The notes under the pieces: generated by a model | What the model was told of the DNA's origin: nothing | The model's database searches: none | Seen by the model: only the letters and a program-made list of their open reading frames with translations | Source: Catajapyx aquilonaris | Lineage: Eukaryota | Direction of reading: 5' to 3' | NCBI GenBank assembly: GCA_000934665.2 | Contig: KZ538329.1 | Span: 1 to 64,000, forward strand | DNA length: 64,000 nucleotides | Position numbers and translations under genes: made by a program | Part shown: piece after piece, positions 1 through 64,000 of the stretch | How positions within the stretch are numbered: position 1 is the first letter of the stretch | Layout of the letters: every line of letters begins with the position of its first letter

Positions 1-209
1 CAATTGTTTGGAACAAAATAACAATCGCCTAACAATTGATTTCAATGCTCATTGCTGCACTTGCCTGATCAAATCGCTCACATGTAAATGCGGCCTCAAT
101 ACTTGAGCAGATCCTTCGCATTGGTTAAAAGAGTTGTCACTTTAGACCACTTTTGGCAGCCCATCCTTACCCCCACCATGCGAACATGCCCAATCTCTGC
201 GTGTCTCAC

Positions 210-650
210 CTGATTCTCCCTTCCTCCGTCTCCGTCACTGCCACCGCCTGCATCCTCCTCCTCCTCCCTGGCTGGACCATGCCTCCCTCTGCCGTCCCCC
301 TCTTCCGCTGCACCAGGGTCACTTGTTTCCTGGCCGCTGTTGCCCTCTTCCCGTGGCTCCTCCTTGATGACCCGGGCTGTGACCCCCACCACCTGCTCCT
401 GCCCACCCTCCTCCTCCCCTGGGTCCTCCTTGACCCTCAGACCACCTCTTTCTTTCCAAACTCTCTTGGCCATCTCCTCCTTGGTGAACCTGACGGTGAC
501 CCCCACTGGTTCCTCCTCCTCCTCTGGCTCCACCTTGACCCTGTCCCACTTGGAGTGAGTGAAGCTGTGTCCCAACAGATCAATCCTCCTCTTGAAGATC
601 TTGTCTGGGCAGCATGGGCAGGGGTATCTCCCCAATTTCACCATCTCCAT
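210..650 (-). CDS. 5' coding exon of zinc-finger cluster member E (gene continues beyond the window start)
   Basis: Encodes YPCPCCPDKIFKRRIDLLGHSFTHSKWDRVKVE, the N-terminal module seen in paralogs A, B and C, followed by an acidic linker. ATG at 650; phase-0 donor CAG|GTGAGA at 209. The true start could lie further upstream. Confidence 0.6.
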
Positions 651-1039
651 GGCTGGGGTCTCTCCTTCGAATACTTCCTCAGCTGCTCCACACACTGATG
701 GAGGCTTCAGGGGTGAGGCCAAAGGCCACCCGTCCAGACCCGCTCCGAGGGCAGCGCAGGCGACGGGCCGAATAACGATGAGGGTGCCCCACCGTCACCC
801 TTCCCGCAAGAATGTCCCCCCTTCGAGTCAATCACAACCGCCAAACACTCACCCTCCCAACAATGCTTGTTCCTTCCCCATCCACAGCCCTCAACCGACG
901 CGCCATAGACAACCAAGAACCAACTAGGGCTCACCTCCTCCTTCCATCCCTTCAGACCCAGATAGTTCCCCTTCCCCCCGCCACGAAGGGAGCTGTGGCG
1001 CCACCAGTTGGAATCCATTCTTTTATTAGAATTATACAG

Positions 1040-2060
1040 CATTTCACAGGCATAAGCCAGCTCATTGTCACCTTCGTGATAAAACGTAATGTGATTAATG
1101 TAATCCTTCTCATTATGCAGAATTTTTGAACAATAATGACAGCTGGTAGGTGTGTCGGTCGGTCTCACTTTGCTTCCAGTCACTACTGGTGCTACCTTGG
1201 TGCTACTTGTAATGCATTAAGTGGTTCAATTATTATTCTTCTTCTGATGCTCCATTAAACTGTTGCGATACTTTCTGACAAAAGATGCAATTTTAATAAG
1301 TGGACGAGCGCTATGAAATGCAAGTCGGTAGGGCATAGTGAATGTCTTGTTGCACACTCTGCAGGTTAAAGACTTCCAACCCCTCCGCCGACCCGCATGC
1401 ACCTTTTCGAGTTAGGGAAGTTTATTTCCTATTACTTTACATTGTGACCAACCAAGCTCATCATTTTCTTTGACTTAGGGCCGGTTTCACCGAGCTCAGT
1501 ATATGATAAAACCAGGGTATTTCTCAAAATCCCTGTCTATTTGTATGGATTTTCCTAAAGAAACCTGGTTTTATCATATACCAAGCTCGGTGAAACCGGC
1601 CCTTATAGAGAACTTCGACTTATGGAAGTTTTACTGTAAATGGTTTGTCTCTCTGCACTAAGCTATATGCACATGGAGCTTGTATTGAGAATGGAATCTT
1701 TTGAAACACACCTCGCAGGTTAATGACTTTTGACTACACGCATTTCCAGCAGCATGCCGACTTAATCCTGCCTTTGACTTAAATACTCTGCCACACCGTG
1801 TACAAAAAACAAGGTTTCTTCCTGGTAGGTTGCTTCTTGCAACTCTTCAAACCCAATACCAACTGCCGCTTTCTCCTCCTGAGCTGCTTATTGTTTGGTG
1901 AGGCACTGATGTTAGTTTGCTCATCTTGAACTGCTCTGTCCTGGCTGTTTCCTTCGAAGTGTTCTGAACAATCAGCTGGGTCTTCTTCCTGGGATTAAAA
2001 TCCGTTAAAGAAAAAGTTGTTAGTCCTAACTATTCCGGTAAAATGTTCCTGCAGCTAACC
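1040..2060 (-). pseudogene. Degraded C2H2 zinc-finger paralog D (exon 1 lost, frameshifts, MITE insertion, 3' truncated)
   Basis: Homologous to exon 2 (EEDPADCSE) and to the finger exon (CHYCSKILHNEKDYINHITFYH, identical to paralog C). There is a +1 frameshift at ~1804-1809 and an insertion at 1478-1602. Homology stops at ~1040 within finger 7. Confidence 0.85.
1478..1602. mobile_element. PIF/Harbinger-type (Tourist-like) MITE
   Basis: TIR GGGCCGGTTTCACCGAGCT...AGCTCGGTGAAACCGGCCC; TTA target duplication at 1475-1477 and 1603-1605. Confidence 0.85.
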
Positions 2061-2771
2061 TGCAAAAAGCTCCAGAATTCAAATACGTACCATGTAGACA
2101 TTACAGACTTTTATTGGAACAAATCATTAGATTTTATTAGTTCATTGGCCTTTCAGGTAATTTACACCTTCATGGGGAGGGAACTGTCCCTGCAGGATTA
2201 TTAATTCAATTGTTTTCTACAATCCTACAAAACCCAACGTGCATTTTTACTACAGTACATTATTGTTATGACTACCTTATTTTCATATGAATTGATATGA
2301 CCTTACTAAAGATAAGTACAATTTGAGTCCTTTATTGGATACAGTGTACAGCAATCCGAAGGTCACACATGACCTCATAAGTAAGTCTCATTAACCTAAC
2401 TTCCTATTTAAAATTTCATCATTACTTACATAGATCTAAAGAAGCCTCATATAAGACAGTACAGAAGTGTACTTGTTAAGCACATAACTGAAAAATAACT
2501 TGGGTTAAAAAAATAACATGAAAACGCATGCAGATATCCTTAATGACAACACAATCATGTCTGACCATCTTTACCAACGTCACTTTTTGTCATTTTCAAC
2601 TTGGCATTTCTGCATATGGCGTTTCAGGTCAAAGGGCCTTTTGTAAACCTTTTCACACCCATCACACTGGAACTTTCCTTGATCATCAGAGTGCACATAT
2701 TTATGCCCTTTCAGACTTTTATGGGAACTGAAAATCTTGGAGCAAATGTTGAATTCAATACATTTCTTAGG

Positions 2772-5700
2772 TTAATGCTTTTTCATATGATCGCGCAGAC
2801 GACTAGTTGATATAAAACCCTCTGAACAAATGCTACATGTGAAGGGCCTCTCGCCAGTGTGACGTCGTACATGAATGTCAAAGTCCGTCTTAGACATGAA
2901 CATGCGATGGCAAACGGGGCATTTATGTTCTTTGTGTCCCCTTGTCTTGTGACCATGACACCTTTTCCTGTGATAAAGTAAATTGCTTCTATGGCCATAT
3001 TTTTTTGAGCATTCTGGACAATTGTAATTCGGCACCTCTCCTTTGTGAACTCGCCTCCAATGATCTTGCATAGAATATTTATCAGAAAAGCTTTTAGGAC
3101 ATTCTTTGCAAACATAACCCTTCTTATCTTTATCTTTGCCATGTGCTGTTTCCATGTGCAACTTCAGACATTCCTTCAGCTTGAATCCCTTACCACACTG
3201 ATTACACATAAAATTAGTTTTATCTGAATGGAGCAGCAGCATGTGGCGCTCCAGATTCCTTTTTGACATCAATTTTTTTGAACACAAGCTGCACTTGAAT
3301 CGTTTCTCACCAATGTGAGTACGCATATGTCTCACAAGGTAACATTTGCTAGAAAAAATCTTGCTACAGTGGTCGCAAGTGTAGCCATTGCAATTAAAGT
3401 TATGGCTGCTCTGTTTGTGCATGTTCAAACGATAGGGAGATTTGAACTTCTCTGAACACATTTCACAGGCATAAGCCAGCTCATTGTCACGTTCATGATA
3501 AAAAGTAACGTGATTAATGTAATCTTTCTCATTAGGTAAAATTTTGGAACAATAAGGACAGCTGGTAGGAGTGTCTGTCTCACTTCCCATCCCTACAGGT
3601 AATGCATTAAGTGGTTCAATGATTTCTTCACCCGAATGCACCCTCTGATGCTCCTTTAAACTGTGGCGATACTTGAATGATTTCTGGCAAACGTTGCAAT
3701 TAAAAGGCTTACTATCAGAGTGGACTGCCATGTGCAATGCAAGTCTGGAGGGTCTAGGGAATGTCTTGTTACATACTTCGCAGGTTAAAGCCTTCTGACC
3801 CTCCCTCCAACCCTCATGCTGTTTTTCGTGACTCTGCAAAGTGTCAAGATACTTGAATGATTTCTTGCATTTTTTGCAGGTGAATGGTTTGTCTCTGTGC
3901 ACTGCACTATGCACATGCAGCCTGTAGTGAGAAGAGAATTTTTTCCTACACACCTTGCAGGTTAATGACTTTGGACTACATGCATTTGTATCAGCATGCC
4001 GATCTAACCCTGCTTTTGTCTTAAATACTCTACCACAGCGTGTACAACAAGGTTTCTTACTGGCAGGCTGCTTCTTGCGACTGTTTAACCCCGATACCAC
4101 CTGCCTCTTACTCCTCCTGAGCTGCTTATTGTTTGGTGATGTACTGCCCTGAAAAATGACATTGATGTTAATTCAGTTGCAGGGCCAGTCTTGGGGGATA
4201 AGGGTCCCCACTGGTACAGGGTACACAAGGTTGACTTATGCAAGGGGTCTGGTGATGCTGGGCAGAAGGGGCAGATCCTAAATGTGGGAGGCATGACCAT
4301 TGACAGAATGGAGATTTATTGCTTCCTTCTGGTCAGCAATCCTTCTGATAGCAAAGGAGGGGGAGAAGAAGTGTCCTCACGGTCACTCAATGACCCTGCA
4401 CTTAGACATAATTCCCCTTTTCTTTTATACCTACAAAAACCCAAAACAGTTTTATCAGTTAGGGAGTAGTACCAGCTGCTTATTGACCCTTTGTATGGGT
4501 TATCAGTTGGTTTTAAATTTCGATAGCAGGAAGTGACGGCACAGAAATTAGGAAACAGCACCTGCGGCTTACTGACCCTTTGAATCGTGGTTTTGTATGG
4601 GTTTAAAGTGTGGGAAGTGACCAGGGACTCCGGAATTAATTCCTCAAGCTGGACCAGAATGCAGGCGGGATCATTGTTATCCGTCAGGGCGAGGCCCTGG
4701 TTACGAATAACCTGCTTGCTTGCAGCTGAATTCTGTTTGTTACATGGAATTGTGCTTTAGTATTCTTTTCGGGTCTTTGGGGATTCTATTCGGGACAGAT
4801 TTTGAGGTGATTATAGGATTGAATAGCCCTTTGTCTTGGTGATGCTGTATGGCTTTTTGTTACCGCAACAGTACTGTCCATTGCTGTGGGCTTGTCACAG
4901 GCATGGTACTTTGCCAATTCGTGATATTTTTAGTTTTTGCGGAGCGATAGCAGAGCTGGGCCTTATTGTGGGTTTGTATACGCCTACAATGCGGTCACTG
5001 AACGTTACCGTAGCTTTGCCGATTCCCGATCTGCCCTCCTCCACTTGGCTCTCCCCTTCAATCATGTCTACGACTCACTCTGCAGATGTACTGCTGCACA
5101 TGCTCAGGAAACACGGCTGGTGTGACTGCATGTCGTTCTTAGGGTTAACCAGAGCCTGGGGTTAAATAATGAACTGAACCATCGTTTAAATTAGCCACCT
5201 CCTTCTCAGCACTCGTCTGATAGGTTTGAGTGGCAGGTAAGGTCCATAGCCAATACGTTTGGAGCCCACCCGACCCATCCAACCCCGCCGCGTCTCTACA
5301 TGCGGATAAACGATAGACTTTCCTTTCCATTGTTGCCTAATGCATTCTTAAGCTGGAGTGTTTGTAATAACCTAGCACCTTACAATTCGACCTGAGAGAT
5401 GACAATGATGCTATCTGCATTCTGCTCCAGCATGAGGAATTAATTGCGGGTCCCTGGTCACTTCCCCCACTTCAAACCCACACAGAACAGCGATTCGAAG
5501 GGTCAGCAAGCCACAGGTACTGTTTCCTAATTGAGTTGGCGATTGGCCTGTAACCCAACATAAGCTAAAATACCTGGGTGCAATGAGTCACAATTTTATC
5601 CGAGATTGCTACGTAAATCATAGTCTGTGATAAAAAGCAATGAAAGAAAGTAACATCATTATGCTACCAGTCTTTCCCACATTGATCAAAACTTCAAAAA

Positions 5701-7228
5701 CCCTCTGCCTGTTTTGTGAATGAAGGATTACTTCTGGACAACTTCGATGGCTAAGAACAGCGTGCCTTAAAATAATTGTGTTCCGCAAAGATATTAAGAT
5801 GCAAATAGTCATTATCTCTGTTACAGCTAATGCACAGAAAATAAAAATATTTTCCAACATTATATTTTGTCTCATAAGCTCAACATAAAGAAAAGAAAAG
5901 TGTCCAAATAGTCAGTTACTTGAGTCGAGAATGTTGCCATTGGAGTCACGATTCAGATGATATCAAGAGTGACTTTATTTCTATCGAAATGCCAGGCAAG
6001 CACCTGGACTGGTCTGTCACAATTTAATGTGGATGGTGAGAGTGGGGACAATTATACATGGTCCTCTCTCTAACATATTGCAATTTACTTACTGCAGGGT
6101 CTTCTTCCGTGACCTTATCCTCTGCCTCTGAGTCGCCACTCTGCAATGGTGAATCAACTGTCGTTTCAAGGCCTTCGCTGTCAAGTAGTTCATCACCAGT
6201 CTCACTGTCAGTTGCCCCATCCTGACCTCCTTCTCCTTTGACGTGGCACGGCCACAGAGCTGGTCCTTCCTCCTGAAGACAACAATTCGAATGATCAGAA
6301 GGATGTCCATGGCCACCATTTCCAATGCCCCCAATCCCCCTCCCCAAACAACCGTGCCAAGTGGAGGCCAACCTCCACTTTGATTTCCATCTTCAGTCCC
6401 CCATCCTCCAGACCCCCTTCTTCTTCTTCTTCCTTCACTTGGACATCTCCTGGTACATCTGGCTCATCCTCCTCTTCCTCTTCCTCTCTCCTGTGGGGCT
6501 CAAGTGGTCCATTGCCAGGTTCAGTCGCCCCGTCCGGACCTCCTTCTCCTCCTTTGATGTGGTATTGCCACAGAGCTGGTCCTTCCTCCTGAAGAAGACA
6601 ACAATTATTCGAATGATCAGGAGGGTGTCCATGGCCACCATTTCCAATGCCCCCAATCCCCCTCCCCAAACAACCCATGCCAAGTGGGGGCCAACCTCCA
6701 CTTTGATGTCCATCTCCAGTCCTCCTTCATCCTCCAGACCTTCTTCTTCTTCTTCTTCCTTCACTTGGACATCTCCTGGTCCATCTGGCTCATCCTCCTC
6801 TTCCTCTCTCCTGTGGGTCTCCAGTGGTCCATTGCCAGGTTCAGTCGCCCCATCCGGACCTCCTCCTCCTCCTCCTCTGACGTGGCATGGCCACAGAGCT
6901 GGTCCTTCCTCCTGAAGAACAACAATTCGAATGATCAGAAGGGTGTCCATGGCCACCATTTCAATGCCCCCAATCCCCAAACAACCCATGCCAAGTGGGG
7001 GCCAACCTCCACTTTGATTTCCATCTTCAGTCCCCCATCCTCCAGATCTTCCTCCTTCACTTGGTCATCTCCTGGTCCATCTGGCTCATCCTCCTCCTCC
7101 TCCTCCTCCTCTCTTCTCCTGACCTGGTCCCATCTGCTGTGGGTGAAGCTGTGGACTAGAAGCTCCAAGTGGGTGGGGAATGTTTGGAGACAGCAACGAC
7201 ACTTGTGCAGGCCACTAATTGGATCCAT
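2772..7228 (-). CDS. C2H2 zinc-finger protein, paralog A; exons 7007-7228, 6696-6911, 6373-6588, 6093-6272, 2772-4148 (~736 aa, 14 array fingers before an early stop)
   Basis: All four introns are GT-AG and phase 0, giving one open frame. N-terminal CRCC..HSFTHSRWD module; tandem fingers with HTGERPF/HIGEKRF linkers. TAA at 2772-2774 replaces the TCA found in B and C. Confidence 0.8.
4546..5532. mobile_element. Non-autonomous DNA element with ~120-140 bp imperfect terminal inverted repeats, in the last intron of paralog A
   Basis: 4546-~4665 (AATTAGGAAACAGCACCTGCGGCTTACTGACCC...) is the reverse complement of ~5415-5532. No transposase is recognisable inside. Confidence 0.65.
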
Positions 7229-7917
7229 CACTGAAAAAATTAGCACCTCATTAGCGAAAAGGAAATGAGAAACAGGCGCATAAAGTGCTGGACTAAAGAA
7301 AACAACTGTCAACAGGCCTGTTATACACTGACAACATTTTAGACGAAGTTGTGGGGGCTTTCGCATTGCACTTTCTCACCTTGTATCCAGTTTACAGCCA
7401 CAAAATCACACATGAGAGCTCATCCCACAACTTCGAATAGATTTTCTGCTGGGCAATCTGCCTATTCACAGTTTTCTTCGTCATTCAGTAGTTTTTTGTG
7501 GCACGATTATTTCTTTAGGCTCTCAAATCTTTCTTAACCTCCTGAGACCCGGCATCCAATATATTGGACATCTGGAAAAGTTTTTTTTGGCACCAACTAG
7601 TGATGCAAACAGAATTGTAATCTGTTGGTATCCCACAATCTGGGCCTCAATAGGTGTAGCCACCTACTGTCGAATATCTGACTTGGGCCTCGAAAATTAA
7701 ATCGAATATTAAATGGCGGATGCTACTGCTGAAGCTAGGTGCTCATCTGATAAGTTTTATTTTTTTCCTCATACTTAGAGTGCGATTTTCGTCAATGCAG
7801 CGAATGTCCTGGGATTCACAAGGAATGTCCATTAGGAAATACGAAAAGATGTGTCTGTGACAGTCTTCGTTGCCGTAGAGGACTGGCCATTTTCTTTTCT
7901 TCCTGAGACCAAATGCC

Positions 7918-7918
<1 letters not shown>

Positions 7919-7960
<42 letters not shown>

Positions 7961-7991
7961 TCATATATTCATTCATTCATTCATTCATTCA
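7919..7991. repeat. (TAA)n followed by (TTCA)n microsatellite
   Basis: Directly visible. Confidence 0.9.
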
Positions 7992-9024
7992 TTACACTCA
8001 CGGCATATTCCCAAGATGGGGTTACCAGCGATGACCAGGAGGTACAAACCACCTGACCATCTCGAATGACCAATTTAATGAATCCTTTCCAAAATGTTCC
8101 TCATCTCACGCCCGTTCATTTGATATACGTGTAATATAATGGGGTTACAACAATACATTCTGAGATGGCCGAGCCACCAACCTGGCTGGCTTGTCATAGA
8201 ATGACAGAGACGCACCCGGCCACACTATTTATTTTATATCTCGGAACCTAATACGAATACAACAATGGAAATGCATACCACTGAAAGGGTATGAGTTGCA
8301 GATTACTCATAAAAATTTTCGTAAAATGCGACTTGGTGCGGGTCGTCACGCCTCCTTATTTACTGTATTTGATATCTCGGACCCTAATACGAGGGCCAAA
8401 ATGAAACTTGCAGTACTGAAGGGGATATGATCTTCCAAAATGGCACGTAATTTTAATCGTAGAATTTTTTGGAGGTTATCTGCGGGTTTGGCGTTTACCT
8501 TGTATAGAATTTAAAGCCCCATTTTGCATGCATGTGGGACGCATAATTATTAGAGAAATTATCGCGTTATTGTAAACATCAGAATGGAAAAGTTCCCATT
8601 TTTGACCTCGTCATTTCTTGTCACCTATAGCGGATAGCGGTTATCTGGTTTGAAAAATATGTCCCTGTGACCTTGACAAAATACAATCCTAAGCACCAAA
8701 TTTCGATTTTCTAAAAATAATTTTAAAAAATAATTTAAAAAAGTCGGGTGAACATCGTTGTATGATCTCAAATGGAATTTTACCCAAACTAGAAATAAGT
8801 TGCACGAATAGTAGCGGCGCTCTCAAACAGCGACCCAGACCGTGCTGCCACTTGCGGGACTGTGTGACCAAGGGACCGCGGCCGTGACCGGTGAGCAGGG
8901 TCTTGTGGATTCCGGAACATCGCCAAATCAACATGTCCGTAACTTGGCAGTGCGCCCAGGATTACCAACACATAAACACAAAAACACATAAACAGTCGCG
9001 ACATTACTTTTGCGGTCAATAGTA

Positions 9025-9359
9025 CAGTGCTGGACAAAATAGCCGTCGCTGAATGTTTTTTTCCGGCGGCAGCGGAGGCGGCGTTACCTGGCAACCCTGT
9101 CCGGTGGGCCAATTCAAACATCTGCCCATGGAGATCGCTTCGATTGTTGCCACTGTTTACAAATCGAACGAGTGACGCGGACGACCCAGCGACGGGTCTC
9201 TTCTGCCTGCGCACTCACTCACTCGATTTGTAAACAGTGGCAACAATCGAAGCGATCTCCATGGGCAGATGTTTGAATTGGCCCGCCGGACAGGGTTGCC
9301 AGGAAACGCCGCCGCCGTCGGAAAAAAACATTCAGCGACGGCTATTATGTCCAGCACTG
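9025..9359. mobile_element. Tc1/mariner-type foldback MITE nested in the piggyBac-like element
   Basis: TA|CAGTGCTGGACA...TGTCCAGCACTG|TA with ~140-bp near-perfect arms. Confidence 0.85.
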
Positions 9360-11093
9360 TACACCCATAAGGAAGTGTGCTTTTCACTATACAGTTCGGT
9401 TTTAAAATCTAGAATAGTGAGGTACCATTATGGGAGGTCAGAAGGGAAGGAGCAAGGCCCATGGTGGAGTGGTGGCCTTTCAAATAATTTCATATTTATC
9501 TTTAATTGTCTCCTGAGAGGATTTGCTACCATGAATTCCACAAATGAATGTAAAAAAACATTGTTTGGAGGTTAGAGCACTATGCGAGTGATCAATTGAG
9601 TGGCAATTAAACTTTTCAACATTTATCCGCTCTGCTTTTGTAGCAGGAATTGCGTCCTAATGTTCTCATTGGTTGTTTGTCATAATTTATTTCAATATTT
9701 TAGAATTATGATTATTTTTTTTCTCGTTTCTTATTGGGAACATGTTCAAAAAATGCAATAGGAACTGACATTGCGTTACTCAATTCTTCTCGGGTCTCAG
9801 GAGGTTAAACAAGCCAATGGGTAGTGAATAATTTGCAAACCTTCTACAACCAGTATTAATGGTGGCAGTCATCATTTCCAATTGTGACAAAAAAATACTA
9901 GCAACATGTAGTTTCTTTTTGACACTAGCTTTAGGCAGACTGTTGACCTCCCTGCCCTGTTTTCATTACCTCCTCACGAGTGGACGTGTCTTCTTCAGAT
10001 CTCACAAGGGGCAGGAGGATCCGAGGCCGCCGCCTTCTTCCTTCTTCCCAACCAGAGGATAAGAGGACGAGAGAAGAAGAAGAGAAGGCTTCTCATTCAT
10101 CGGCCATGTTGGGCCAGTCCGAATAGAGCAACGGGCTTCCCCTGGCTTCGTCGGTTCGTCCGAATGTGCCCAGTATGGCAGTTCACATTCCTGCCAACAG
10201 ATGGCGAGGGTGGTCCTTGTGGCGGCAAGATATGTTTTCCTCAAGTTTTCCTGGAGTTATTTCCATCCACCCGAGGGTCCACCAGTAGGTCAATCCTGAA
10301 GTGCAGCAGAACCAAAACCACGACCGAAACAATGACATCAACAGCAGTTCACTTCACCGTTCACTTTAATACCTTGTTGACCAGATGACAGAAGGAGACG
10401 AGCAGATGATCAGCTGTCTTGATGACCAGATGATCTGATGCATGTGCTAAAAACCTTCCCTGTTAAAAACTACCCCTAATGATCACCCTGGGGCATACTA
10501 TGTCAAGGCCGCCGTATTGATTTGCATCCGGAACATACAGACAGGACATACAGATATACGTTGAGAAATATGTATTAGATTATATAGAAGTTCTTTAATT
10601 CCATTGAAGTTTTTTGGTACACCCTGTAGGTTCAGGTTCAAAATATAACCTAAAATTCGAAACCAGCTACCCCGAAAATATGGGGAGACATAGTTTTTAC
10701 ATTTTTACGTGCTTAAACGGTTTATTTGAGGAGCTATCATTTTCGATCGCGTTTTTTTCTGTTTCTGATAAATTTTACATTTACAACAACCACGGGAAAA
10801 TGGGGGGGGGGGGGGGGTCATGCAACAAACTTCCACATTAATTTTAACGTGATTTAGTTCCTCTTCCAGCACTTAGCTTCCTTAATACAATAGTCTTCTA
10901 CAATCCTACAAAACCCATTATTGTTATGACTACCTTATTTTAATGTTAATTGATATGGCCTTACTAAAGATAAGTACAATTTTAGTCCTTTATTGGATAC
11001 AGTGTACAGCATTCCTAAGGTCACACAGAACCTCAAAAGTTAGGTCTCATTTAAAACCAAACTTTCTACTTAGAATTTCATCATTACTTACAT

Positions 11094-11117
11094 CAAGAGC
11101 TAATAACTTAGCTCTTG
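11094..11117. mobile_element. 24-bp palindromic transposon remnant or footprint with 7-bp TSD
   Basis: CTTACAT|CAAGAGCTAATAACTTAGCTCTTG|CTTACAT. The paralogous site downstream of gene C (~15664-15670) has a single CTTACAT. Confidence 0.75.
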
Positions 11118-11265
11118 CTTACATCTAAAGAAGCCTCATATAAGTTAGTGTACTTGTTAAGCACATAAATGATAAATCACTTGGTTAAAAAAATTACCTG
11201 AAGACGCATGCAGATATCTTTAATGACAACACAATCATGTCTGACCATCGTTAGAAACTGAAACA

Positions 11266-13470
11266 TCACTTTTTGTCATTTTCAACTTGGCATTTCTGCA
11301 TATGGCGTTTTAGGTGAAAGCGCATCTTGTAAACCTTTTCACACCAATCACACTTTAACTGCGTTGCTTGCTGCGTTGAGTGCACAGATTTATGCTTTTT
11401 CAGACTTTTATGGGAACTGAAAGTCTTGGAGCAAATGTTGCATTCAAAACATTTTTTACGTGAATGCTTTTTCATATGATCGCGCAAATGACCAGTGGAT
11501 ATAAAACCCTCTGAACAAATGCTACATGTGAAAGGCCTCTCGCCAGTGTGACGTCGTACATGAATGTCGAACTCACTCTTCAGCAAGAACATGCGATGGC
11601 AAATGGGGCACTTATGTTCTTTGTGTACCCTTGTTTTGTAACCATGACACTTTTTCCTGTGAGCTAGTAAATTGGTTCTGTGGTCATATTTATTTGAGCA
11701 TTCTGGACAATTGTAATTATGCACTTCTCCTTTGTGAACACGCCTCCAATGATATTGCATATTATAATTATCAGAAAAGCTTTTAGGACATTCTTTGCAA
11801 ACATAACGCTTCTTATCTTTATCTTTGCCATGTGCTGTTTCCATGTGCAACTTCAGACAATACCTGAGTTTGAATCCCTTACCACACTGATCACAAATGA
11901 AATTAGTCTTATCTGAATGGAGCAGCAGCATGTGGCGCTCCAGGTTCCTTTTTGTCATCAATTTTTGTGAACACAAGCTGCACTTGAATCGTTTCTCACC
12001 AATGTGAGTACGCATATGTCTCACAAGTGTAGATTTGTTAGGAAAAATCTTGCTACAGTGGTCGCAAGTGTAGCCATTGCAATTAAAGTTATGGCTGCTC
12101 TGTTTGTGCATATTCAAACGATAGGGAGATTTGAACTTCTCTGAACACCTTTCACAGGCATAAGCCAGCTCATTGTCACGTTCATGATAAAAAGTAACGT
12201 GATTAATGTAATCTTTCTCATTAGGTAAAAATTTTGAACAATAAGGACAGCTGGTAGGTGTTTCTGTCTCACTTCCAGTCCCTGCAGGTAATGCATTAAG
12301 CGGTTCAATGATTTCTTCGCCCGAATGCACCCTCTGATGCTCCTTTAAACTGTGGCGATACTTGAATGATTTCTGGCAAACGTTGCAATTAAAAGGCTTA
12401 CTATCAGAGTGGACTGCCATGTGCAATGCAAGTCTGGAGGGTCTAGGGAATGTCTTGTTACATACTTCGCAAGTTAAAGCCTTCCGACCCTCCCTCCGAC
12501 CCTCATGCTGTTTTTCATGACTCTGCAAAGTGTCAAGATACTTGAATGATTTCTTGCATTTTTTGCAGGTGAATGGTTTGTCAATGTGCACTGCACTATG
12601 GACATGCAGCCTGTACTGAGTACGGAATTTTTTCCTACATACCTTGCAGGTTAATGACTTTGGACTACATGCATGCCGATCTAACCCTGCCTTTGTCTTA
12701 AATACTCTACCACAGCGTGTACAACAAGGTTTCTTCCTGATAGGCTGCTTCTTGCAACACTTACTGTTTAACCCCGATACCACCTGCTGCTTACTCTTCT
12801 TTTGCTGCTTATTGTTTGGCGATGTACTGTCCTGAAAAATGACATTTATGTTAATTCAATTATTACAAGTGATGATCTCCAACCTCCCAGGAGTAATTTG
12901 AGTTGATATGACTGGCACTACCTGTATATTACGTGGTTCTGTGCCAAGAGAACCTCATAAGCAGGGTAGTTTGTACAGTATTTAAATTTTTTACAATCCA
13001 TGAAATAATTGCACTTACTTCATGCACTTTGGTGGGTATGGTGACAGTGGCTTTGCCGTTGGTACCTTCTGATGGTGCATTCAAGCACCTCTCGCCGGAC
13101 GGTTCATCAATAGGCTCATATCGAATAATTGGTCTGTCCTGACTGACTTTCTCTGCACAATCAGCTGGGTCTTCTTCCTGTCATTAAAATCAGTAAATGA
13201 CATTGCTACCCCTAACTATTCCTGTAAAACATTCATGCAACAAACCTTCACATTAACTTCAGGGTGATTAACTTCCCCTTCCGGCACTTCTTCCTTCACT
13301 CTGACGCCTATGGTGACATTAAGTCCAGCACCCTGGTCTTCCTCCTCTTCCTCCTCTTCCTTGACCTTGTCCCATCTGCTGTGTGTGAAGCTGTGTGCAA
13401 GAAGCTCCAAGCGAGTCCCGAATTTCTGAAGGCAGCAAGGACACTTGTACAGGCCACCAGCTGGATTCAT
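11266..13470 (-). CDS. C2H2 zinc-finger protein, paralog B; exons 13246-13470, 13019-13177, 11266-12831 (~649 aa, N-terminal finger-like module plus 16-finger array)
   Basis: ATG at 13470; phase-0 GT-AG introns at 13178-13245 and 12832-13018; uninterrupted finger ORF; AATAAA (minus strand) at ~10989-10994, conserved in A and C. Confidence 0.9.
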
Positions 13471-15350
13471 CCCTCACAGATAACACAGATCTGTGGTCAC
13501 TTGGATGCAAGTACGCATTGCCTGGCAAAGCTGGACAAACGCCCTTCTACTCTCCGTGTCTTGCCTGCTGAAACTAAAGCCCTTAGCCCTGCTAAAGCGT
13601 TACTGAACGAAAGAAGAAGAAAGGAAGAAAAAAAACACACATTTCGAAAACACCCGCGGCTTCTCATTGGTTTAACGGGCGCTATAAACCATCTGAGGGC
13701 CCCTGGATACCAGAGTGACTCCGAGGGGACTTGGTAACTTTATACTTCCAACGGCTGTGCAGGAATCTGCTGACAACTGAACATGTCGGATTATGTTGCA
13801 TGAAGCCTTAATTAGTCTCAGGCAGAAGGAAGCCAAAAGCTAACAAAAGTTTCGGAGTTGAGATTCGGAATATGATATAATTATGAATGATTTGAAACAT
13901 ATTGATAATAATATTATAGCATAATACATATAGTATTGTACGGTACCGTGCATGGATAAGGACAACAGTATGGTTGAGCAGTTTTCTCTCTATGGGTGTG
14001 TGATTGGGGGCAGGGACGTCGGAACCATCCCCACTATTTTTTGGAGTGGGGGGGGGGGGGGGGGGGNGGGGGGGGGGGGCAATGGTTACCATTTGCCCCC
14101 GCTATTTGAAATGGTCACATACATACATTTAAATATTAACCCCCATTTTGTTTATCTTCTAAAACTATAAATTTGAAGAAGGAAAATCGACTCGTCAACC
14201 GGAATTTGTGAATGCACCATTAGTCGTCCATTAGTGATTAGCGACGGCCTAGGAGAGAGGGGGCGAGCCGGAAATGGTTTGAAACGGGACTCTTCGGCGG
14301 TAGCTTCAGTGCCGGCTACTACTTCTGTATATTAGGCAGGGATGCCGCAAAAATCTTGGATAGGAAGGAAGTCAGTAAGTGCTATAAAATCGTCACGAAT
14401 CCCGTTAAAAGGGGTCCCCAGCAGTTTTTCTGGAAAACTAAAGGAAATACTTGAAAGAGAGTCTCAGTTTGTGACTCGGGGGCGGCCCTTTGTATCGTCG
14501 GTGTTCTTCCGTATTCCGTTGGACATTTTGCATCTCATCTGACCGTCCCTAAACACCCCTTGGTCGTACTTACCCCCACCCCCTTCCCACTCCCTCCAGT
14601 CGTCTGTTGCCCCACGCCAGCCATGAATGAGCATATCGGTATGTGTTGGATTATCGCTAAATAATTATGATAATAATTACACCGTTTCACAGCCTTTCGA
14701 GGTCGGTTCCCTCCTTCTCTTGGCTTCCGTTGGATTCCCATTTTTGACGAGCACAATTTGTGAAAATAATTATTGTACTTATGAAAATATATTAATTTGC
14801 CTTAACGAGAGAATTAAAACGTAACTTTGGCACATAAAACAGGCACCTGCAGTATTTTGATTCCCAGCATATACTGCCATCAATTTTATGCAAAAACAAT
14901 AGGTTCATTATTTTAGCTGTAATGTTGTTTATGTCGGAGTTTTGTAAAACACTGGAGCAGTTTTCTGTATAATTTTAAAGTCAAAATACAAGCGACAGAC
15001 AAAAGAGAGGAGGTGGGCAACCTTTCTGTCATTGTTACTAATATTAGTAACACTTACTGTAACATTCACCTAAGCTTGTGTGACAAAAAAAAAAATTGCC
15101 TGCGGCGGGCTGCTTCTTTGCCCTCCACTCATCCCTGATGGGGGTGTGTGCGACGGGGAATAGACGAATTTATTGCAAATTTTGCAATAAATTGCAAGAA
15201 AATTTATACGAGTGCTGATAATAATTCGTGCTAATTAATGCACGGCTGTGCCCGGATATTCGAAAAACATGGATAATCCGAAAACGGTCCTGTAGACACC
15301 GCAAAAATGAGCTATCCAGAGGTTTTTAATGAACTTCCTGGAACTACTAT

Positions 15351-15384
15351 TAAGAGCTAATAACCAGCTAGTTATTAGCTCTTG
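15351..15384. mobile_element. 34-bp (17+17) palindromic transposon remnant or footprint with 7-bp TSD
   Basis: CTACTAT|TAAGAGCTAATAACCAG-CTAGTTATTAGCTCTTG|CTACTAT; same terminal sequence as 11094-11117. Confidence 0.75.
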
Positions 15385-15793
15385 CTACTATACGATGGAA
15401 CTGTCCCTTCAGGATTACGATTATTAATTCAATAGTTTTGTACAATCCTATACAAAACCCAACAGGCAACTTTACTGCAGTACATTATTGTTATGACTAC
15501 TGTATTTTAATGTTAATTGACGTGGCCTTACTAAAGATAAGTACAATTTGAGTCCTTTATTGGATACAGTCGTGTACATCATTTCTAAGGTCACACATAA
15601 CCTGATAAGTAAGTCTCATTGCCCAAACGTTCTACAAGTAGCCTACTTAGAATTTCATCATTACTTACATCTAAAGAAGCCTCATATAAGAGTAGTGTTC
15701 TTGTTAAGCAAATAACTTGGTTCAAAAAATAACATGAAGTAATTACTAATGACAACACATTACACATATGTCTGACCATTATGGTGGCAAACA

Positions 15794-18054
15794 TCACTCT
15801 TTTCCTTTCTTACCTTGACATTTTGGCAAATGGCGTTTTAAGTAACAGAACCTTTTGTAAACTTTTCCACACCAATCACACTTTAACTGCTGTTGTTCAT
15901 CTGACTCTGAGTGAACACATTTATGCGCTTTCAGACTTTTATGGGAACTGAAAGTCTTGGAGCAAATGTTGCATTCAAAACATTTTTTAGGTGAATGCTT
16001 TTTCATGTGGTTGCTCAAATGACGAGTTGATATAAAACCTTCTGAACAAATGCTACATGTGAAGGGCCTCTCGCCAGTGTGAAGTCGTACATGAATGTCA
16101 AACTTGCTCTTTGACAAGAACATGCGATGGCAAATGGGGCATTTATGTTCTTTGTGTCCCCTTGTCTTGTGACCATGACACCTTTTCCTGTGAGTAAGTA
16201 AAGTGCTTCTATGGCCATATTTATTTGAGCATTCTGGACAATTGTAATTCCGTACTTCTCCTTTGTGAACACGCCTCCAATGATCTTGCATGTTATAATT
16301 ATCAGAAAAGCTTTTAGGACATTCTTTGCAAACGTAACGCTGCTTCTCTTTATCTTTGCCATGTGCTGTTTCCATGTGCAACTTCAGATATTCCTTCAGT
16401 TTGAATCCCTTACCACACTGATCACATATGAAATTAGTCTTATCTGAATGGAGCAGCAGCATGTGGCGCTCCAGGTTCCTTTTTGTCCTCAACCTTTTCA
16501 AACACAAGCTACACTTGAATCGTCTCTCACCAGTGTGAGTACTTATATGTCTCACAAGCGAAGATTTGTTAGCAAAAATCTTGCCGCAGTGGTCACAAGT
16601 ATGGCCATCGCAATTAACGTTATGGCTGCTCTTCATGTGCTTATTCAAACGATGAAGTGATTTGAACTTCTCTGAACACATTTCACAGGCATAAGCCAGC
16701 TCATTGTCACGTTCGTGATAAAACGTAATGTGATTAATGTAATCCTTCTCATTATGCAGAATTTTTGAACAATAATGACAGCTGGTAGGTGTGTCTGTCT
16801 CACTTCCAGTCCCTGCAGGTAATGCATTAATTATTGGTTCAATTATTATTCTTTGACCTGAATGCACAGTCTTCTGATGCTCCGTTAAACTGTTGCGATA
16901 CTTGAATGATTTCTGGCACAAGTAGCAATTAAAAGGTTTACTATCAGAGTGGACTGCCCTATGTAATGCAAGTAGGTAGGGCGTAGTGAATGTCTTGTTA
17001 CACACATCGCAGGTTAAAGCCTTCCGACCCTTCCTCCGACCCTCATGCACCTTTTCATGACTCTGCAAAGTGTCAAGATACTTGAATGATTTCTTACATG
17101 TTTTGCAAGTAAATGGTTTGTCTCTGTGCACTGCGCTATGCACATGGAGCCTATAGTGAGAAGGGAATTTTTTCCTACATACCTTGCAGGTTAATGACTT
17201 TCTACGACACGCATTTGCATCAGCATGTCGACCTAACCCTTCCTTTGACTTAAATACTCTACCACACCGTGTACAACAACAAGGTTTCTTCCTAGTCTTC
17301 TTCTTGCAACTGTTTAAACCCGATACCAACTGCCGCTTACTCCTCCTGAGCTGTGTATTGTCTGGTGATGTATTGCCCTGAAAAATTACAATTAAATTAC
17401 AAGGGTTGATTCCAGGGAGTTTCTTTCATGGTTTGCTTTGTTGTAAGTTGCATGACAGTTTTACAAATAGGCCTACAATTTTAAAAATCTACACTTCTGC
17501 TACATAATTCACAACATGATCCAGCACAATTGGAAGGGCTCAGTTTGTATGAACTTTAATAGAACTACTGTACATGATTAAACTGTCCTCCTTATCATCC
17601 GTGCAGCACTTGTAGTCTACTTACTTCATTCACTTCGGTGACAATGGCTCTCACATTGGTACTTTGTGATGGTACATCCAGGCATCTCTCGTTAGGAGGT
17701 CCACCAATAGGCTCGTGTTGAATTGGTATGTCCTGACTGACCTCTTCTGAACAGTCAACTGGGTCTCCTTCCTGGAGTTAAAATTCATAGATTTTAAAAA
17801 AATTATAGCCCTTCTTGTAAAATGTTGATGCTGCCAACCTTCTCATTAAATTCAGCATCCCCTTCCGGCACTTCTTCCTTCACTGTCACTCTGACGCTTA
17901 CAGTGACATTAAGTCCGCCAGTGCCCTCCTCTTCCTCTTCTTCCTTGACCTTGTCCCATCTACTGTGTGTGAAGCTGTGTGCAAGAAGCTCCAAACGAGT
18001 CCCAAATTTCTGATGGCAGCAAGGACACTTGTGTAGACCACGAGATGTATCCAT
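15794..18054 (-). CDS. C2H2 zinc-finger protein, paralog C; exons 17839-18054, 17625-17771, 15794-17377 (~648 aa, 16-finger array)
   Basis: ATG at 18054; phase-0 GT-AG introns at the same positions as in paralog B; intact finger ORF. Confidence 0.9.
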
Positions 18055-18354
18055 CGCTACAGTGGGTTAGGAAAAGCAGACACTATTAATTTTTCAATCT
18101 TTCTCATACTACAGTACTGCGTTGAATGCAATATGTTTCTCGATAGTGTAAATGAAGAATCCTTGAGAAAAGTGGCACTTAACACACCTAAATTTTGAAC
18201 AGTGTGATCGTAGATAAGCTGGTCTGTTGTGCAACACTTGAATAATGCACATTTCCTGGCAAACCTGGACAAAAGCACTTCTACTCCCACAATCAGTGTC
18301 TTTCCTGCTGAGACTAGCAACATTTGGTCGGGGAGAAGGAAAAAAAAAACCCCC

Positions 18355-18415
18355 ACTTGAAAACACCCTCTTCTCATTGGTTAACTGGCTGCAAAATCAT
18401 AACATTTGAGGGGTG
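18355..18415 (-). promoter_or_regulatory. Putative proximal promoter of paralog C with CCAAT box (homologous block upstream of B at ~13645-13700)
   Basis: GAAAACACCC..CTTCTCATTGGTT is conserved upstream of both B and C and reads CCAATGAG on the gene strand. Confidence 0.4.
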
Positions 18416-18777
18416 GATGGGGTGGATGTAAGTGTCTGGACCAGACGCCTTGTACGTAGACTGGACTTTGCCCATCAACAATAAAGCCCACAAAGGCTGC
18501 AGGAACTTGCTGACTGGACACGTCCTCTTCCGATCCTTGGCTCCATGTACTAGTAGCCCTACATATTTGCATTTTGCAACTCCCTTGGGCAGACAGGAAA
18601 AATGACGACTGACTGACGGTAACCTTGGGTATATGCGAATGAAGAAATGGCAATATTGCATATTTGCATTTAAGTTAATTCACAGAACAATAGATATTTT
18701 GAATATTTGTCCATGACTTGCTTAGTGTCCAGCCCATGGTTGTAGAAGACTCAGGTTAGGTCACTCCCCACCCACCC

Positions 18778-19069
18778 CCTGCCGAGGGGTTTTGCAGTGG
18801 GTGCTCACCTGAGACCGCCACGAGACATTTCCCAGAGCATTTATGTGGCGACCCTACCGGACTAAGGCTGAACTTTACAGGTACGAAAGGGAAGCGCTAC
18901 ATGCTGGCCCAACATGGCCGCCGGCGGCCATGTTGGGCCCCCCAATGTAGTCCTCCCCTTTAGTACCTATAAAGTTCAGCATTAGTCCGGTAGGGTCGCC
19001 ACATAAATGCTCTGGGAAATGTCTCGTGGCGGTCTCAGGTGAGCACCCGCTGCAAAACCCCTCGGCAGG
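18778..19069. mobile_element. ~290-bp foldback with essentially no spacer (MITE-like)
   Basis: Outer arms CCTGCCGAGGGGTTTTGCAG...CTGCAAAACCCCTCGGCAGG are nearly perfect; centre CCAACATGGCCGCCGGCGGCCATGTTGG. Confidence 0.8.
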
Positions 19070-19433
19070 TGATAAGCCCAGAAGATAGGGGTAGTGTACG
19101 TGGGCTGGTCCAGCCCATCTTTAATGTAATGGTCAGGATGACTTTGCTGAAAATGTTTGCTAACTACGCGTACCGTATTATCCTGAACTTTAAAAATCAA
19201 TATATCAAGCGTTCATATGTGGTTCCCATGCTAAATCTTCATATACTAGCTTTGACAGCACAAACTATACTGAAGATTTTCTCATAAAGCATATTAATTA
19301 AATTGATTTATTTAGGCGTATTTAACAGTTCATTGTGTACAAATTTTGAACTGTATTCAAACTCTTACTTGCAAAACTTCACAAGAAGTATTCACACTCA
19401 AACTAAAATAATTATGCATCATATACACGTATG

Positions 19434-19863
19434 CAGAGTGTCCGTGAACCGACCAGTCAGACCTTTACCCGTGGCTTAAATGACACGAGAGGATCATGTT
19501 ATGTAGAGGAGTCATTATGCCTGGGCAGCCTCATTACCGAGATAATGGATCATTTGCCATTTAGCGATTGGGCCTAAGAGTGATTGTAAAATATCAGTGA
19601 CAAGTGCGTGCATGTGCGTGTCAGTGTGTGCTGGTGTGTCCCATGCGACATGCTAGTAGCCAAATGGAAAAGCTGCTATTATTTTACCGGTGATGCGATT
19701 TCGGGGCTGAAGGTTTCCATACCACCCAAGATACTTTGTACCAATTTGTACTTGTCGTTTGAAGGCAATAATCTCAGACGTAATGACTCCTCTGCATAAC
19801 ATGATCCTCTGGTGTCAATTGAGCCACGGGTACAGGTCTGACTGGTCGGTTCACGGCACCCTG
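19434..19863. mobile_element. Tc1/mariner-type MITE with ~90-bp TIRs
   Basis: CAGAGTGTCCGTGAACCGACCAGTCAGACC...GGTCTGACTGGTCGGTTCACGGCACCCTG|TA. Confidence 0.75.
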
Positions 19864-22182
19864 TATTAGGCCTACTGTATTATAGTTATTAGGATCAATG
19901 CATCCTTCGAGTTTAGACACTTGCAAACACATCCATTTTTATCATTTTTTGCGTCTGTTTCAAATATGTTATCCCATATTTTCTAGAACCCACAGTTTTT
20001 AAGTAATCGGCATTTTTTAAAGTGTCAAAGAACTTCCCCTGATATACTGTATAGGCCTGAATCCACACCCAATATATTGCCGTATCCTGACATAAAATTC
20101 ACATGTTGATTTTCTGCTGTACCTGGCTTGAGAACATCCCTCTAACGACTAACTGAACATAATTATACACGAAGAAGTAGAGGAATTGAGGGAACAATAG
20201 TTGACACATACGCTGCATAGGTATACACAGTACATTATATGAAATCTGAGTGAAATATTCAAAACATAGCTTGGTTATGAGTCGTACACTGAAATTCCTC
20301 ATAATTTGACACTGGACACTGGATAATAAGACTTAATTAATGGATGGCTCATGTTTCCCCTGTTGTGACAGCAGCAAATGAACCAGAATTACTCAGAATT
20401 ACAAGTATATTACAGCCTGTAATATACTTGTAATTCATATTAAAGATTTTAAAGTAGCCTACGACATTTTAAAATATGCATAGGGTCATATTATTGAGCC
20501 ATATATGTTACTTTTCTAGAAGAGCTAGGTTTGTTTCAAGAAGATTGTTGGCGATAGAAAATTTCTGACTTCATATGCAACACCAGCGCCTCTGAATGCG
20601 TAAGAAATATCGCACCTAATATTGTTAACTTGAAAAAATATCATCGTTGACCAGTGTAAAATAATGTATCCATTCAGCTCTTGATCCATTATAATAATAA
20701 TTACAGACCTTGCGTAAGTGCCTGCACAAGAGGTGTGTGACCCTGTGTGCACTCTGCACTGTGAACTTGCGCAGCAGGACGGGGCCTACGGGATTCTTCA
20801 GGCTTGGTACCGGATGGTGAGCCCTCAAGGTGTACACAGGGTTGTCAATATTCCATAGAGCACGTCAGCACGACCCCGAAAAATGCAGGAAATTGCCATC
20901 CAGTTGGCCTCCAAATACCCTTGTCCCCAGTGACTTCGTATTTCTTGCCCTGTACACTGTACAGTGACCCTCGGCCTCGACCCCTGCCTCGACTGGAAGT
21001 CGGGATTCCTAATTGAAGGCACCTGCTGATGTCCCCCCTTTCGTCCCAAAATTTTCGCCCCTTCAACCTCCTGTAGTATATCCGGCACTGATTTAACCCT
21101 CCAGTCTCGGTGAAACCCTTTCGCCTCCATCTCCATCTTTCATCCAGCACTCAAGCAAATATGTAAATCTTCATTATATTGTGCGAATGTGTACTGTGCG
21201 AGATAATTTGCAATCCTTACGAAATATTTCTAATAGCCAGAGTATACAAGTGTACGGATCAGCGAGAGGCCCCTATATATGGCCCTATCAGCGCGGGGCC
21301 CGTAGCACGTGCTACATGTGCTACTATGTAAAACCGCCCCTGGGCACCTCGAGAAGGAAACAAAAGTTTCAGGCTGGATTTTCTGAATACCATTCGCATG
21401 CACACTGTTGAAAATTATACCCACATAACTATTAGTACCGGTAATGTACGGTTTAGTACAGTATAATAACATCGTCTATTACAGTATTATAGAAATTAAT
21501 GTTTGTGTGTTTGTTTGTCCATTTCATGCCCATGGAAGAAATTCAAAGTTTGTTTGTTTGTTTGTCCCAGCTCCCAGGCTTGGTTACCATTGCGACGGGG
21601 TAAGCATGGTTGCTATGTCAAAGGGAATTTTCAGCCTATTCAGTTTTCTTACAGACATTACAGCTCATTACAGCTCTGTTTATGCAAATAAATAAACATA
21701 TCAATTAAGGGATTTGCGAGAATGTAATTATCAAAAATTCCTCCAACAGATGGCGGTAAGTACGCTGGTTTTTTCGCCATCTGTCCAGCATGAGTCGAAC
21801 TACTCCGGAGTTGAAAAGCGGCAGAATTCAAACGCACTTCGGCATCATCGATGTGATATAGTGTGACACGTGAAATATAAACCTAGAGTAGGCTACTGTT
21901 TATCAATACGTGTGTGGGTGTGTATGTGTGCTGGCGGGACATACCTGGCGCCAAACTGTCCGAAAGTTGATGCCGTCGCTGAAAATTGGGGGGTTGACAG
22001 GTATCGGAGAAGCGGTTTCCGGGAAAAAGGGGGGGGGGGGTTGGCGGGGGATGGGGGAATGTGCAAAGATCCAATGATGCCGTTTTGGGTGGGTGGGATA
22101 GAAAGCGAAGGACGCCTTCAAAGTGCCGCCTGTGTGATCCTGCAGGAATGTGTTTGGGGAAGGAGGAGGGATGGAGGGATGG

Positions 22183-22206
22183 GGAGAGAGAGAGAGAGAG
22201 AGAGTG

Positions 22207-22233
<27 letters not shown>
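22183..22233. repeat. (GA)n directly followed by (CT)n microsatellite
   Basis: Directly visible; the two tracts are mutually complementary. Confidence 0.9.
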
Positions 22234-22237
<4 letters not shown>

Positions 22238-22502
22238 TGGTGGTCGATGGGGAGGACCATATTGGCAGATGCCTGGAATTGCACGCCAAAGCATTTATTC
22301 CCAACCATCCCCATCCTAACCCACCTTTTCCGCCAAATTTCATCCAGCTCCACGCACCCATCACCCGAACACTTTGCCAAAATAACAAGCAGGAGTCTCC
22401 CCCCTCCTCATCATCATCATGTATAGAATTGGCTTCTGTGCCTCTGTTTGTCCAGATATGTATAGTACCACTACCCCTTGCACGACCCTGCCAGTGGAGC
22501 TG

Positions 22503-23080
22503 TATATGAATTTTTTTAACGAGCGCAACCGAGTGCGCACCCTCACACGCGCAGCTACCTTGTTCTCTGACAAGAGCGAATTTATAAAACTAAATAAAAT
22601 TGGTAAAAATTACAATTAAATCCGAAATTAAAATTAACAGTTCATTTAAATGAAATTAATTTGTAGTTAACATTTTAACGAAAAAATTATGAAAATAATT
22701 TCAGAAATTTAAAATATTTCAGTTATCATAATTGAAAATTGAAAATTGCGAAAATTAATAAAAATTAAATTAAAGATGTAAAAAATAAAATTTCAATTTC
22801 AATATAAAAATTGTACATTTTGTATATAAAAAAAAACACACACACACACACAAAAATGTACAATTCACACCCTCGCATCTGAGGTTCATTCCAGAGCCGC
22901 GGCAATGTCGTGAACGTCGGCCATATTGTTTCTTCCCCCAAGAGTAGCGTTGGAAATAAGTGCAGCACTTATTTACCAAAATATACCCACGCCATTAATA
23001 TACATAGAGCTATCATTGATAATGCCAACCCTGCAAGCTGCGCATACTGTGGTGCGCACTCGGTATCGCTCGTTTTCATA
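22503..23080. mobile_element. Copy of a local MITE family with TIR TATGAATTTTTTAACGAGC.AACCGAGTGCGCACC...CGCGCAGCT
   Basis: Inverted ends at ~22503-22558 and ~23035-23080. Internal AGCGTTGGAAATAAGTG is shared with copies at ~30543-30804, ~31590-32136 and (inverted, degenerate) ~32173-32455. Confidence 0.7.
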
Positions 23081-23952
23081 GTGTGCAGAGAGGGAGGATG
23101 CGCCATCTGCATGAGGGATATGGTACTAGTGTACCATGTGGGTTGTATGGTTATAATGCCAGTATTATTATCACCACGATTTTACCACAAGGTGACAAAA
23201 ACCGCGTAATCGACCGATTCTTTTTTTAACAATCCCCAGCAACAATTAACCCGGCTTCCTTGTTGTTAAAAATTGGCGTCTGGAGATCGATATGATCTCT
23301 CCAGTGGCACATTTTCAGGCTTATTTGGCTACATCCCAAAAAAAAGAAGGTTGGAGTAAAAAAAAAAAAAAACATGAATAATCCCATGGGGAATTGAGGG
23401 AGGGGGAGGTGGCAGACTTCTCTCCTCCTCCTCCTCCTCCACATCCATTCCTCCTCCTCCTCCCCCATGGATCCTCGAATCCTGCGACTGACGAATATGG
23501 GAGGCCAGCTCATCTGGTTTCCATGGCTACTGCACAAGCTGTCAAAATGAGTAGGGGACAAAACCTCTGGATCACTTTTTTCTCTTTTTTTTACTACTGG
23601 ATGTCTCCCTCCTTCTCCTCTCCCCACTCCAAGTTTCCAGGGGGGGAAAGTGGGGAAGAGTTAAAAATAAAAACCCAAAAATTAATGTCAATGTGTGCTT
23701 CATTTTTTTTCTTTTCATTCTTCACATATTTCCATTATAAAAAAATCTCATTATTGTCTTTTGTGCCATATCTGGCAAGGTCTTGTACTTTTTTATATAT
23801 ATTTATCTGTGTATCTGCAGCTTGCCGGACATTAATGGTGTGGTACTGGTGGCGCCAGGAGCCATTGGCGGGAAAAGGGCGAATCGAAAAGATCTTGAGA
23901 AACGTCCAAACGATTAGATTGATATAATTTGCAAATTATTATTTAATTTAAT

Positions 23953-24075
23953 TTTTTATTTTAATTTGTTAATTTCTTTAATTTCAATGTTTTATTTTAA
24001 TTTGTTAATTTCTTTAATTTCAATGTTTTATTTTAATTTGTTAATTTCTTTAATTTCAATGTTTTATTTTAATTA
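23953..24075. repeat. AT-rich 36-bp tandem repeat (~3 copies)
   Basis: TTTTATTTTAATTTGTTAATTTCTTTAATTTCAATG repeated. Confidence 0.85.
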
Positions 24076-24126
24076 ATTGCCATTATTATTTCTTCAATTT
24101 TAATCAATTACAATTTTAATTTCTTT

Positions 24127-24343
24127 GGGCCGAATTCAGAGAGGTTGCTTAACGTAAACGCGCCCGATTAAATCCTTTAGTCATCCTCGATTAGCAAATT
24201 TAAGTGCTAGCAAGTGCGATTAGGGGGCGTTTAGCGTTAATCGCCGTCTTTGTATTAGCAGGTTGGTTAAATTTGCTAATCGAGGATGACTAAAGGATTT
24301 AATCAGGCGCGTTTACGTTAAGCAACCTCTCTGAATTCGGCCC
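24127..24343. mobile_element. PIF/Harbinger-type foldback MITE
   Basis: GGGCCGAATTCAGAGAGGTTGCTTAACG...CGTTAAGCAACCTCTCTGAATTCGGCCC|TTA with ~75-bp arms; left flank TTT (imperfect TSD). Confidence 0.8.
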
Positions 24344-24940
24344 TTAAATTTTAACTTTTAAATTTTTATTCAATTTTTAAATTTTTTTGGTGTCACAAGG
24401 CAGCTGCGCGTGTGTGGGAGCGCACTCGGTTGCTCTAGTAAAAAAAAATCATCATTATACAGCGCCACTCTCAGGAGAAATGCCATATATCCAAACGATT
24501 GGAGATAGGGCGTTTCTTAGGATGGCAGAATTCAGCTATTCGATTCGCTCTTTTGCCGCCAGCGGCTCTTGGCGCCACCAGTACAGTATTGGACGTGTTG
24601 GACTACAAGTGGCGACAATTTCCGAAGCGGCAGATGAACGAATCGAATGGAGTGACAGCCGTGAGAGCAAGATTCGTTCCTCTGCCACTTCGGAAAATGT
24701 CGCTAGAAGTACGACGCGATTAATGTCCAACACTGTAAGACACCATTAATGTCCAGCATTGTACTGGACAAAAAATGGCACTGTCGTATAGACAACAACA
24801 ATAACAACAACAACAAAACCGCACTTTTTTGTCCCGGATAGTATTATACACACGAGCACGAACCGGATCGGGTACCTTTTGGCCAGTTCGTGCCCGTTTT
24901 TTCCCCCCCCTTCCACTATGTACATGTTGGACTGTCCCAC

Positions 24941-26503
24941 TCAGTCGTCCTTCCTTTTCCGCACTTTGCTCTCAGTCTGGATTGTCTCTGTGAGAAGATG
25001 GACACAGTCCGCCAGAGACGGCTGGCTCCTGTCGTGTGAATAGTCCATCTCGCTCAGTCTGGACAGGGCCAGTATGTACGAGCTGGCGATCCTGAGGATG
25101 GACAGTTTGGACAGTTTCTGGTTGTGCGAGTAGGCCGGCACAGCCTGGCGAAGGTTCTCGAACGCGGCGCTGATGGTGTGCACTCGCGTGCGCTCGCGTG
25201 CGTTAGCCTCGACCCTCCTCTCGCGTGTCATGTTCTTGTAATTCCGCTGCTTCAACAAGGCGGCGTTGCTGCTGGACGTCCGATGGTTGCTTGGAGATGA
25301 GGTTGAGGAATGAGGCGTGGACGAGGATGAGACGGCGGCGTCGGCAGCGTCCGGTGTGGCCGGAGCAGGACTTGAACTTTGACTAGCGCAGCACTCGTCC
25401 AGGCGCCACGATGGCGACGGTGCCAGAATGGACTCGACGCTGAAGGACTTGTTGGGCCTGCTGGTGCTCGGAAGGACTGCCGGAGTGGCGCTGCTTCCGG
25501 GCGAATCCCGCTCTCGACAGTCCACCAGGACGTCCTCGTCCTCGTCCAATCGCTCTACTTTCACCTGAGGCTGAAGAAATAATGATCATTAACATGGATC
25601 ACGCTCAAATATACGGTACTATATATGATTTTTTAACGAGCTCAACCGAGTGCGCACCCACATTCGCGCAAGTCCATTGTTCCGTCAACAACTGATCTTT
25701 TCTCATCGTAAAAAAGGACTAAATGCCTCTTTACGTCCTCACGATTTGAGCCTCGGTCGCACGACCAGACGCTTTGCGACCGGACCTATATTTATGTCGG
25801 TCGCAAAGCGTCTGTGCGACCGAGGCTCAAATCGTGAGGACGTAAAGAGGCCTTTAGACCGTTTTTACGACGAGAACAGGCCTCGATTCTTGAAAACACC
25901 TCTAAAAACAACCATACTACGAAAAAACGTCGTATCTGCACTGATAAGGTGCAGATGTGACGTTTCTTCGTAGGACTAAAGTTCCACACATGTCAGTTGC
26001 TATACCTGAGATCTGCTGACGACGAGCGACAAGGGCTGCTCCTCCGGTTCTGGTTGTAGGACCCAGCAGCACCGGGGCGACTGCAGGGGCGGCCCCGGGG
26101 CTAGCGGATGGTTAGGAAGGTACATCAGGGGAAGGAACTGGTGCGGATGGATCGGCATGCCCGGCATTGGAAACGGAAAGTGCTGGGGCGGCGGCGGGGG
26201 TGGAGGAGGTGGCGGTGGGGGCAGGGGCGGCCCCGGGGCAGCTTCCGGAGAGGCCAGGACCTTCCGCTTCTTAGGCAGCGTGGCCACCATCAAAGGCGGT
26301 TCTTTTCTCCGTGGCTCCAACGCCTTCCGCTTGTTGCCCCGCCTGGACATGACCGGAGACGTTGAGGACACCACCATCGACGCTGACGACGCCGTCGACG
26401 CCACCGGTCTGCTGATAACGTGAACCTTAACGTCCACGCTGTCTTCGCTGGAGTCCGTCGAACACATCTCTTCAGGCTCCGGACCAGCCAGAGACATCAT
26501 CAT
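24941..26503 (-). CDS. net: Atonal-superfamily bHLH repressor Net / ATOH8 ortholog; exons 26006-26503 and 24941-25570 (alternative acceptor gives 25564), ~375 aa
   Basis: bHLH RRVEANARERTRVHTISAAFENLRQAVPAYSHNQKLSKLSILRIASSYILALSRL is characteristic of Net/ATOH8. Phase-0 donor CAG|GTATAG at 26005; acceptor TTCTTCAG at 25571. An acceptor at 26508 precedes ATGATGATG, implying a non-coding upstream exon. Confidence 0.93.
25700..25876. mobile_element. Foldback MITE in the net intron
   Basis: GCCTCTTTACGTCCTCACGATTTGAGCCTCGGTCGCAC...GTGCGACCGAGGCTCAAATCGTGAGGACGTAAAGAGGC. Confidence 0.75.
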
Positions 26504-27939
26504 ACACCTGCGAAAAATGGAAGAAGGACTCATTATTAGATGCATGCATGATGCTGGCATTTGAGTAATGGCGACCACCAGTGAAGGTCTGGCAACCAAA
26601 ATGACGCGGACAAATTGGCTCGATCAATTTCGAGGGCACCAGTCGCCGGATCACAAAGATATAGATAAACTAGTTGGTTCAGGGGAGATCTCCCGGCATT
26701 CATTTTTTTTTGGACCAACCGCAGCGACAATCGAACGAGCTAGTTGTCCACCCCAGCAACTCAACAAAAAATGCGTAAATTTCACCTCAATTATTCCGCA
26801 TAAGTGGAGCAATGTAAACTAATAAACAAGCCACGCCCTTCCGCCTTTCATAAATTTATTATGTAGGTATTGCCCGTGTGTACAATGCGGGTTAGCGCAA
26901 ATAATGACCGGTTGTAACCTCACTGCAGATTTAACCTTGCTCTCTGACCTATACTCTGCACTGGTTTAAAAAAAAGGGGGAGAGGAAGAAAATTGTGCCA
27001 AGAAATTCCTTTTATCTGTTGGAGCCGGAAGATCAAAGTTGAGAGAGAAAAAGGGCTGGAGGGCAATGGGGGTAAAAAACGAGACAGGATCAAGTTGGTA
27101 CTGCACTGTACAGCTTCCCAACCACCCCCTCAGGACAATTCTTAACGACACGACGATATAACTAATACCCAGGATTAATTATTTTCCCCAGTGATTAAAA
27201 TCCCCAACCGCACAATATCCTCGGCACCCAATAAATTTTCCTTGAAAATTGGCAGCGCCCATGACTCCCCAATCTTCATTTTTATATAACTCGATTAACT
27301 ACGAGACGATCTCATCTAAAAATGACTGGCATGTCGTTAGGTACATATCTCGACAAACAAGTGGTTGTCCCACGTAATTTATGTTTTGAAAAAAATTGGT
27401 ACATCGATACACCTGGTTGAACAAATGCACCTTTTGTTTCCTGGGCCCTCAACCTGTCGCCATGTGCGCTTATGGGGGGAAAAAAAAGTGCGCAACAGCT
27501 GCTCCCATATACACTTGGCACAGGAAAAAATGTACGTATATACACCACCTGCGGAGAGAGACAGCCGTCAACAGAACTCGCAAACTGAGCCAGGATAGTC
27601 TTTGGCGGTGAAAGACTTTCAAGAAAAAAATAGATAGCATCCATATAGAAAAAAATGGCGACGCTCGTCAACACACAACAGTGATTTGATCAAAAAAGTT
27701 TCAGATAACTTTTTTAGAAACTGACTAAAATAGGCACAAAAGCCAAAACAACTATGTAGCTAACATTAGCTTAAATTAACTTACAAATAAAAAGTACTTG
27801 CCACGTGGCGTAGGTCAGTGACCTGCCAGATGGTGACTGCGCACGCGATCATTCATTACTTACAAATTATGCAATAAAATTACCGCATTAGTCATTAACC
27901 AGGCACGTGGCACGCAGGTCAGTATTTTTTCCCCCTTTA

Positions 27940-28305
27940 CCAAGATGGCGGCCATCACCGCTTCAAAACTTTGTGGCTTAATTAAAACCTCACGCAATAT
28001 CCCAATCGACTGTGATGCTACAAATTATGCGATTAAAATGTGAACAATTAGCCAGCAGTCATAATTAGCCCGAAATTAAGCATATGGGACTAATTAGCGA
28101 CCTTATAGTCCGAGCCAAGATGGCGGCCATCACCGCTTCAGAAGTTTGCATCCTCATTACAACATGACGCAATGTACCAATCGACTCAGATGTCACAAAA
28201 TATGTGATTAAAATGTGAACAATTCGTCAGCAGTAATTATTGGCTCGAAATTAGCGCTAATGACAAATTTAAGCGACATTATAGCCCGTGCCAAGATGGC
28301 GGCTG
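27940..28305. repeat. ~175-bp tandem repeat (2+ units), each starting CCAAGATGGCGGC
   Basis: Motif at 27940, 28115 and 28291; unit interiors align (CCAATCGACT.GATG..ACAAA.TATG.GATTAAAATGTGAACAATT). Confidence 0.85.
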
Positions 28306-30045
28306 TGTATTTAAAAAATTCGTTGCACTACAAGAGTACCGGTATGTAAGAGCATAATTTGAGCGTTCATTCCACGTACTGTCCGACATATCCATTTTTT
28401 CCCACGTATTCAGTACGTGCAACCTCCAGGCCAAAGCATAGTCGGTATGGGGTGGGTTCTGTTATTTTGAGTGCAAACAGTGGCGCGGCCTGCCTTGCTT
28501 ATTTGTAAATTGAGAGGCCTGCTCGCCTGCGATCCCACTTTGGCGCCGCCTGCACACATGCACACATACCGCGCTGGCTGGCCCCCCCACACACACTATA
28601 CATGCACACACACGCGGCGCCGTCCTGCCCACCCAACCCACGCTTTTTTTTTTACAACCCAATTTTTTGCGTGCAACAATTCAACACCCTCAACTAAAAC
28701 CGCTGTTCATAAACACGGTCCAGGTGGGATATTTGGCTACATTTAGCTAAAAGTGACAGATTTGGGGGGGACAATGTGTCCTTAGCTTGCAGTCTCTCCT
28801 GCAGTGCGGCAGCATTTTGGATGTTAGCCAGTGGAGGCTGACTAAACACCTGTTCCCCGCCCAAATTGTCCAATCGCAATCGATGAAAAATTGGGTGACA
28901 GATCGGGGGCGACAAGTAACAGGGAGGCACACTTGTATAATTGGTGGGGGGGCCTCTAAAGATACTTGGAGAGGCATATGTGAAGCGTGTCTGTCTCATG
29001 TGGAAAAGGCAGCAGCTGGGAATTCCACAAGCGTCGATGATGGCTGCGTTTTCTGGTGTTGAGCCAAAAGAACACAGCTTTTGCTGCCACTCCTGCTGAA
29101 TTATCCACGGAAATGCACGATTTTAACGTATATATAGGCCTATACTCGATCAAAATCATAAATTTTTTGTAAGGACTTTTTGTATTTTAAAATGTTGGTT
29201 TTCAGACTTTTCCATCAATCACCAACTTTCAGGGCTCTCAGCAGTCCGGAAGTGGGTTAGGTAGCATGTGGACATACAGACAAACTTTCTGCTTTATTAA
29301 AAATGTAAGATTTCGACATATCTTTAGCAAGCCCTACAGGTGTCGCTTCTTCCACTTACACAACTGCAAAAGCACACACACAAAAAAGTGGCGAATGCAA
29401 AACCAAAGTGTGGTCGCAGAAAGGGAAAACAAATCCGGGGGCTTTTCCGGGAGCAAAGCCTGCTAATCCGGAGTGGGATCCGGTACAAAGCCCACAGCAA
29501 ATTCGGCGGAATTAGGAGCCTGGCCCCTTATTCCAGGAAGATCCTCCCTGGATGCTGGTTGGCATACCCCCTTTAAAAACACCTCGAGTTCAATGTGCAC
29601 ACTGCACATATTCTATAAAGTACATGAAGAATTGAGCGGTCAGCTTATTAAAAGTGTCAGGAGCGAGGTCACTTGCCCTGTCTTATCTATTTTGATTGGG
29701 CCCATCACGAGGTTTGTCTAGATATGTGTACACACCACGGGTGGGGCAATTATACCGACAATTAAAAATTCATCGTGTTTACCAAGTGTTTACTCTCCTT
29801 TAATTAATTTTTAAATATTTAGGCTATGATATTATATTTTCACATCAATGCCAATGTACTGAACATCAGCTATAGATGAATTGTTAAATGAGCGAAACCG
29901 AGTGCGCACCCACATTCGCGCAGCTTCTGACACCGTTGCCAGAGTTACCACACAGGAGCCCGTAGCCTCAAATGTTCGTTCAAAAGTTTGACAATTTCGC
30001 AAACGTTGATTGGGTCCATTGATTTGGGCAGGGAGCATAATTATA

Positions 30046-30381
30046 CTACATAAGAGGCGCAAACTTCTGTCGGCGTCTTTGATGTTCGCGTCTCTCTGTT
30101 TGGGGCCGTTGCCAAGGCTGGCGGCCATTTTGAAGTGTGGGCAACGCCAACGAGGTATAAATAGGGTACAGGCAAAAGTAGGGTCCGCCATCTTTGATGG
30201 TTTTGGCGGTCATGGCAACTACACGGCAAGAACACGCGCGAATCAAAGATGGCGGACTCTATTTTCGCCTGTACCCTATTTATACATCGTTGGCGTTGCC
30301 CGCACTTCAAGATGGCCGCCAGCCTTGGCAACGCCCCAAACAGAGAGACGCGGAAATCGAATGTTTGCGCCTCTTATGTAG
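30046..30381. mobile_element. TA-flanked foldback MITE
   Basis: TA|CTACATAAGAGGCGCAAAC...GTTTGCGCCTCTTATGTAG|TA with ~140-bp arms. Confidence 0.85.
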
Positions 30382-30542
30382 TATATGCTCCCTGGTTTGG
30401 GTATATGTGTAGCTTACACACTCCGGGGCCCAATTACCGACAATTAATACTGCATCGATGTTTACTCTCATTTAATAAATTTTTAAATTTTTAGGCTATT
30501 AAATTTTATCTATTTTCGCATCAATGTACTGCACATCAGCTG

Positions 30543-32455
30543 TAGATAAATTTTTAAATGAGTGCGCACCCACATTCGCGCAGCTCCATTGTTCTGACAA
30601 CGTCACCGGATTTACTACCGATTTCCCAATGGCCCAATAATTCACTCCCGCTTTGGCAATGTCGCAATTGTCAGCCATTTTGACCCCCCCCCCCCAGCGT
30701 AGCGTTGGAAATAAGTGCACCCAGTATGAGCTTCCCAGCCATCATTGATAATTCCAACCCTGCAAGCTGCGCGAACTGTGGTGGTCGTTAAAAAAGTTCA
30801 TATATCTTCAGTAATTAATTGTGATTTTCAGCGTGTATTTTTTTAAAAACCCAAATGGAGCGATTAATAGTGGGTTAGCACAAATAGTCGCGTGCATATG
30901 TCGGGTATGAAATCCCAGTGGCAAACCGCGTGCAATTCGTCGTCAGCCGCCCCCCAGCAGTTGTAGCGTTAGTTGGTGACCACCGGGTGATTAGTGGTCG
31001 GGGGGGAGCTTGTGTCCGGTTATAGTGGGCAAGATGAGCCCTGGACCAGACTGATTATCCTCCAAACACACACACACAAACGGGGCCCACTCCCGGAAGC
31101 GGCCTGGATTAAATAATTGCTGGGGTGGGGGGTTTTTTTCGGGTGGATTGGGTGATGCGAGTATATCTGGCCGCAATTGCCCTTGCGGCGCAGATAATAG
31201 GTTCATCCTGCGGCTGTATCTGTGCTAGCCTGGCAGGCTTTTCTGCGGATTATCCACGCACACACACTAATGTTTCAGATTTTGTTTTATTTAAAAAAAA
31301 ATCAGGTATTCGCAAATTGTTTTTGACATGTTTTGGCTGGGTCAAGTGTATTTTCCTCCAGCTGCGCGGCCTTTTTATCGCAATGTTTGGGGACTGAACT
31401 ATGGCTGGGAGGTCGTGTCCTCTCCGCCGAGATGCTTCGTCACGCAGACTACTGTCTGGACTCCGGCTCCTCACAGATGCGCGCTATATATCGCCCTACA
31501 AATTGGACCAACTCCCATTATAGGCAGTGTGGTATACAAACATCCGCTAAATAGACTCAACAAGCATCAAAATTGCAAAATGTCCCGACGAATTTTTTTA
31601 ACGAGCGTATAACCGAGTGCGCACCCTCACTCGCGCAGCTCCTCTGAGGTGTTCGTCCCAACATCGCAAACGTCGGCCATATTGGCGCAAGCGTAGCGTT
31701 GGAAATAAGTGTAGCGTTCATATACCAGCATATACCCACTATACAGGAATCATTGACTAGCAGCGGAACCCGTTCTTCGCACGGCCTTTCATTGTTTTTG
31801 CTGCCACGGTGACTCGTTATTGCCATAGACAGACAGACACACAAACTTTCCCCTTTATATATGTAAGACTATAGCAGGGGACCCGATCTCCGCAAGTTGA
31901 TTGATAAATATAATAAATTTCGCGAAGAAATTTTGGGTATTTCGGCCACTTTTCCTTGAATCAGCGGGCACGTAGTGTGCCAAGTTTCAGTACTCTCGGT
32001 AATCCGAAAGTGGGTTTGGTAGCAGTGACATTCAAACAGAAACTTTCTGCATTATAAATGTAAGATAATGCCAACCGTGCAAGCTGCGCGAACTACGGTG
32101 CGCACTTGGTTCAGCTCGTTAAAAAAAATCGTCTATATCGGCACTAATAGCAAGGTTTAAGCGTTGGAACCATATAAATGAATTTTTCACGAGAGCAACC
32201 GAGTGCGCACCACAGTTCACGCAGTGTGCACGGTTGGCATTATCGTTGATCTCTACAGAGTGGATGCACTTATTTCCAAGACTATACACTTGAGGAAACT
32301 TAAAAATGTCGGACGTTTTCGACGTTGCCAATGCTCTTAACGAACCTCAGAGGATACAGGTGAGAATTGGTCAATGGGGAATAACTCTGGCAACATTGTC
32401 AGCTGCGCGAGTGTGGGTGCGCACTCGGTTGAGCTATAGTAAAAATTCATCTGTA
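30543..32455. mobile_element. Three further copies of the AACGAGC..GAGTGCGCACC MITE family (~30543-30804, ~31590-32136, ~32173-32455)
   Basis: Same inverted termini and internal motifs as 22503-23080; the last copy is inverted. Confidence 0.65.
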
Positions 32456-33344
32456 GTTGCGTACAGATTTGTCCGAAATGTTTTTTTTTTGGCCGGCTTA
32501 TTCTCTTTCTCTTGGCACAATGCATTTTCCATCGGAATCCTTCACGGGGTGTGAACATCGGGCTGACTGGACTGAGGTGGCGAAAAACCAGTCGGGTAAT
32601 CCAAACATATATTGCGAATGGTGGTGGTGTGCAAAAGAGGTCTGGCCATTTTTCCGGTCCATCCATGGATGGACCCCCCCTCCATCAGAAAAGCATTTTC
32701 CGCACGAGGAGTCCGGAAAGAGGCAACACGTAGGAGCAATTAGCTGAGCTTGGTGCCTGCGGATTGGACCAAGAGGAGCACAACCTCATACAAAAAGCCC
32801 CCAAGCCCAAGGCCCGGTTTTATTTGGCCGCCACTTTGCCTCTCTATATCCCCCTCCTCCTGGTACTCTATATACACACAGCCACCGCGCCGCCATCGGA
32901 TCGTCCCAGAATCAATAATCCCACCACCCACTTGCTTGCCCACATTCTCACTTTGCACACACACACATATCATCTGCAATATGTGTCCAACAAGCTGTTC
33001 TCTCCGTGTTCGTCCGGATTTTCTTGGGATTCGTCCACAGTGCTCCCTAAGATGACACCTGTTCATGTACCGAATTGGTGGTGTCCCAATCGTGTGTCCT
33101 CAGTAATTCCGCCTAATTCCTCCGAGGACAAGTGTTGTATCAAGGAGCAGCTGCGTATATATGAGAGAGAGACTGTGGTGCAAGCGAAAAGAAATGACGC
33201 ATGAAACCCCCCCGGCGGCTTATTGAACCAACCAAGCAGCATCTTTCCTCGTGATACAATCCAACCGTTGTTGCTCTGGTGATTCTCCCGAATTCTCCCC
33301 CTCCGACTGTAAATTACATCACACTGGTACACTTCTGGGGATTA

Positions 33345-33558
33345 TACTGGTGGAGCCACCACCCATGGCGGAAAAAGAGCGAATCGAAATTTGCCACCGT
33401 ATATGACCATACCTTCACTAGACTTATCAGGGGGTGATTTTCCCCATATGATAGATCAGTGACAGATGGGAAAATCACCCCCCGATAAGTCTAGTGAAGG
33501 TGGTCACACGCTTCGATTCGCTATTTAGCCGGGAGCTGATGGTAGCGCCACCAGTACG
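33345..33558. mobile_element. Foldback MITE (TACTGGTGG..GCGAATCGAA family)
   Basis: Inner hairpin CCTTCACTAGACTTATC...GATAAGTCTAGTGAAGG. The outer arms match related ends at ~23828-23890, ~24540-24762 and ~35441-35481. Confidence 0.7.
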
Positions 33559-34469
33559 ACACCCTGTGTTTGAAAGGAGGATATGTCTGACCCAACGTGA
33601 GTGCCAGTGACACGATGGCACAAAGATTGACAGGTTGCAATATCCTCACTGGGAACTCCAACCAGTAATCAGTGAGCCCGCTTTTAATTACAGTCATACT
33701 TGGCACTGATTTGTTAGCGCGCGGCTAATTCACAAACTGTCCCATCGTCTGGTCTCCTCTTAAACATCGGAACAGGTGAGTTGCTCTCTAGAGAGGCACG
33801 CTTTTATTCTGCAGCCATCCTCTTTCACCTGTTCCCCTCCTCCTTCTCTTGTAAAAAGGACCTCCTGCTGCTCACCTGGCGCCGCTCATTCCCCCCCTCC
33901 CAACAACAGACGTGCTTGGCAACCCCAACCAAAAAACTCTCAAGATTGCTCCCCAGCCGACTCCCACTTTATTGTTGTCATTATTGCAGCCAACAGCTCG
34001 ATTAATTTGGGGAAACGAAATGATCCCCTAGGTGGGGTGAGATTGTGCCATCGCATTTTTTTTGGCCGAATTTTACCCGTCGTTGCCATGTAGCGCTGCC
34101 AGTAAGTCGCACTGTCGTCCCAAAAATGCGATGGCACAATCTCACCCTGTCCAGACGACTGGCTGGCACCAGCAGCATTCTTTTGATGATCCTCTTAAGG
34201 AGGAGGAGACCTTTTGGGCGTCAGTCTGCATCACACGTGGACCCCCAACAGGTGTCAGCAGGTCAGCTTCCGCAAAGTGCAGACTAAAAGTAGGGGAGGT
34301 ATTTGGCAGGGAGGGTTGGGTAGGTGGGGCAGGTTGGCGCCAGGTGCTGGACAGGTGAGTTTTCTTGGCCTCCTCCAGGCTTGCACCGTGGAAAGAAGAA
34401 GAAGAAGAAGGCCGAGATGGGGCGCCGGCCAGACGCGTTCCCAGCCACGAACGGGCCACTCAGGCTCCG

Positions 34470-34505
<36 letters not shown>

Positions 34506-34909
34506 CCCTCCTCATCTCCCTTCACAAGAGAAGGGGGGGAATGGATGGGGATAAAAGGAAGGCCCATTCGTCACTCCCAGCAACACCCCTATCAACTATC
34601 GCCTAGGGATACACACCATTGGAATTCGCTCAAATACTCACTCGCTACCGGACCATTCAATTGCGCACATTGCAGGTGCGAATTAATAATTAATCCTTCA
34701 AAAAACACTGTCAGTTTATCGTAAAAATTCGTCAAATCTCCAAATGTTTGTACTATAACGCGCAAAAAGATTGTCGCGCTGGAACAGTGTAGTGTCCACG
34801 ACTTTGTTGTTTATCCTGGGCGTTGCCATGTGTTTATTTGGCAATATATCGACTAAAATATCCTGGCAACGCCCAGGGTGCCACTAACAGTAGTATTGTA
34901 TAATAAAAC

Positions 34910-35268
34910 AAGATTGGTGCGTGATTCGAGTATACTTTTTTTCTCATTGGGCAGTGGAAAATGAGGCTGGCAAACCCGACACGACACGATTCTAATTGTT
35001 CGACAAGATGACATTGATTGTTGTCACTCTCATTTCCAAAATTTTAACGGTAATCTGCTTGTAAATTGACATTGGCGGATAAGAGTGAATCCGGAAAACT
35101 GGTAGTGGTGGGTTCACCGGAAGTTGATCATTTGGGTCACGCTGAATCCGAACCAGAAAACCGTTTGAGCTCTATCTCTTGTGGTTTAGGCTCTGATACA
35201 TGTCCACAGACGGACGGACGGACAGAGCCGTTCTATAAAGCTTTTTTCCGATGAGAAAATGTCTTAAA
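34910..35268 (-). mobile_element. Helentron/DINE-1-like interspersed repeat, copy 1
   Basis: (GGAC)n tract at ~35209-35225; reverse-complement match over ~350 bp to 50518-50900. Confidence 0.55.
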
Positions 35269-36187
35269 ATGTCGGGAGTTCAGTTGGTGGCAAAATATTC
35301 GCTCTTTGGCTGCTATACAGACCACAGCTTATCACCCGTCTGCTAATGGCTTTGTAGAGCGATATAACCAGACTCTGGTTAACATGCTATCCCATTATGC
35401 TGGAGAGGACCAAATCACTTGGAATTAAAGTATTCCACTCGTGGCGCCACCAGTACGGCACCGTTAATGCCCAGCACTGTACAGTGACATAATCGTATGA
35501 GCTATATTTTTAATATACCAGTAGTAAAGATTCCAGGCTCAAAAATAACACCGGCTGAAATTTTTATATGCCAGTGTACACAATACTATACCGGTTTATC
35601 ACTGTTAATGGTTTTAAACAAAATGGTACGAGAGCCTGACGACGTACCGAGCTTTGATCGAGAGAAATATACGTGAAATCACAAGAGCCGATCGGAATTC
35701 CTGAGGGTATAAGAATCGCAATTGCAGAGAGATCACCCACGTCATACGGTGACCTACCCGGCAACGTACGCTTAACGACTCAAATAGCAGCTGGAGGCGT
35801 CCAAGTTATAGCGTATGATATATTTTTAAAATAGCATTGTTCCCATTGCATTGAAATGACTTCCTTCCCTGAGAATGCATTTGTGCATGTCTATCTATCT
35901 TTGCGGTGCATATATTTTACAATAGGAATGTCAAATCCATTGTCAATGGATATCTATACTATATAGGAAGGATTGCAATGCCTATATGACAAGCCGATTG
36001 CTAGTTGCACGCACGATGTATTGTCACTCTTTTTATTGGCAACGGAATTAATTTTTTTTTTACAAATACTCGTATACGTGACTGATCTGTCAATGTACAG
36101 GCAGAAATTGTTGATAGCTCCGTAACAATTCGCCTGATACACATTCGACCGACGACAGCACGACCGATGAATTTTCGCCCATCATAT

Positions 36188-36299
36188 ATACAGTCGAATC
36201 TGCATATAACAAACTCGAAAGGGTGGTCCATAGGCATGTGCATTCGGCTATAACAGACCACTGATTTCCGCGATCCCTTCAAGTCCGGATTCAACTGTA
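36188..36299. mobile_element. pogo/Tigger-like MITE remnant
   Basis: TACAGTCGAATC...GATTCAACTGTA; related to 48580-48772. Confidence 0.6.
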
Positions 36300-38457
36300 C
36301 TAATCGCCTTATTCTGTCTGTCCGCTTCTTTGTTCGTGTTGTCAGAGAGGGTGGGACCCACTTCAATGGAGGCTGGTTATAGCAACCTGGTGGGCTTTGT
36401 CCGCGCCGTGACTCATCACCAATGTGCATGTAGTACCACTTTCCCCCTGAGAGTGGCAGAAGTGTGCCTATACATTCGCCCAATGAATTTTCGCTCGCCC
36501 GCCGACCGACAATACATGTTCGGCGATAACTTTTTTCGACATCTTGTATACAGACTCATGTCTGCTTGTATTGCCATGACCTGACCTAGTGACGACACAA
36601 CCCAAGTAATCCTGCCTGAACTTGCAACACCCAACAGACGGATCCCAATCAGCCTGGCAGACACATGACTAGACACCCGGTGACTGATCCTTTACTTTCA
36701 AAAATATGTCACTCGTCCGGACCTCCCCATAAGCCACTAAGTACCGGCGTCAACACCGATAACACTTTAAACCAAACCCAGCATGAGATAGCCCCAGTCC
36801 GGTCCTCATTACACAATTGAAAAAAACAACAAGCAGCATATGGTCGAAATATCAAGCACCAGGTGCCGTCACATAGTCACTTCCTTATTACGCCGGACCT
36901 TTCAACAATAAGCTCATAACTCGAGCTGGCTGACACACCTCGCCTATATTGGAGGACCTGACACGCGTGACATGTACAGAGTTGATCAACTCCATACAGG
37001 ACAACTAGCCCTTTAAAAAAAAATTTTTGCCTGATAGCCAGTTTTGTCCACGCCTGCATTTCCACACTTGTTTACCAGCAGGACCCCATCGGAATGAGGC
37101 TGACAGGTCGCCCATAGTTTGCCCATATCTACCCTGCCAATCGTTTGCATGCAGAAAATGTGCAGTGTAATACAATAAGACAGAAACGTGCAATATGTCC
37201 AGGGTGTCACCCCAGAGGTAATTGGAGGACACAAAAAACAGCCGAAATTTTTTCGTAACTTCTGTCTAGGTACTTAAACCCAGTAATTACTGGCACATGC
37301 AACCAATTAAACACACACGTGCACTTCCCCCCATACCCTTTATATAAAAAAGTGCGTATACTCACCGACTCGTGTGCCGCACTTTTACATCGCAACACAC
37401 TCCACACACGCGTTCACTTTTTTTAAATCCCCACAGGTCACTACACTTCCGGGCCAACCTGCAAAGACACATTGTGGTTCACACACACGCTTCATAATAT
37501 AGATTAGGATTTAAAAGCTGATTCACACAATCACTTTTTTTCCAGTCATATCCCTACACCTTGGGGCTGTAAGCGTTTCAAAAAAAGCAGCTGTGCGAAC
37601 CATTGCGATAAGGAGCTTCTAAAGCTCAGTACATGCTTTTTTAAAAAGCAATTTCAAGAACAATCACACGTGTAGCTTCTAAAGCTCTTATGAGAATATG
37701 TTTTTTTTTTTAAACCATTACTTCAACTAGTACAATCTTTAGAAGCTTCGCCACACAGCAGCGTGTGATTGGGTCGAATTTTCGTCCCACTGCTAACTAT
37801 TAGCAGTACCATTTCCAACACTAAGTTAGCAGTAACTAGCAGTGGGACGAAAATTCCACCCGTTGTTATCAGATATCTCGTTCATATCAAATCTTTAGAA
37901 ATAAAACAACAATAACTTGATTTCCCGGCAAATTTGAACAATTGCGCGAAAACACGTGAATGCGGGGGAAAAAAGCATGAGGGCAAATTCACACAACAGC
38001 GTGTTATGAAAATCGAACGCGCGTTAATTTCCAATCGGTTGGTTAAAAAAAACGCAATCATTTTGACTTTCCGCCGAACTTTAAATTCGAGAAAAACGTG
38101 TGAATTCGGCAGAAAAAAATCGAGTGTGTGAACGATCTTCTAAAGCTATCATGATTTACTGTCAAATTTGGAAAAATTGTGTGAAAACGTATGAAATCGG
38201 GGGGGGGGGGGAAGCGAGTGTGTGAACGAGCTTCTAAAGTTACCCGGCAAATTTGGTAGAAAAAAAAAAAATCCTATAGAAAACTGCGCGAATTCGTTAA
38301 AATTACGCGAGTGTGTGAATGACCTAATGAACAGTTGATTTTCCGCCAAATTTTGTGAAAAAAATGTGCGAATGAGCTTCTAAAGCTTGATTTTCAGCCA
38401 AATTGAGTGAATGAGCTTTTCTAAAGCAATATTATGATTCACCCGCCAAATTTCAAA

Positions 38458-38612
38458 AAAAAAATGCGTCAAAATCGCTCGAAAAAATTGCGTCAAAATT
38501 GCTCGGAAAACAATTGCGCCAAAATTGCTCGAAAAAATTGCGTCAAAGTTGCTTGGAAAACAATTGCGTCAAAATTGCTCGAAAAAATTGCGTCAAAATT
38601 GCTCGAAAAAGA
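38458..38612. repeat. ~24-26-bp tandem repeat AAAATTGCGTCAAAATTGCTCGAA
   Basis: About six degenerate units are visible. Confidence 0.8.
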
Positions 38613-39410
38613 GCAAGTGTGTGAATGAGCTTGTAATGCTTTTTGATATGGGGTCCGTGTCTCACCTGACATGTGACAGTGTGCGGCAGGCAGGACCTCG
38701 TATCCCGACCTGGTCTCCTGAGCTGTCCGGACCTGACTGAAGGATCGCGAGTCTGTGCACTGGGAGGCAGAAGAGCTGGAGGTGGGAGGCGTGGGAATTG
38801 TGAGGGGGGAGGGCAATGTGGCGGGGAGTCGACAGGGTGGAAAAGGCTGGTGGTGGGGGAAGGGAGGGTAGGGAGGGGTATAGGGAGAGAGAGAGAGGCC
38901 CTTCCCGCCCAGCTGGCGATGAATCATGGCCCGTTGACTCCCTCGGCGCCGCTCTTGGCCTCCGCAACCTCTCTCCCAGCCGCCTGCTGGACCTTATCGA
39001 CGACCAAACCTTTTCCCCCTCCCCATCCCACCCATCCCACCCACCCGACAATGCCGACGGTGCTGACGCAGCGTCGACGACCTCCCCCTCTTTTTCCGAC
39101 CGAGTGAGGGAATGGAAGGAGGATACTCATCCCTAGAGAATAATCTCACTCACGTTGCTCTCCCTTTTTTTTTGGAGGAGGAGGAGGAGGAGGAGGAAGA
39201 GCCGGTGCTTTTGAAAGGGTGCTCCTGCGAATAACGTTTGTAAGTGCCGGGACTCATTTGCAGTTTTAGCTGCAGACCTGTATAAGAAGAGAGTGCACTG
39301 CCAAAAAGTGCACTCAAGTATTGCACTTTTTTATTATTATTATTTCGTTTTATTATGCCGGTCAGTTGTAGTCCGGAAGTGGGTTAGGTAGGTGGAACAA
39401 ATATACAAAC

Positions 39411-39558
39411 CAAGGGGGTAATCACTTCGGTACTCCGGTGTACACCTGGGAGTGGTACTCCCTGGTACTCCTCAGGCACCTCACTCTTTATTACTCCGTG
39501 GTACTCCTTGAATTTGGTACTCCAGTGTACACTTTTCAGTTGAGTGATTACCCCCTTG
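39411..39558. mobile_element. MITE with 8-bp TSD (P- or hAT-superfamily type)
   Basis: ATACAAAC|CAAGGGGGTAATCACT...AGTGATTACCCCCTTG|ATACAAAC, inserted in a Helitron-like repeat whose uninterrupted form lies at ~29243-29312. Confidence 0.85.
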
Positions 39559-39619
39559 ATACAAACATACGGTACGGATAAACTTTCCCATTTATACTAT
39601 GTGAGATTAGGTGCAGATT

Positions 39620-40235
39620 GTGAAAATAGTGCACGTTCTGTAAGAAAAGAGCGCCATACTCTTACAGCAAGTACGATACGCTCTTTTCTTACAGCAAGGG
39701 TACTCTTTTCTTACAGAATGTGCACTCTTTTTTTTACAGCAAGTGATCTCTAGTCGTACAGAAAGTGCACACTACTCTTACAGCACTGTAAGAGTAGAGT
39801 GCACTTTCTGTAAGAAAATAGTGCACTTGCTGTACGATTAGAGAGCACTTGCTGTACGAAAAAAAGAGTGCACGTTCTGTTAGAAAATAGTATACCCTTG
39901 CTGTAAGAAAAGAGCGCACTTGCTGTAAGAGTATGGAGCAGTTGCTGTAAGAAAATAATGCATTTTCTAAAAGAAAAGAGTGCACGTTCTGTAAGAGTAG
40001 AAGCACATTCTGTAAGAAAATGGTTACACTTTCTATATAAAAAAAAGGACGAGTGCACGTTCTGTAAGAAGAGTACACTTGCTGTAAGAAGAGTGCACGT
40101 TTTGTAAGAAAATAGTGCACTTTCTGTAAGAGTAGAGAGCACTTCCTGTAAGAGTAGAAAGCACGACTGTAAGTAGAGAGTGCACTTTTTTGCATCCGAC
40201 TACTCCGAGTCTCCGATGCAAAAAAAAAGTGCGCA
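39620..40235. repeat. Degenerate ~20-22-bp minisatellite (AGTGCAC.TTCTGTAAGAAAA) ending in a hairpin
   Basis: >20 units, a few inverted at ~39660-39785; terminal stem TGCACTTTTTTGCATC...GATGCAAAAAAAAAGTGCG. Confidence 0.8.
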
Positions 40236-40335
40236 ATTATTGCAGAATGGATTCAGCAAGTGCATGACGCGACATTGGACAATGATGATCAAAGGCTCTC
40301 AGTTAATTTGACAAGCTCTCGTCCCCCCCCCCCCC

Positions 40336-40591
40336 NNNNNNNNNNNNNNNNNNNNNNNNNNNNNNNNNNNNNNNNNNNNNNNNNNNNNNNNNNNNNNNNN
40401 NNNNNNNNNNNNNNNNNNNNNNNNNNNNNNNNNNNNNNNNNNNNNNNNNNNNNNNNNNNNNNNNNNNNNNNNNNNNNNNNNNNNNNNNNNNNNNNNNNNN
40501 NNNNNNNNNNNNNNNNNNNNNNNNNNNNNNNNNNNNNNNNNNNNNNNNNNNNNNNNNNNNNNNNNNNNNNNNNNNNNNNNNNNNNNNNNNN
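40336..40591. other. Assembly gap (256 N) flanked by poly-C
   Basis: Run of N. Confidence 1.
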
Positions 40592-43500
40592 TCCCCCCCC
40601 CCCCTCCTGATTCTGACATGGCCCAAGAGGGGAGTTGTATTCGGTTGCCAAATAACAGTGGCAAGGACCCTTCACACCTGTGGCACCTATCGATCTGCAG
40701 GAAACAAAAAGACGTTGCCACAATTTAAAATATACCATTTCTGGAGCCGTACTAGCAGTGAAACCGGTTGCCAAAATTTGGCATCGCTGCCCGACCCTCC
40801 CCAATTAGGACGCAGTACGATATGCCACTACAAGTTGGCGCATATAGAGAGGGGAGAGGTCGCCTAATCCCTCTTTTTTTTGAGAAGTTATGTTGTGGCT
40901 TTGTGGGTGATGCATCTGCACGTTGGTGATGAGTCACCGCGCGGACAAAGTCCACTAGGTGCTATAACAAGCACGTGTCTCGCCTGGCCGTTGAAATGTG
41001 TCCCAACCTCCGACCACTAGTGAGTGAACCTCTTGCCCTGTCATTATATTGAAAGGGTAAAATGATAATTATGGTAACTACATGCACCTAGGTGATGAGT
41101 CAACGCCTGTAGGGACAGAGCGAATTCTGAATATGATAATGCATATTTTTTTGCACATTATAATTGAGCGACCTTTCGTTGCCTGCAGTACAGATTTGCG
41201 CTTGTGCGACACTTTGCACATTCCCCGATGGGCAGTGTCCCCCCTTCCCCCATTTTTGCGGTGGAAGTAAAAGCGTGTAGTGTCCGTTGGAGCCTTTGGC
41301 AGCGGAATCGCCGCCATAAAGCCAACGAGGAGCTGCAGCCCTATGCAGTTGAGTGGGAATGAGGAAGAGGACTGGCCCAAAATGGGTGGATTGCAGGCTG
41401 GGGTGTGGCGCCGGCAACAAAAGCGAGGGCAATCTCAGGGGCGCACAAGACTGACCCCTTTTTGGTACAGACCAATTACCAGGGAGGAGACCACCTCCTC
41501 ACAACCCGCATAACGAAAAAAAAATCGCATCGGACATGTCCATTTCCACATTGACAATTAGGATAACTGCTAAACACTGCAAACACAACTCCCAAAATAG
41601 ACATGTGGTCCAATTAGTCTGCACCTGCTCTTCCGGCTTGACCCTGGAGTGACCCCATAGGTCAGCTCCAAAAGCCCTGGTTTCCGGACCCCCAATTTCT
41701 GCCCTAGGAAAAGTCGTAACCGCTTGAAATATGAGTCCTGGCGTCGAGTCTGATTAGAGAGAGCTGTTGTGTTGCCTGCTACAGACACACAGCTGGCATA
41801 TTGGTTACAACACACGTGGCTGCCCCCAAGGAGATACCCCCAACTATTACAACTCGGTGGGAGAGGGCGCAGAAAATAGCGGACAAGAATCCGGAGACAC
41901 GTGGTGCATGAGGGGGGGACATGTCTTGGACTCTTGCCCATCTTTACAAGAAGGAGGGGGGTGCTCACATATAGACTTTGCCACAGCACAGTGACGATTG
42001 TGAAGGAAAATGCAATTCGTCCATATTATAGTACTATGCATCTTATCGATTGGTGGAAGTCTGGTGGCTGCTGAGATGCAGCAGCATCCAACCGAGCGAA
42101 CCAGCCAGGGGTTGAAAAGTGAAGAAGAGGGGGGAGAGAGAGAGAGGGTGGGAATGGGTCTGATTAATGGAGATCCATTCACGGGTATAGTGCCCGGCCT
42201 ATAGGTTCCGTCAATGGCACACCAGCCTAATGACTTAATGTAGTGTGCAGACGCCTGCTCTTCACGGAGAGGGCAAGGGGAGAACAGGGACCTGTCTTGG
42301 CCATCACACCACTTTGTAACCGCAACTGTACAGGCCAACGAACGTTATTGTGGCTTTGCATTGATGGACTCATTCGGATGCGCTCTCTGAACTTCCCGCC
42401 ACTTCGTCTTATTGCAAGTGAAACACCAGCAGTACAGTGCTAGCGACATAGGCGGCAGAAAAGTGCATCGAAGTGATGAAGTGCGAGCCTTACGAGTAAG
42501 AAGTCATGCAAGGTATACCACTTCTTACTCGCAAGGCTCTCACTTGATCACTTCGATGTCCTTTTCTGCCGCCTCGGCAAATGTCGCTAGCAGTGGGACG
42601 GAATTAATGTCCAGCACTTATTGTACTCCTAGAAGACCCACGCAAACACGAAGAAACTTTCGAGTGCCTGCACAACTCTATAGGGGCATGGGATGCAAAA
42701 CGAGGTTCCGGACGGGGGGGTTTTCCCCCGGTCATGAAAAGCTGAGAGCAGAAGTGTTCCTCCGTCGGCGCCAGAGAGCCATCCAAAAGGCAATCTGGGC
42801 TCGGGTAGGCGACGATGGATGTGGCCCAGAGAAAAGAAGGACCCCCTCGCCTCGCACACCACAGCCAGCCTCCTCCTCCTCCAAAGAGTGAACTATCTCA
42901 CCGGCGCCACTTGGCCTCCCATCCGACGTCGTCTCTATCATTTTCATTTTCTCCGCCATTTTTTGATGGGCGTGTGTATGTGTGCGCGTGTGGGCAGGCC
43001 CCATTTGGCACATGTAGCCCGCCTGGCAGCCTGGGACAAGGCCTTTTGCATGGCGACGCTATGTCCAGGCAGCAGCAGAAAAGCAAAAGGGCGTCCTTCC
43101 TCCTCTGCCTTTCCTTTTTTTTCTTTCAACACCAATTACGGGGAGGCGCCGACTCGGGGCCGGACCACACCTTGGCCCCAGCTATATGCTGGGATTGGGA
43201 TGACAAGTGTGGCGGACAATGCACGTTGTCACCTGGGGATTTATAGGTGGCCTCCTACGGGGGGTCCCATTCCCATATAAATTCGTAGCCTATATTGTGC
43301 CGGACCTAACCGGACGACAATTCAGATCAGCGGGAGGTGATAAGGTATCTGATGGCCCCCATATAAATATTGATAAATAAGTGTGGTGGATATGAAAAAT
43401 CTGTTGTTTCTGATGTCCAATGTCGGCCTTCAGTTGACATACTTTTATCGCAATCGCATGTGTTTTACACCCAGACACGTATGTGATGTCAGAAGCCTTT

Positions 43501-44409
43501 CTAAGGATGTGCAATTGTGCAAGTATAACGACTCGTGTTTATTATTTACTCTGCACAATTCTCAAGTCTCAGCTATACTTGTTGTTCAGACGTGACATAA
43601 ACTATCACTGGGAACACTGCCAGTGATATCGTGTCATTCACACTAGCACGAGCAGCCGGCTATACAATCTTATACGAGATGGTGCACTGCGCGTTCACTC
43701 CAGCAACCAATTTAAACGGAATCAACAGCCATGACAGAATCAACAATTGCTGGAGTTGAACAATTTGTATCTTATACAAAAATTCTCTTGACGTCCTGCG
43801 CTATAGGAACTTCCAGGGACACAATTGGCAATTTCAGCACAATATGTTTCGTTTAATAAATCTGGCAGCAAAAGTCTCCTCCTCTCCCCTGCGAAAAATG
43901 AAATAACGTGTATAGAGCTAAAAAAAAATACATATAAAAAAAGAGGTGCCACGTTTCGGCCATATCAGACAAAAAGGGAGCTAGTTGGGTGGGGTGGTGG
44001 GTGGCCACCTCCCTCCCAAGATGACAAATGTTCTTCGCTGGAAGTCGGGCGAGAAGACGGCGCCGATCCAGATGTGAATGCAAGGGAAAGAAGGTTTTTG
44101 TGCAGAGAAGAAGTTAGGAGAGGGGGGGCCACCTCCCGACTCAGAAAAATCCTCACCACGTGTCTCTCTCTTTCTCTACCCCCAAAAACTTGCCAGCTGA
44201 GACAAGCGCCTTATTTGCTACATAAAAAGTGCGTGTGGCCCGTGCGTGTAATGGCCTGGTGACAATTTCTCGAATTCCACCCCCTGATGATTAAAAAAAG
44301 TCCGCGCAGCCTCCTCATAAGGAAGCTTTAGGAAAAAAATCGCATCGGGCCTGTCTATTATTCCCACCGCAAAAATTAGAGCAACTGCTCAAAATAACAT
44401 CTAGCGCAA

Positions 44410-45585
44410 ATCTAACCGCTACAAATAACAGCTCATGAATGTAACAGCGAATATAACTAATAGCATATAGCACAAATGTACAGCTGATACAATAGCCGCT
44501 AGAACAGATATAACTGCTACTATATAACAGCTAGTGCAAGTGCAACTGCTACAATAATTGCTAATACAAATGTAACTGCTACAATAATTGCTAATACAAA
44601 TGTAACTGCTACAATAAACGCTAGTACAAATGTAACTGCTAAATATAATGGTTAGTTTACTGTAACTTCTACAGTAACAGTTAGTTTAATTGTAACTCCT
44701 ACAGTAACAACTAGCATGAATTTAATTACTAAAAATAATAACAGCTACTACCAAGGTAACAGGTGCAATAACAGCTAGTAGACTACAAATATAGCTGCTG
44801 AAGATAACCGCTGGCACGAATGTAACTGCCAAAGATTACAGTAGTATAGCTCTTAAAATAACAGCTAGCACCAATGTATAGCTGCCAAAAGTAACAGCAG
44901 AAATGTAGCTCCTAAAATAACAGCTTAGAACTATCATGAATGTTACATCCATGATAGCTGTATGCTGTTATTTTAAGATATACCCATTCCTGCTAACTGG
45001 CCGGTACATTCAGAATGTACCGGCTAAAGGTACGGTAACAGCAGGAATGTAGAGTCTCCTAAAATAACAGCTTACAATGTAACTGCTACTGGTAACAGCT
45101 AATACAAGTAACTGCTACTGGTGACAGCTATTGTACAAATGTAACTGCTACTGATAACATCTAATACAAATAACTGCTACTGGTAACAGCTATAGTACAA
45201 ATGTAACTGCTACTGGTAACAGCTAATGCAAGTAACTGCTACTGGTAATAGCTATAGTACAAATGTAACTGCTACTGGTAACAGCTAATGCAAGTAACTG
45301 CTACTGGTAACAGCTATAGTACAAATGTAACTGCTACTGGTAACATCTAATACAAATAACTGCTACTGGTAACAGCTATAGTACAAATGTAACTGCTACT
45401 GGTAACATCCAATACAAATAACTGCTACTGGTAACAGCTATAGTACAAATGTAACTGCTACTGGTAACAGCTAATGCAAGTAACTGCTACTGGTAATAGC
45501 TATAGTACAAATGTAACTGCTACTGGTAACAGCTACTACAAGTAACTGCTAAAGTGACAGCTATAGTACAAATGTAACTGCTAAT
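44410..45585. repeat. Minisatellite; homogeneous ~62-bp dimer (29+33 bp) at 45078-45582, degenerate monomers upstream
   Basis: GTAACTGCTACTGGTAACAGCTAATACAA alternating with GTAACTGCTACTGGTAACAGCTATAGTACAAAT. Confidence 0.9.
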
Positions 45586-47719
45586 GCTGATTTGAAGTTT
45601 CTGCCCGCCCCCGATGGGGCTAACGGAAGTCAGAGTCGTCTAGAGATAGATGGATAGATGTTGGGTGTCAAGAGCTACCGAGGGGCGTCCGAATCAAAGA
45701 GGCGCCGGAGAGTCGGCCCAAGGCGCCGGGGCCAATGAATGATCGCTCACGATCCTTCCTTCCACACCTGAGGGTCTCTCTCCCCCCTTCCCTCCCTCAG
45801 CCGCCTCATCATTCACCCCGATCAGAGTTGCTCCACAGGTAGCGCCGCATACTATGCTCATTAAAGTGCCCCCTCACTTGCACACCCCGTAGCAGCAAAA
45901 AAAGGAGAAAGAAAGAAACAAGGCCCCCACTATACGATTGCTAATGGAATTGCGGGAGAGTTACATAACGTCTTCATGAGCTGTTCAGACGGGAGCGGAT
46001 CGGACTGAACCGGCCATGAATTCATATTATAGTAGACGCCTCCACTTGGAAGGAGTGACAAGTAGGGGAGACAACAATGCAGCGAGCGGGATGGTTAGGT
46101 CTTGGCGGTGTTTCTGGGAGGCGGCCAAGTTGGCGAGGCCATCAGGCAGGGGCAGCAGGGGGCAGGAAGGGGGCACAAGAGAGAGACAGGCCAAACAAGT
46201 AAAGTGCAGGCTCCTTTCCCCCCCTCAACCCCCTCTCCCCCTACTAGACTCTCTTCAACATCTGAGGAGTGGGGCGCCAGGATTTGCAGACACGCCTTTT
46301 ACACTTGCCAGCCGACGCCTAGCTAGCCAGGAGAGCTGTCTCTTGCCCTCTCTCCCCACCATATCTCTCAACACATACACCACAGGACGGGCACAGCCTC
46401 GCACTCGCATTACACACCTTTTCACCAGGCCCTGACAAGGACCAACCACTCTGTACATTCTACGACGTATCCATGAAAAAATGCGCTGTACGTAACTCGG
46501 AGCCACGTTGGTGTATCTGTATGGCTTTAGGGTGACCGCACTGCTCCTTTTATAATGGGGTCAGTTCCGACTTTTGTCTGGCGGGTCAAAAACGGCTGGA
46601 CCGGCGCCCAAATTTCACCGCGCGGCGCCTGAAGACCCGAGCCAATAAAGATATGCTGTCTGGAATGACACATGTTTATGCTCCACGTGCCCGGTTGGAT
46701 ACCGCAGTGTAAGGGATGAAAAAGGTAGGCTGGTTACGGGCTAACCAGGCGTTTCTAGCTTAGGGGCCAAAGCAAAAAGCCAGCACGAGAGAGAGAGAAA
46801 GGGCCCCCAGCAGCATGCTAGCTAGTAGAGAGGATCCTCCCGATTCCCAGTCACGCGCGCCTGGCGCCGCCAATGCTAATGACATCGTAAATATGACGCC
46901 CACGTGCGCGTAATGCTCACGTCCACTATCAGTGCCAACCACAGCGCCCCGTCACCGCAAAACCTTGCTCTTCCTCTTCACTAATGGCTTCATACGCTTC
47001 ACCTCACACAGCATGTCGCACGGAACCCTAACTAATACTCCGAGCACAAAATATAAGCAGCTTACAATAATTATATGCCTCCGCTGTAATTTATCAGTGA
47101 GGCAATAGCAGGTTGAAGGTGCCCCTGGTTCTGTGTGTTGCGACGACAATATTCAAATGAATGAAACATGACCCGGCACACTTAGCAATACATCCAGACG
47201 TTATCGGGCCCGACGTGATTTATCGATGACCTCTTTTTCCAAGATGTAAAGCTTGCAATTAGTCATTCGACAATATACAAGCTCGCTGAATTGCTTCATC
47301 CAACAAACTTTGATCAAATTAGACATTACGACCACCGTCACATGCAGTAGCTGCTAACCTCCAGGGGACTACATGCACACAAAAAATAGGTAGCAACCCC
47401 TCCTCCTCCTCCTCCTCTATAAAAAAAATAATTTGGTATGTGGTGCTGCCGGCGTCCTTGGACATCCCCCTCCGACGAGGACCCCATGCACCTGCCAGCA
47501 TACCACCAGAGAGTCAGGAGGAGGAGGAGGGAGGCCGGCAAGGCAGGCAACCAGTCCGCCTCTTCCGCCCAAAAATTACCCCTCTTCACAGTCCGGACAA
47601 CCTGCCGCTTGTTACCATCGCGGCCCCTCTCGCCCCACCTCCCACACCAACTCATCACACCTCCAACACCCTATTCAAAATATTCCAAAAATAATCGGGT
47701 TTCTCCGTCCATGTAGCTA

Positions 47720-48560
47720 ACAACAACAAATATAATAATAACCAATAAACAACAACTAATATATTAATAGCCAATAAACAACAACTAATATATTAATAGC
47801 CAATAAACAACAACTAATATATTAATAGCCAATAAACAACAACAAATATGGCAATCAATGCTGACTAATAACTACCATATAATAACGAGTAACCAATTAA
47901 ACTAATAATAACTGAATAACAACTCATTTCACTAATTACAACACAACAACCAACGATTACTAAAATTAATCATCCATAACTAATGTTAATACAAATCGAT
48001 ATAACGAATAGATAATCAACTAATATAATTACAACAATCAATAAATAATACCTAATAACAGCTGATAATATAACCAACTAATATTATTTTTATTTCACTT
48101 TCCCTGTGCACCTTCAGGTATGTAACAACTAATATATAGGTAATAACTAACAACCAAAAATTAATAAAATATTAACTGATAATTAATGAATGATAACTAT
48201 TATAATAATAACCCAATAACATTCTAACAAACAAATGTATAATCAAGCAACAACAACTGATATAATGATCAAACAATAACAACTAATATAATAATCAAAC
48301 AATAACTAATATAATAATCAAACAATAACAACTAATATAATAACCAAACAATAACAAATATAATAATGAAACACTAACAACTAATATAATAATCAAACAA
48401 TAACAACTAATATAATAACCAAACAATAACAAATATAATAATGAAACACTAACAACTAATATAATAATCAAACAATAACAACTAATATAATAATCAAACA
48501 ATAGCAACTAATAAAAGCTAACAAAATAACTAATAACAAATTAATATTATAATAACAGCT
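47720..48560. repeat. A/C/T-rich low-complexity tandem repeats (~26-30-bp units)
   Basis: AACAACAACTAATATATTAATAGCCAATA and ATAATAATCAAACAATAACAACTAAT units. Confidence 0.85.
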
Positions 48561-48579
48561 AATATAACGAATAACCAAC

Positions 48580-48772
48580 TACAGTTGACTCCGGATAAAA
48601 CAGCCTCGGCTATAACATATTCTCGGTTATAGCAGACTGGAACGGCTGTGGTCCTGCCATACACAGCCATATATGGATTGTGTATAATCTGGCTATACCA
48701 GACCTTGGTTATAATTATAACTTACTGATTTCCGCGGTCCCTTGAAACCTGTTTATAACCGGATTCTACTGC
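48580..48772. mobile_element. pogo/Tigger-like MITE
   Basis: TACAGTTGACTCCGGATAAAACAG...CTGTTATAACCGGATTCTACTGCA. Confidence 0.6.
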
Positions 48773-48809
48773 AATTATAATAACTAACAACCAGCAATAT
48801 TAATAATAA

Positions 48810-48810
<1 letters not shown>

Positions 48811-48877
<67 letters not shown>
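48811..48877. repeat. (TAA)n microsatellite
   Basis: About 22 perfect units. Confidence 0.95.
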
Positions 48878-50270
48878 TTTTTGTCCATATTCAACCCTAA
48901 TTTCGATCTTGTCCGTACATGTGTACAAAGAAACAGCCCGAGAGCCCTTCCGTTTTCTGGACAAAAAAAGAGGAGAAAGAAGTTAGCTCGTGCGAGACAT
49001 CGGAAATCGCACGACCGTAAAACCTAGCTCGTCTTTTTGCGGTCAGGGCGCGTGATTTCCAGTCCAGCCGGTAGATGGCACGTCTGAAGATGACAATTAA
49101 GCGTGTGCGCAGGACTGTATAGAAAGAAAAAAAGAAGCTAGGAGGTGGATGCAACACACGGTATTCCCCGCCTGTTTGTCGCCGATAATACACGCTCGCG
49201 GCTATTCACGCCGGAGAAAGGAAAACTCTCGCCCACTCATCGCCATACTGGCTAGCTTCTCTTCTTTTCTTTCTTTTTTCTTTTTCATCATGTTATTTTT
49301 CCTGTAGAGCCAACCGCCTGAACTGGTTGGAGCAGCTCCCTGATGACCCGACCCCGATGAACTGTTTGCGCAACACGGACAAGTCAACCGCCTCATTACC
49401 CATTCGGCGCTTCCAAGGTGAACACCGCGGCACAGGTGCAATGACAAACATCGCAAAAATAGGCTTGTAAATACACCCACGCAATCTATGTTCCGAGAGA
49501 GAGAGAGGCTGCGATGCTGTGGACCAGCAGCCAGAGAGGCGGCCGCCTGGCGCCAACGTCAACTGCTAAGTAATTGCTCGGCGGAATGTGCCAAGCTTCC
49601 AGAAATGTATGAGCAACATGCCGCAACATCGCAGCTGGTCAGCGGAGGTCACGGTTTTGTCAACATCGGGGCCTTTAGTAATCCTATCCCAATAGAGCTG
49701 GGGTGGGCCATACGGATGAGGGAGGGAGGGAGGGAGTTATGCAACATGCGAGGAGCAGGTGGGCTGGAGGGACCTTGACAGGTGCAAAGGAAGTGGGTCA
49801 TTGCATAGGACACACACACTCACAATATTCCTATAAGCGGCCAGGTGAGAAGAGGGCAGATCGAAGTGAGTCATATCTACTGGGCCCGCCTGCAAGTATA
49901 CACTTAGCAATGCTCTTCCCGGTTGCATGTGTCTTCCAATAACATCCCAGCAGCTGGCTTTACCATGTTTGGAGGGTTGACAGGCACTGTCAATAATTTA
50001 CCGCCGCTGCTGAAGTACCCTGATGAGTGCAAGGTGTCCCGTTTTTTTTCCCCCGGTCCCTTCCTGGCAAGTGGAGAAGGGTAATAATCGTAATGACAGG
50101 GCTGCGCTTTTCAGAAATTATTACACCTTCCTGTATTTTCAGAGAATTATTTGGCAATGATGGAACACCTTGCACCAGATGACGTCCAACAATTGCTCCA
50201 CATCCACCGACTCTAATCTCTATACTGTATACATAAAGCAGTTTGTACTTGTACAGTATACATGTAGGTA

Positions 50271-50392
50271 CTCAAATTGTTTTGGCCACTTTATCCTGGT
50301 CTTGAGGCAACCCTTCGCACACGCCTCACGTTGAGCAGGTGTGTGTGAAGGGTTGCTTCAAGACCAGGATAAAGTGGCCAAAACAATTTGAG
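50271..50392. mobile_element. Palindromic MITE, copy 1
   Basis: TTTTGGCCACTTTATCCTGGTCTTGA...TCAAGACCAGGATAAAGTGGCCAAAA; close copy at 54291-54430. Confidence 0.8.
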
Positions 50393-50517
50393 CCCCATAT
50401 ATAGTACGACACAGCTACCTAACCCACTTCTAGACTGCTGGGAGTCCTGAAACTTGGCACACCGATGTTGTACGTGCCGCTGATTGAGGGAGAAAAAGTC
50501 CGAAAACTGCACCATTT

Positions 50518-50900
50518 AAAGTTTCTCATTTTAAAAAGTCTCATAGAACAGCTTAGTCTGTCCGTCCGCCTGCCTGTGGACAAATATCAGGGCCTAAACC
50601 GCTAGAGATAGAACGACAAACGGCTTTTGGATTCGGAGGACCCTAAATAATTTCATGGCCAACTTCCGGTTTTTCGGGTTCACTATATCCGCCAAGGTCA
50701 AATATACAGGCAGGTTACCAGCGTAAATTGAGTTAATTGGCAACGGGCAGTTAGACTGACTGTGAGACATCAATCAATGTCATTGTTTGATTAGAATGTC
50801 AATCGCATCGTGTCGTGTCGGGTTTGTCAGCATCAAATCTCGCTGACAAACGAGAAAAAGTCTACTCCAATCACGCTCGTGTAATTGGCCAATATTGTTC
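50518..50900 (+). mobile_element. Helentron/DINE-1-like interspersed repeat, copy 2
   Basis: TCTGTCCGTCCGCC tract; inverted match to 34910-35268. Confidence 0.55.
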
Positions 50901-51570
50901 GAGTCTGTAAATGCCCAAATTTGTTGGATTTTAGGACTTGGCTAAATATACATTATGTGCAGGTTTTACAAACTTCTGTCATTTATCGTGCGAAGAACGG
51001 GGTCCCCTGCTATTCTATAGATTTAAACATGGCAGTCATAATCTTTAAAATGTGTCTGTTTGCACTTGTCCTAATGTAAAATTTGGCTTCTCCAGTGGTG
51101 GAGGTGTGGAGGTGTAATAAATCCGGATCTGGTGTGGTGGGTCCAGCAGTTTGAGCAGCGCATCCGTAATTCCCCGGGCGAGATTGGCTTCCTATTTGGG
51201 AGGAGGGGGGTCCGGGGGAGAATAAAAGGAAAAGGCGCAGTGGGCGTGGTTTTGTCGGGTGTGCGCACCTGATGTCGGTGCTACATTGCTATGGCACCCA
51301 CCACCACCACCACCCCCAACAACCTTCCCCCTCAGGCAGGCAGACAGGGAACAACATTTGGGCCTTGGGCCCTCCACCACCTGCTACCCGTTACCCAACT
51401 CCCATCCGCAGCTGCCTCCTACAACTCAAATTAAGATCCGACACGTGCCCCATTTCCTATTCGCATCTTCCGCCTCGCACTTCCTGCCGGAATAAAACGC
51501 CATCCTGCCTTGCCACGACATTACTCCGGCACTTACATGCAAATTAGACAGGTCACGTTCATACTCTCTT

Positions 51571-52348
51571 CCCCGATTGGGCAGAGATATCAGCAAGCTT
51601 CCTGATTGGGGCATGATCCAACAAGCTCTTGGATTGGGCCACGACCAGGCAAGCTCTCTGATTGGGCCTCCAGCTTGCTTCCTGATTGGACCCACGCGCA
51701 AGCTCTCTGATTGGGCCATGATCCTCCAAACTCTGTGATTGGGCAGCGACTAAGCAAGCTCTCTGATTGGACCACGACTAAGCAAGCTGTCTGATTGGGC
51801 CTCCAGCATGCTTCCTGATTGGACCTCCAGCATGCTTCCTGATTGGACCCACGAGCAAGCTCTCTGATTGGGCCGCGACTAAGCAAGCTCTCTGACTTGA
51901 CCACGACTAAGCAAGCTGTCTGATTGGGCCATGACTAATCAGACTGTCTGATTGGGCCTCCAGCATGCTTCCTGATTGGACCCACGAGCAAGCTCTCTGA
52001 CTGGACCACGACTAATCATGCTTTCCGATTGGGCCATGACTAATCAGACTGTCTGATTGGTCTACGAATAGGCAAGCTCTCTGATTGCCTTGAGCAAGCT
52101 TTCTGATTGGGTCACGACCAGGCAAGCTCTCTGATTGGGCCTCCAGAATGCTTCCTGATTGGACCCACGAGCGGTGTTCTCTGATTGGGCTATGATCCTC
52201 CAAGCTCTCTGATTGGGCCTCGGGCACGCTTTCTGATTGGGCCATGACTAGGCAAGCTCTCTGATTGGGTCTCCAGAATGCTTCCTGATTGGCCGATACA
52301 GTCCTCGCTTTTGATTGGGTCTGCTGGTCAGGACAGTGCTGATTGGCT
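51571..52348. repeat. Tandem array of ~24-29-bp units, each carrying GATTGG (CCAAT box on the minus strand)
   Basis: About 27 intact ATTGG counted by eye plus 3 variants, most in the context CTGATTGG. Confidence 0.9.
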
Positions 52349-53835
52349 ACATCTGCTAAAATCCGGGTTTCGTTAGGGGGAGTCTTAATTTATTCAGCAG
52401 TGTTGGAGGTGAGAGAGGTTTGCTGGGTTGGGGCTGGAGGCCTATACTGCAGTATAAGCTGGCAGAGTAGCTCCTTGGTAGTGACAGGCCATCCATCGCT
52501 CAGCCTCCCACCGCTGAAATATTCATCAGCCAAGGCAGCCAGCAGATGCTAAGCGGCTAATGACACGGGATGGAAGCTTACAAATTGATCTACCTACAAA
52601 CTCCAACCCATGCCCTCTTTCCTCTTGTATTTACTGCCCCTGCTCCAAACTAGAAATAAACACCGCTCCGATTATTATTTGTAGCAGTTACTTTCAACTG
52701 CTACACTGCCGCATATTTATTAGTTCAGGCAGTTGGTTGGACGCTGCTTGTAATTGCAGATCCGATCGGAATGTGCGTTGAGGGAAGGCTGTTCACACCG
52801 GGGCCCACAAAGGCATACGTGACTTGAAATCAGGAGCCGATCGATTATCATCTTTATTGGCTCAAACCTACTAGTCCATCCCGCTTCTAATTTATTGCCA
52901 TATAACCCGCAGGACAATCCCTACCAGTCCGTATACACTGAATAAAAGGTCAGGGATTCAATTCAAAATGCCTTTTCCTACGCTACCCCACCACCGTGGA
53001 GGAATATTTGCAGAGAAAATTCTCGCCTGGAAAGGTGCTAATTGGCATAATCGGATCCAAGTTGTTTTTCCCCCTGGATGCCAAAAGGGCCTCCCCCCCC
53101 CCGAAGGTGGCCTGGGCGATAAAGAGTCAAATCGGCAGGCCATCTTTTGGCAAATTGCCTTTCTTATCTCGAGGGGGGCCTTGTGCTCTTACGACGCCAT
53201 GTGGGAACCTCATCCAGGCCAATAAAACCGAATAAAACTCCTCCCTTCCTGGCTTTACGGGGGCTCAATCATCATCCTTTGCTTCTCACCCTCCTAATGC
53301 TGCTACCTGCACACGAAAAAATATATGAAAAAAAAATCCATAACCTGACACGACCAGCGCATCTTATATTCGGCTAATATTTCTGAATTTAACTGTACAG
53401 TACATTCAGCACTCACCAGCACAATTTACAGGGGGGCGACTTCCCCTGAAATGGCCCGGAAAAAAAAACTATTGTTGACAAACTGGCCATCAGTTGGCTA
53501 CACACAAACTCCGGCTGCAATTAACGGATTAAACTACACTGACCAAAGCCATTTTAAAAGGATGGCCCAGCTCAACTGTTGACCGGCCTGTGAACATTAA
53601 CCGATTTCTGTTGCACTCATTTTAGTGATGCCAACACCACATGTTGATATGTACGTTTCAACTTGAGTGTTCAGAGTATACAATCGCCTGGAAAAATAAA
53701 TTAAGCTGAAAAGTGTGTAATGAAACAGGTCGAATTAGCTTATTGGCATGCAATCAAGGATATGTAAATATTCGCAACAATTTTAGGCACAAGTTACGAT
53801 ATAGTTTGTTAGCACTTTTCACCTAGATATGCCTA

Positions 53836-54012
53836 CACTGTAAACCGCAAAACATTAAAAGAGCATGGCTAGTGAGTCTCCCATGGAGCATCAATTTTTA
53901 ATGCTCTAGTGATGCTTTTTTGTTGCTAAAGAGCATTAGAAGAGCATTAAAAATTGACGGTCCATGGAAGACTCACCAGTGACGATCTTTTAATGTTTTG
54001 CGGTTTACAGTG
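53836..54012. mobile_element. TA-flanked foldback MITE
   Basis: TA|CACTGTAAACCGCAAAACATTAAAAGA...TCTTTTAATGTTTTGCGGTTTACAGTG|TA. Confidence 0.85.
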
Positions 54013-54290
54013 TAGTGTCCTATATGTACGACACTTGTAGTCACTGTGTTAGTTATTTGTCCATAAGAAAATATTTTAAAAAATGAACAAAAAGTAATTT
54101 CTGCATTTTCTCATAAAAGAGACTATGTATATTTAAAAAATTATTCAGACATATCTGGGTCAATGTTAGTATAGTGACTGTTGACTGAAATATAAAGGTA
54201 TGATTCAATACTATTTTAGGCAAACTCTTTCTCAACGCTGTTGAAGTCAATTCCCAATATTTTGTAATGTTGCATCAGTATACCGGGTGT

Positions 54291-54430
54291 ACTATCGGGT
54301 TCAAATACTTTTGGCCACTTTATCCTGGTCTTGAAGCAACCCTTCGCACAGACCCCACGTTAAGGAGGTGTGTGTGAAGGGTTGCTTCAAGACCAGGATA
54401 AAGTGGCCAAAAGTATTTGAACCCAATAGT
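54291..54430. mobile_element. Palindromic MITE, copy 2
   Basis: ACTATCGGGTTCAAATACTTTTGGCC...GGCCAAAAGTATTTGAACCCAATAGT. Confidence 0.8.
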
Positions 54431-57400
54431 GCCAGTGATTGTTGTGGGTTGCGCAGATGTACACCCTGCAAGGTGACTGGCACATCGCACAAGTACATCA
54501 CATAGCACGGCCAGCGTTACATGTCGTCGGGTAGCAGTTGGGACTATACCATCTAATAAGTACAGGAATCAATAAATTCAACTTGACAAATAATTCAAAC
54601 AAATTCAGTTCTAGTATCTACTTTGCCAAGTTTTAATTCCAAGGTACACTAACAATGTTTTAAAAAATGAGATGTCTCTAAAAAAAGGACTGTACATAAT
54701 TAAACATTTTGGGCAATTCTGACGTTTTACCTTGTGGAAATGCGGCTTCTTTCTCTAACTTACACAGGATTGTGTTTTTTTCTCTCGTTTATTTATTTTT
54801 TGGTTCTTTTTTTTTTAAGGTTGACAAACTGTAAATGTAACTCCAGCTGCGGTTATCAGTATCAAGAATAAATGAGAGCAATGGGTGGATAACCTAGCTG
54901 TTTCCCCCAACATTTTTTTTTTTTGGTCAAAAAAAAACAACTTATTGTTTGGTTGCAAATATGGAGTCTTGCAGTTTTTCTTCGCACTGGCACATTTACA
55001 GGTAAAACATGCAAAATAATCCTTTTCCTCCCCGCCACACGGTATCCGTTTTCAAACCTACATTTTATTTAAATGTCTTATAATTTTTATACATTTGCAT
55101 TCCTATCCAGTCACATTTTGGCAGAAACAATTGAAAATTGGGGAAATGTGAGCGTAGGAATTAGGTAAAATCCACCCATACTCAAAACGATCATTCACAG
55201 TGCACAAAAAAATAACAATCATTTTTTCTTTTTTTTTTTTTTGGTTGAGCTAATTCGAATCACAATGGTAAGTCCGAGGAGATACCTTTGTGAAAAGGGG
55301 GAAGATATTTTCGTTTCACACTCTCTCTCTCTCTCGCTCGCTTTCATTTTTTATTTTTTTTTGTTTCCTTCCTTTTTTTTTTTAAATTCCTTCTCTGGTT
55401 GGGACGTTCGAAAGCTCTCGTGGAGAGAAAATTATATTTGGCCATCCTGGGCGGTGCTCTGCTAAAACCAATCTTATGCAAGAAAACAAGTTTAATAAAT
55501 AAATAAATAAATAACAATGTGTCACAGGCCAGGCTCTTGCTGGCAGCTAAAGGGTCCCTACAGGGCTACACAAAATAACGTAATAATAATAAATAAAGAA
55601 ATAAAGAAACCTACTTCACTCTAGTAGTCTTGGTTTTGGCAAAAATCTGGGCCTGGACCAAGGAGCTAGTGTACCTGACTCGTCTTCTTCTAAAGAATAC
55701 AATTTGTACACTCTACACTGGTCAACGGAAGAACGAACTTTGTCTGAACCAACAAATACTAGTCGCACTTGCCAAGAAGGGCAAATGAACAATTTAGCAG
55801 ATGGGCGCTAATAATTTACAACAAAAATAACTGTGGAGAGCACATTCGACATGACAAGGAACGTTCTTCGTGTGTTCTTTACGGACCAAATCTTATAATT
55901 ACAAGTGAGCCGAAAAATGAGTTGCTTAGCACTTTGCGGATGCCAATGTTAAAAGCACGAACCTTTAAAAATTAATATTGTACATTTGGCTTAGATTTGC
56001 AGTCACCTAACCTATTCACGTTATTCCCATCACGGTCCAAACAAGCGCATTTCCCAAAAATTTCAAAGCAAAATAGCCCATTTTATATATGAACGATGAC
56101 AAATGTTTATTACAAATCGTTATAATTACAAATTTACGTCCCTGACAACTCTTTGCATAATTTGAAATATTCTAGAGGCAGACAGATTGAATTTCGTCCA
56201 ATCTCACGGCCATATGCCATACAATCCAACCTCCTGATACTGGGCCACGGCATGCATGTGTGCATGCACTTCATACGGAGAATGACTTACAACATAAGGA
56301 AAGCCACGATCCAGGCACCAGGAGGATTTGCATGTTTATCTTCACCAAAATCTACCGTCAACTGGTAGTGATCATTGTACATTGTCACGGGTCAACTCAT
56401 TGGCAGCAACAAGGTACTATGCGGAATAATAACTTGAGGGAGGAGGAAATATGGACAACTTGCTTGGTTCGTAAGAAACACTTTTTGTGCTGACCCCCCC
56501 CCCCCCCCCCCCAAAAAAAAGACCTTAAGTCTTTCTCTTATTTCTCTTCAAAAGATGTGCTCCGAGAGTCCTTCCCTCACTTTTTCCACACAAAAAAATA
56601 ACATTAATAATAAAAGGGGGGGGAAATATCAGAAAAAGTGAGGAAGGCTGGAAGCCACAGTAAGACGGCTTGAGAGGCTTGAGGTCCAAATGAGACTTGC
56701 TAGATGGGGATGTGGAGAGGGGGATGCACACATTCAGTAGCGCCTTTTTTTTTTTTGGTTTGTTTAATTAGTCTTTTTAAATCAGTTTTGCGTCATCACA
56801 AACAATATTCCACCTTACTGTGCCAAACCTGCCAGAAATACTGGTGCACCATGTCTATTCCCTATTATTATTTATTATTTATTATTATTATTATTTTTTA
56901 GCTGTTTAGTACCACACAAACATGCCAATTTTTTTCTTGTTTCTCTGCCAGAGCACAAATGACTGGGGGGGGGGGGGGTAAACTGCACTGCAAAGCATCA
57001 AGAGGTGTCACTTTTTATGTGTCAGTATTGCACAAATCCTCAGGTGTCGCACCTGTGCAAAAAAAAAATCGCTCTTATTTTTTTTTTGTTCCTTGAAAAA
57101 ATCGTTCAGTTGTCTCTAAAATCACTTGAAACATTAGAGGACGTTTAAACAACAAAGTTTTTTTTTTTTTTTGGTTTCCTTTCCACAAGGAATATATATA
57201 TATATAATATGTATATATACTACAGTCTGATAAATAAATACATCCATATAATTGTGTTGGAGTATCTCTGGGAGCCAGACATAATCCATCAAACTCCAAC
57301 AGATTCTTTTTTTGTCATTCTTTAAAATCCATTTTTTTGTTTTTTTTAAATACCTGCCGGGGAGAACACGAACCCCAAGTAATGGCTCACTCCATTAACT

Positions 57401-60293
57401 AGATCCTACCACACATCACAATACAATATTTATTTATTACAAGTGGACAGGATTCAGGACTCTTTCTACAAGAGGTATATTAGACTCTTTTTTTTCCCTT
57501 TTCTTCCTTTGCAATGGATAAGTTAGTTAATTTTTTAATTGGGGAGGGATAGTTCAAAACTTGTTCAGGTAGCTCTGGTTTGGGGAAAAAATTCCAGACG
57601 ACTGAAAAAATTATTGGAAGGTGAGACGTCGAGAAATTCGTTAGTTAATGGTTGCAATTATTCACTTAAAAAAAAGTATGACTGTTAATTGTGTGTGTAT
57701 TTTTTTAAAACCAATTCGAAATTAATGTGCCCTTTGTTTATTTTTTTGTCAACATGAGAAATGCCAACTTGTAAACTCACTTGAAATGAGAATAAATAGT
57801 GTACAATAAGAGGCCGTTACGACCTAAAAAATGTCTACATATCTTGTATGATACAACACAATATAAAACAAAGGTGAATAATTTATAATGAACAAACCTA
57901 ATATTATTGCAAAACATGCCCAATAATACTAACAAAGGAAAAAAAAAATAGCTGCAATTTAGACGTAAAAGAACAGTTTCTCTCTTCAAAAAAAAAAAAC
58001 AAAAAAACTCTTGTAATATTGCCAACCACTTTCCTTCCTATTTTTTTATAGCTGCAGAAAATGTAAGATTTGGACAGGTGATTTGTTGGGGGGGAGGAAA
58101 AGAGAAGTTTGAAATAATAATAAAAAATACCATGAAAGAATCTCTATCACTTAAAACATTGAGTCAGTTCAAGAAAAATCCCTGCCCATGCAAAGGATTT
58201 TCACACTTCTGGATTCAATCTTCCGTTGTTTTTTTTGAAAACTCACTTTGACTTGGTGGCAGACCTCTTTCTGAAGAGTGGATTGTCGCCTCTCCCCCCC
58301 CAATTCAAATCCAGGTTTTCCAACAACGAGAGGCATAGTGAATGATTTTTTAAAAAAATAAACCGCACCAATAACAGGATAATGTCAACGTAACAAGGGT
58401 CTTAAGTACATAAGTGTAGGCCGGTCACGATAGTTTTATTCAAGCAATTGTTAAGGTTTCTTCAAGATTTCAAAATTCCGTCACAATTGCAGCGAAATTG
58501 GTCCATTACGCAAACAAATTTTCCGATACATCACGGGTCGAACTTTTAAATATATTTTGTGTCCCGATGCAAAGTTCTGCAAACTTTCATCTGGAGTGCA
58601 AATTACTTCCTCGGAGGGCTTAAATTTTAATTACTGAGTTCAGCCATATTAAAAGGAGTGCAAAGGTTGCACTCCAATGCTCAGTTTGGAGTGAAGATGA
58701 TAATTTGGCACTTTTGCATCCGAATATTTGGACTCCTGACATACGGAACATAAACAGACTGAAAATCGCGCCCGAATGAAAGAGTCACGCGTCGGATAAC
58801 AATCAATCCAAGGTTAATTATTAAGGAGAGATTTTAAGACGAGTAAATCCATATGCCTCTCTATAGTTTTCAACCTGGCATTTTTTTGAAAGGGTTTTGT
58901 TACAATTCCACCAATCCATACTTGGGGTTTATTTTTTTGACATGTGACATAAACACACATTCACACGCGCTCACTCCCACTCCTGACATTGCACCGCTAT
59001 AATGGCCTCTTTTCTTAGGGGTGTTTACTTCAGTCTTATGTGACTTGAAAATTTGCCTCTTTTTTTTTTTTCTCCTTCCAATAATTTTACAAGCTCTACA
59101 GTTTGAAGTATTATTTTCTTTATACATCTGCTCATGAAATCTGTTATCTGCGATAAAACTTTTTTGTGTGGAAAGTCTTGATTTCCCACACGGATAATTG
59201 AACTTTTGTACTTTGAAGTCCAAATGTTTAAGTTAATATTCTTGCCTAATTGACTTCCCCTTTGCAACAAGTCAACTCAAATCCACACTTGTGTTTCACG
59301 TTAGTGGACGTTTGGCCTCTTTCTTACAGTTTTGCTTCTTCAGATGACTTTTGAATCTTTATGGATGGTATAAAATACTAGCTAAAATCTGACTAGGCTC
59401 CATCCAACTTGGTACTAAAAAACTTGGAACTGGCAATTAATAGATTATGATTCCCACTTGCAAAAAACAAAGCGATATTAAAATGTACATTTTTTTTTCT
59501 TTTCTTGGAAATGCCTCTGTGGTTGATGCTTGCTTAGGTCTCCTAATATCGACCTACTTACTGGAGAGAGAAAAAATACAACTCTCACAGCTTCAAAAAG
59601 CATTTTGCAGATTTTTCTTCAAATTCTGCCTAAGGAGGGAGGTAACATGAGGCACTCCTTGAAGATACACTTTTCTGAGCAAATTCGAGTATATTATAAC
59701 TGGTTGTCCCATGGGTGTCCATGCCTTGGAGATAATAACTACTGCTTTTGCTACAGTCTATGTCACGCGGTGTACTAAGCAATACGAGACTGCAATTCAA
59801 AAAAAAAATATTTAATTAACTTTTCCAAGCAATCCCAAGAAACTCATTGCAAAGGGGGTTTCAATTATCACCGTGCTTGATTATCTCGTAACCATTTTTT
59901 TTTTTTTTTGTGAAGATGAAACTTTAAAAAAATTCTCCGCCCCCAAAGAACTGCCTTTTAGTACGGTACACCATACACAAGCAAATCTCTCACGCAAATC
60001 CTCCCCTCCTCACGCACACACTCTCGTGATTGAGAGATAATTCTTCCCCCCACCCCACACCCCCCCCTAAAAAGAACTGCACAGCAATAATTACAATAAT
60101 CAGGATTAATAACTAACAGTCGATTGAGTCCACACCAATCAAGGTGGCTCCACACAGGGGCAAAACCAAAAAAGACTCGACCCCTTGCCACCACCACCTC
60201 CACATGGGGAGGAGGGGAGAAAAAAAAAAAGTGGCTCACTAATCACACTCCAGCGCACAATGGCTCACCAACCCGAAACAAAACAGACACTCT

Positions 60294-63602
<3,309 letters not shown>

Positions 63603-64000
63603 TCAAAGAGGTGAGTGCAAATGTCGGCGATTCAACAGTCAATGCCTATTGTTACTGCATCTATTTTGCCGACTATAGAAGGAACTGCCGATGGTGGGAG
63701 TGCTTTGTTCAAGTAGCTTCGCCTTTATGTTCCGAGGTAATTTTAGCATACGTAAAATACTTACAAATGCCAATTTATGCCTGCACACCACACTCAGCAT
63801 GCTGGTATAACAAGATGCGTAGTTTCAAAAAAATCTGTTGCCTTCGATTTTAGGAGTATGCCGCAATATATGCACGAAACTTTCAATATCGCATTTTCAG
63901 ATCAACATTGCAAACTACTCAATTCATTAGATTTTTAAAACACCGGAAAAAAACACGACAGAATTTTCTCGTCATACTTTTTGCAAAGCACTCCCTTGGT

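Follow-up and report, generated by a model that had tools for sequence, protein, structure and literature searches.

Does the short conserved segment that opens the zinc finger genes of this locus constitute a new effector module, as the earlier note proposed by analogy with KRAB and ZAD, or is it a familiar domain put to another use? The window, a stretch of 64,000 nucleotides of contig KZ538329.1 of Catajapyx aquilonaris, carries five paralogous zinc finger (ZNF) units, all on the minus strand, and their description as two intact genes (A and B), one truncated (C), one dead (D) and one partial (E) was borne out. Gene A (15794..18054; exons 18054-17839, 17771-17625 and 17377-15794) encodes 648 aa, with the module followed by 16 array fingers, and gene B (11266..13470; exons 13470-13246, 13177-13019 and 12831-11266) encodes 649 aa, with the module followed by 15; both are open across three-exon GT-AG models, which were drawn from the sequence alone and for which several in-frame exon-1 donors exist. 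Gene C (2772..7228; exons 7228-7007, 6911-6696, 6588-6373, 6272-6093 and 4148-2772; 736 aa) can be read through in a model of five exons, likewise drawn from sequence, with the module and 14 fingers; it contains an acidic exon-intron unit in triplicate and has lost its final two fingers to a stop at 2772-2774. Gene D (about 1040..2064, delimited by self-BLAST and translations) is a dead remnant of an A-like gene that lacks the module and carries frameshifts and an inserted young MITE (1477..1603, no strand assigned, with 40-nt inverted arms), of which 646 candidates were found and 39 out of 39 other scored copies are 99% identical. Gene E is represented by its first coding exon (210..650), encoding the module and an acidic linker with psi-K-x-E; only this module exon is on the contig and the remainder lies beyond it. 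The adjoining bHLH gene is present in a single copy in the genome.

The four modules, all on the minus strand and each with a Met 9-10 codons ahead of Cys1, are M1 in gene E (spanning 650-525, with Cys1, His2 and Trp at 620, 557 and 548) and those at the start of gene C (M2, 7109..7228; 7201, 7141 and 7132), gene B (M3, 13351..13470; 13443, 13383 and 13374) and gene A (M4, 17935..18054; 18027, 17967 and 17958). M4 consists of a solitary C2H2 finger, a Trp-Asp tail and psi-K-x-E. M2 to M4 belong to what we call the H subfamily, while the module of gene E falls in a different one, the K subfamily (support 99/97); a third, W, is found elsewhere in the genome. The adjoining linkers had been said to barely align, but those of A and B are identical at 75% of nucleotides across 478 bases.

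In an alignment of 38 copies from the genome, the columns C, C, F, L, H and H and the Trp-Asp of the tail are invariant (38/38), with zinc ligands in the pattern C-x2-C and H-x3-H, and the canonical spacing C-x2-C-x3/5-F-x5-L-x2-H-x3-H is kept in 166 of 178 copies. The extra Cys of the proposed consensus CxCC is not conserved, being kept in only 60 of these 166 modules, and the string HSFTHS(R/K)WD, described as nearly invariant, holds exactly in 91 and in a looser form in 148 of them. Of the 38 members, 34 are matched by Pfam zf-C2H2_4 at E<=1, with 3.1e-5 as the lowest value; the copies in the window score under the curated cut-off. AF2 models give a beta-beta-alpha fold of moderate confidence (pLDDT 72 and 66), and in the better one a helix (20-38) is predicted to extend through the tail. 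Every row listed by Foldseek is a C2H2 finger (many at rmsd 0.5-0.9 over 22-24 columns, none at E<=0.001), and a wide structure search with the module returned no rows at Z>=5. The module is thus a solitary classical C2H2 finger, by pattern, fold and Pfam match, with a short C-terminal extension and no new fold. The earlier note had named a match to a known domain as grounds against its proposal, and in this respect the module is not the unrecognised domain it was taken for; that it is separately encoded and defines a family did stand, as did its distinctness from KRAB, SCAN, BTB and ZAD in a profile search of the 38 members. KRAB (PF01352) matches none of these members and none of four window exons, and zf-AD (PF07776) likewise matches 0/38, the two His ligands being invariant; a genome-wide KRAB search gave no rows, but its control also matched nowhere.

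Although classical in fold, the module is distinct from an ordinary DNA-reading array finger in both its linker and its contact residues. A TGEKP-type linker follows none of the 166 modules (212 of 414 other fingers), and a large hydrophobic residue is found at helix position +2 in 163 (44 of 414), at +5 in 151 (17 of 414) and at +9 in 124 (60 of 414), with both +2 and +5 hydrophobic in 148 modules as against three other fingers. Trp at +14 is present in 92% of modules and in one of the 414. The entropy at -1/+2/+3/+6 is 1.1-2.1 bits in modules and 3.5-3.7 bits in other fingers, and the residues at +2/+3/+6 are specific to the subfamily. Placed on an ideal helical wheel, residues +2/+5/+6/+9 fall at 140-240 degrees, facing away from the Leu/His core side.

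Nor is the module confined to this locus: we found at least 178 copies on 134 contigs, a count that is a lower bound, in agreement with the proposal of a separately encoded, N-terminal module that defines a genome-wide family. The DNA pattern of the tail had 139 exact matches and its reversed control none, which is more than chance. A Met lies within 16 aa ahead of Cys1 in 146 of 166 modules, and downstream fingers were found on the same strand in 83 of 117 cases and on the opposite strand in none; at the loci that were extended, seven of ten had three or more fingers and three had fewer. A further module lies within 400 nt of 13 of the 178, and genes with two or three modules in tandem exist. 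Haplotig duplication as the source of the copy number was mostly rejected: clustering the copies at 97-99% identity gives 176 groups and lowering the threshold to 90% still gives 164, and the neighbouring bHLH gene, the one control, is single; indels could still mask alleles.

The module and the array behind it are under different selection. For the H, K and W subfamilies the dN/dS of the module is 0.38, 0.25 and 0.34 (disjoint pairs) at dS 0.4-0.7, and 0.13-0.42 at the contact positions -1/+2/+3/+6. The same positions in the array have a dN/dS of 1.70 (bootstrap 1.46-1.98) against 0.70 at other finger positions, in 13 disjoint pairs of 26 arrays of the H subfamily only; in the window alone the signal is thin, with dN above dS at contact sites in one of six pairs. 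The module is therefore under purifying selection, and the base-contact residues of the array are under diversifying selection. Since the dN/dS of the module rises to 0.34-0.56 (all pairs) without the six structural residues, its conservation is in part recent common descent. Different array types stand behind one module type, and the family shows birth and death; the suggested birth-and-death of an exchangeable array in a genome with MITEs was supported, the MITEs being young.

These values bear on the view that the module is a passenger, i.e. a leftover finger or a stability or degradation element (UBZ-like, for example) that was spread by recent duplication and has no shared effector role. 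Many copies are indeed near-identical in protein, gene D has lost the module, and RAD18 and Pol eta UBZ domains appear as weak structural matches (Z 2.9, rmsd 3.8 over 42 aligned residues, and Z 2.3, rmsd 2.5 over 31), level with ordinary fingers; but the dN/dS is below 0.4 in all three subfamilies, and residues other than the ligands are kept across deep subfamily branches with different array types. We regard this view as highly improbable. Hardly more probable is that the module anchors the protein to a feature common to DNA or RNA (the backbone, dsRNA or a fixed short motif) and so adds to the affinity of the array. The intact classical fold and the basic residues (Arg at -1 in 71% of modules, basic at +1 in 80% and at +13 in 93%) would suit such an anchor; against it, the finger stands alone about 150 aa from the array, lacks the canonical linker, is hydrophobic at +2/+5/+6 and lies in acidic surroundings (26% D/E). 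By the recognition rules of C2H2 fingers, a lone finger with hydrophobic +2/+5/+6 is poorly suited to reading DNA.

Insect ZNF proteins that carry a lone C2H2 finger at the N-terminus for interaction have already been published (PMC12774644, PMC9226498). In Drosophila, IMZF, Mzfp1, CG1602 and others carry single C2H2 dimerisation fingers of the CGx-Phi type (Balagurov et al. 2026, PMC12774644, available text). A module that forms homo- or heterodimers in this manner, functionally like ZAD, is a rather unlikely possibility: its hydrophobic helix face, perhaps together with a beta-prone V-x-V-T-I-x-F motif, would pack on a second copy and pair the arrays for long or looped sites. The architecture is that of the eight Drosophila proteins, with a single N-terminal C2H2 finger, a separate finger cluster and clustered, lineage-restricted genes, and the same text expects single fingers that dimerise to be widespread among insects. 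Of the 166 copies, 105 carry the beta-prone motif within 60 aa past the finger (its Thr is invariant in 41 of 41 rows, which were picked largely for carrying the motif), and the subfamily-specific +2/+3/+6 residues could supply pairing specificity. However, the CGx-Phi motif occurs within 25 aa upstream of none of the 166 modules, whose roughly 10 residues ahead of Cys1 are too few to hold the upstream strand; what is conserved instead is a C-terminal extension (helix, Trp-Asp and psi-K-x-E), and the family counts at least 164-178 copies as against 8. Packing of the beta-prone segment onto the finger was not seen in the monomer model, where the segment is unpacked (pLDDT about 48), and two or three tandem modules per gene are awkward for a simple dimer. 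A homodimer prediction for the 40-aa module with zinc, made with the alignment unused, scored 0.03 and counts neither way.

We consider it about an even chance (roughly 50%) that the module is a C2H2 finger that has given up reading DNA and with which all members of a large ZNF family, restricted to this lineage, dock onto other proteins. The conserved hydrophobic helix face, the N-terminal position in an exon of its own, the size of the family, the adjoining psi-K-x-E and the contrast between purifying selection on the head and diversifying selection on the base contacts of the array speak for docking; the retained Arg at -1 and basic +1 speak against it, being compatible with nucleic-acid contact. 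In the docking reading, zinc would fold the finger, the helix would continue through the Trp-Asp tail, and +2/+5/+6/+9 would form an exposed groove that binds a short motif from a single chromatin partner shared by the family. A precedent is the N-terminal finger of CLAMP, which binds MSL2 via helix positions +5, +8, +9 and +12 (Tikhonova et al. 2022, PMC9226498, available text); that finger, too, is of the classical type, stands alone and has unusual residues at its DNA-contact positions, and +5/+8/+9/+12 are conserved here. By description, CLAMP is one conserved gene with a polar or basic surface, whereas the module belongs to a large, fast-turning family and has a hydrophobic one. Paired modules would suit avidity for the partner.

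Directly behind the tail, psi-K-x-E, a SUMO-type motif, is found in 116 of 166 modules, and 305 were observed in total against 27.8 in shuffled sequence. The Lys may be SUMOylated and may help to recruit or hold SUMO-binding co-regulators; against this step, psi-K-x-E arises easily in acidic linkers. The array would choose the DNA target, one that changes fast, like transposons or other repeats; transposons as the targets are possible, though somewhat doubtful. A repressive output is plausible, with the odds evenly divided, and is the weakest step. The full scheme, KRAB-like silencing built from a zinc finger that lost DNA reading, gained the Trp-Asp extension and a SUMO site and lets more than 150 ZNFs bring a single co-repressor to transposons, is unlikely. 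We know of no KAP1 equivalent for this arthropod lineage.

Relatives of the module outside the genome were not found in protein, phage, metagenome or atlas searches. One search gave only six generic ZNF proteins. In a 1.84-billion library the best 150 rows all belonged to proteins with several fingers, no single stretch scored above 31 bits, and two of 2356 fingers had Trp at +14, neither of them module-like; this list ranks whole proteins and ends at 79 bits, and a true relative might rank lower. The module had no match in phages, none of six pattern matches in metagenomes had the Cys pair in frame, and the atlas returned only generic C2H2 or unnamed clusters. A literature search that left subscription papers mostly uncovered and did not query motif words found no description. 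On these sequence comparisons, a lineage-restricted family appears the best reading.

The type of system is already known, which makes the surprise a moderate one. FiNZ-ZNFs, described as unique to cyprinid fish, and the KRAB-ZNFs of tetrapods (Wells et al. 2023, PMC10547256, available text) share with this family a short conserved head, acidic sequence, hundreds of paralogues and positive selection on the DNA-binding fingers, and our splice models likewise give the head a separate exon that precedes the one for the array; the present family differs in that its head is a zinc finger, its host an arthropod, and any repression of transposons through a co-repressor hypothetical. The same text speaks of dozens of uncharacterised families. 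The ZF271-like and APEZ expansions of Oncopeltus and an aphid are independent, clustered and pseudogene-rich C2H2 families reported, in the available text of PMC6444547, with no domain besides the arrays, whereas the present family carries a head; that text calls for alternative partners for invertebrate ZNF expansions without KRAB/KAP1. The family supplies a folded bait of 35-60 aa, common to more than 150 paralogues, for direct pull-down. By analogy with the CGx-Phi finger, which acts as an effector domain (PMC12774644, available text), it may extend the single C2H2 finger as effector from an eight-gene dipteran family to one roughly twenty times the size, whose arrays bear the mark of an arms race. 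The ZAD-ZNFs of insects (PF07776) also have a zinc-binding N-terminal module, a linker and an array and are expanded in a lineage-specific way, but ZAD has C4 ligands and 75 aa, in contrast to the C2H2 ligands and about 35 aa of the module. Nine ZAD matches are present in the genome, all on contigs other than this one.

The module, a solitary C2H2 finger with a Trp-Asp tail that opens most ZNF genes of the window, lies at all four positions at which the earlier note had placed it, each time with a Met 9-10 codons ahead, and every gene and module of the cluster is carried on the minus strand. The count of two intact, one truncated, one dead and one partial gene was also correct: in sequence-only splice models, genes A (648 aa) and B (649 aa) are open and consist of three exons each, the models using those of several in-frame donors in exon 1 that lie at homologous positions; gene C (736 aa, five exons) has an early stop at 2772-2774 that cuts off its last two fingers; gene D is a dead remnant, which lacks the module and carries an inserted young MITE; and of gene E only the first coding exon is on the contig. 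The apparent frameshifts of gene C disappear when the introns (GT-AG, 95-107 nt) of a triplicated exon-intron unit are removed. Further long inverted repeats (4546-5532, 9022-9362, 18778-19069 and 19431-19866; arms of 54-125 nt) are probably MITEs or non-autonomous DNA transposons.

In the 286 Mb assembly, of which the window is C582:1-64000, each of two protein searches with the module gave at least 150 matches, and a module-tail pattern gave 139 matches versus 0 for the control. The profile search that the earlier note had proposed took the module beyond the window locus: among the places fetched, 178 stretches on 134 contigs scored at least 25 bits (a lower bound for the copy number), none scored 20-25 bits and 3610 scored below 20 bits. 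Nucleotide clustering left 176 groups when the cut-off was 97% and 164 when it was 90%; 23 contigs carry more than one module each and account for 67 of the copies. ZAD matches were far fewer, only 9 (contigs C2790, C5848, C5382, C1853 and C115). In a tree that was built on few columns from 42 canonical copies out of 166, subfamily H (support 99/97) stood apart from subfamilies K and W, with M2-M4 of the window in H and M1 in K. Protein and metagenome collections yielded no relative that has the tail; since generic fingers swamp such searches and the collections lack related arthropod genomes, 'lineage-restricted' means only absent from the collections searched.

A Met is found shortly upstream of 146 of the 166 modules. 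Among the 117 modules for which at least 3.5 kb of downstream sequence was examined, 83 are followed by same-strand fingers (59 by three or more) and none by opposite-strand fingers; of the 58 with fewer than three, 10 loci were extended and 7 showed arrays. H heads precede irregular arrays of 9-18 fingers, and K and W heads regular arrays with 84-nt spacing, often after a second lone finger. This conserved finger (F-x-T-K-x-x-L-x-x-H type) follows 42 of 166 modules and occupies its own small exon between module and array at many K, W and H loci (e.g. L034, L044 and L006). Some open frames contain two or three modules, separated by about 75-105 aa (L055, L058, L064 and L065, on C3301, C3909, C6763 and C1323). 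A divergent subgroup without the Trp (L181-L185, on C3875, C1188, C3915 and C5425) scored 32-34 bits; in the four cases checked, the nearest 4 kb contained no C2H2 array. Downstream of one member of this subgroup, L196 contains a frame with a Cys pattern that we take to be GATA-like. A 739-aa frame downstream of a module gene (L189:1-2217, minus strand) resembles a retroelement protease/pol region.

The earlier note had called the module unrecognised; it is not a new type of domain. In 38 aligned copies the columns C, C, F, L, H, H, W and D are invariant, the first six being the classical C2H2 signature; 34 of the 38 match Pfam zf-C2H2_4 weakly, PDB sequence and fold searches returned C2H2 fingers, AlphaFold2 predicted a finger with its helix continuing through the tail (residues 20-38, pLDDT 72), and the extra Cys noticed earlier occurs in only 60 of 166 copies. 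The fold is therefore a known one, and so is the kind of family, ZNF proteins with their own N-terminal head; here the head is a C2H2 finger, probably a repurposed one.

The module does not belong with the array fingers. Set beside 414 other fingers of the same loci, the 166 modules have large hydrophobic residues at helix positions +2 (163/166 versus 44/414), +5 (151/166 versus 17/414) and +9 (124/166 versus 60/414) and a Trp at +14 (92% versus 1/414), and never the canonical linker (0/166 versus 212/414). On an ideal helix +2, +5, +6 and +9 point away from the zinc core and may form an exposed greasy stripe; the Trp, on the core side, would cap the fold. A beta-prone segment follows 105 of 166 modules; its packing on the finger was not seen in the monomer model. 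The motif psi-K-x-E, the SUMO consensus, stands at +17 to +20 in 116 of 166 modules; in the tail plus 80 aa we observed 305 such motifs versus 27.8 after shuffling, and 160 of 178 copies have one. SUMO-linked silencing exists in Drosophila.

The family exists, is spread throughout the genome and evolves under selection. For the module, Nei-Gojobori dN/dS over disjoint pairs was 0.38 in H (21 pairs, the set including some divergent copies), 0.25 in K (46) and 0.34 in W (16), and over all pairs without the six structural residues 0.56, 0.34 and 0.43, respectively. In H-subfamily arrays (26 of 28 long frames from nine contigs, one K-type and one internally repeated frame being dropped) dN/dS was 1.70 at base-contact positions (bootstrap 1.46-1.98, 13 disjoint pairs), 0.70 at other finger positions and 0.08 at structural positions; for the window genes taken together with their closest copy, just one pair of six had a higher dN than dS at contact sites.

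We put at about 0.5 the probability that the module is a docking head, which would bind one chromatin partner common to the family, helped by SUMO on the adjoining lysine, while the arrays behind it would follow changing DNA targets. The N-terminal finger of CLAMP binds MSL2 through helix positions +5, +8, +9 and +12, and these are conserved positions in the module (PMC9226498). The main rival, considerably less probable, is that the module dimerises as the CGx-Phi single fingers of Drosophila proteins do (PMC12774644); the motif of those fingers is absent from it. A role as a nucleic-acid anchor is improbable, and that of a passenger seems the least likely of the readings considered. Because docking and dimerisation together take up most of the weight, the module is quite probably a protein-interaction finger of one sort or the other. 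Repression and transposon targeting by the family would be putative functions, proposed by analogy with FiNZ and KRAB (PMC10547256).

The window also holds, on the minus strand, an exon of a single-copy atonal-homolog-8/net bHLH gene (24941-25585); among the 120 matches listed its best named matches were in insects (about 75% in the bHLH region), and none was a close relative. These matches suggest that the host is an arthropod, probably a hexapod. Upstream of the exon, the open frame at 26000-26623 is a candidate for the first exon of this gene. Two more minus-strand exons (60243-60746 and 63231-63602) read like the C-terminus of what we take to be a JNK/basket kinase.

Follow-up and report, generated by a model that had tools for sequence, protein, structure and literature searches.

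This locus raises the question of whether three neighbouring zinc-finger genes of Catajapyx aquilonaris, designated A, B and C, have been driven by selection towards different DNA targets, as a sequence-only reading had proposed for their fingers 8-16, or whether these duplicates have simply drifted. The window, i.e., the whole stretch of 64,000 nucleotides of contig KZ538329.1 that was analysed, contains the following features, for which the exon structures of A, B and C were predicted from splice signals alone:

522..647, minus strand: head module belonging to another gene, from a larger and more distant clade; that gene overruns the contig end
1040..2064, minus strand: frameshifted relic of a fourth copy, an exon-2 piece fused to a broken finger exon
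2583..2771, minus strand: post-stop tail of gene A, presumably not translated, in which F15 is degenerate and F16 looks intact
2772..4148, minus strand: zinc-finger exon of gene A, 14 fingers, TAA stop at 2774-2772
2775..3377, minus strand: fingers 8-14 of gene A, with variable helices
6093..7228, minus strand: predicted 5' coding exons of gene A (7228-7007, 6911-6696, 6588-6373 and 6272-6093)
7103..7228, minus strand: head module of gene A, a lone C2H2 finger plus a conserved tail
9996..10226, minus strand: upstream segment with 83% identity to 5' regions of C53/C337 genes
11266..12831, minus strand: zinc-finger exon of gene B, 16 fingers, intact
11464..12066, minus strand: fingers 8-14 of gene B
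13019..13177, minus strand: predicted exon 2 of gene B, a low-complexity linker
13246..13470, minus strand: predicted exon 1 of gene B, with head module (13470-13345), acidic stretch and psi-KxE motifs
15794..17377, minus strand: zinc-finger exon of gene C, 16 fingers, intact
15995..16597, minus strand: fingers 8-14 of gene C
17625..17771, minus strand: predicted exon 2 of gene C
17839..18054, minus strand: predicted exon 1 of gene C, with head module (18054-17929) and psi-KxE motifs

The arrays comprise 14 to 16 C2H2 fingers (Pfam zf-C2H2, E 8e-56), and by a finger count of at least three the predicted products of A, B and C are assigned to the poly-ZF (tandem C2H2) type. Gene A reads as a chimera that ends after finger 14. 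Its predicted 5' exons, all in phase 0 and with GT-AG sites, share 80-89% identity with the C337 clade and not with B or C, its middle exons derive from a 323-bp tandem repeat, and the segment at 9996..10226 is probably its 5' end. The neighbouring atonal-8 gene identifies the host as an arthropod.

The helix strings (residues -1 to +6, given as A/B/C) were compared with what the minus strand encodes at 2583-4172, 11266-12855 and 15794-17425, and all 21 strings quoted in the earlier reading agreed with the translation:

F8: SKCYLVR/NKSTLVR/NKSSLVR
F10: LKECLKL/LRYCLKL/LKEYLKL
F11: DKYSMQD/DNYNMQY/DNYNMQD
F12: HRSNLLY/HRTNLLA/HRSTLLT
F13: SKTDFDI/LKSEFDI/SKSKFDI
F14: STSRLRD/STGHLRD/STRHLSN
F16: RPFDLKR/MRFHLKR/RFCYLKR

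With helix positions -1, 2, 3 and 6 defined as contact positions, the differences were indeed concentrated in the helices: in fingers 8-16, 21 of 36 contact columns were variable compared to 44 of 221 other columns (Fisher p = 4.8e-6, an optimistic value since these fingers were chosen after inspection). The whole-array value holds (30 of 64 vs. 79 of 412, p = 4.5e-6), and fingers 1-7 gave 9 of 28 vs. 35 of 191 (p = 0.13). The helices of F3 and F6 were invariant and that of F9 differed at -1 only, as the reading had noted, while those of F1, F2, F4, F5 and F7 also differed between the genes. Its description of scaffolds and linkers as nearly identical was overstated, since variation was seen in 31 of 210 columns of the scaffolds and in 33 of 138 of the linkers. 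The F16 row of A, which it had listed as lying after the stop, is not evidence of selection, because the in-frame TAA at 2774-2772 precedes F16 and F15 of A has lost one cysteine. Readthrough of this stop was considered and is unlikely, as the codon is TAA and the next finger lacks that cysteine.

Within the window copies, the contact sites of fingers 8-16 showed a higher dN/dS than the rest of the array (1.2-1.6 vs. 0.29-0.38, p < 1e-6 in four of four models), as diversification of these fingers predicts. For A, B and C alone, contact dN/dS was 1.04-1.61, being above 1 in only one of four models (p = 0.047-0.88 when the part of A behind the stop was masked) and indistinguishable from 1 in the other three. 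Because this ratio is not reliably above 1, the three genes by themselves do not separate positive selection from relaxed constraint, under which exposed helix residues would drift neutrally in redundant, partly decaying duplicates and no new specificity would have been selected. The truncation of A and the relic copy, both broken, fit such decay.

The wider family was more informative on this point. Outside proteins reached at most 36% identity among the 120 matches listed, and A, B and C appear to belong to a young, lineage-specific C2H2 family evolving by birth and death. A codon alignment of 29 paralogs (308 codons, fingers 4-14) was analysed with custom code and naive empirical Bayes, not codeml. 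The comparison of M8 with M8a gave an LRT of 163 and flagged 20 of the 44 contact sites and 9 of the remaining 264; with multi-nucleotide rates, the LRT was 83 and the flagged sites were 13 of 44 and 6 of 264, respectively. The LRT was 17 and 44 when site-to-site rate variation was combined with multi-hits, and 48 and 83 when broken genes were removed and only the 20 intact genes were retained. A class above 1 was needed in every site-model test, the intact genes included, which argues against relaxed constraint, as does the finding that the equally exposed helix positions -2, 1 and 5 were clearly slower (0.75-1.11) than the contact sites (1.29-1.93; p < 1e-11 in four of four models). In its favour, the GY-F3x4 estimate dropped to 1.10-1.12 and was not significant when contact codons were given a separate substitution rate, and the closest tree-free pairs gave 1.01-1.11 under two multi-hit models. 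Relaxed constraint is therefore regarded as distinctly unlikely.

A further explanation is that multi-nucleotide mutation, gene conversion or misaligned fingers produced the signal artificially. Double-hit rates were significant, single-hit models exceeded an LRT of 3.84 in three of eight null simulations, and exchange between paralogs does occur, because the front ends are homogenised between paralogs and gene A is apparently chimeric. The signal nevertheless remained with multi-hit rates, under which null simulations gave 0.81-1.07 in eight of eight runs compared to the observed 1.63. Each finger has its own scaffold, which allowed alignment without ambiguity, and the 406 pairs showed no gene-conversion tract within the finger core. 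Tree-free pairs were mostly concordant, being significant in five of six models for 14 pairs and in four of six for the nine closest (lowest value 1.01). An artefact thus seems very improbable.

These results showed that positive selection at helix positions -1, 2, 3 and 6 is well supported across the 29-gene family, while the fold-bearing residues of the arrays are under purifying selection. The proposed diversifying selection thus stands family-wide at the contact sites and is not reliably above 1 within A, B and C. Its restriction to fingers 8-16 applies to the window clade, where contact sites of fingers 1-7 are conserved (dN/dS 0.39-0.53), and to that clade only, because selection in the family covers fingers 4, 5, 8, 9, 10, 12 and 14.

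C2H2 helices are able to bind RNA or protein as well as DNA. In the A/B/C subfamily, only 44 of 423 linkers are canonical (TGEKP-like), so that continuous wrapping of DNA is not assured, and these irregular linkers break the array into groups of one to three fingers. Selection could accordingly be real and act on a ligand other than transposon DNA. On this reading the proteins would have an architectural or heterochromatin role, as many ZAD-ZNFs do; what they follow would be satellites or promoters, RNA, or protein partners, while their head would only dimerise. ZAD-ZNFs are described in the available part of PMC7655104 as active in heterochromatin and not directly on transposons, and lone N-terminal fingers dimerise in Diptera. 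Against this reading, selection acts here on base-contacting positions, whereas in ZAD-ZNFs it falls mostly on linkers according to the same excerpt, and in the larger clade, whose genes share this head, the arrays are canonical, with 169 of 236 linkers of that type. Overall it is judged unlikely, if less so than drift. For 25 arrays of the larger clade, dN/dS of 1.7-2.3 was discounted, given their homogeneous repeats, whose fingers are not reliably alignable.

Every intact gene opens with a single C2H2 finger, behind which lie acidic SUMO-consensus motifs. The two cysteines and two histidines of this 42-residue head, which also has a conserved Trp and Asp, are invariant in a 45-copy consensus, and its dN/dS of 0.11-0.16 (0.18-0.19 at helix positions) showed strong purifying selection. 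The head motif had 142 exact matches in the genome vs. none for a control motif, giving at least 142 copies. Among 33 sampled head loci that had 6 kb or more, 25 had a finger exon downstream on the same strand; for the opposite strand the count was 0 of 40. In 25 copies, 48 psi-KxE motifs were counted where 4.0 were expected, and in 47 copies 42 where 5.2 were expected.

Among the best 150 of 8741 matches of a head profile search, which was dominated by generic finger arrays, the best outside single-domain score was 28.5 bits (true members, 68-104); a word search scoring 8000 candidates gave five matches, all generic, and searches of Atlas and PDB returned generic fingers only. Since these searches returned mainly generic fingers over limited candidates, they are weak evidence that the head has no homologue elsewhere. 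Two monomer models (pLDDT 72 and 70, with low-confidence flanks) showed no extra N-terminal beta strand and, in one, a short N-terminal helix. Fold searches likewise retrieved generic fingers only (Foldseek gave nothing at or below E 0.001, and the highest Z was 3.6), a result compatible with any family assignment, and a homodimer prediction made without an alignment scored 0.02, which speaks neither for nor against dimerisation.

The account that we favour, and consider fairly probable as a whole, combines recent tandem duplication, contact-site selection, a constant head and a possible KRAB-like silencing design. A, B and C would be recent tandem duplicates of lineage-specific birth-and-death C2H2 transcription factors, and the selected contact changes quite likely equip new duplicates with new DNA targets; contact-site selection has a precedent in the accessible text of PMC2604467. 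In the window clade, fingers 1-7 would keep a common specificity while fingers 8-16 diverge. The head finger is probably, with slightly less assurance than the account itself, not DNA-reading and acts as a constant protein-binding or self-association module. A tentative suggestion is that the family targets fast-changing repeats or transposons and silences them by SUMO-dependent recruitment of a repressor, in a KRAB-like design made from different parts; SUMO-dependent repression in an insect offers a precedent (PMC10672805). The boldest version seems doubtful: an arthropod would have independently built a KRAB-like defence of at least 142 genes, with a C2H2 and SUMO-site head swapped between subfamilies, as in gene A, and contact residues adaptively tracking transposons.

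Selection on contact residues is a textbook signature of vertebrate ZNF families, and the pattern itself is known. A clear arthropod case favours the generality of contact-site evolution across animals, because in the available excerpts no positive selection was found in expansions of 25 fly and 22 mosquito ZNF genes (Emerson and Thomas 2009, PMC2604467) and that of ZAD-ZNFs lies mainly in linkers (Kasinathan et al. 2020, PMC7655104). The literature found, mostly outside subscription journals, contained no account of the head, nor of an arthropod family of this type with selection at contact sites. What appears to be new is the head: more than 140 genes share this conserved single finger, and the searches for outside homologues gave weak evidence that it is absent elsewhere. 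It provides a concrete bait for identifying the co-repressor on which poly-ZF families of arthropods rely, a question raised in PMC6444547, and B and C form a natural pair for testing a specificity shift by few contact changes.

Several known systems share parts of this design, as described in the available portions of the cited sources. Lone N-terminal C2H2 fingers bind protein (10.1101/2025.09.04.674178; 10.1101/2022.02.16.480628). Like the CGEx-type fingers of Diptera (IMZF and relatives), the head is one N-terminal C2H2 finger, separated from the C-terminal array, in paralogs that form clusters; unlike them, it has a conserved extension after the finger, no CGEx motif just before the finger in the 45-copy consensus, and at least 142 copies compared to eight in D. 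melanogaster (10.1101/2025.09.04.674178). CLAMP also binds protein through a single finger at its N-terminus (PDB 7NF9; 10.1101/2022.02.16.480628), but is encoded by a single conserved gene, and the head model matched 7NF9 weakly (E 1.0, Z 2.5), tied with generic fingers. ZAD-ZNFs of insects share a zinc-binding head, disordered linker, array and rapid turnover in arthropods (PMC7655104), but no match to the four-cysteine ZAD (zf-AD, PF07776) was found in the first exon of A or in 45 head copies. Unlike PRDM9, with its PR/SET domain and homogeneous minisatellite-like array, the gene models leave no space for SET and the fingers are heterogeneous.

The closest likenesses are to KRAB-ZNFs of tetrapods and FiNZ-ZNFs of cyprinid fish. 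The former share tandem clusters, birth and death, a one-exon array, a small head exon and positive selection among paralogs at helix positions -1, 3 and 6 (and 2), in the available text of PMC2604467. The present family differs in its arthropod host, the irregular linkers of the A/B/C subfamily and the lack of KRAB, for which no match at E 0.1 was found in the first exon of A or in 45 head copies and the gene models of A, B and C leave no further exon. FiNZ-ZNFs, as far as the accessible part of Wells et al. (10.1101/2022.11.29.518450) describes them, likewise have a lineage-restricted short acidic head exon, sometimes tandemly repeated, before a selected array, and copies in the hundreds. 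Compared by description, their head is an acidic domain of 28 amino acids, whereas the present one is a C2H2 finger that binds zinc through four invariant ligands, and their transposon repression has been shown, whereas the arthropod family is known here from sequence. By analogy, the family appears to resemble KRAB- and FiNZ-ZNFs in its mode of working and to belong to neither.

Three neighbouring genes of the window, A, B and C, carry C2H2 zinc-finger arrays:

4148-2772 (tail to 2583), minus strand, C2H2 array of gene A
12831-11266, minus strand, C2H2 array of gene B
17377-15794, minus strand, C2H2 array of gene C

Every helix string quoted for these genes by the sequence-only reading matched the translation, and the columns varying among A, B and C comprised 30 of 64 contact positions (helix -1, 2, 3 and 6) vs 79 of 412 others over the whole array (p = 4.5e-6). 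The corresponding fractions were 21/36 vs 44/221 in fingers 8-16, and 9/28 vs 35/191 in fingers 1-7 (p = 0.13). The description of scaffolds and linkers as nearly identical was overstated, as 31/210 scaffold and 33/138 linker columns were variable. Gene A has a TAA directly after finger 14 and lacks one cysteine in finger 15, and thus its finger 16 has to be set aside. Between A (2583-4172) and B (11266-12855), synonymous differences were few in the scaffold (4 in 113 sites) and amounted to about 29 in 175 sites in the other classes.

Codon models were custom-written (GY94 and MG94, each either restricted to single changes or also allowing double and triple ones), using naive empirical Bayes and scaled fixed branch lengths. 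In the window clade, comprising A, B, C and a closely related fourth copy on contig C10911 of the same genome, dN/dS in fingers 8-16 was 1.21-1.64 at contact positions and 0.29-0.38 in the rest (difference p < 1e-6 in four of four models), so that contact positions exceeded non-contact ones in the array, as the sequence-only reading had supposed. An excess of the contact value over 1 was supported in 0/4 models for the unmasked clade, and in 1/4 (p = 0.047) when A was masked after its stop, where the estimates were 1.04-1.61; with this masking, contact dN/dS in fingers 1-7 was 0.39-0.53, lower at p < 0.01. On the window copies by themselves, selection and loss of constraint cannot be told apart. 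The C10911 copy (C10911:1-2324, L035) is 93% identical to gene C (window 16243-18534), shows zero amino-acid differences from it in fingers 8-11, and is an allele or a young duplicate.

In the genome search, contigs C53 and C337 proved to carry tandem clusters, and scattered copies turned up as well, at 44-50% identity; family counts are lower bounds, since 82 of 1894 candidates were scored. Thirty-one arrays were extracted, and two were excluded (one truncated, one with a different finger make-up), leaving 29 genes and an alignment of 308 codons spanning fingers 4-14, from which the F5-F6 linker and columns less than 80% filled were omitted. The three window genes and the C10911 copy formed a single clade with 100% support, canonical linkers made up only 44/423 of those in the family arrays, and the best identity of outside proteins to the family was at most 36% among the 120 matches listed. 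In the C53 and C337 clusters (L021-L034), finger count differs among paralogs through internal duplication of a block around fingers 12-14.

Across the 29 genes, comparison of M8 with M8a gave an LRT of 163, or 83 with multi-nucleotide rates, with the selected class at 2.0-2.3. Flagged sites, located in fingers 4, 5, 8, 9, 10, 12 and 14 among others, comprised 20/44 contact vs 9/264 other sites under M8 without multi-nucleotide rates, and 13/44 vs 6/264 with them. LRTs were 17 and 44 in a three-class model that allowed for multi-hits and for rates varying from site to site, and 48 and 83 for the 20 genes left after dropping nine broken or truncated ones. Single-hit models were inflated in three of eight null simulations; with multi-hits modelled, these simulations gave 0.81-1.07 vs the observed 1.63, and the run test on third positions flagged no conversion tracts in 406 pairs. 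An artefact is very improbable. Relaxed constraint, with which the window copies alone are compatible, does not predict the higher dN/dS of contact sites (1.29-1.93) than of helix positions -2, 1 and 5, which are likewise exposed (0.75-1.11; p < 1e-11), and is an improbable explanation. When contact codons were given their own substitution rate, the estimate was 1.10-1.12 with GY-F3x4 (not significant) and 1.62-1.65 with MG in 25 distant genes (significant), and tree-free comparisons were significant in five of six models for 14 pairs and in four of six for the nine closest. The mean over all contact sites is modest and model-dependent because these separate-rate and tree-free results are mixed; that a subset of contact sites lies above 1 is robust. 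The original observation was real, and its interpretation holds at the level of the family.

The predicted models of A, B and C are in frame, with GT-AG sites and phase 0, and encode 736, 649 and 648 aa, respectively. The head encoded by exon 1 is a single C2H2 finger in which Cys, Cys, Phe, Leu, His, His and Asp are invariant and a Trp that follows the helix is nearly so; two structure predictions gave it the fold of a finger. Head dN/dS was 0.11-0.16, its own helix positions included. The Pfam scan of the head gave weak generic finger matches alone, with no match to KRAB or ZAD. A motif search yielded 142 exact matches vs 0 with the reversed control, and two protein searches at least 150 matches each. 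Among 40 sampled loci, a finger exon followed on the same strand in 25 of the 33 having at least 6 kb downstream, and on the opposite strand in none of the 40. Most of the sampled loci fall in a bigger clade whose arrays are canonical (canonical linkers 169/236), and motifs of the psi-KxE type, the SUMO consensus, occur behind the head at roughly ten times the expected number. Loci L057, L061 and L070 (C3909, C3301, C6763) contain two or three tandem heads in a single reading frame; the 5-9 kb covered there includes no finger exon, and the arrangement resembles the repeated FiNZ copies of goldfish. At L079 and L080 (C2360, C1293), where a finger exon was absent within 9.5 kb, a divergent head type may front another kind of domain.

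Over the 5' half of gene A (5830-7285), identity to genes of the C337 clade is 80-89%, and exon 1 of A clusters with them (99/97; 93% identity to one copy), but the array of A clusters with B and C; A is therefore a chimera. Its predicted model includes two extra exons derived from a 323-bp repeat, bringing the psi-KxE count to 9. In the C53/C337 clade, fourfold-site differences of 12% in the head vs 28% in the arrays suggest that front ends were homogenised. Further features of the window are:

4546-4692/5387-5532, 9082-9308, 18735-19112 and 19431-19866, inverted-repeat or palindromic, MITE-like insertions in the cluster
24941-25585, plus strand, atonal-8/net bHLH gene
60294-63602, minus strand, exons of a candidate C-terminal part of a kinase with a Gln/Pro-rich tail

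Three of the inverted-repeat or palindromic elements recur on other contigs (98% for 18735-19112), the named top matches of the atonal-8 gene are all arthropod and place the host in that group, and the kinase exons presumably resemble a JNK-type kinase. Near 40.3-40.6 kb the assembly is interrupted by Ns.

In this family, scaffold and head are conserved and contact residues are selected. Duplicates would probably acquire new DNA targets, and the head is somewhat likely to bind protein, in analogy to the CGEx fingers of Diptera (10.1101/2025.09.04.674178) and CLAMP (10.1101/2022.02.16.480628). More tentatively, the targets might be repeats, silenced via SUMO-linked repressors, as KRAB (PMC2604467), FiNZ (10.1101/2022.11.29.518450) and Bonus (PMC10672805) would suggest; targets other than transposons appear unlikely.

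The accessible portions of the literature yielded no description of this lone-finger head; two items that may bear on novelty are the table of 27 proteomes in the CGEx study and the FiNZ study's figure on entropy. Selection is reported at helix -1, 3 and 6 in vertebrates and was not significant in fly and mosquito (PMC2604467), in ZAD-ZNFs it is reported mostly for linkers (PMC7655104), and high entropy is reported for base-contacting residues in several species (10.1101/2022.11.29.518450). The pattern of contact-site selection is of this known kind; new here are its arthropod setting and the lone-finger head.
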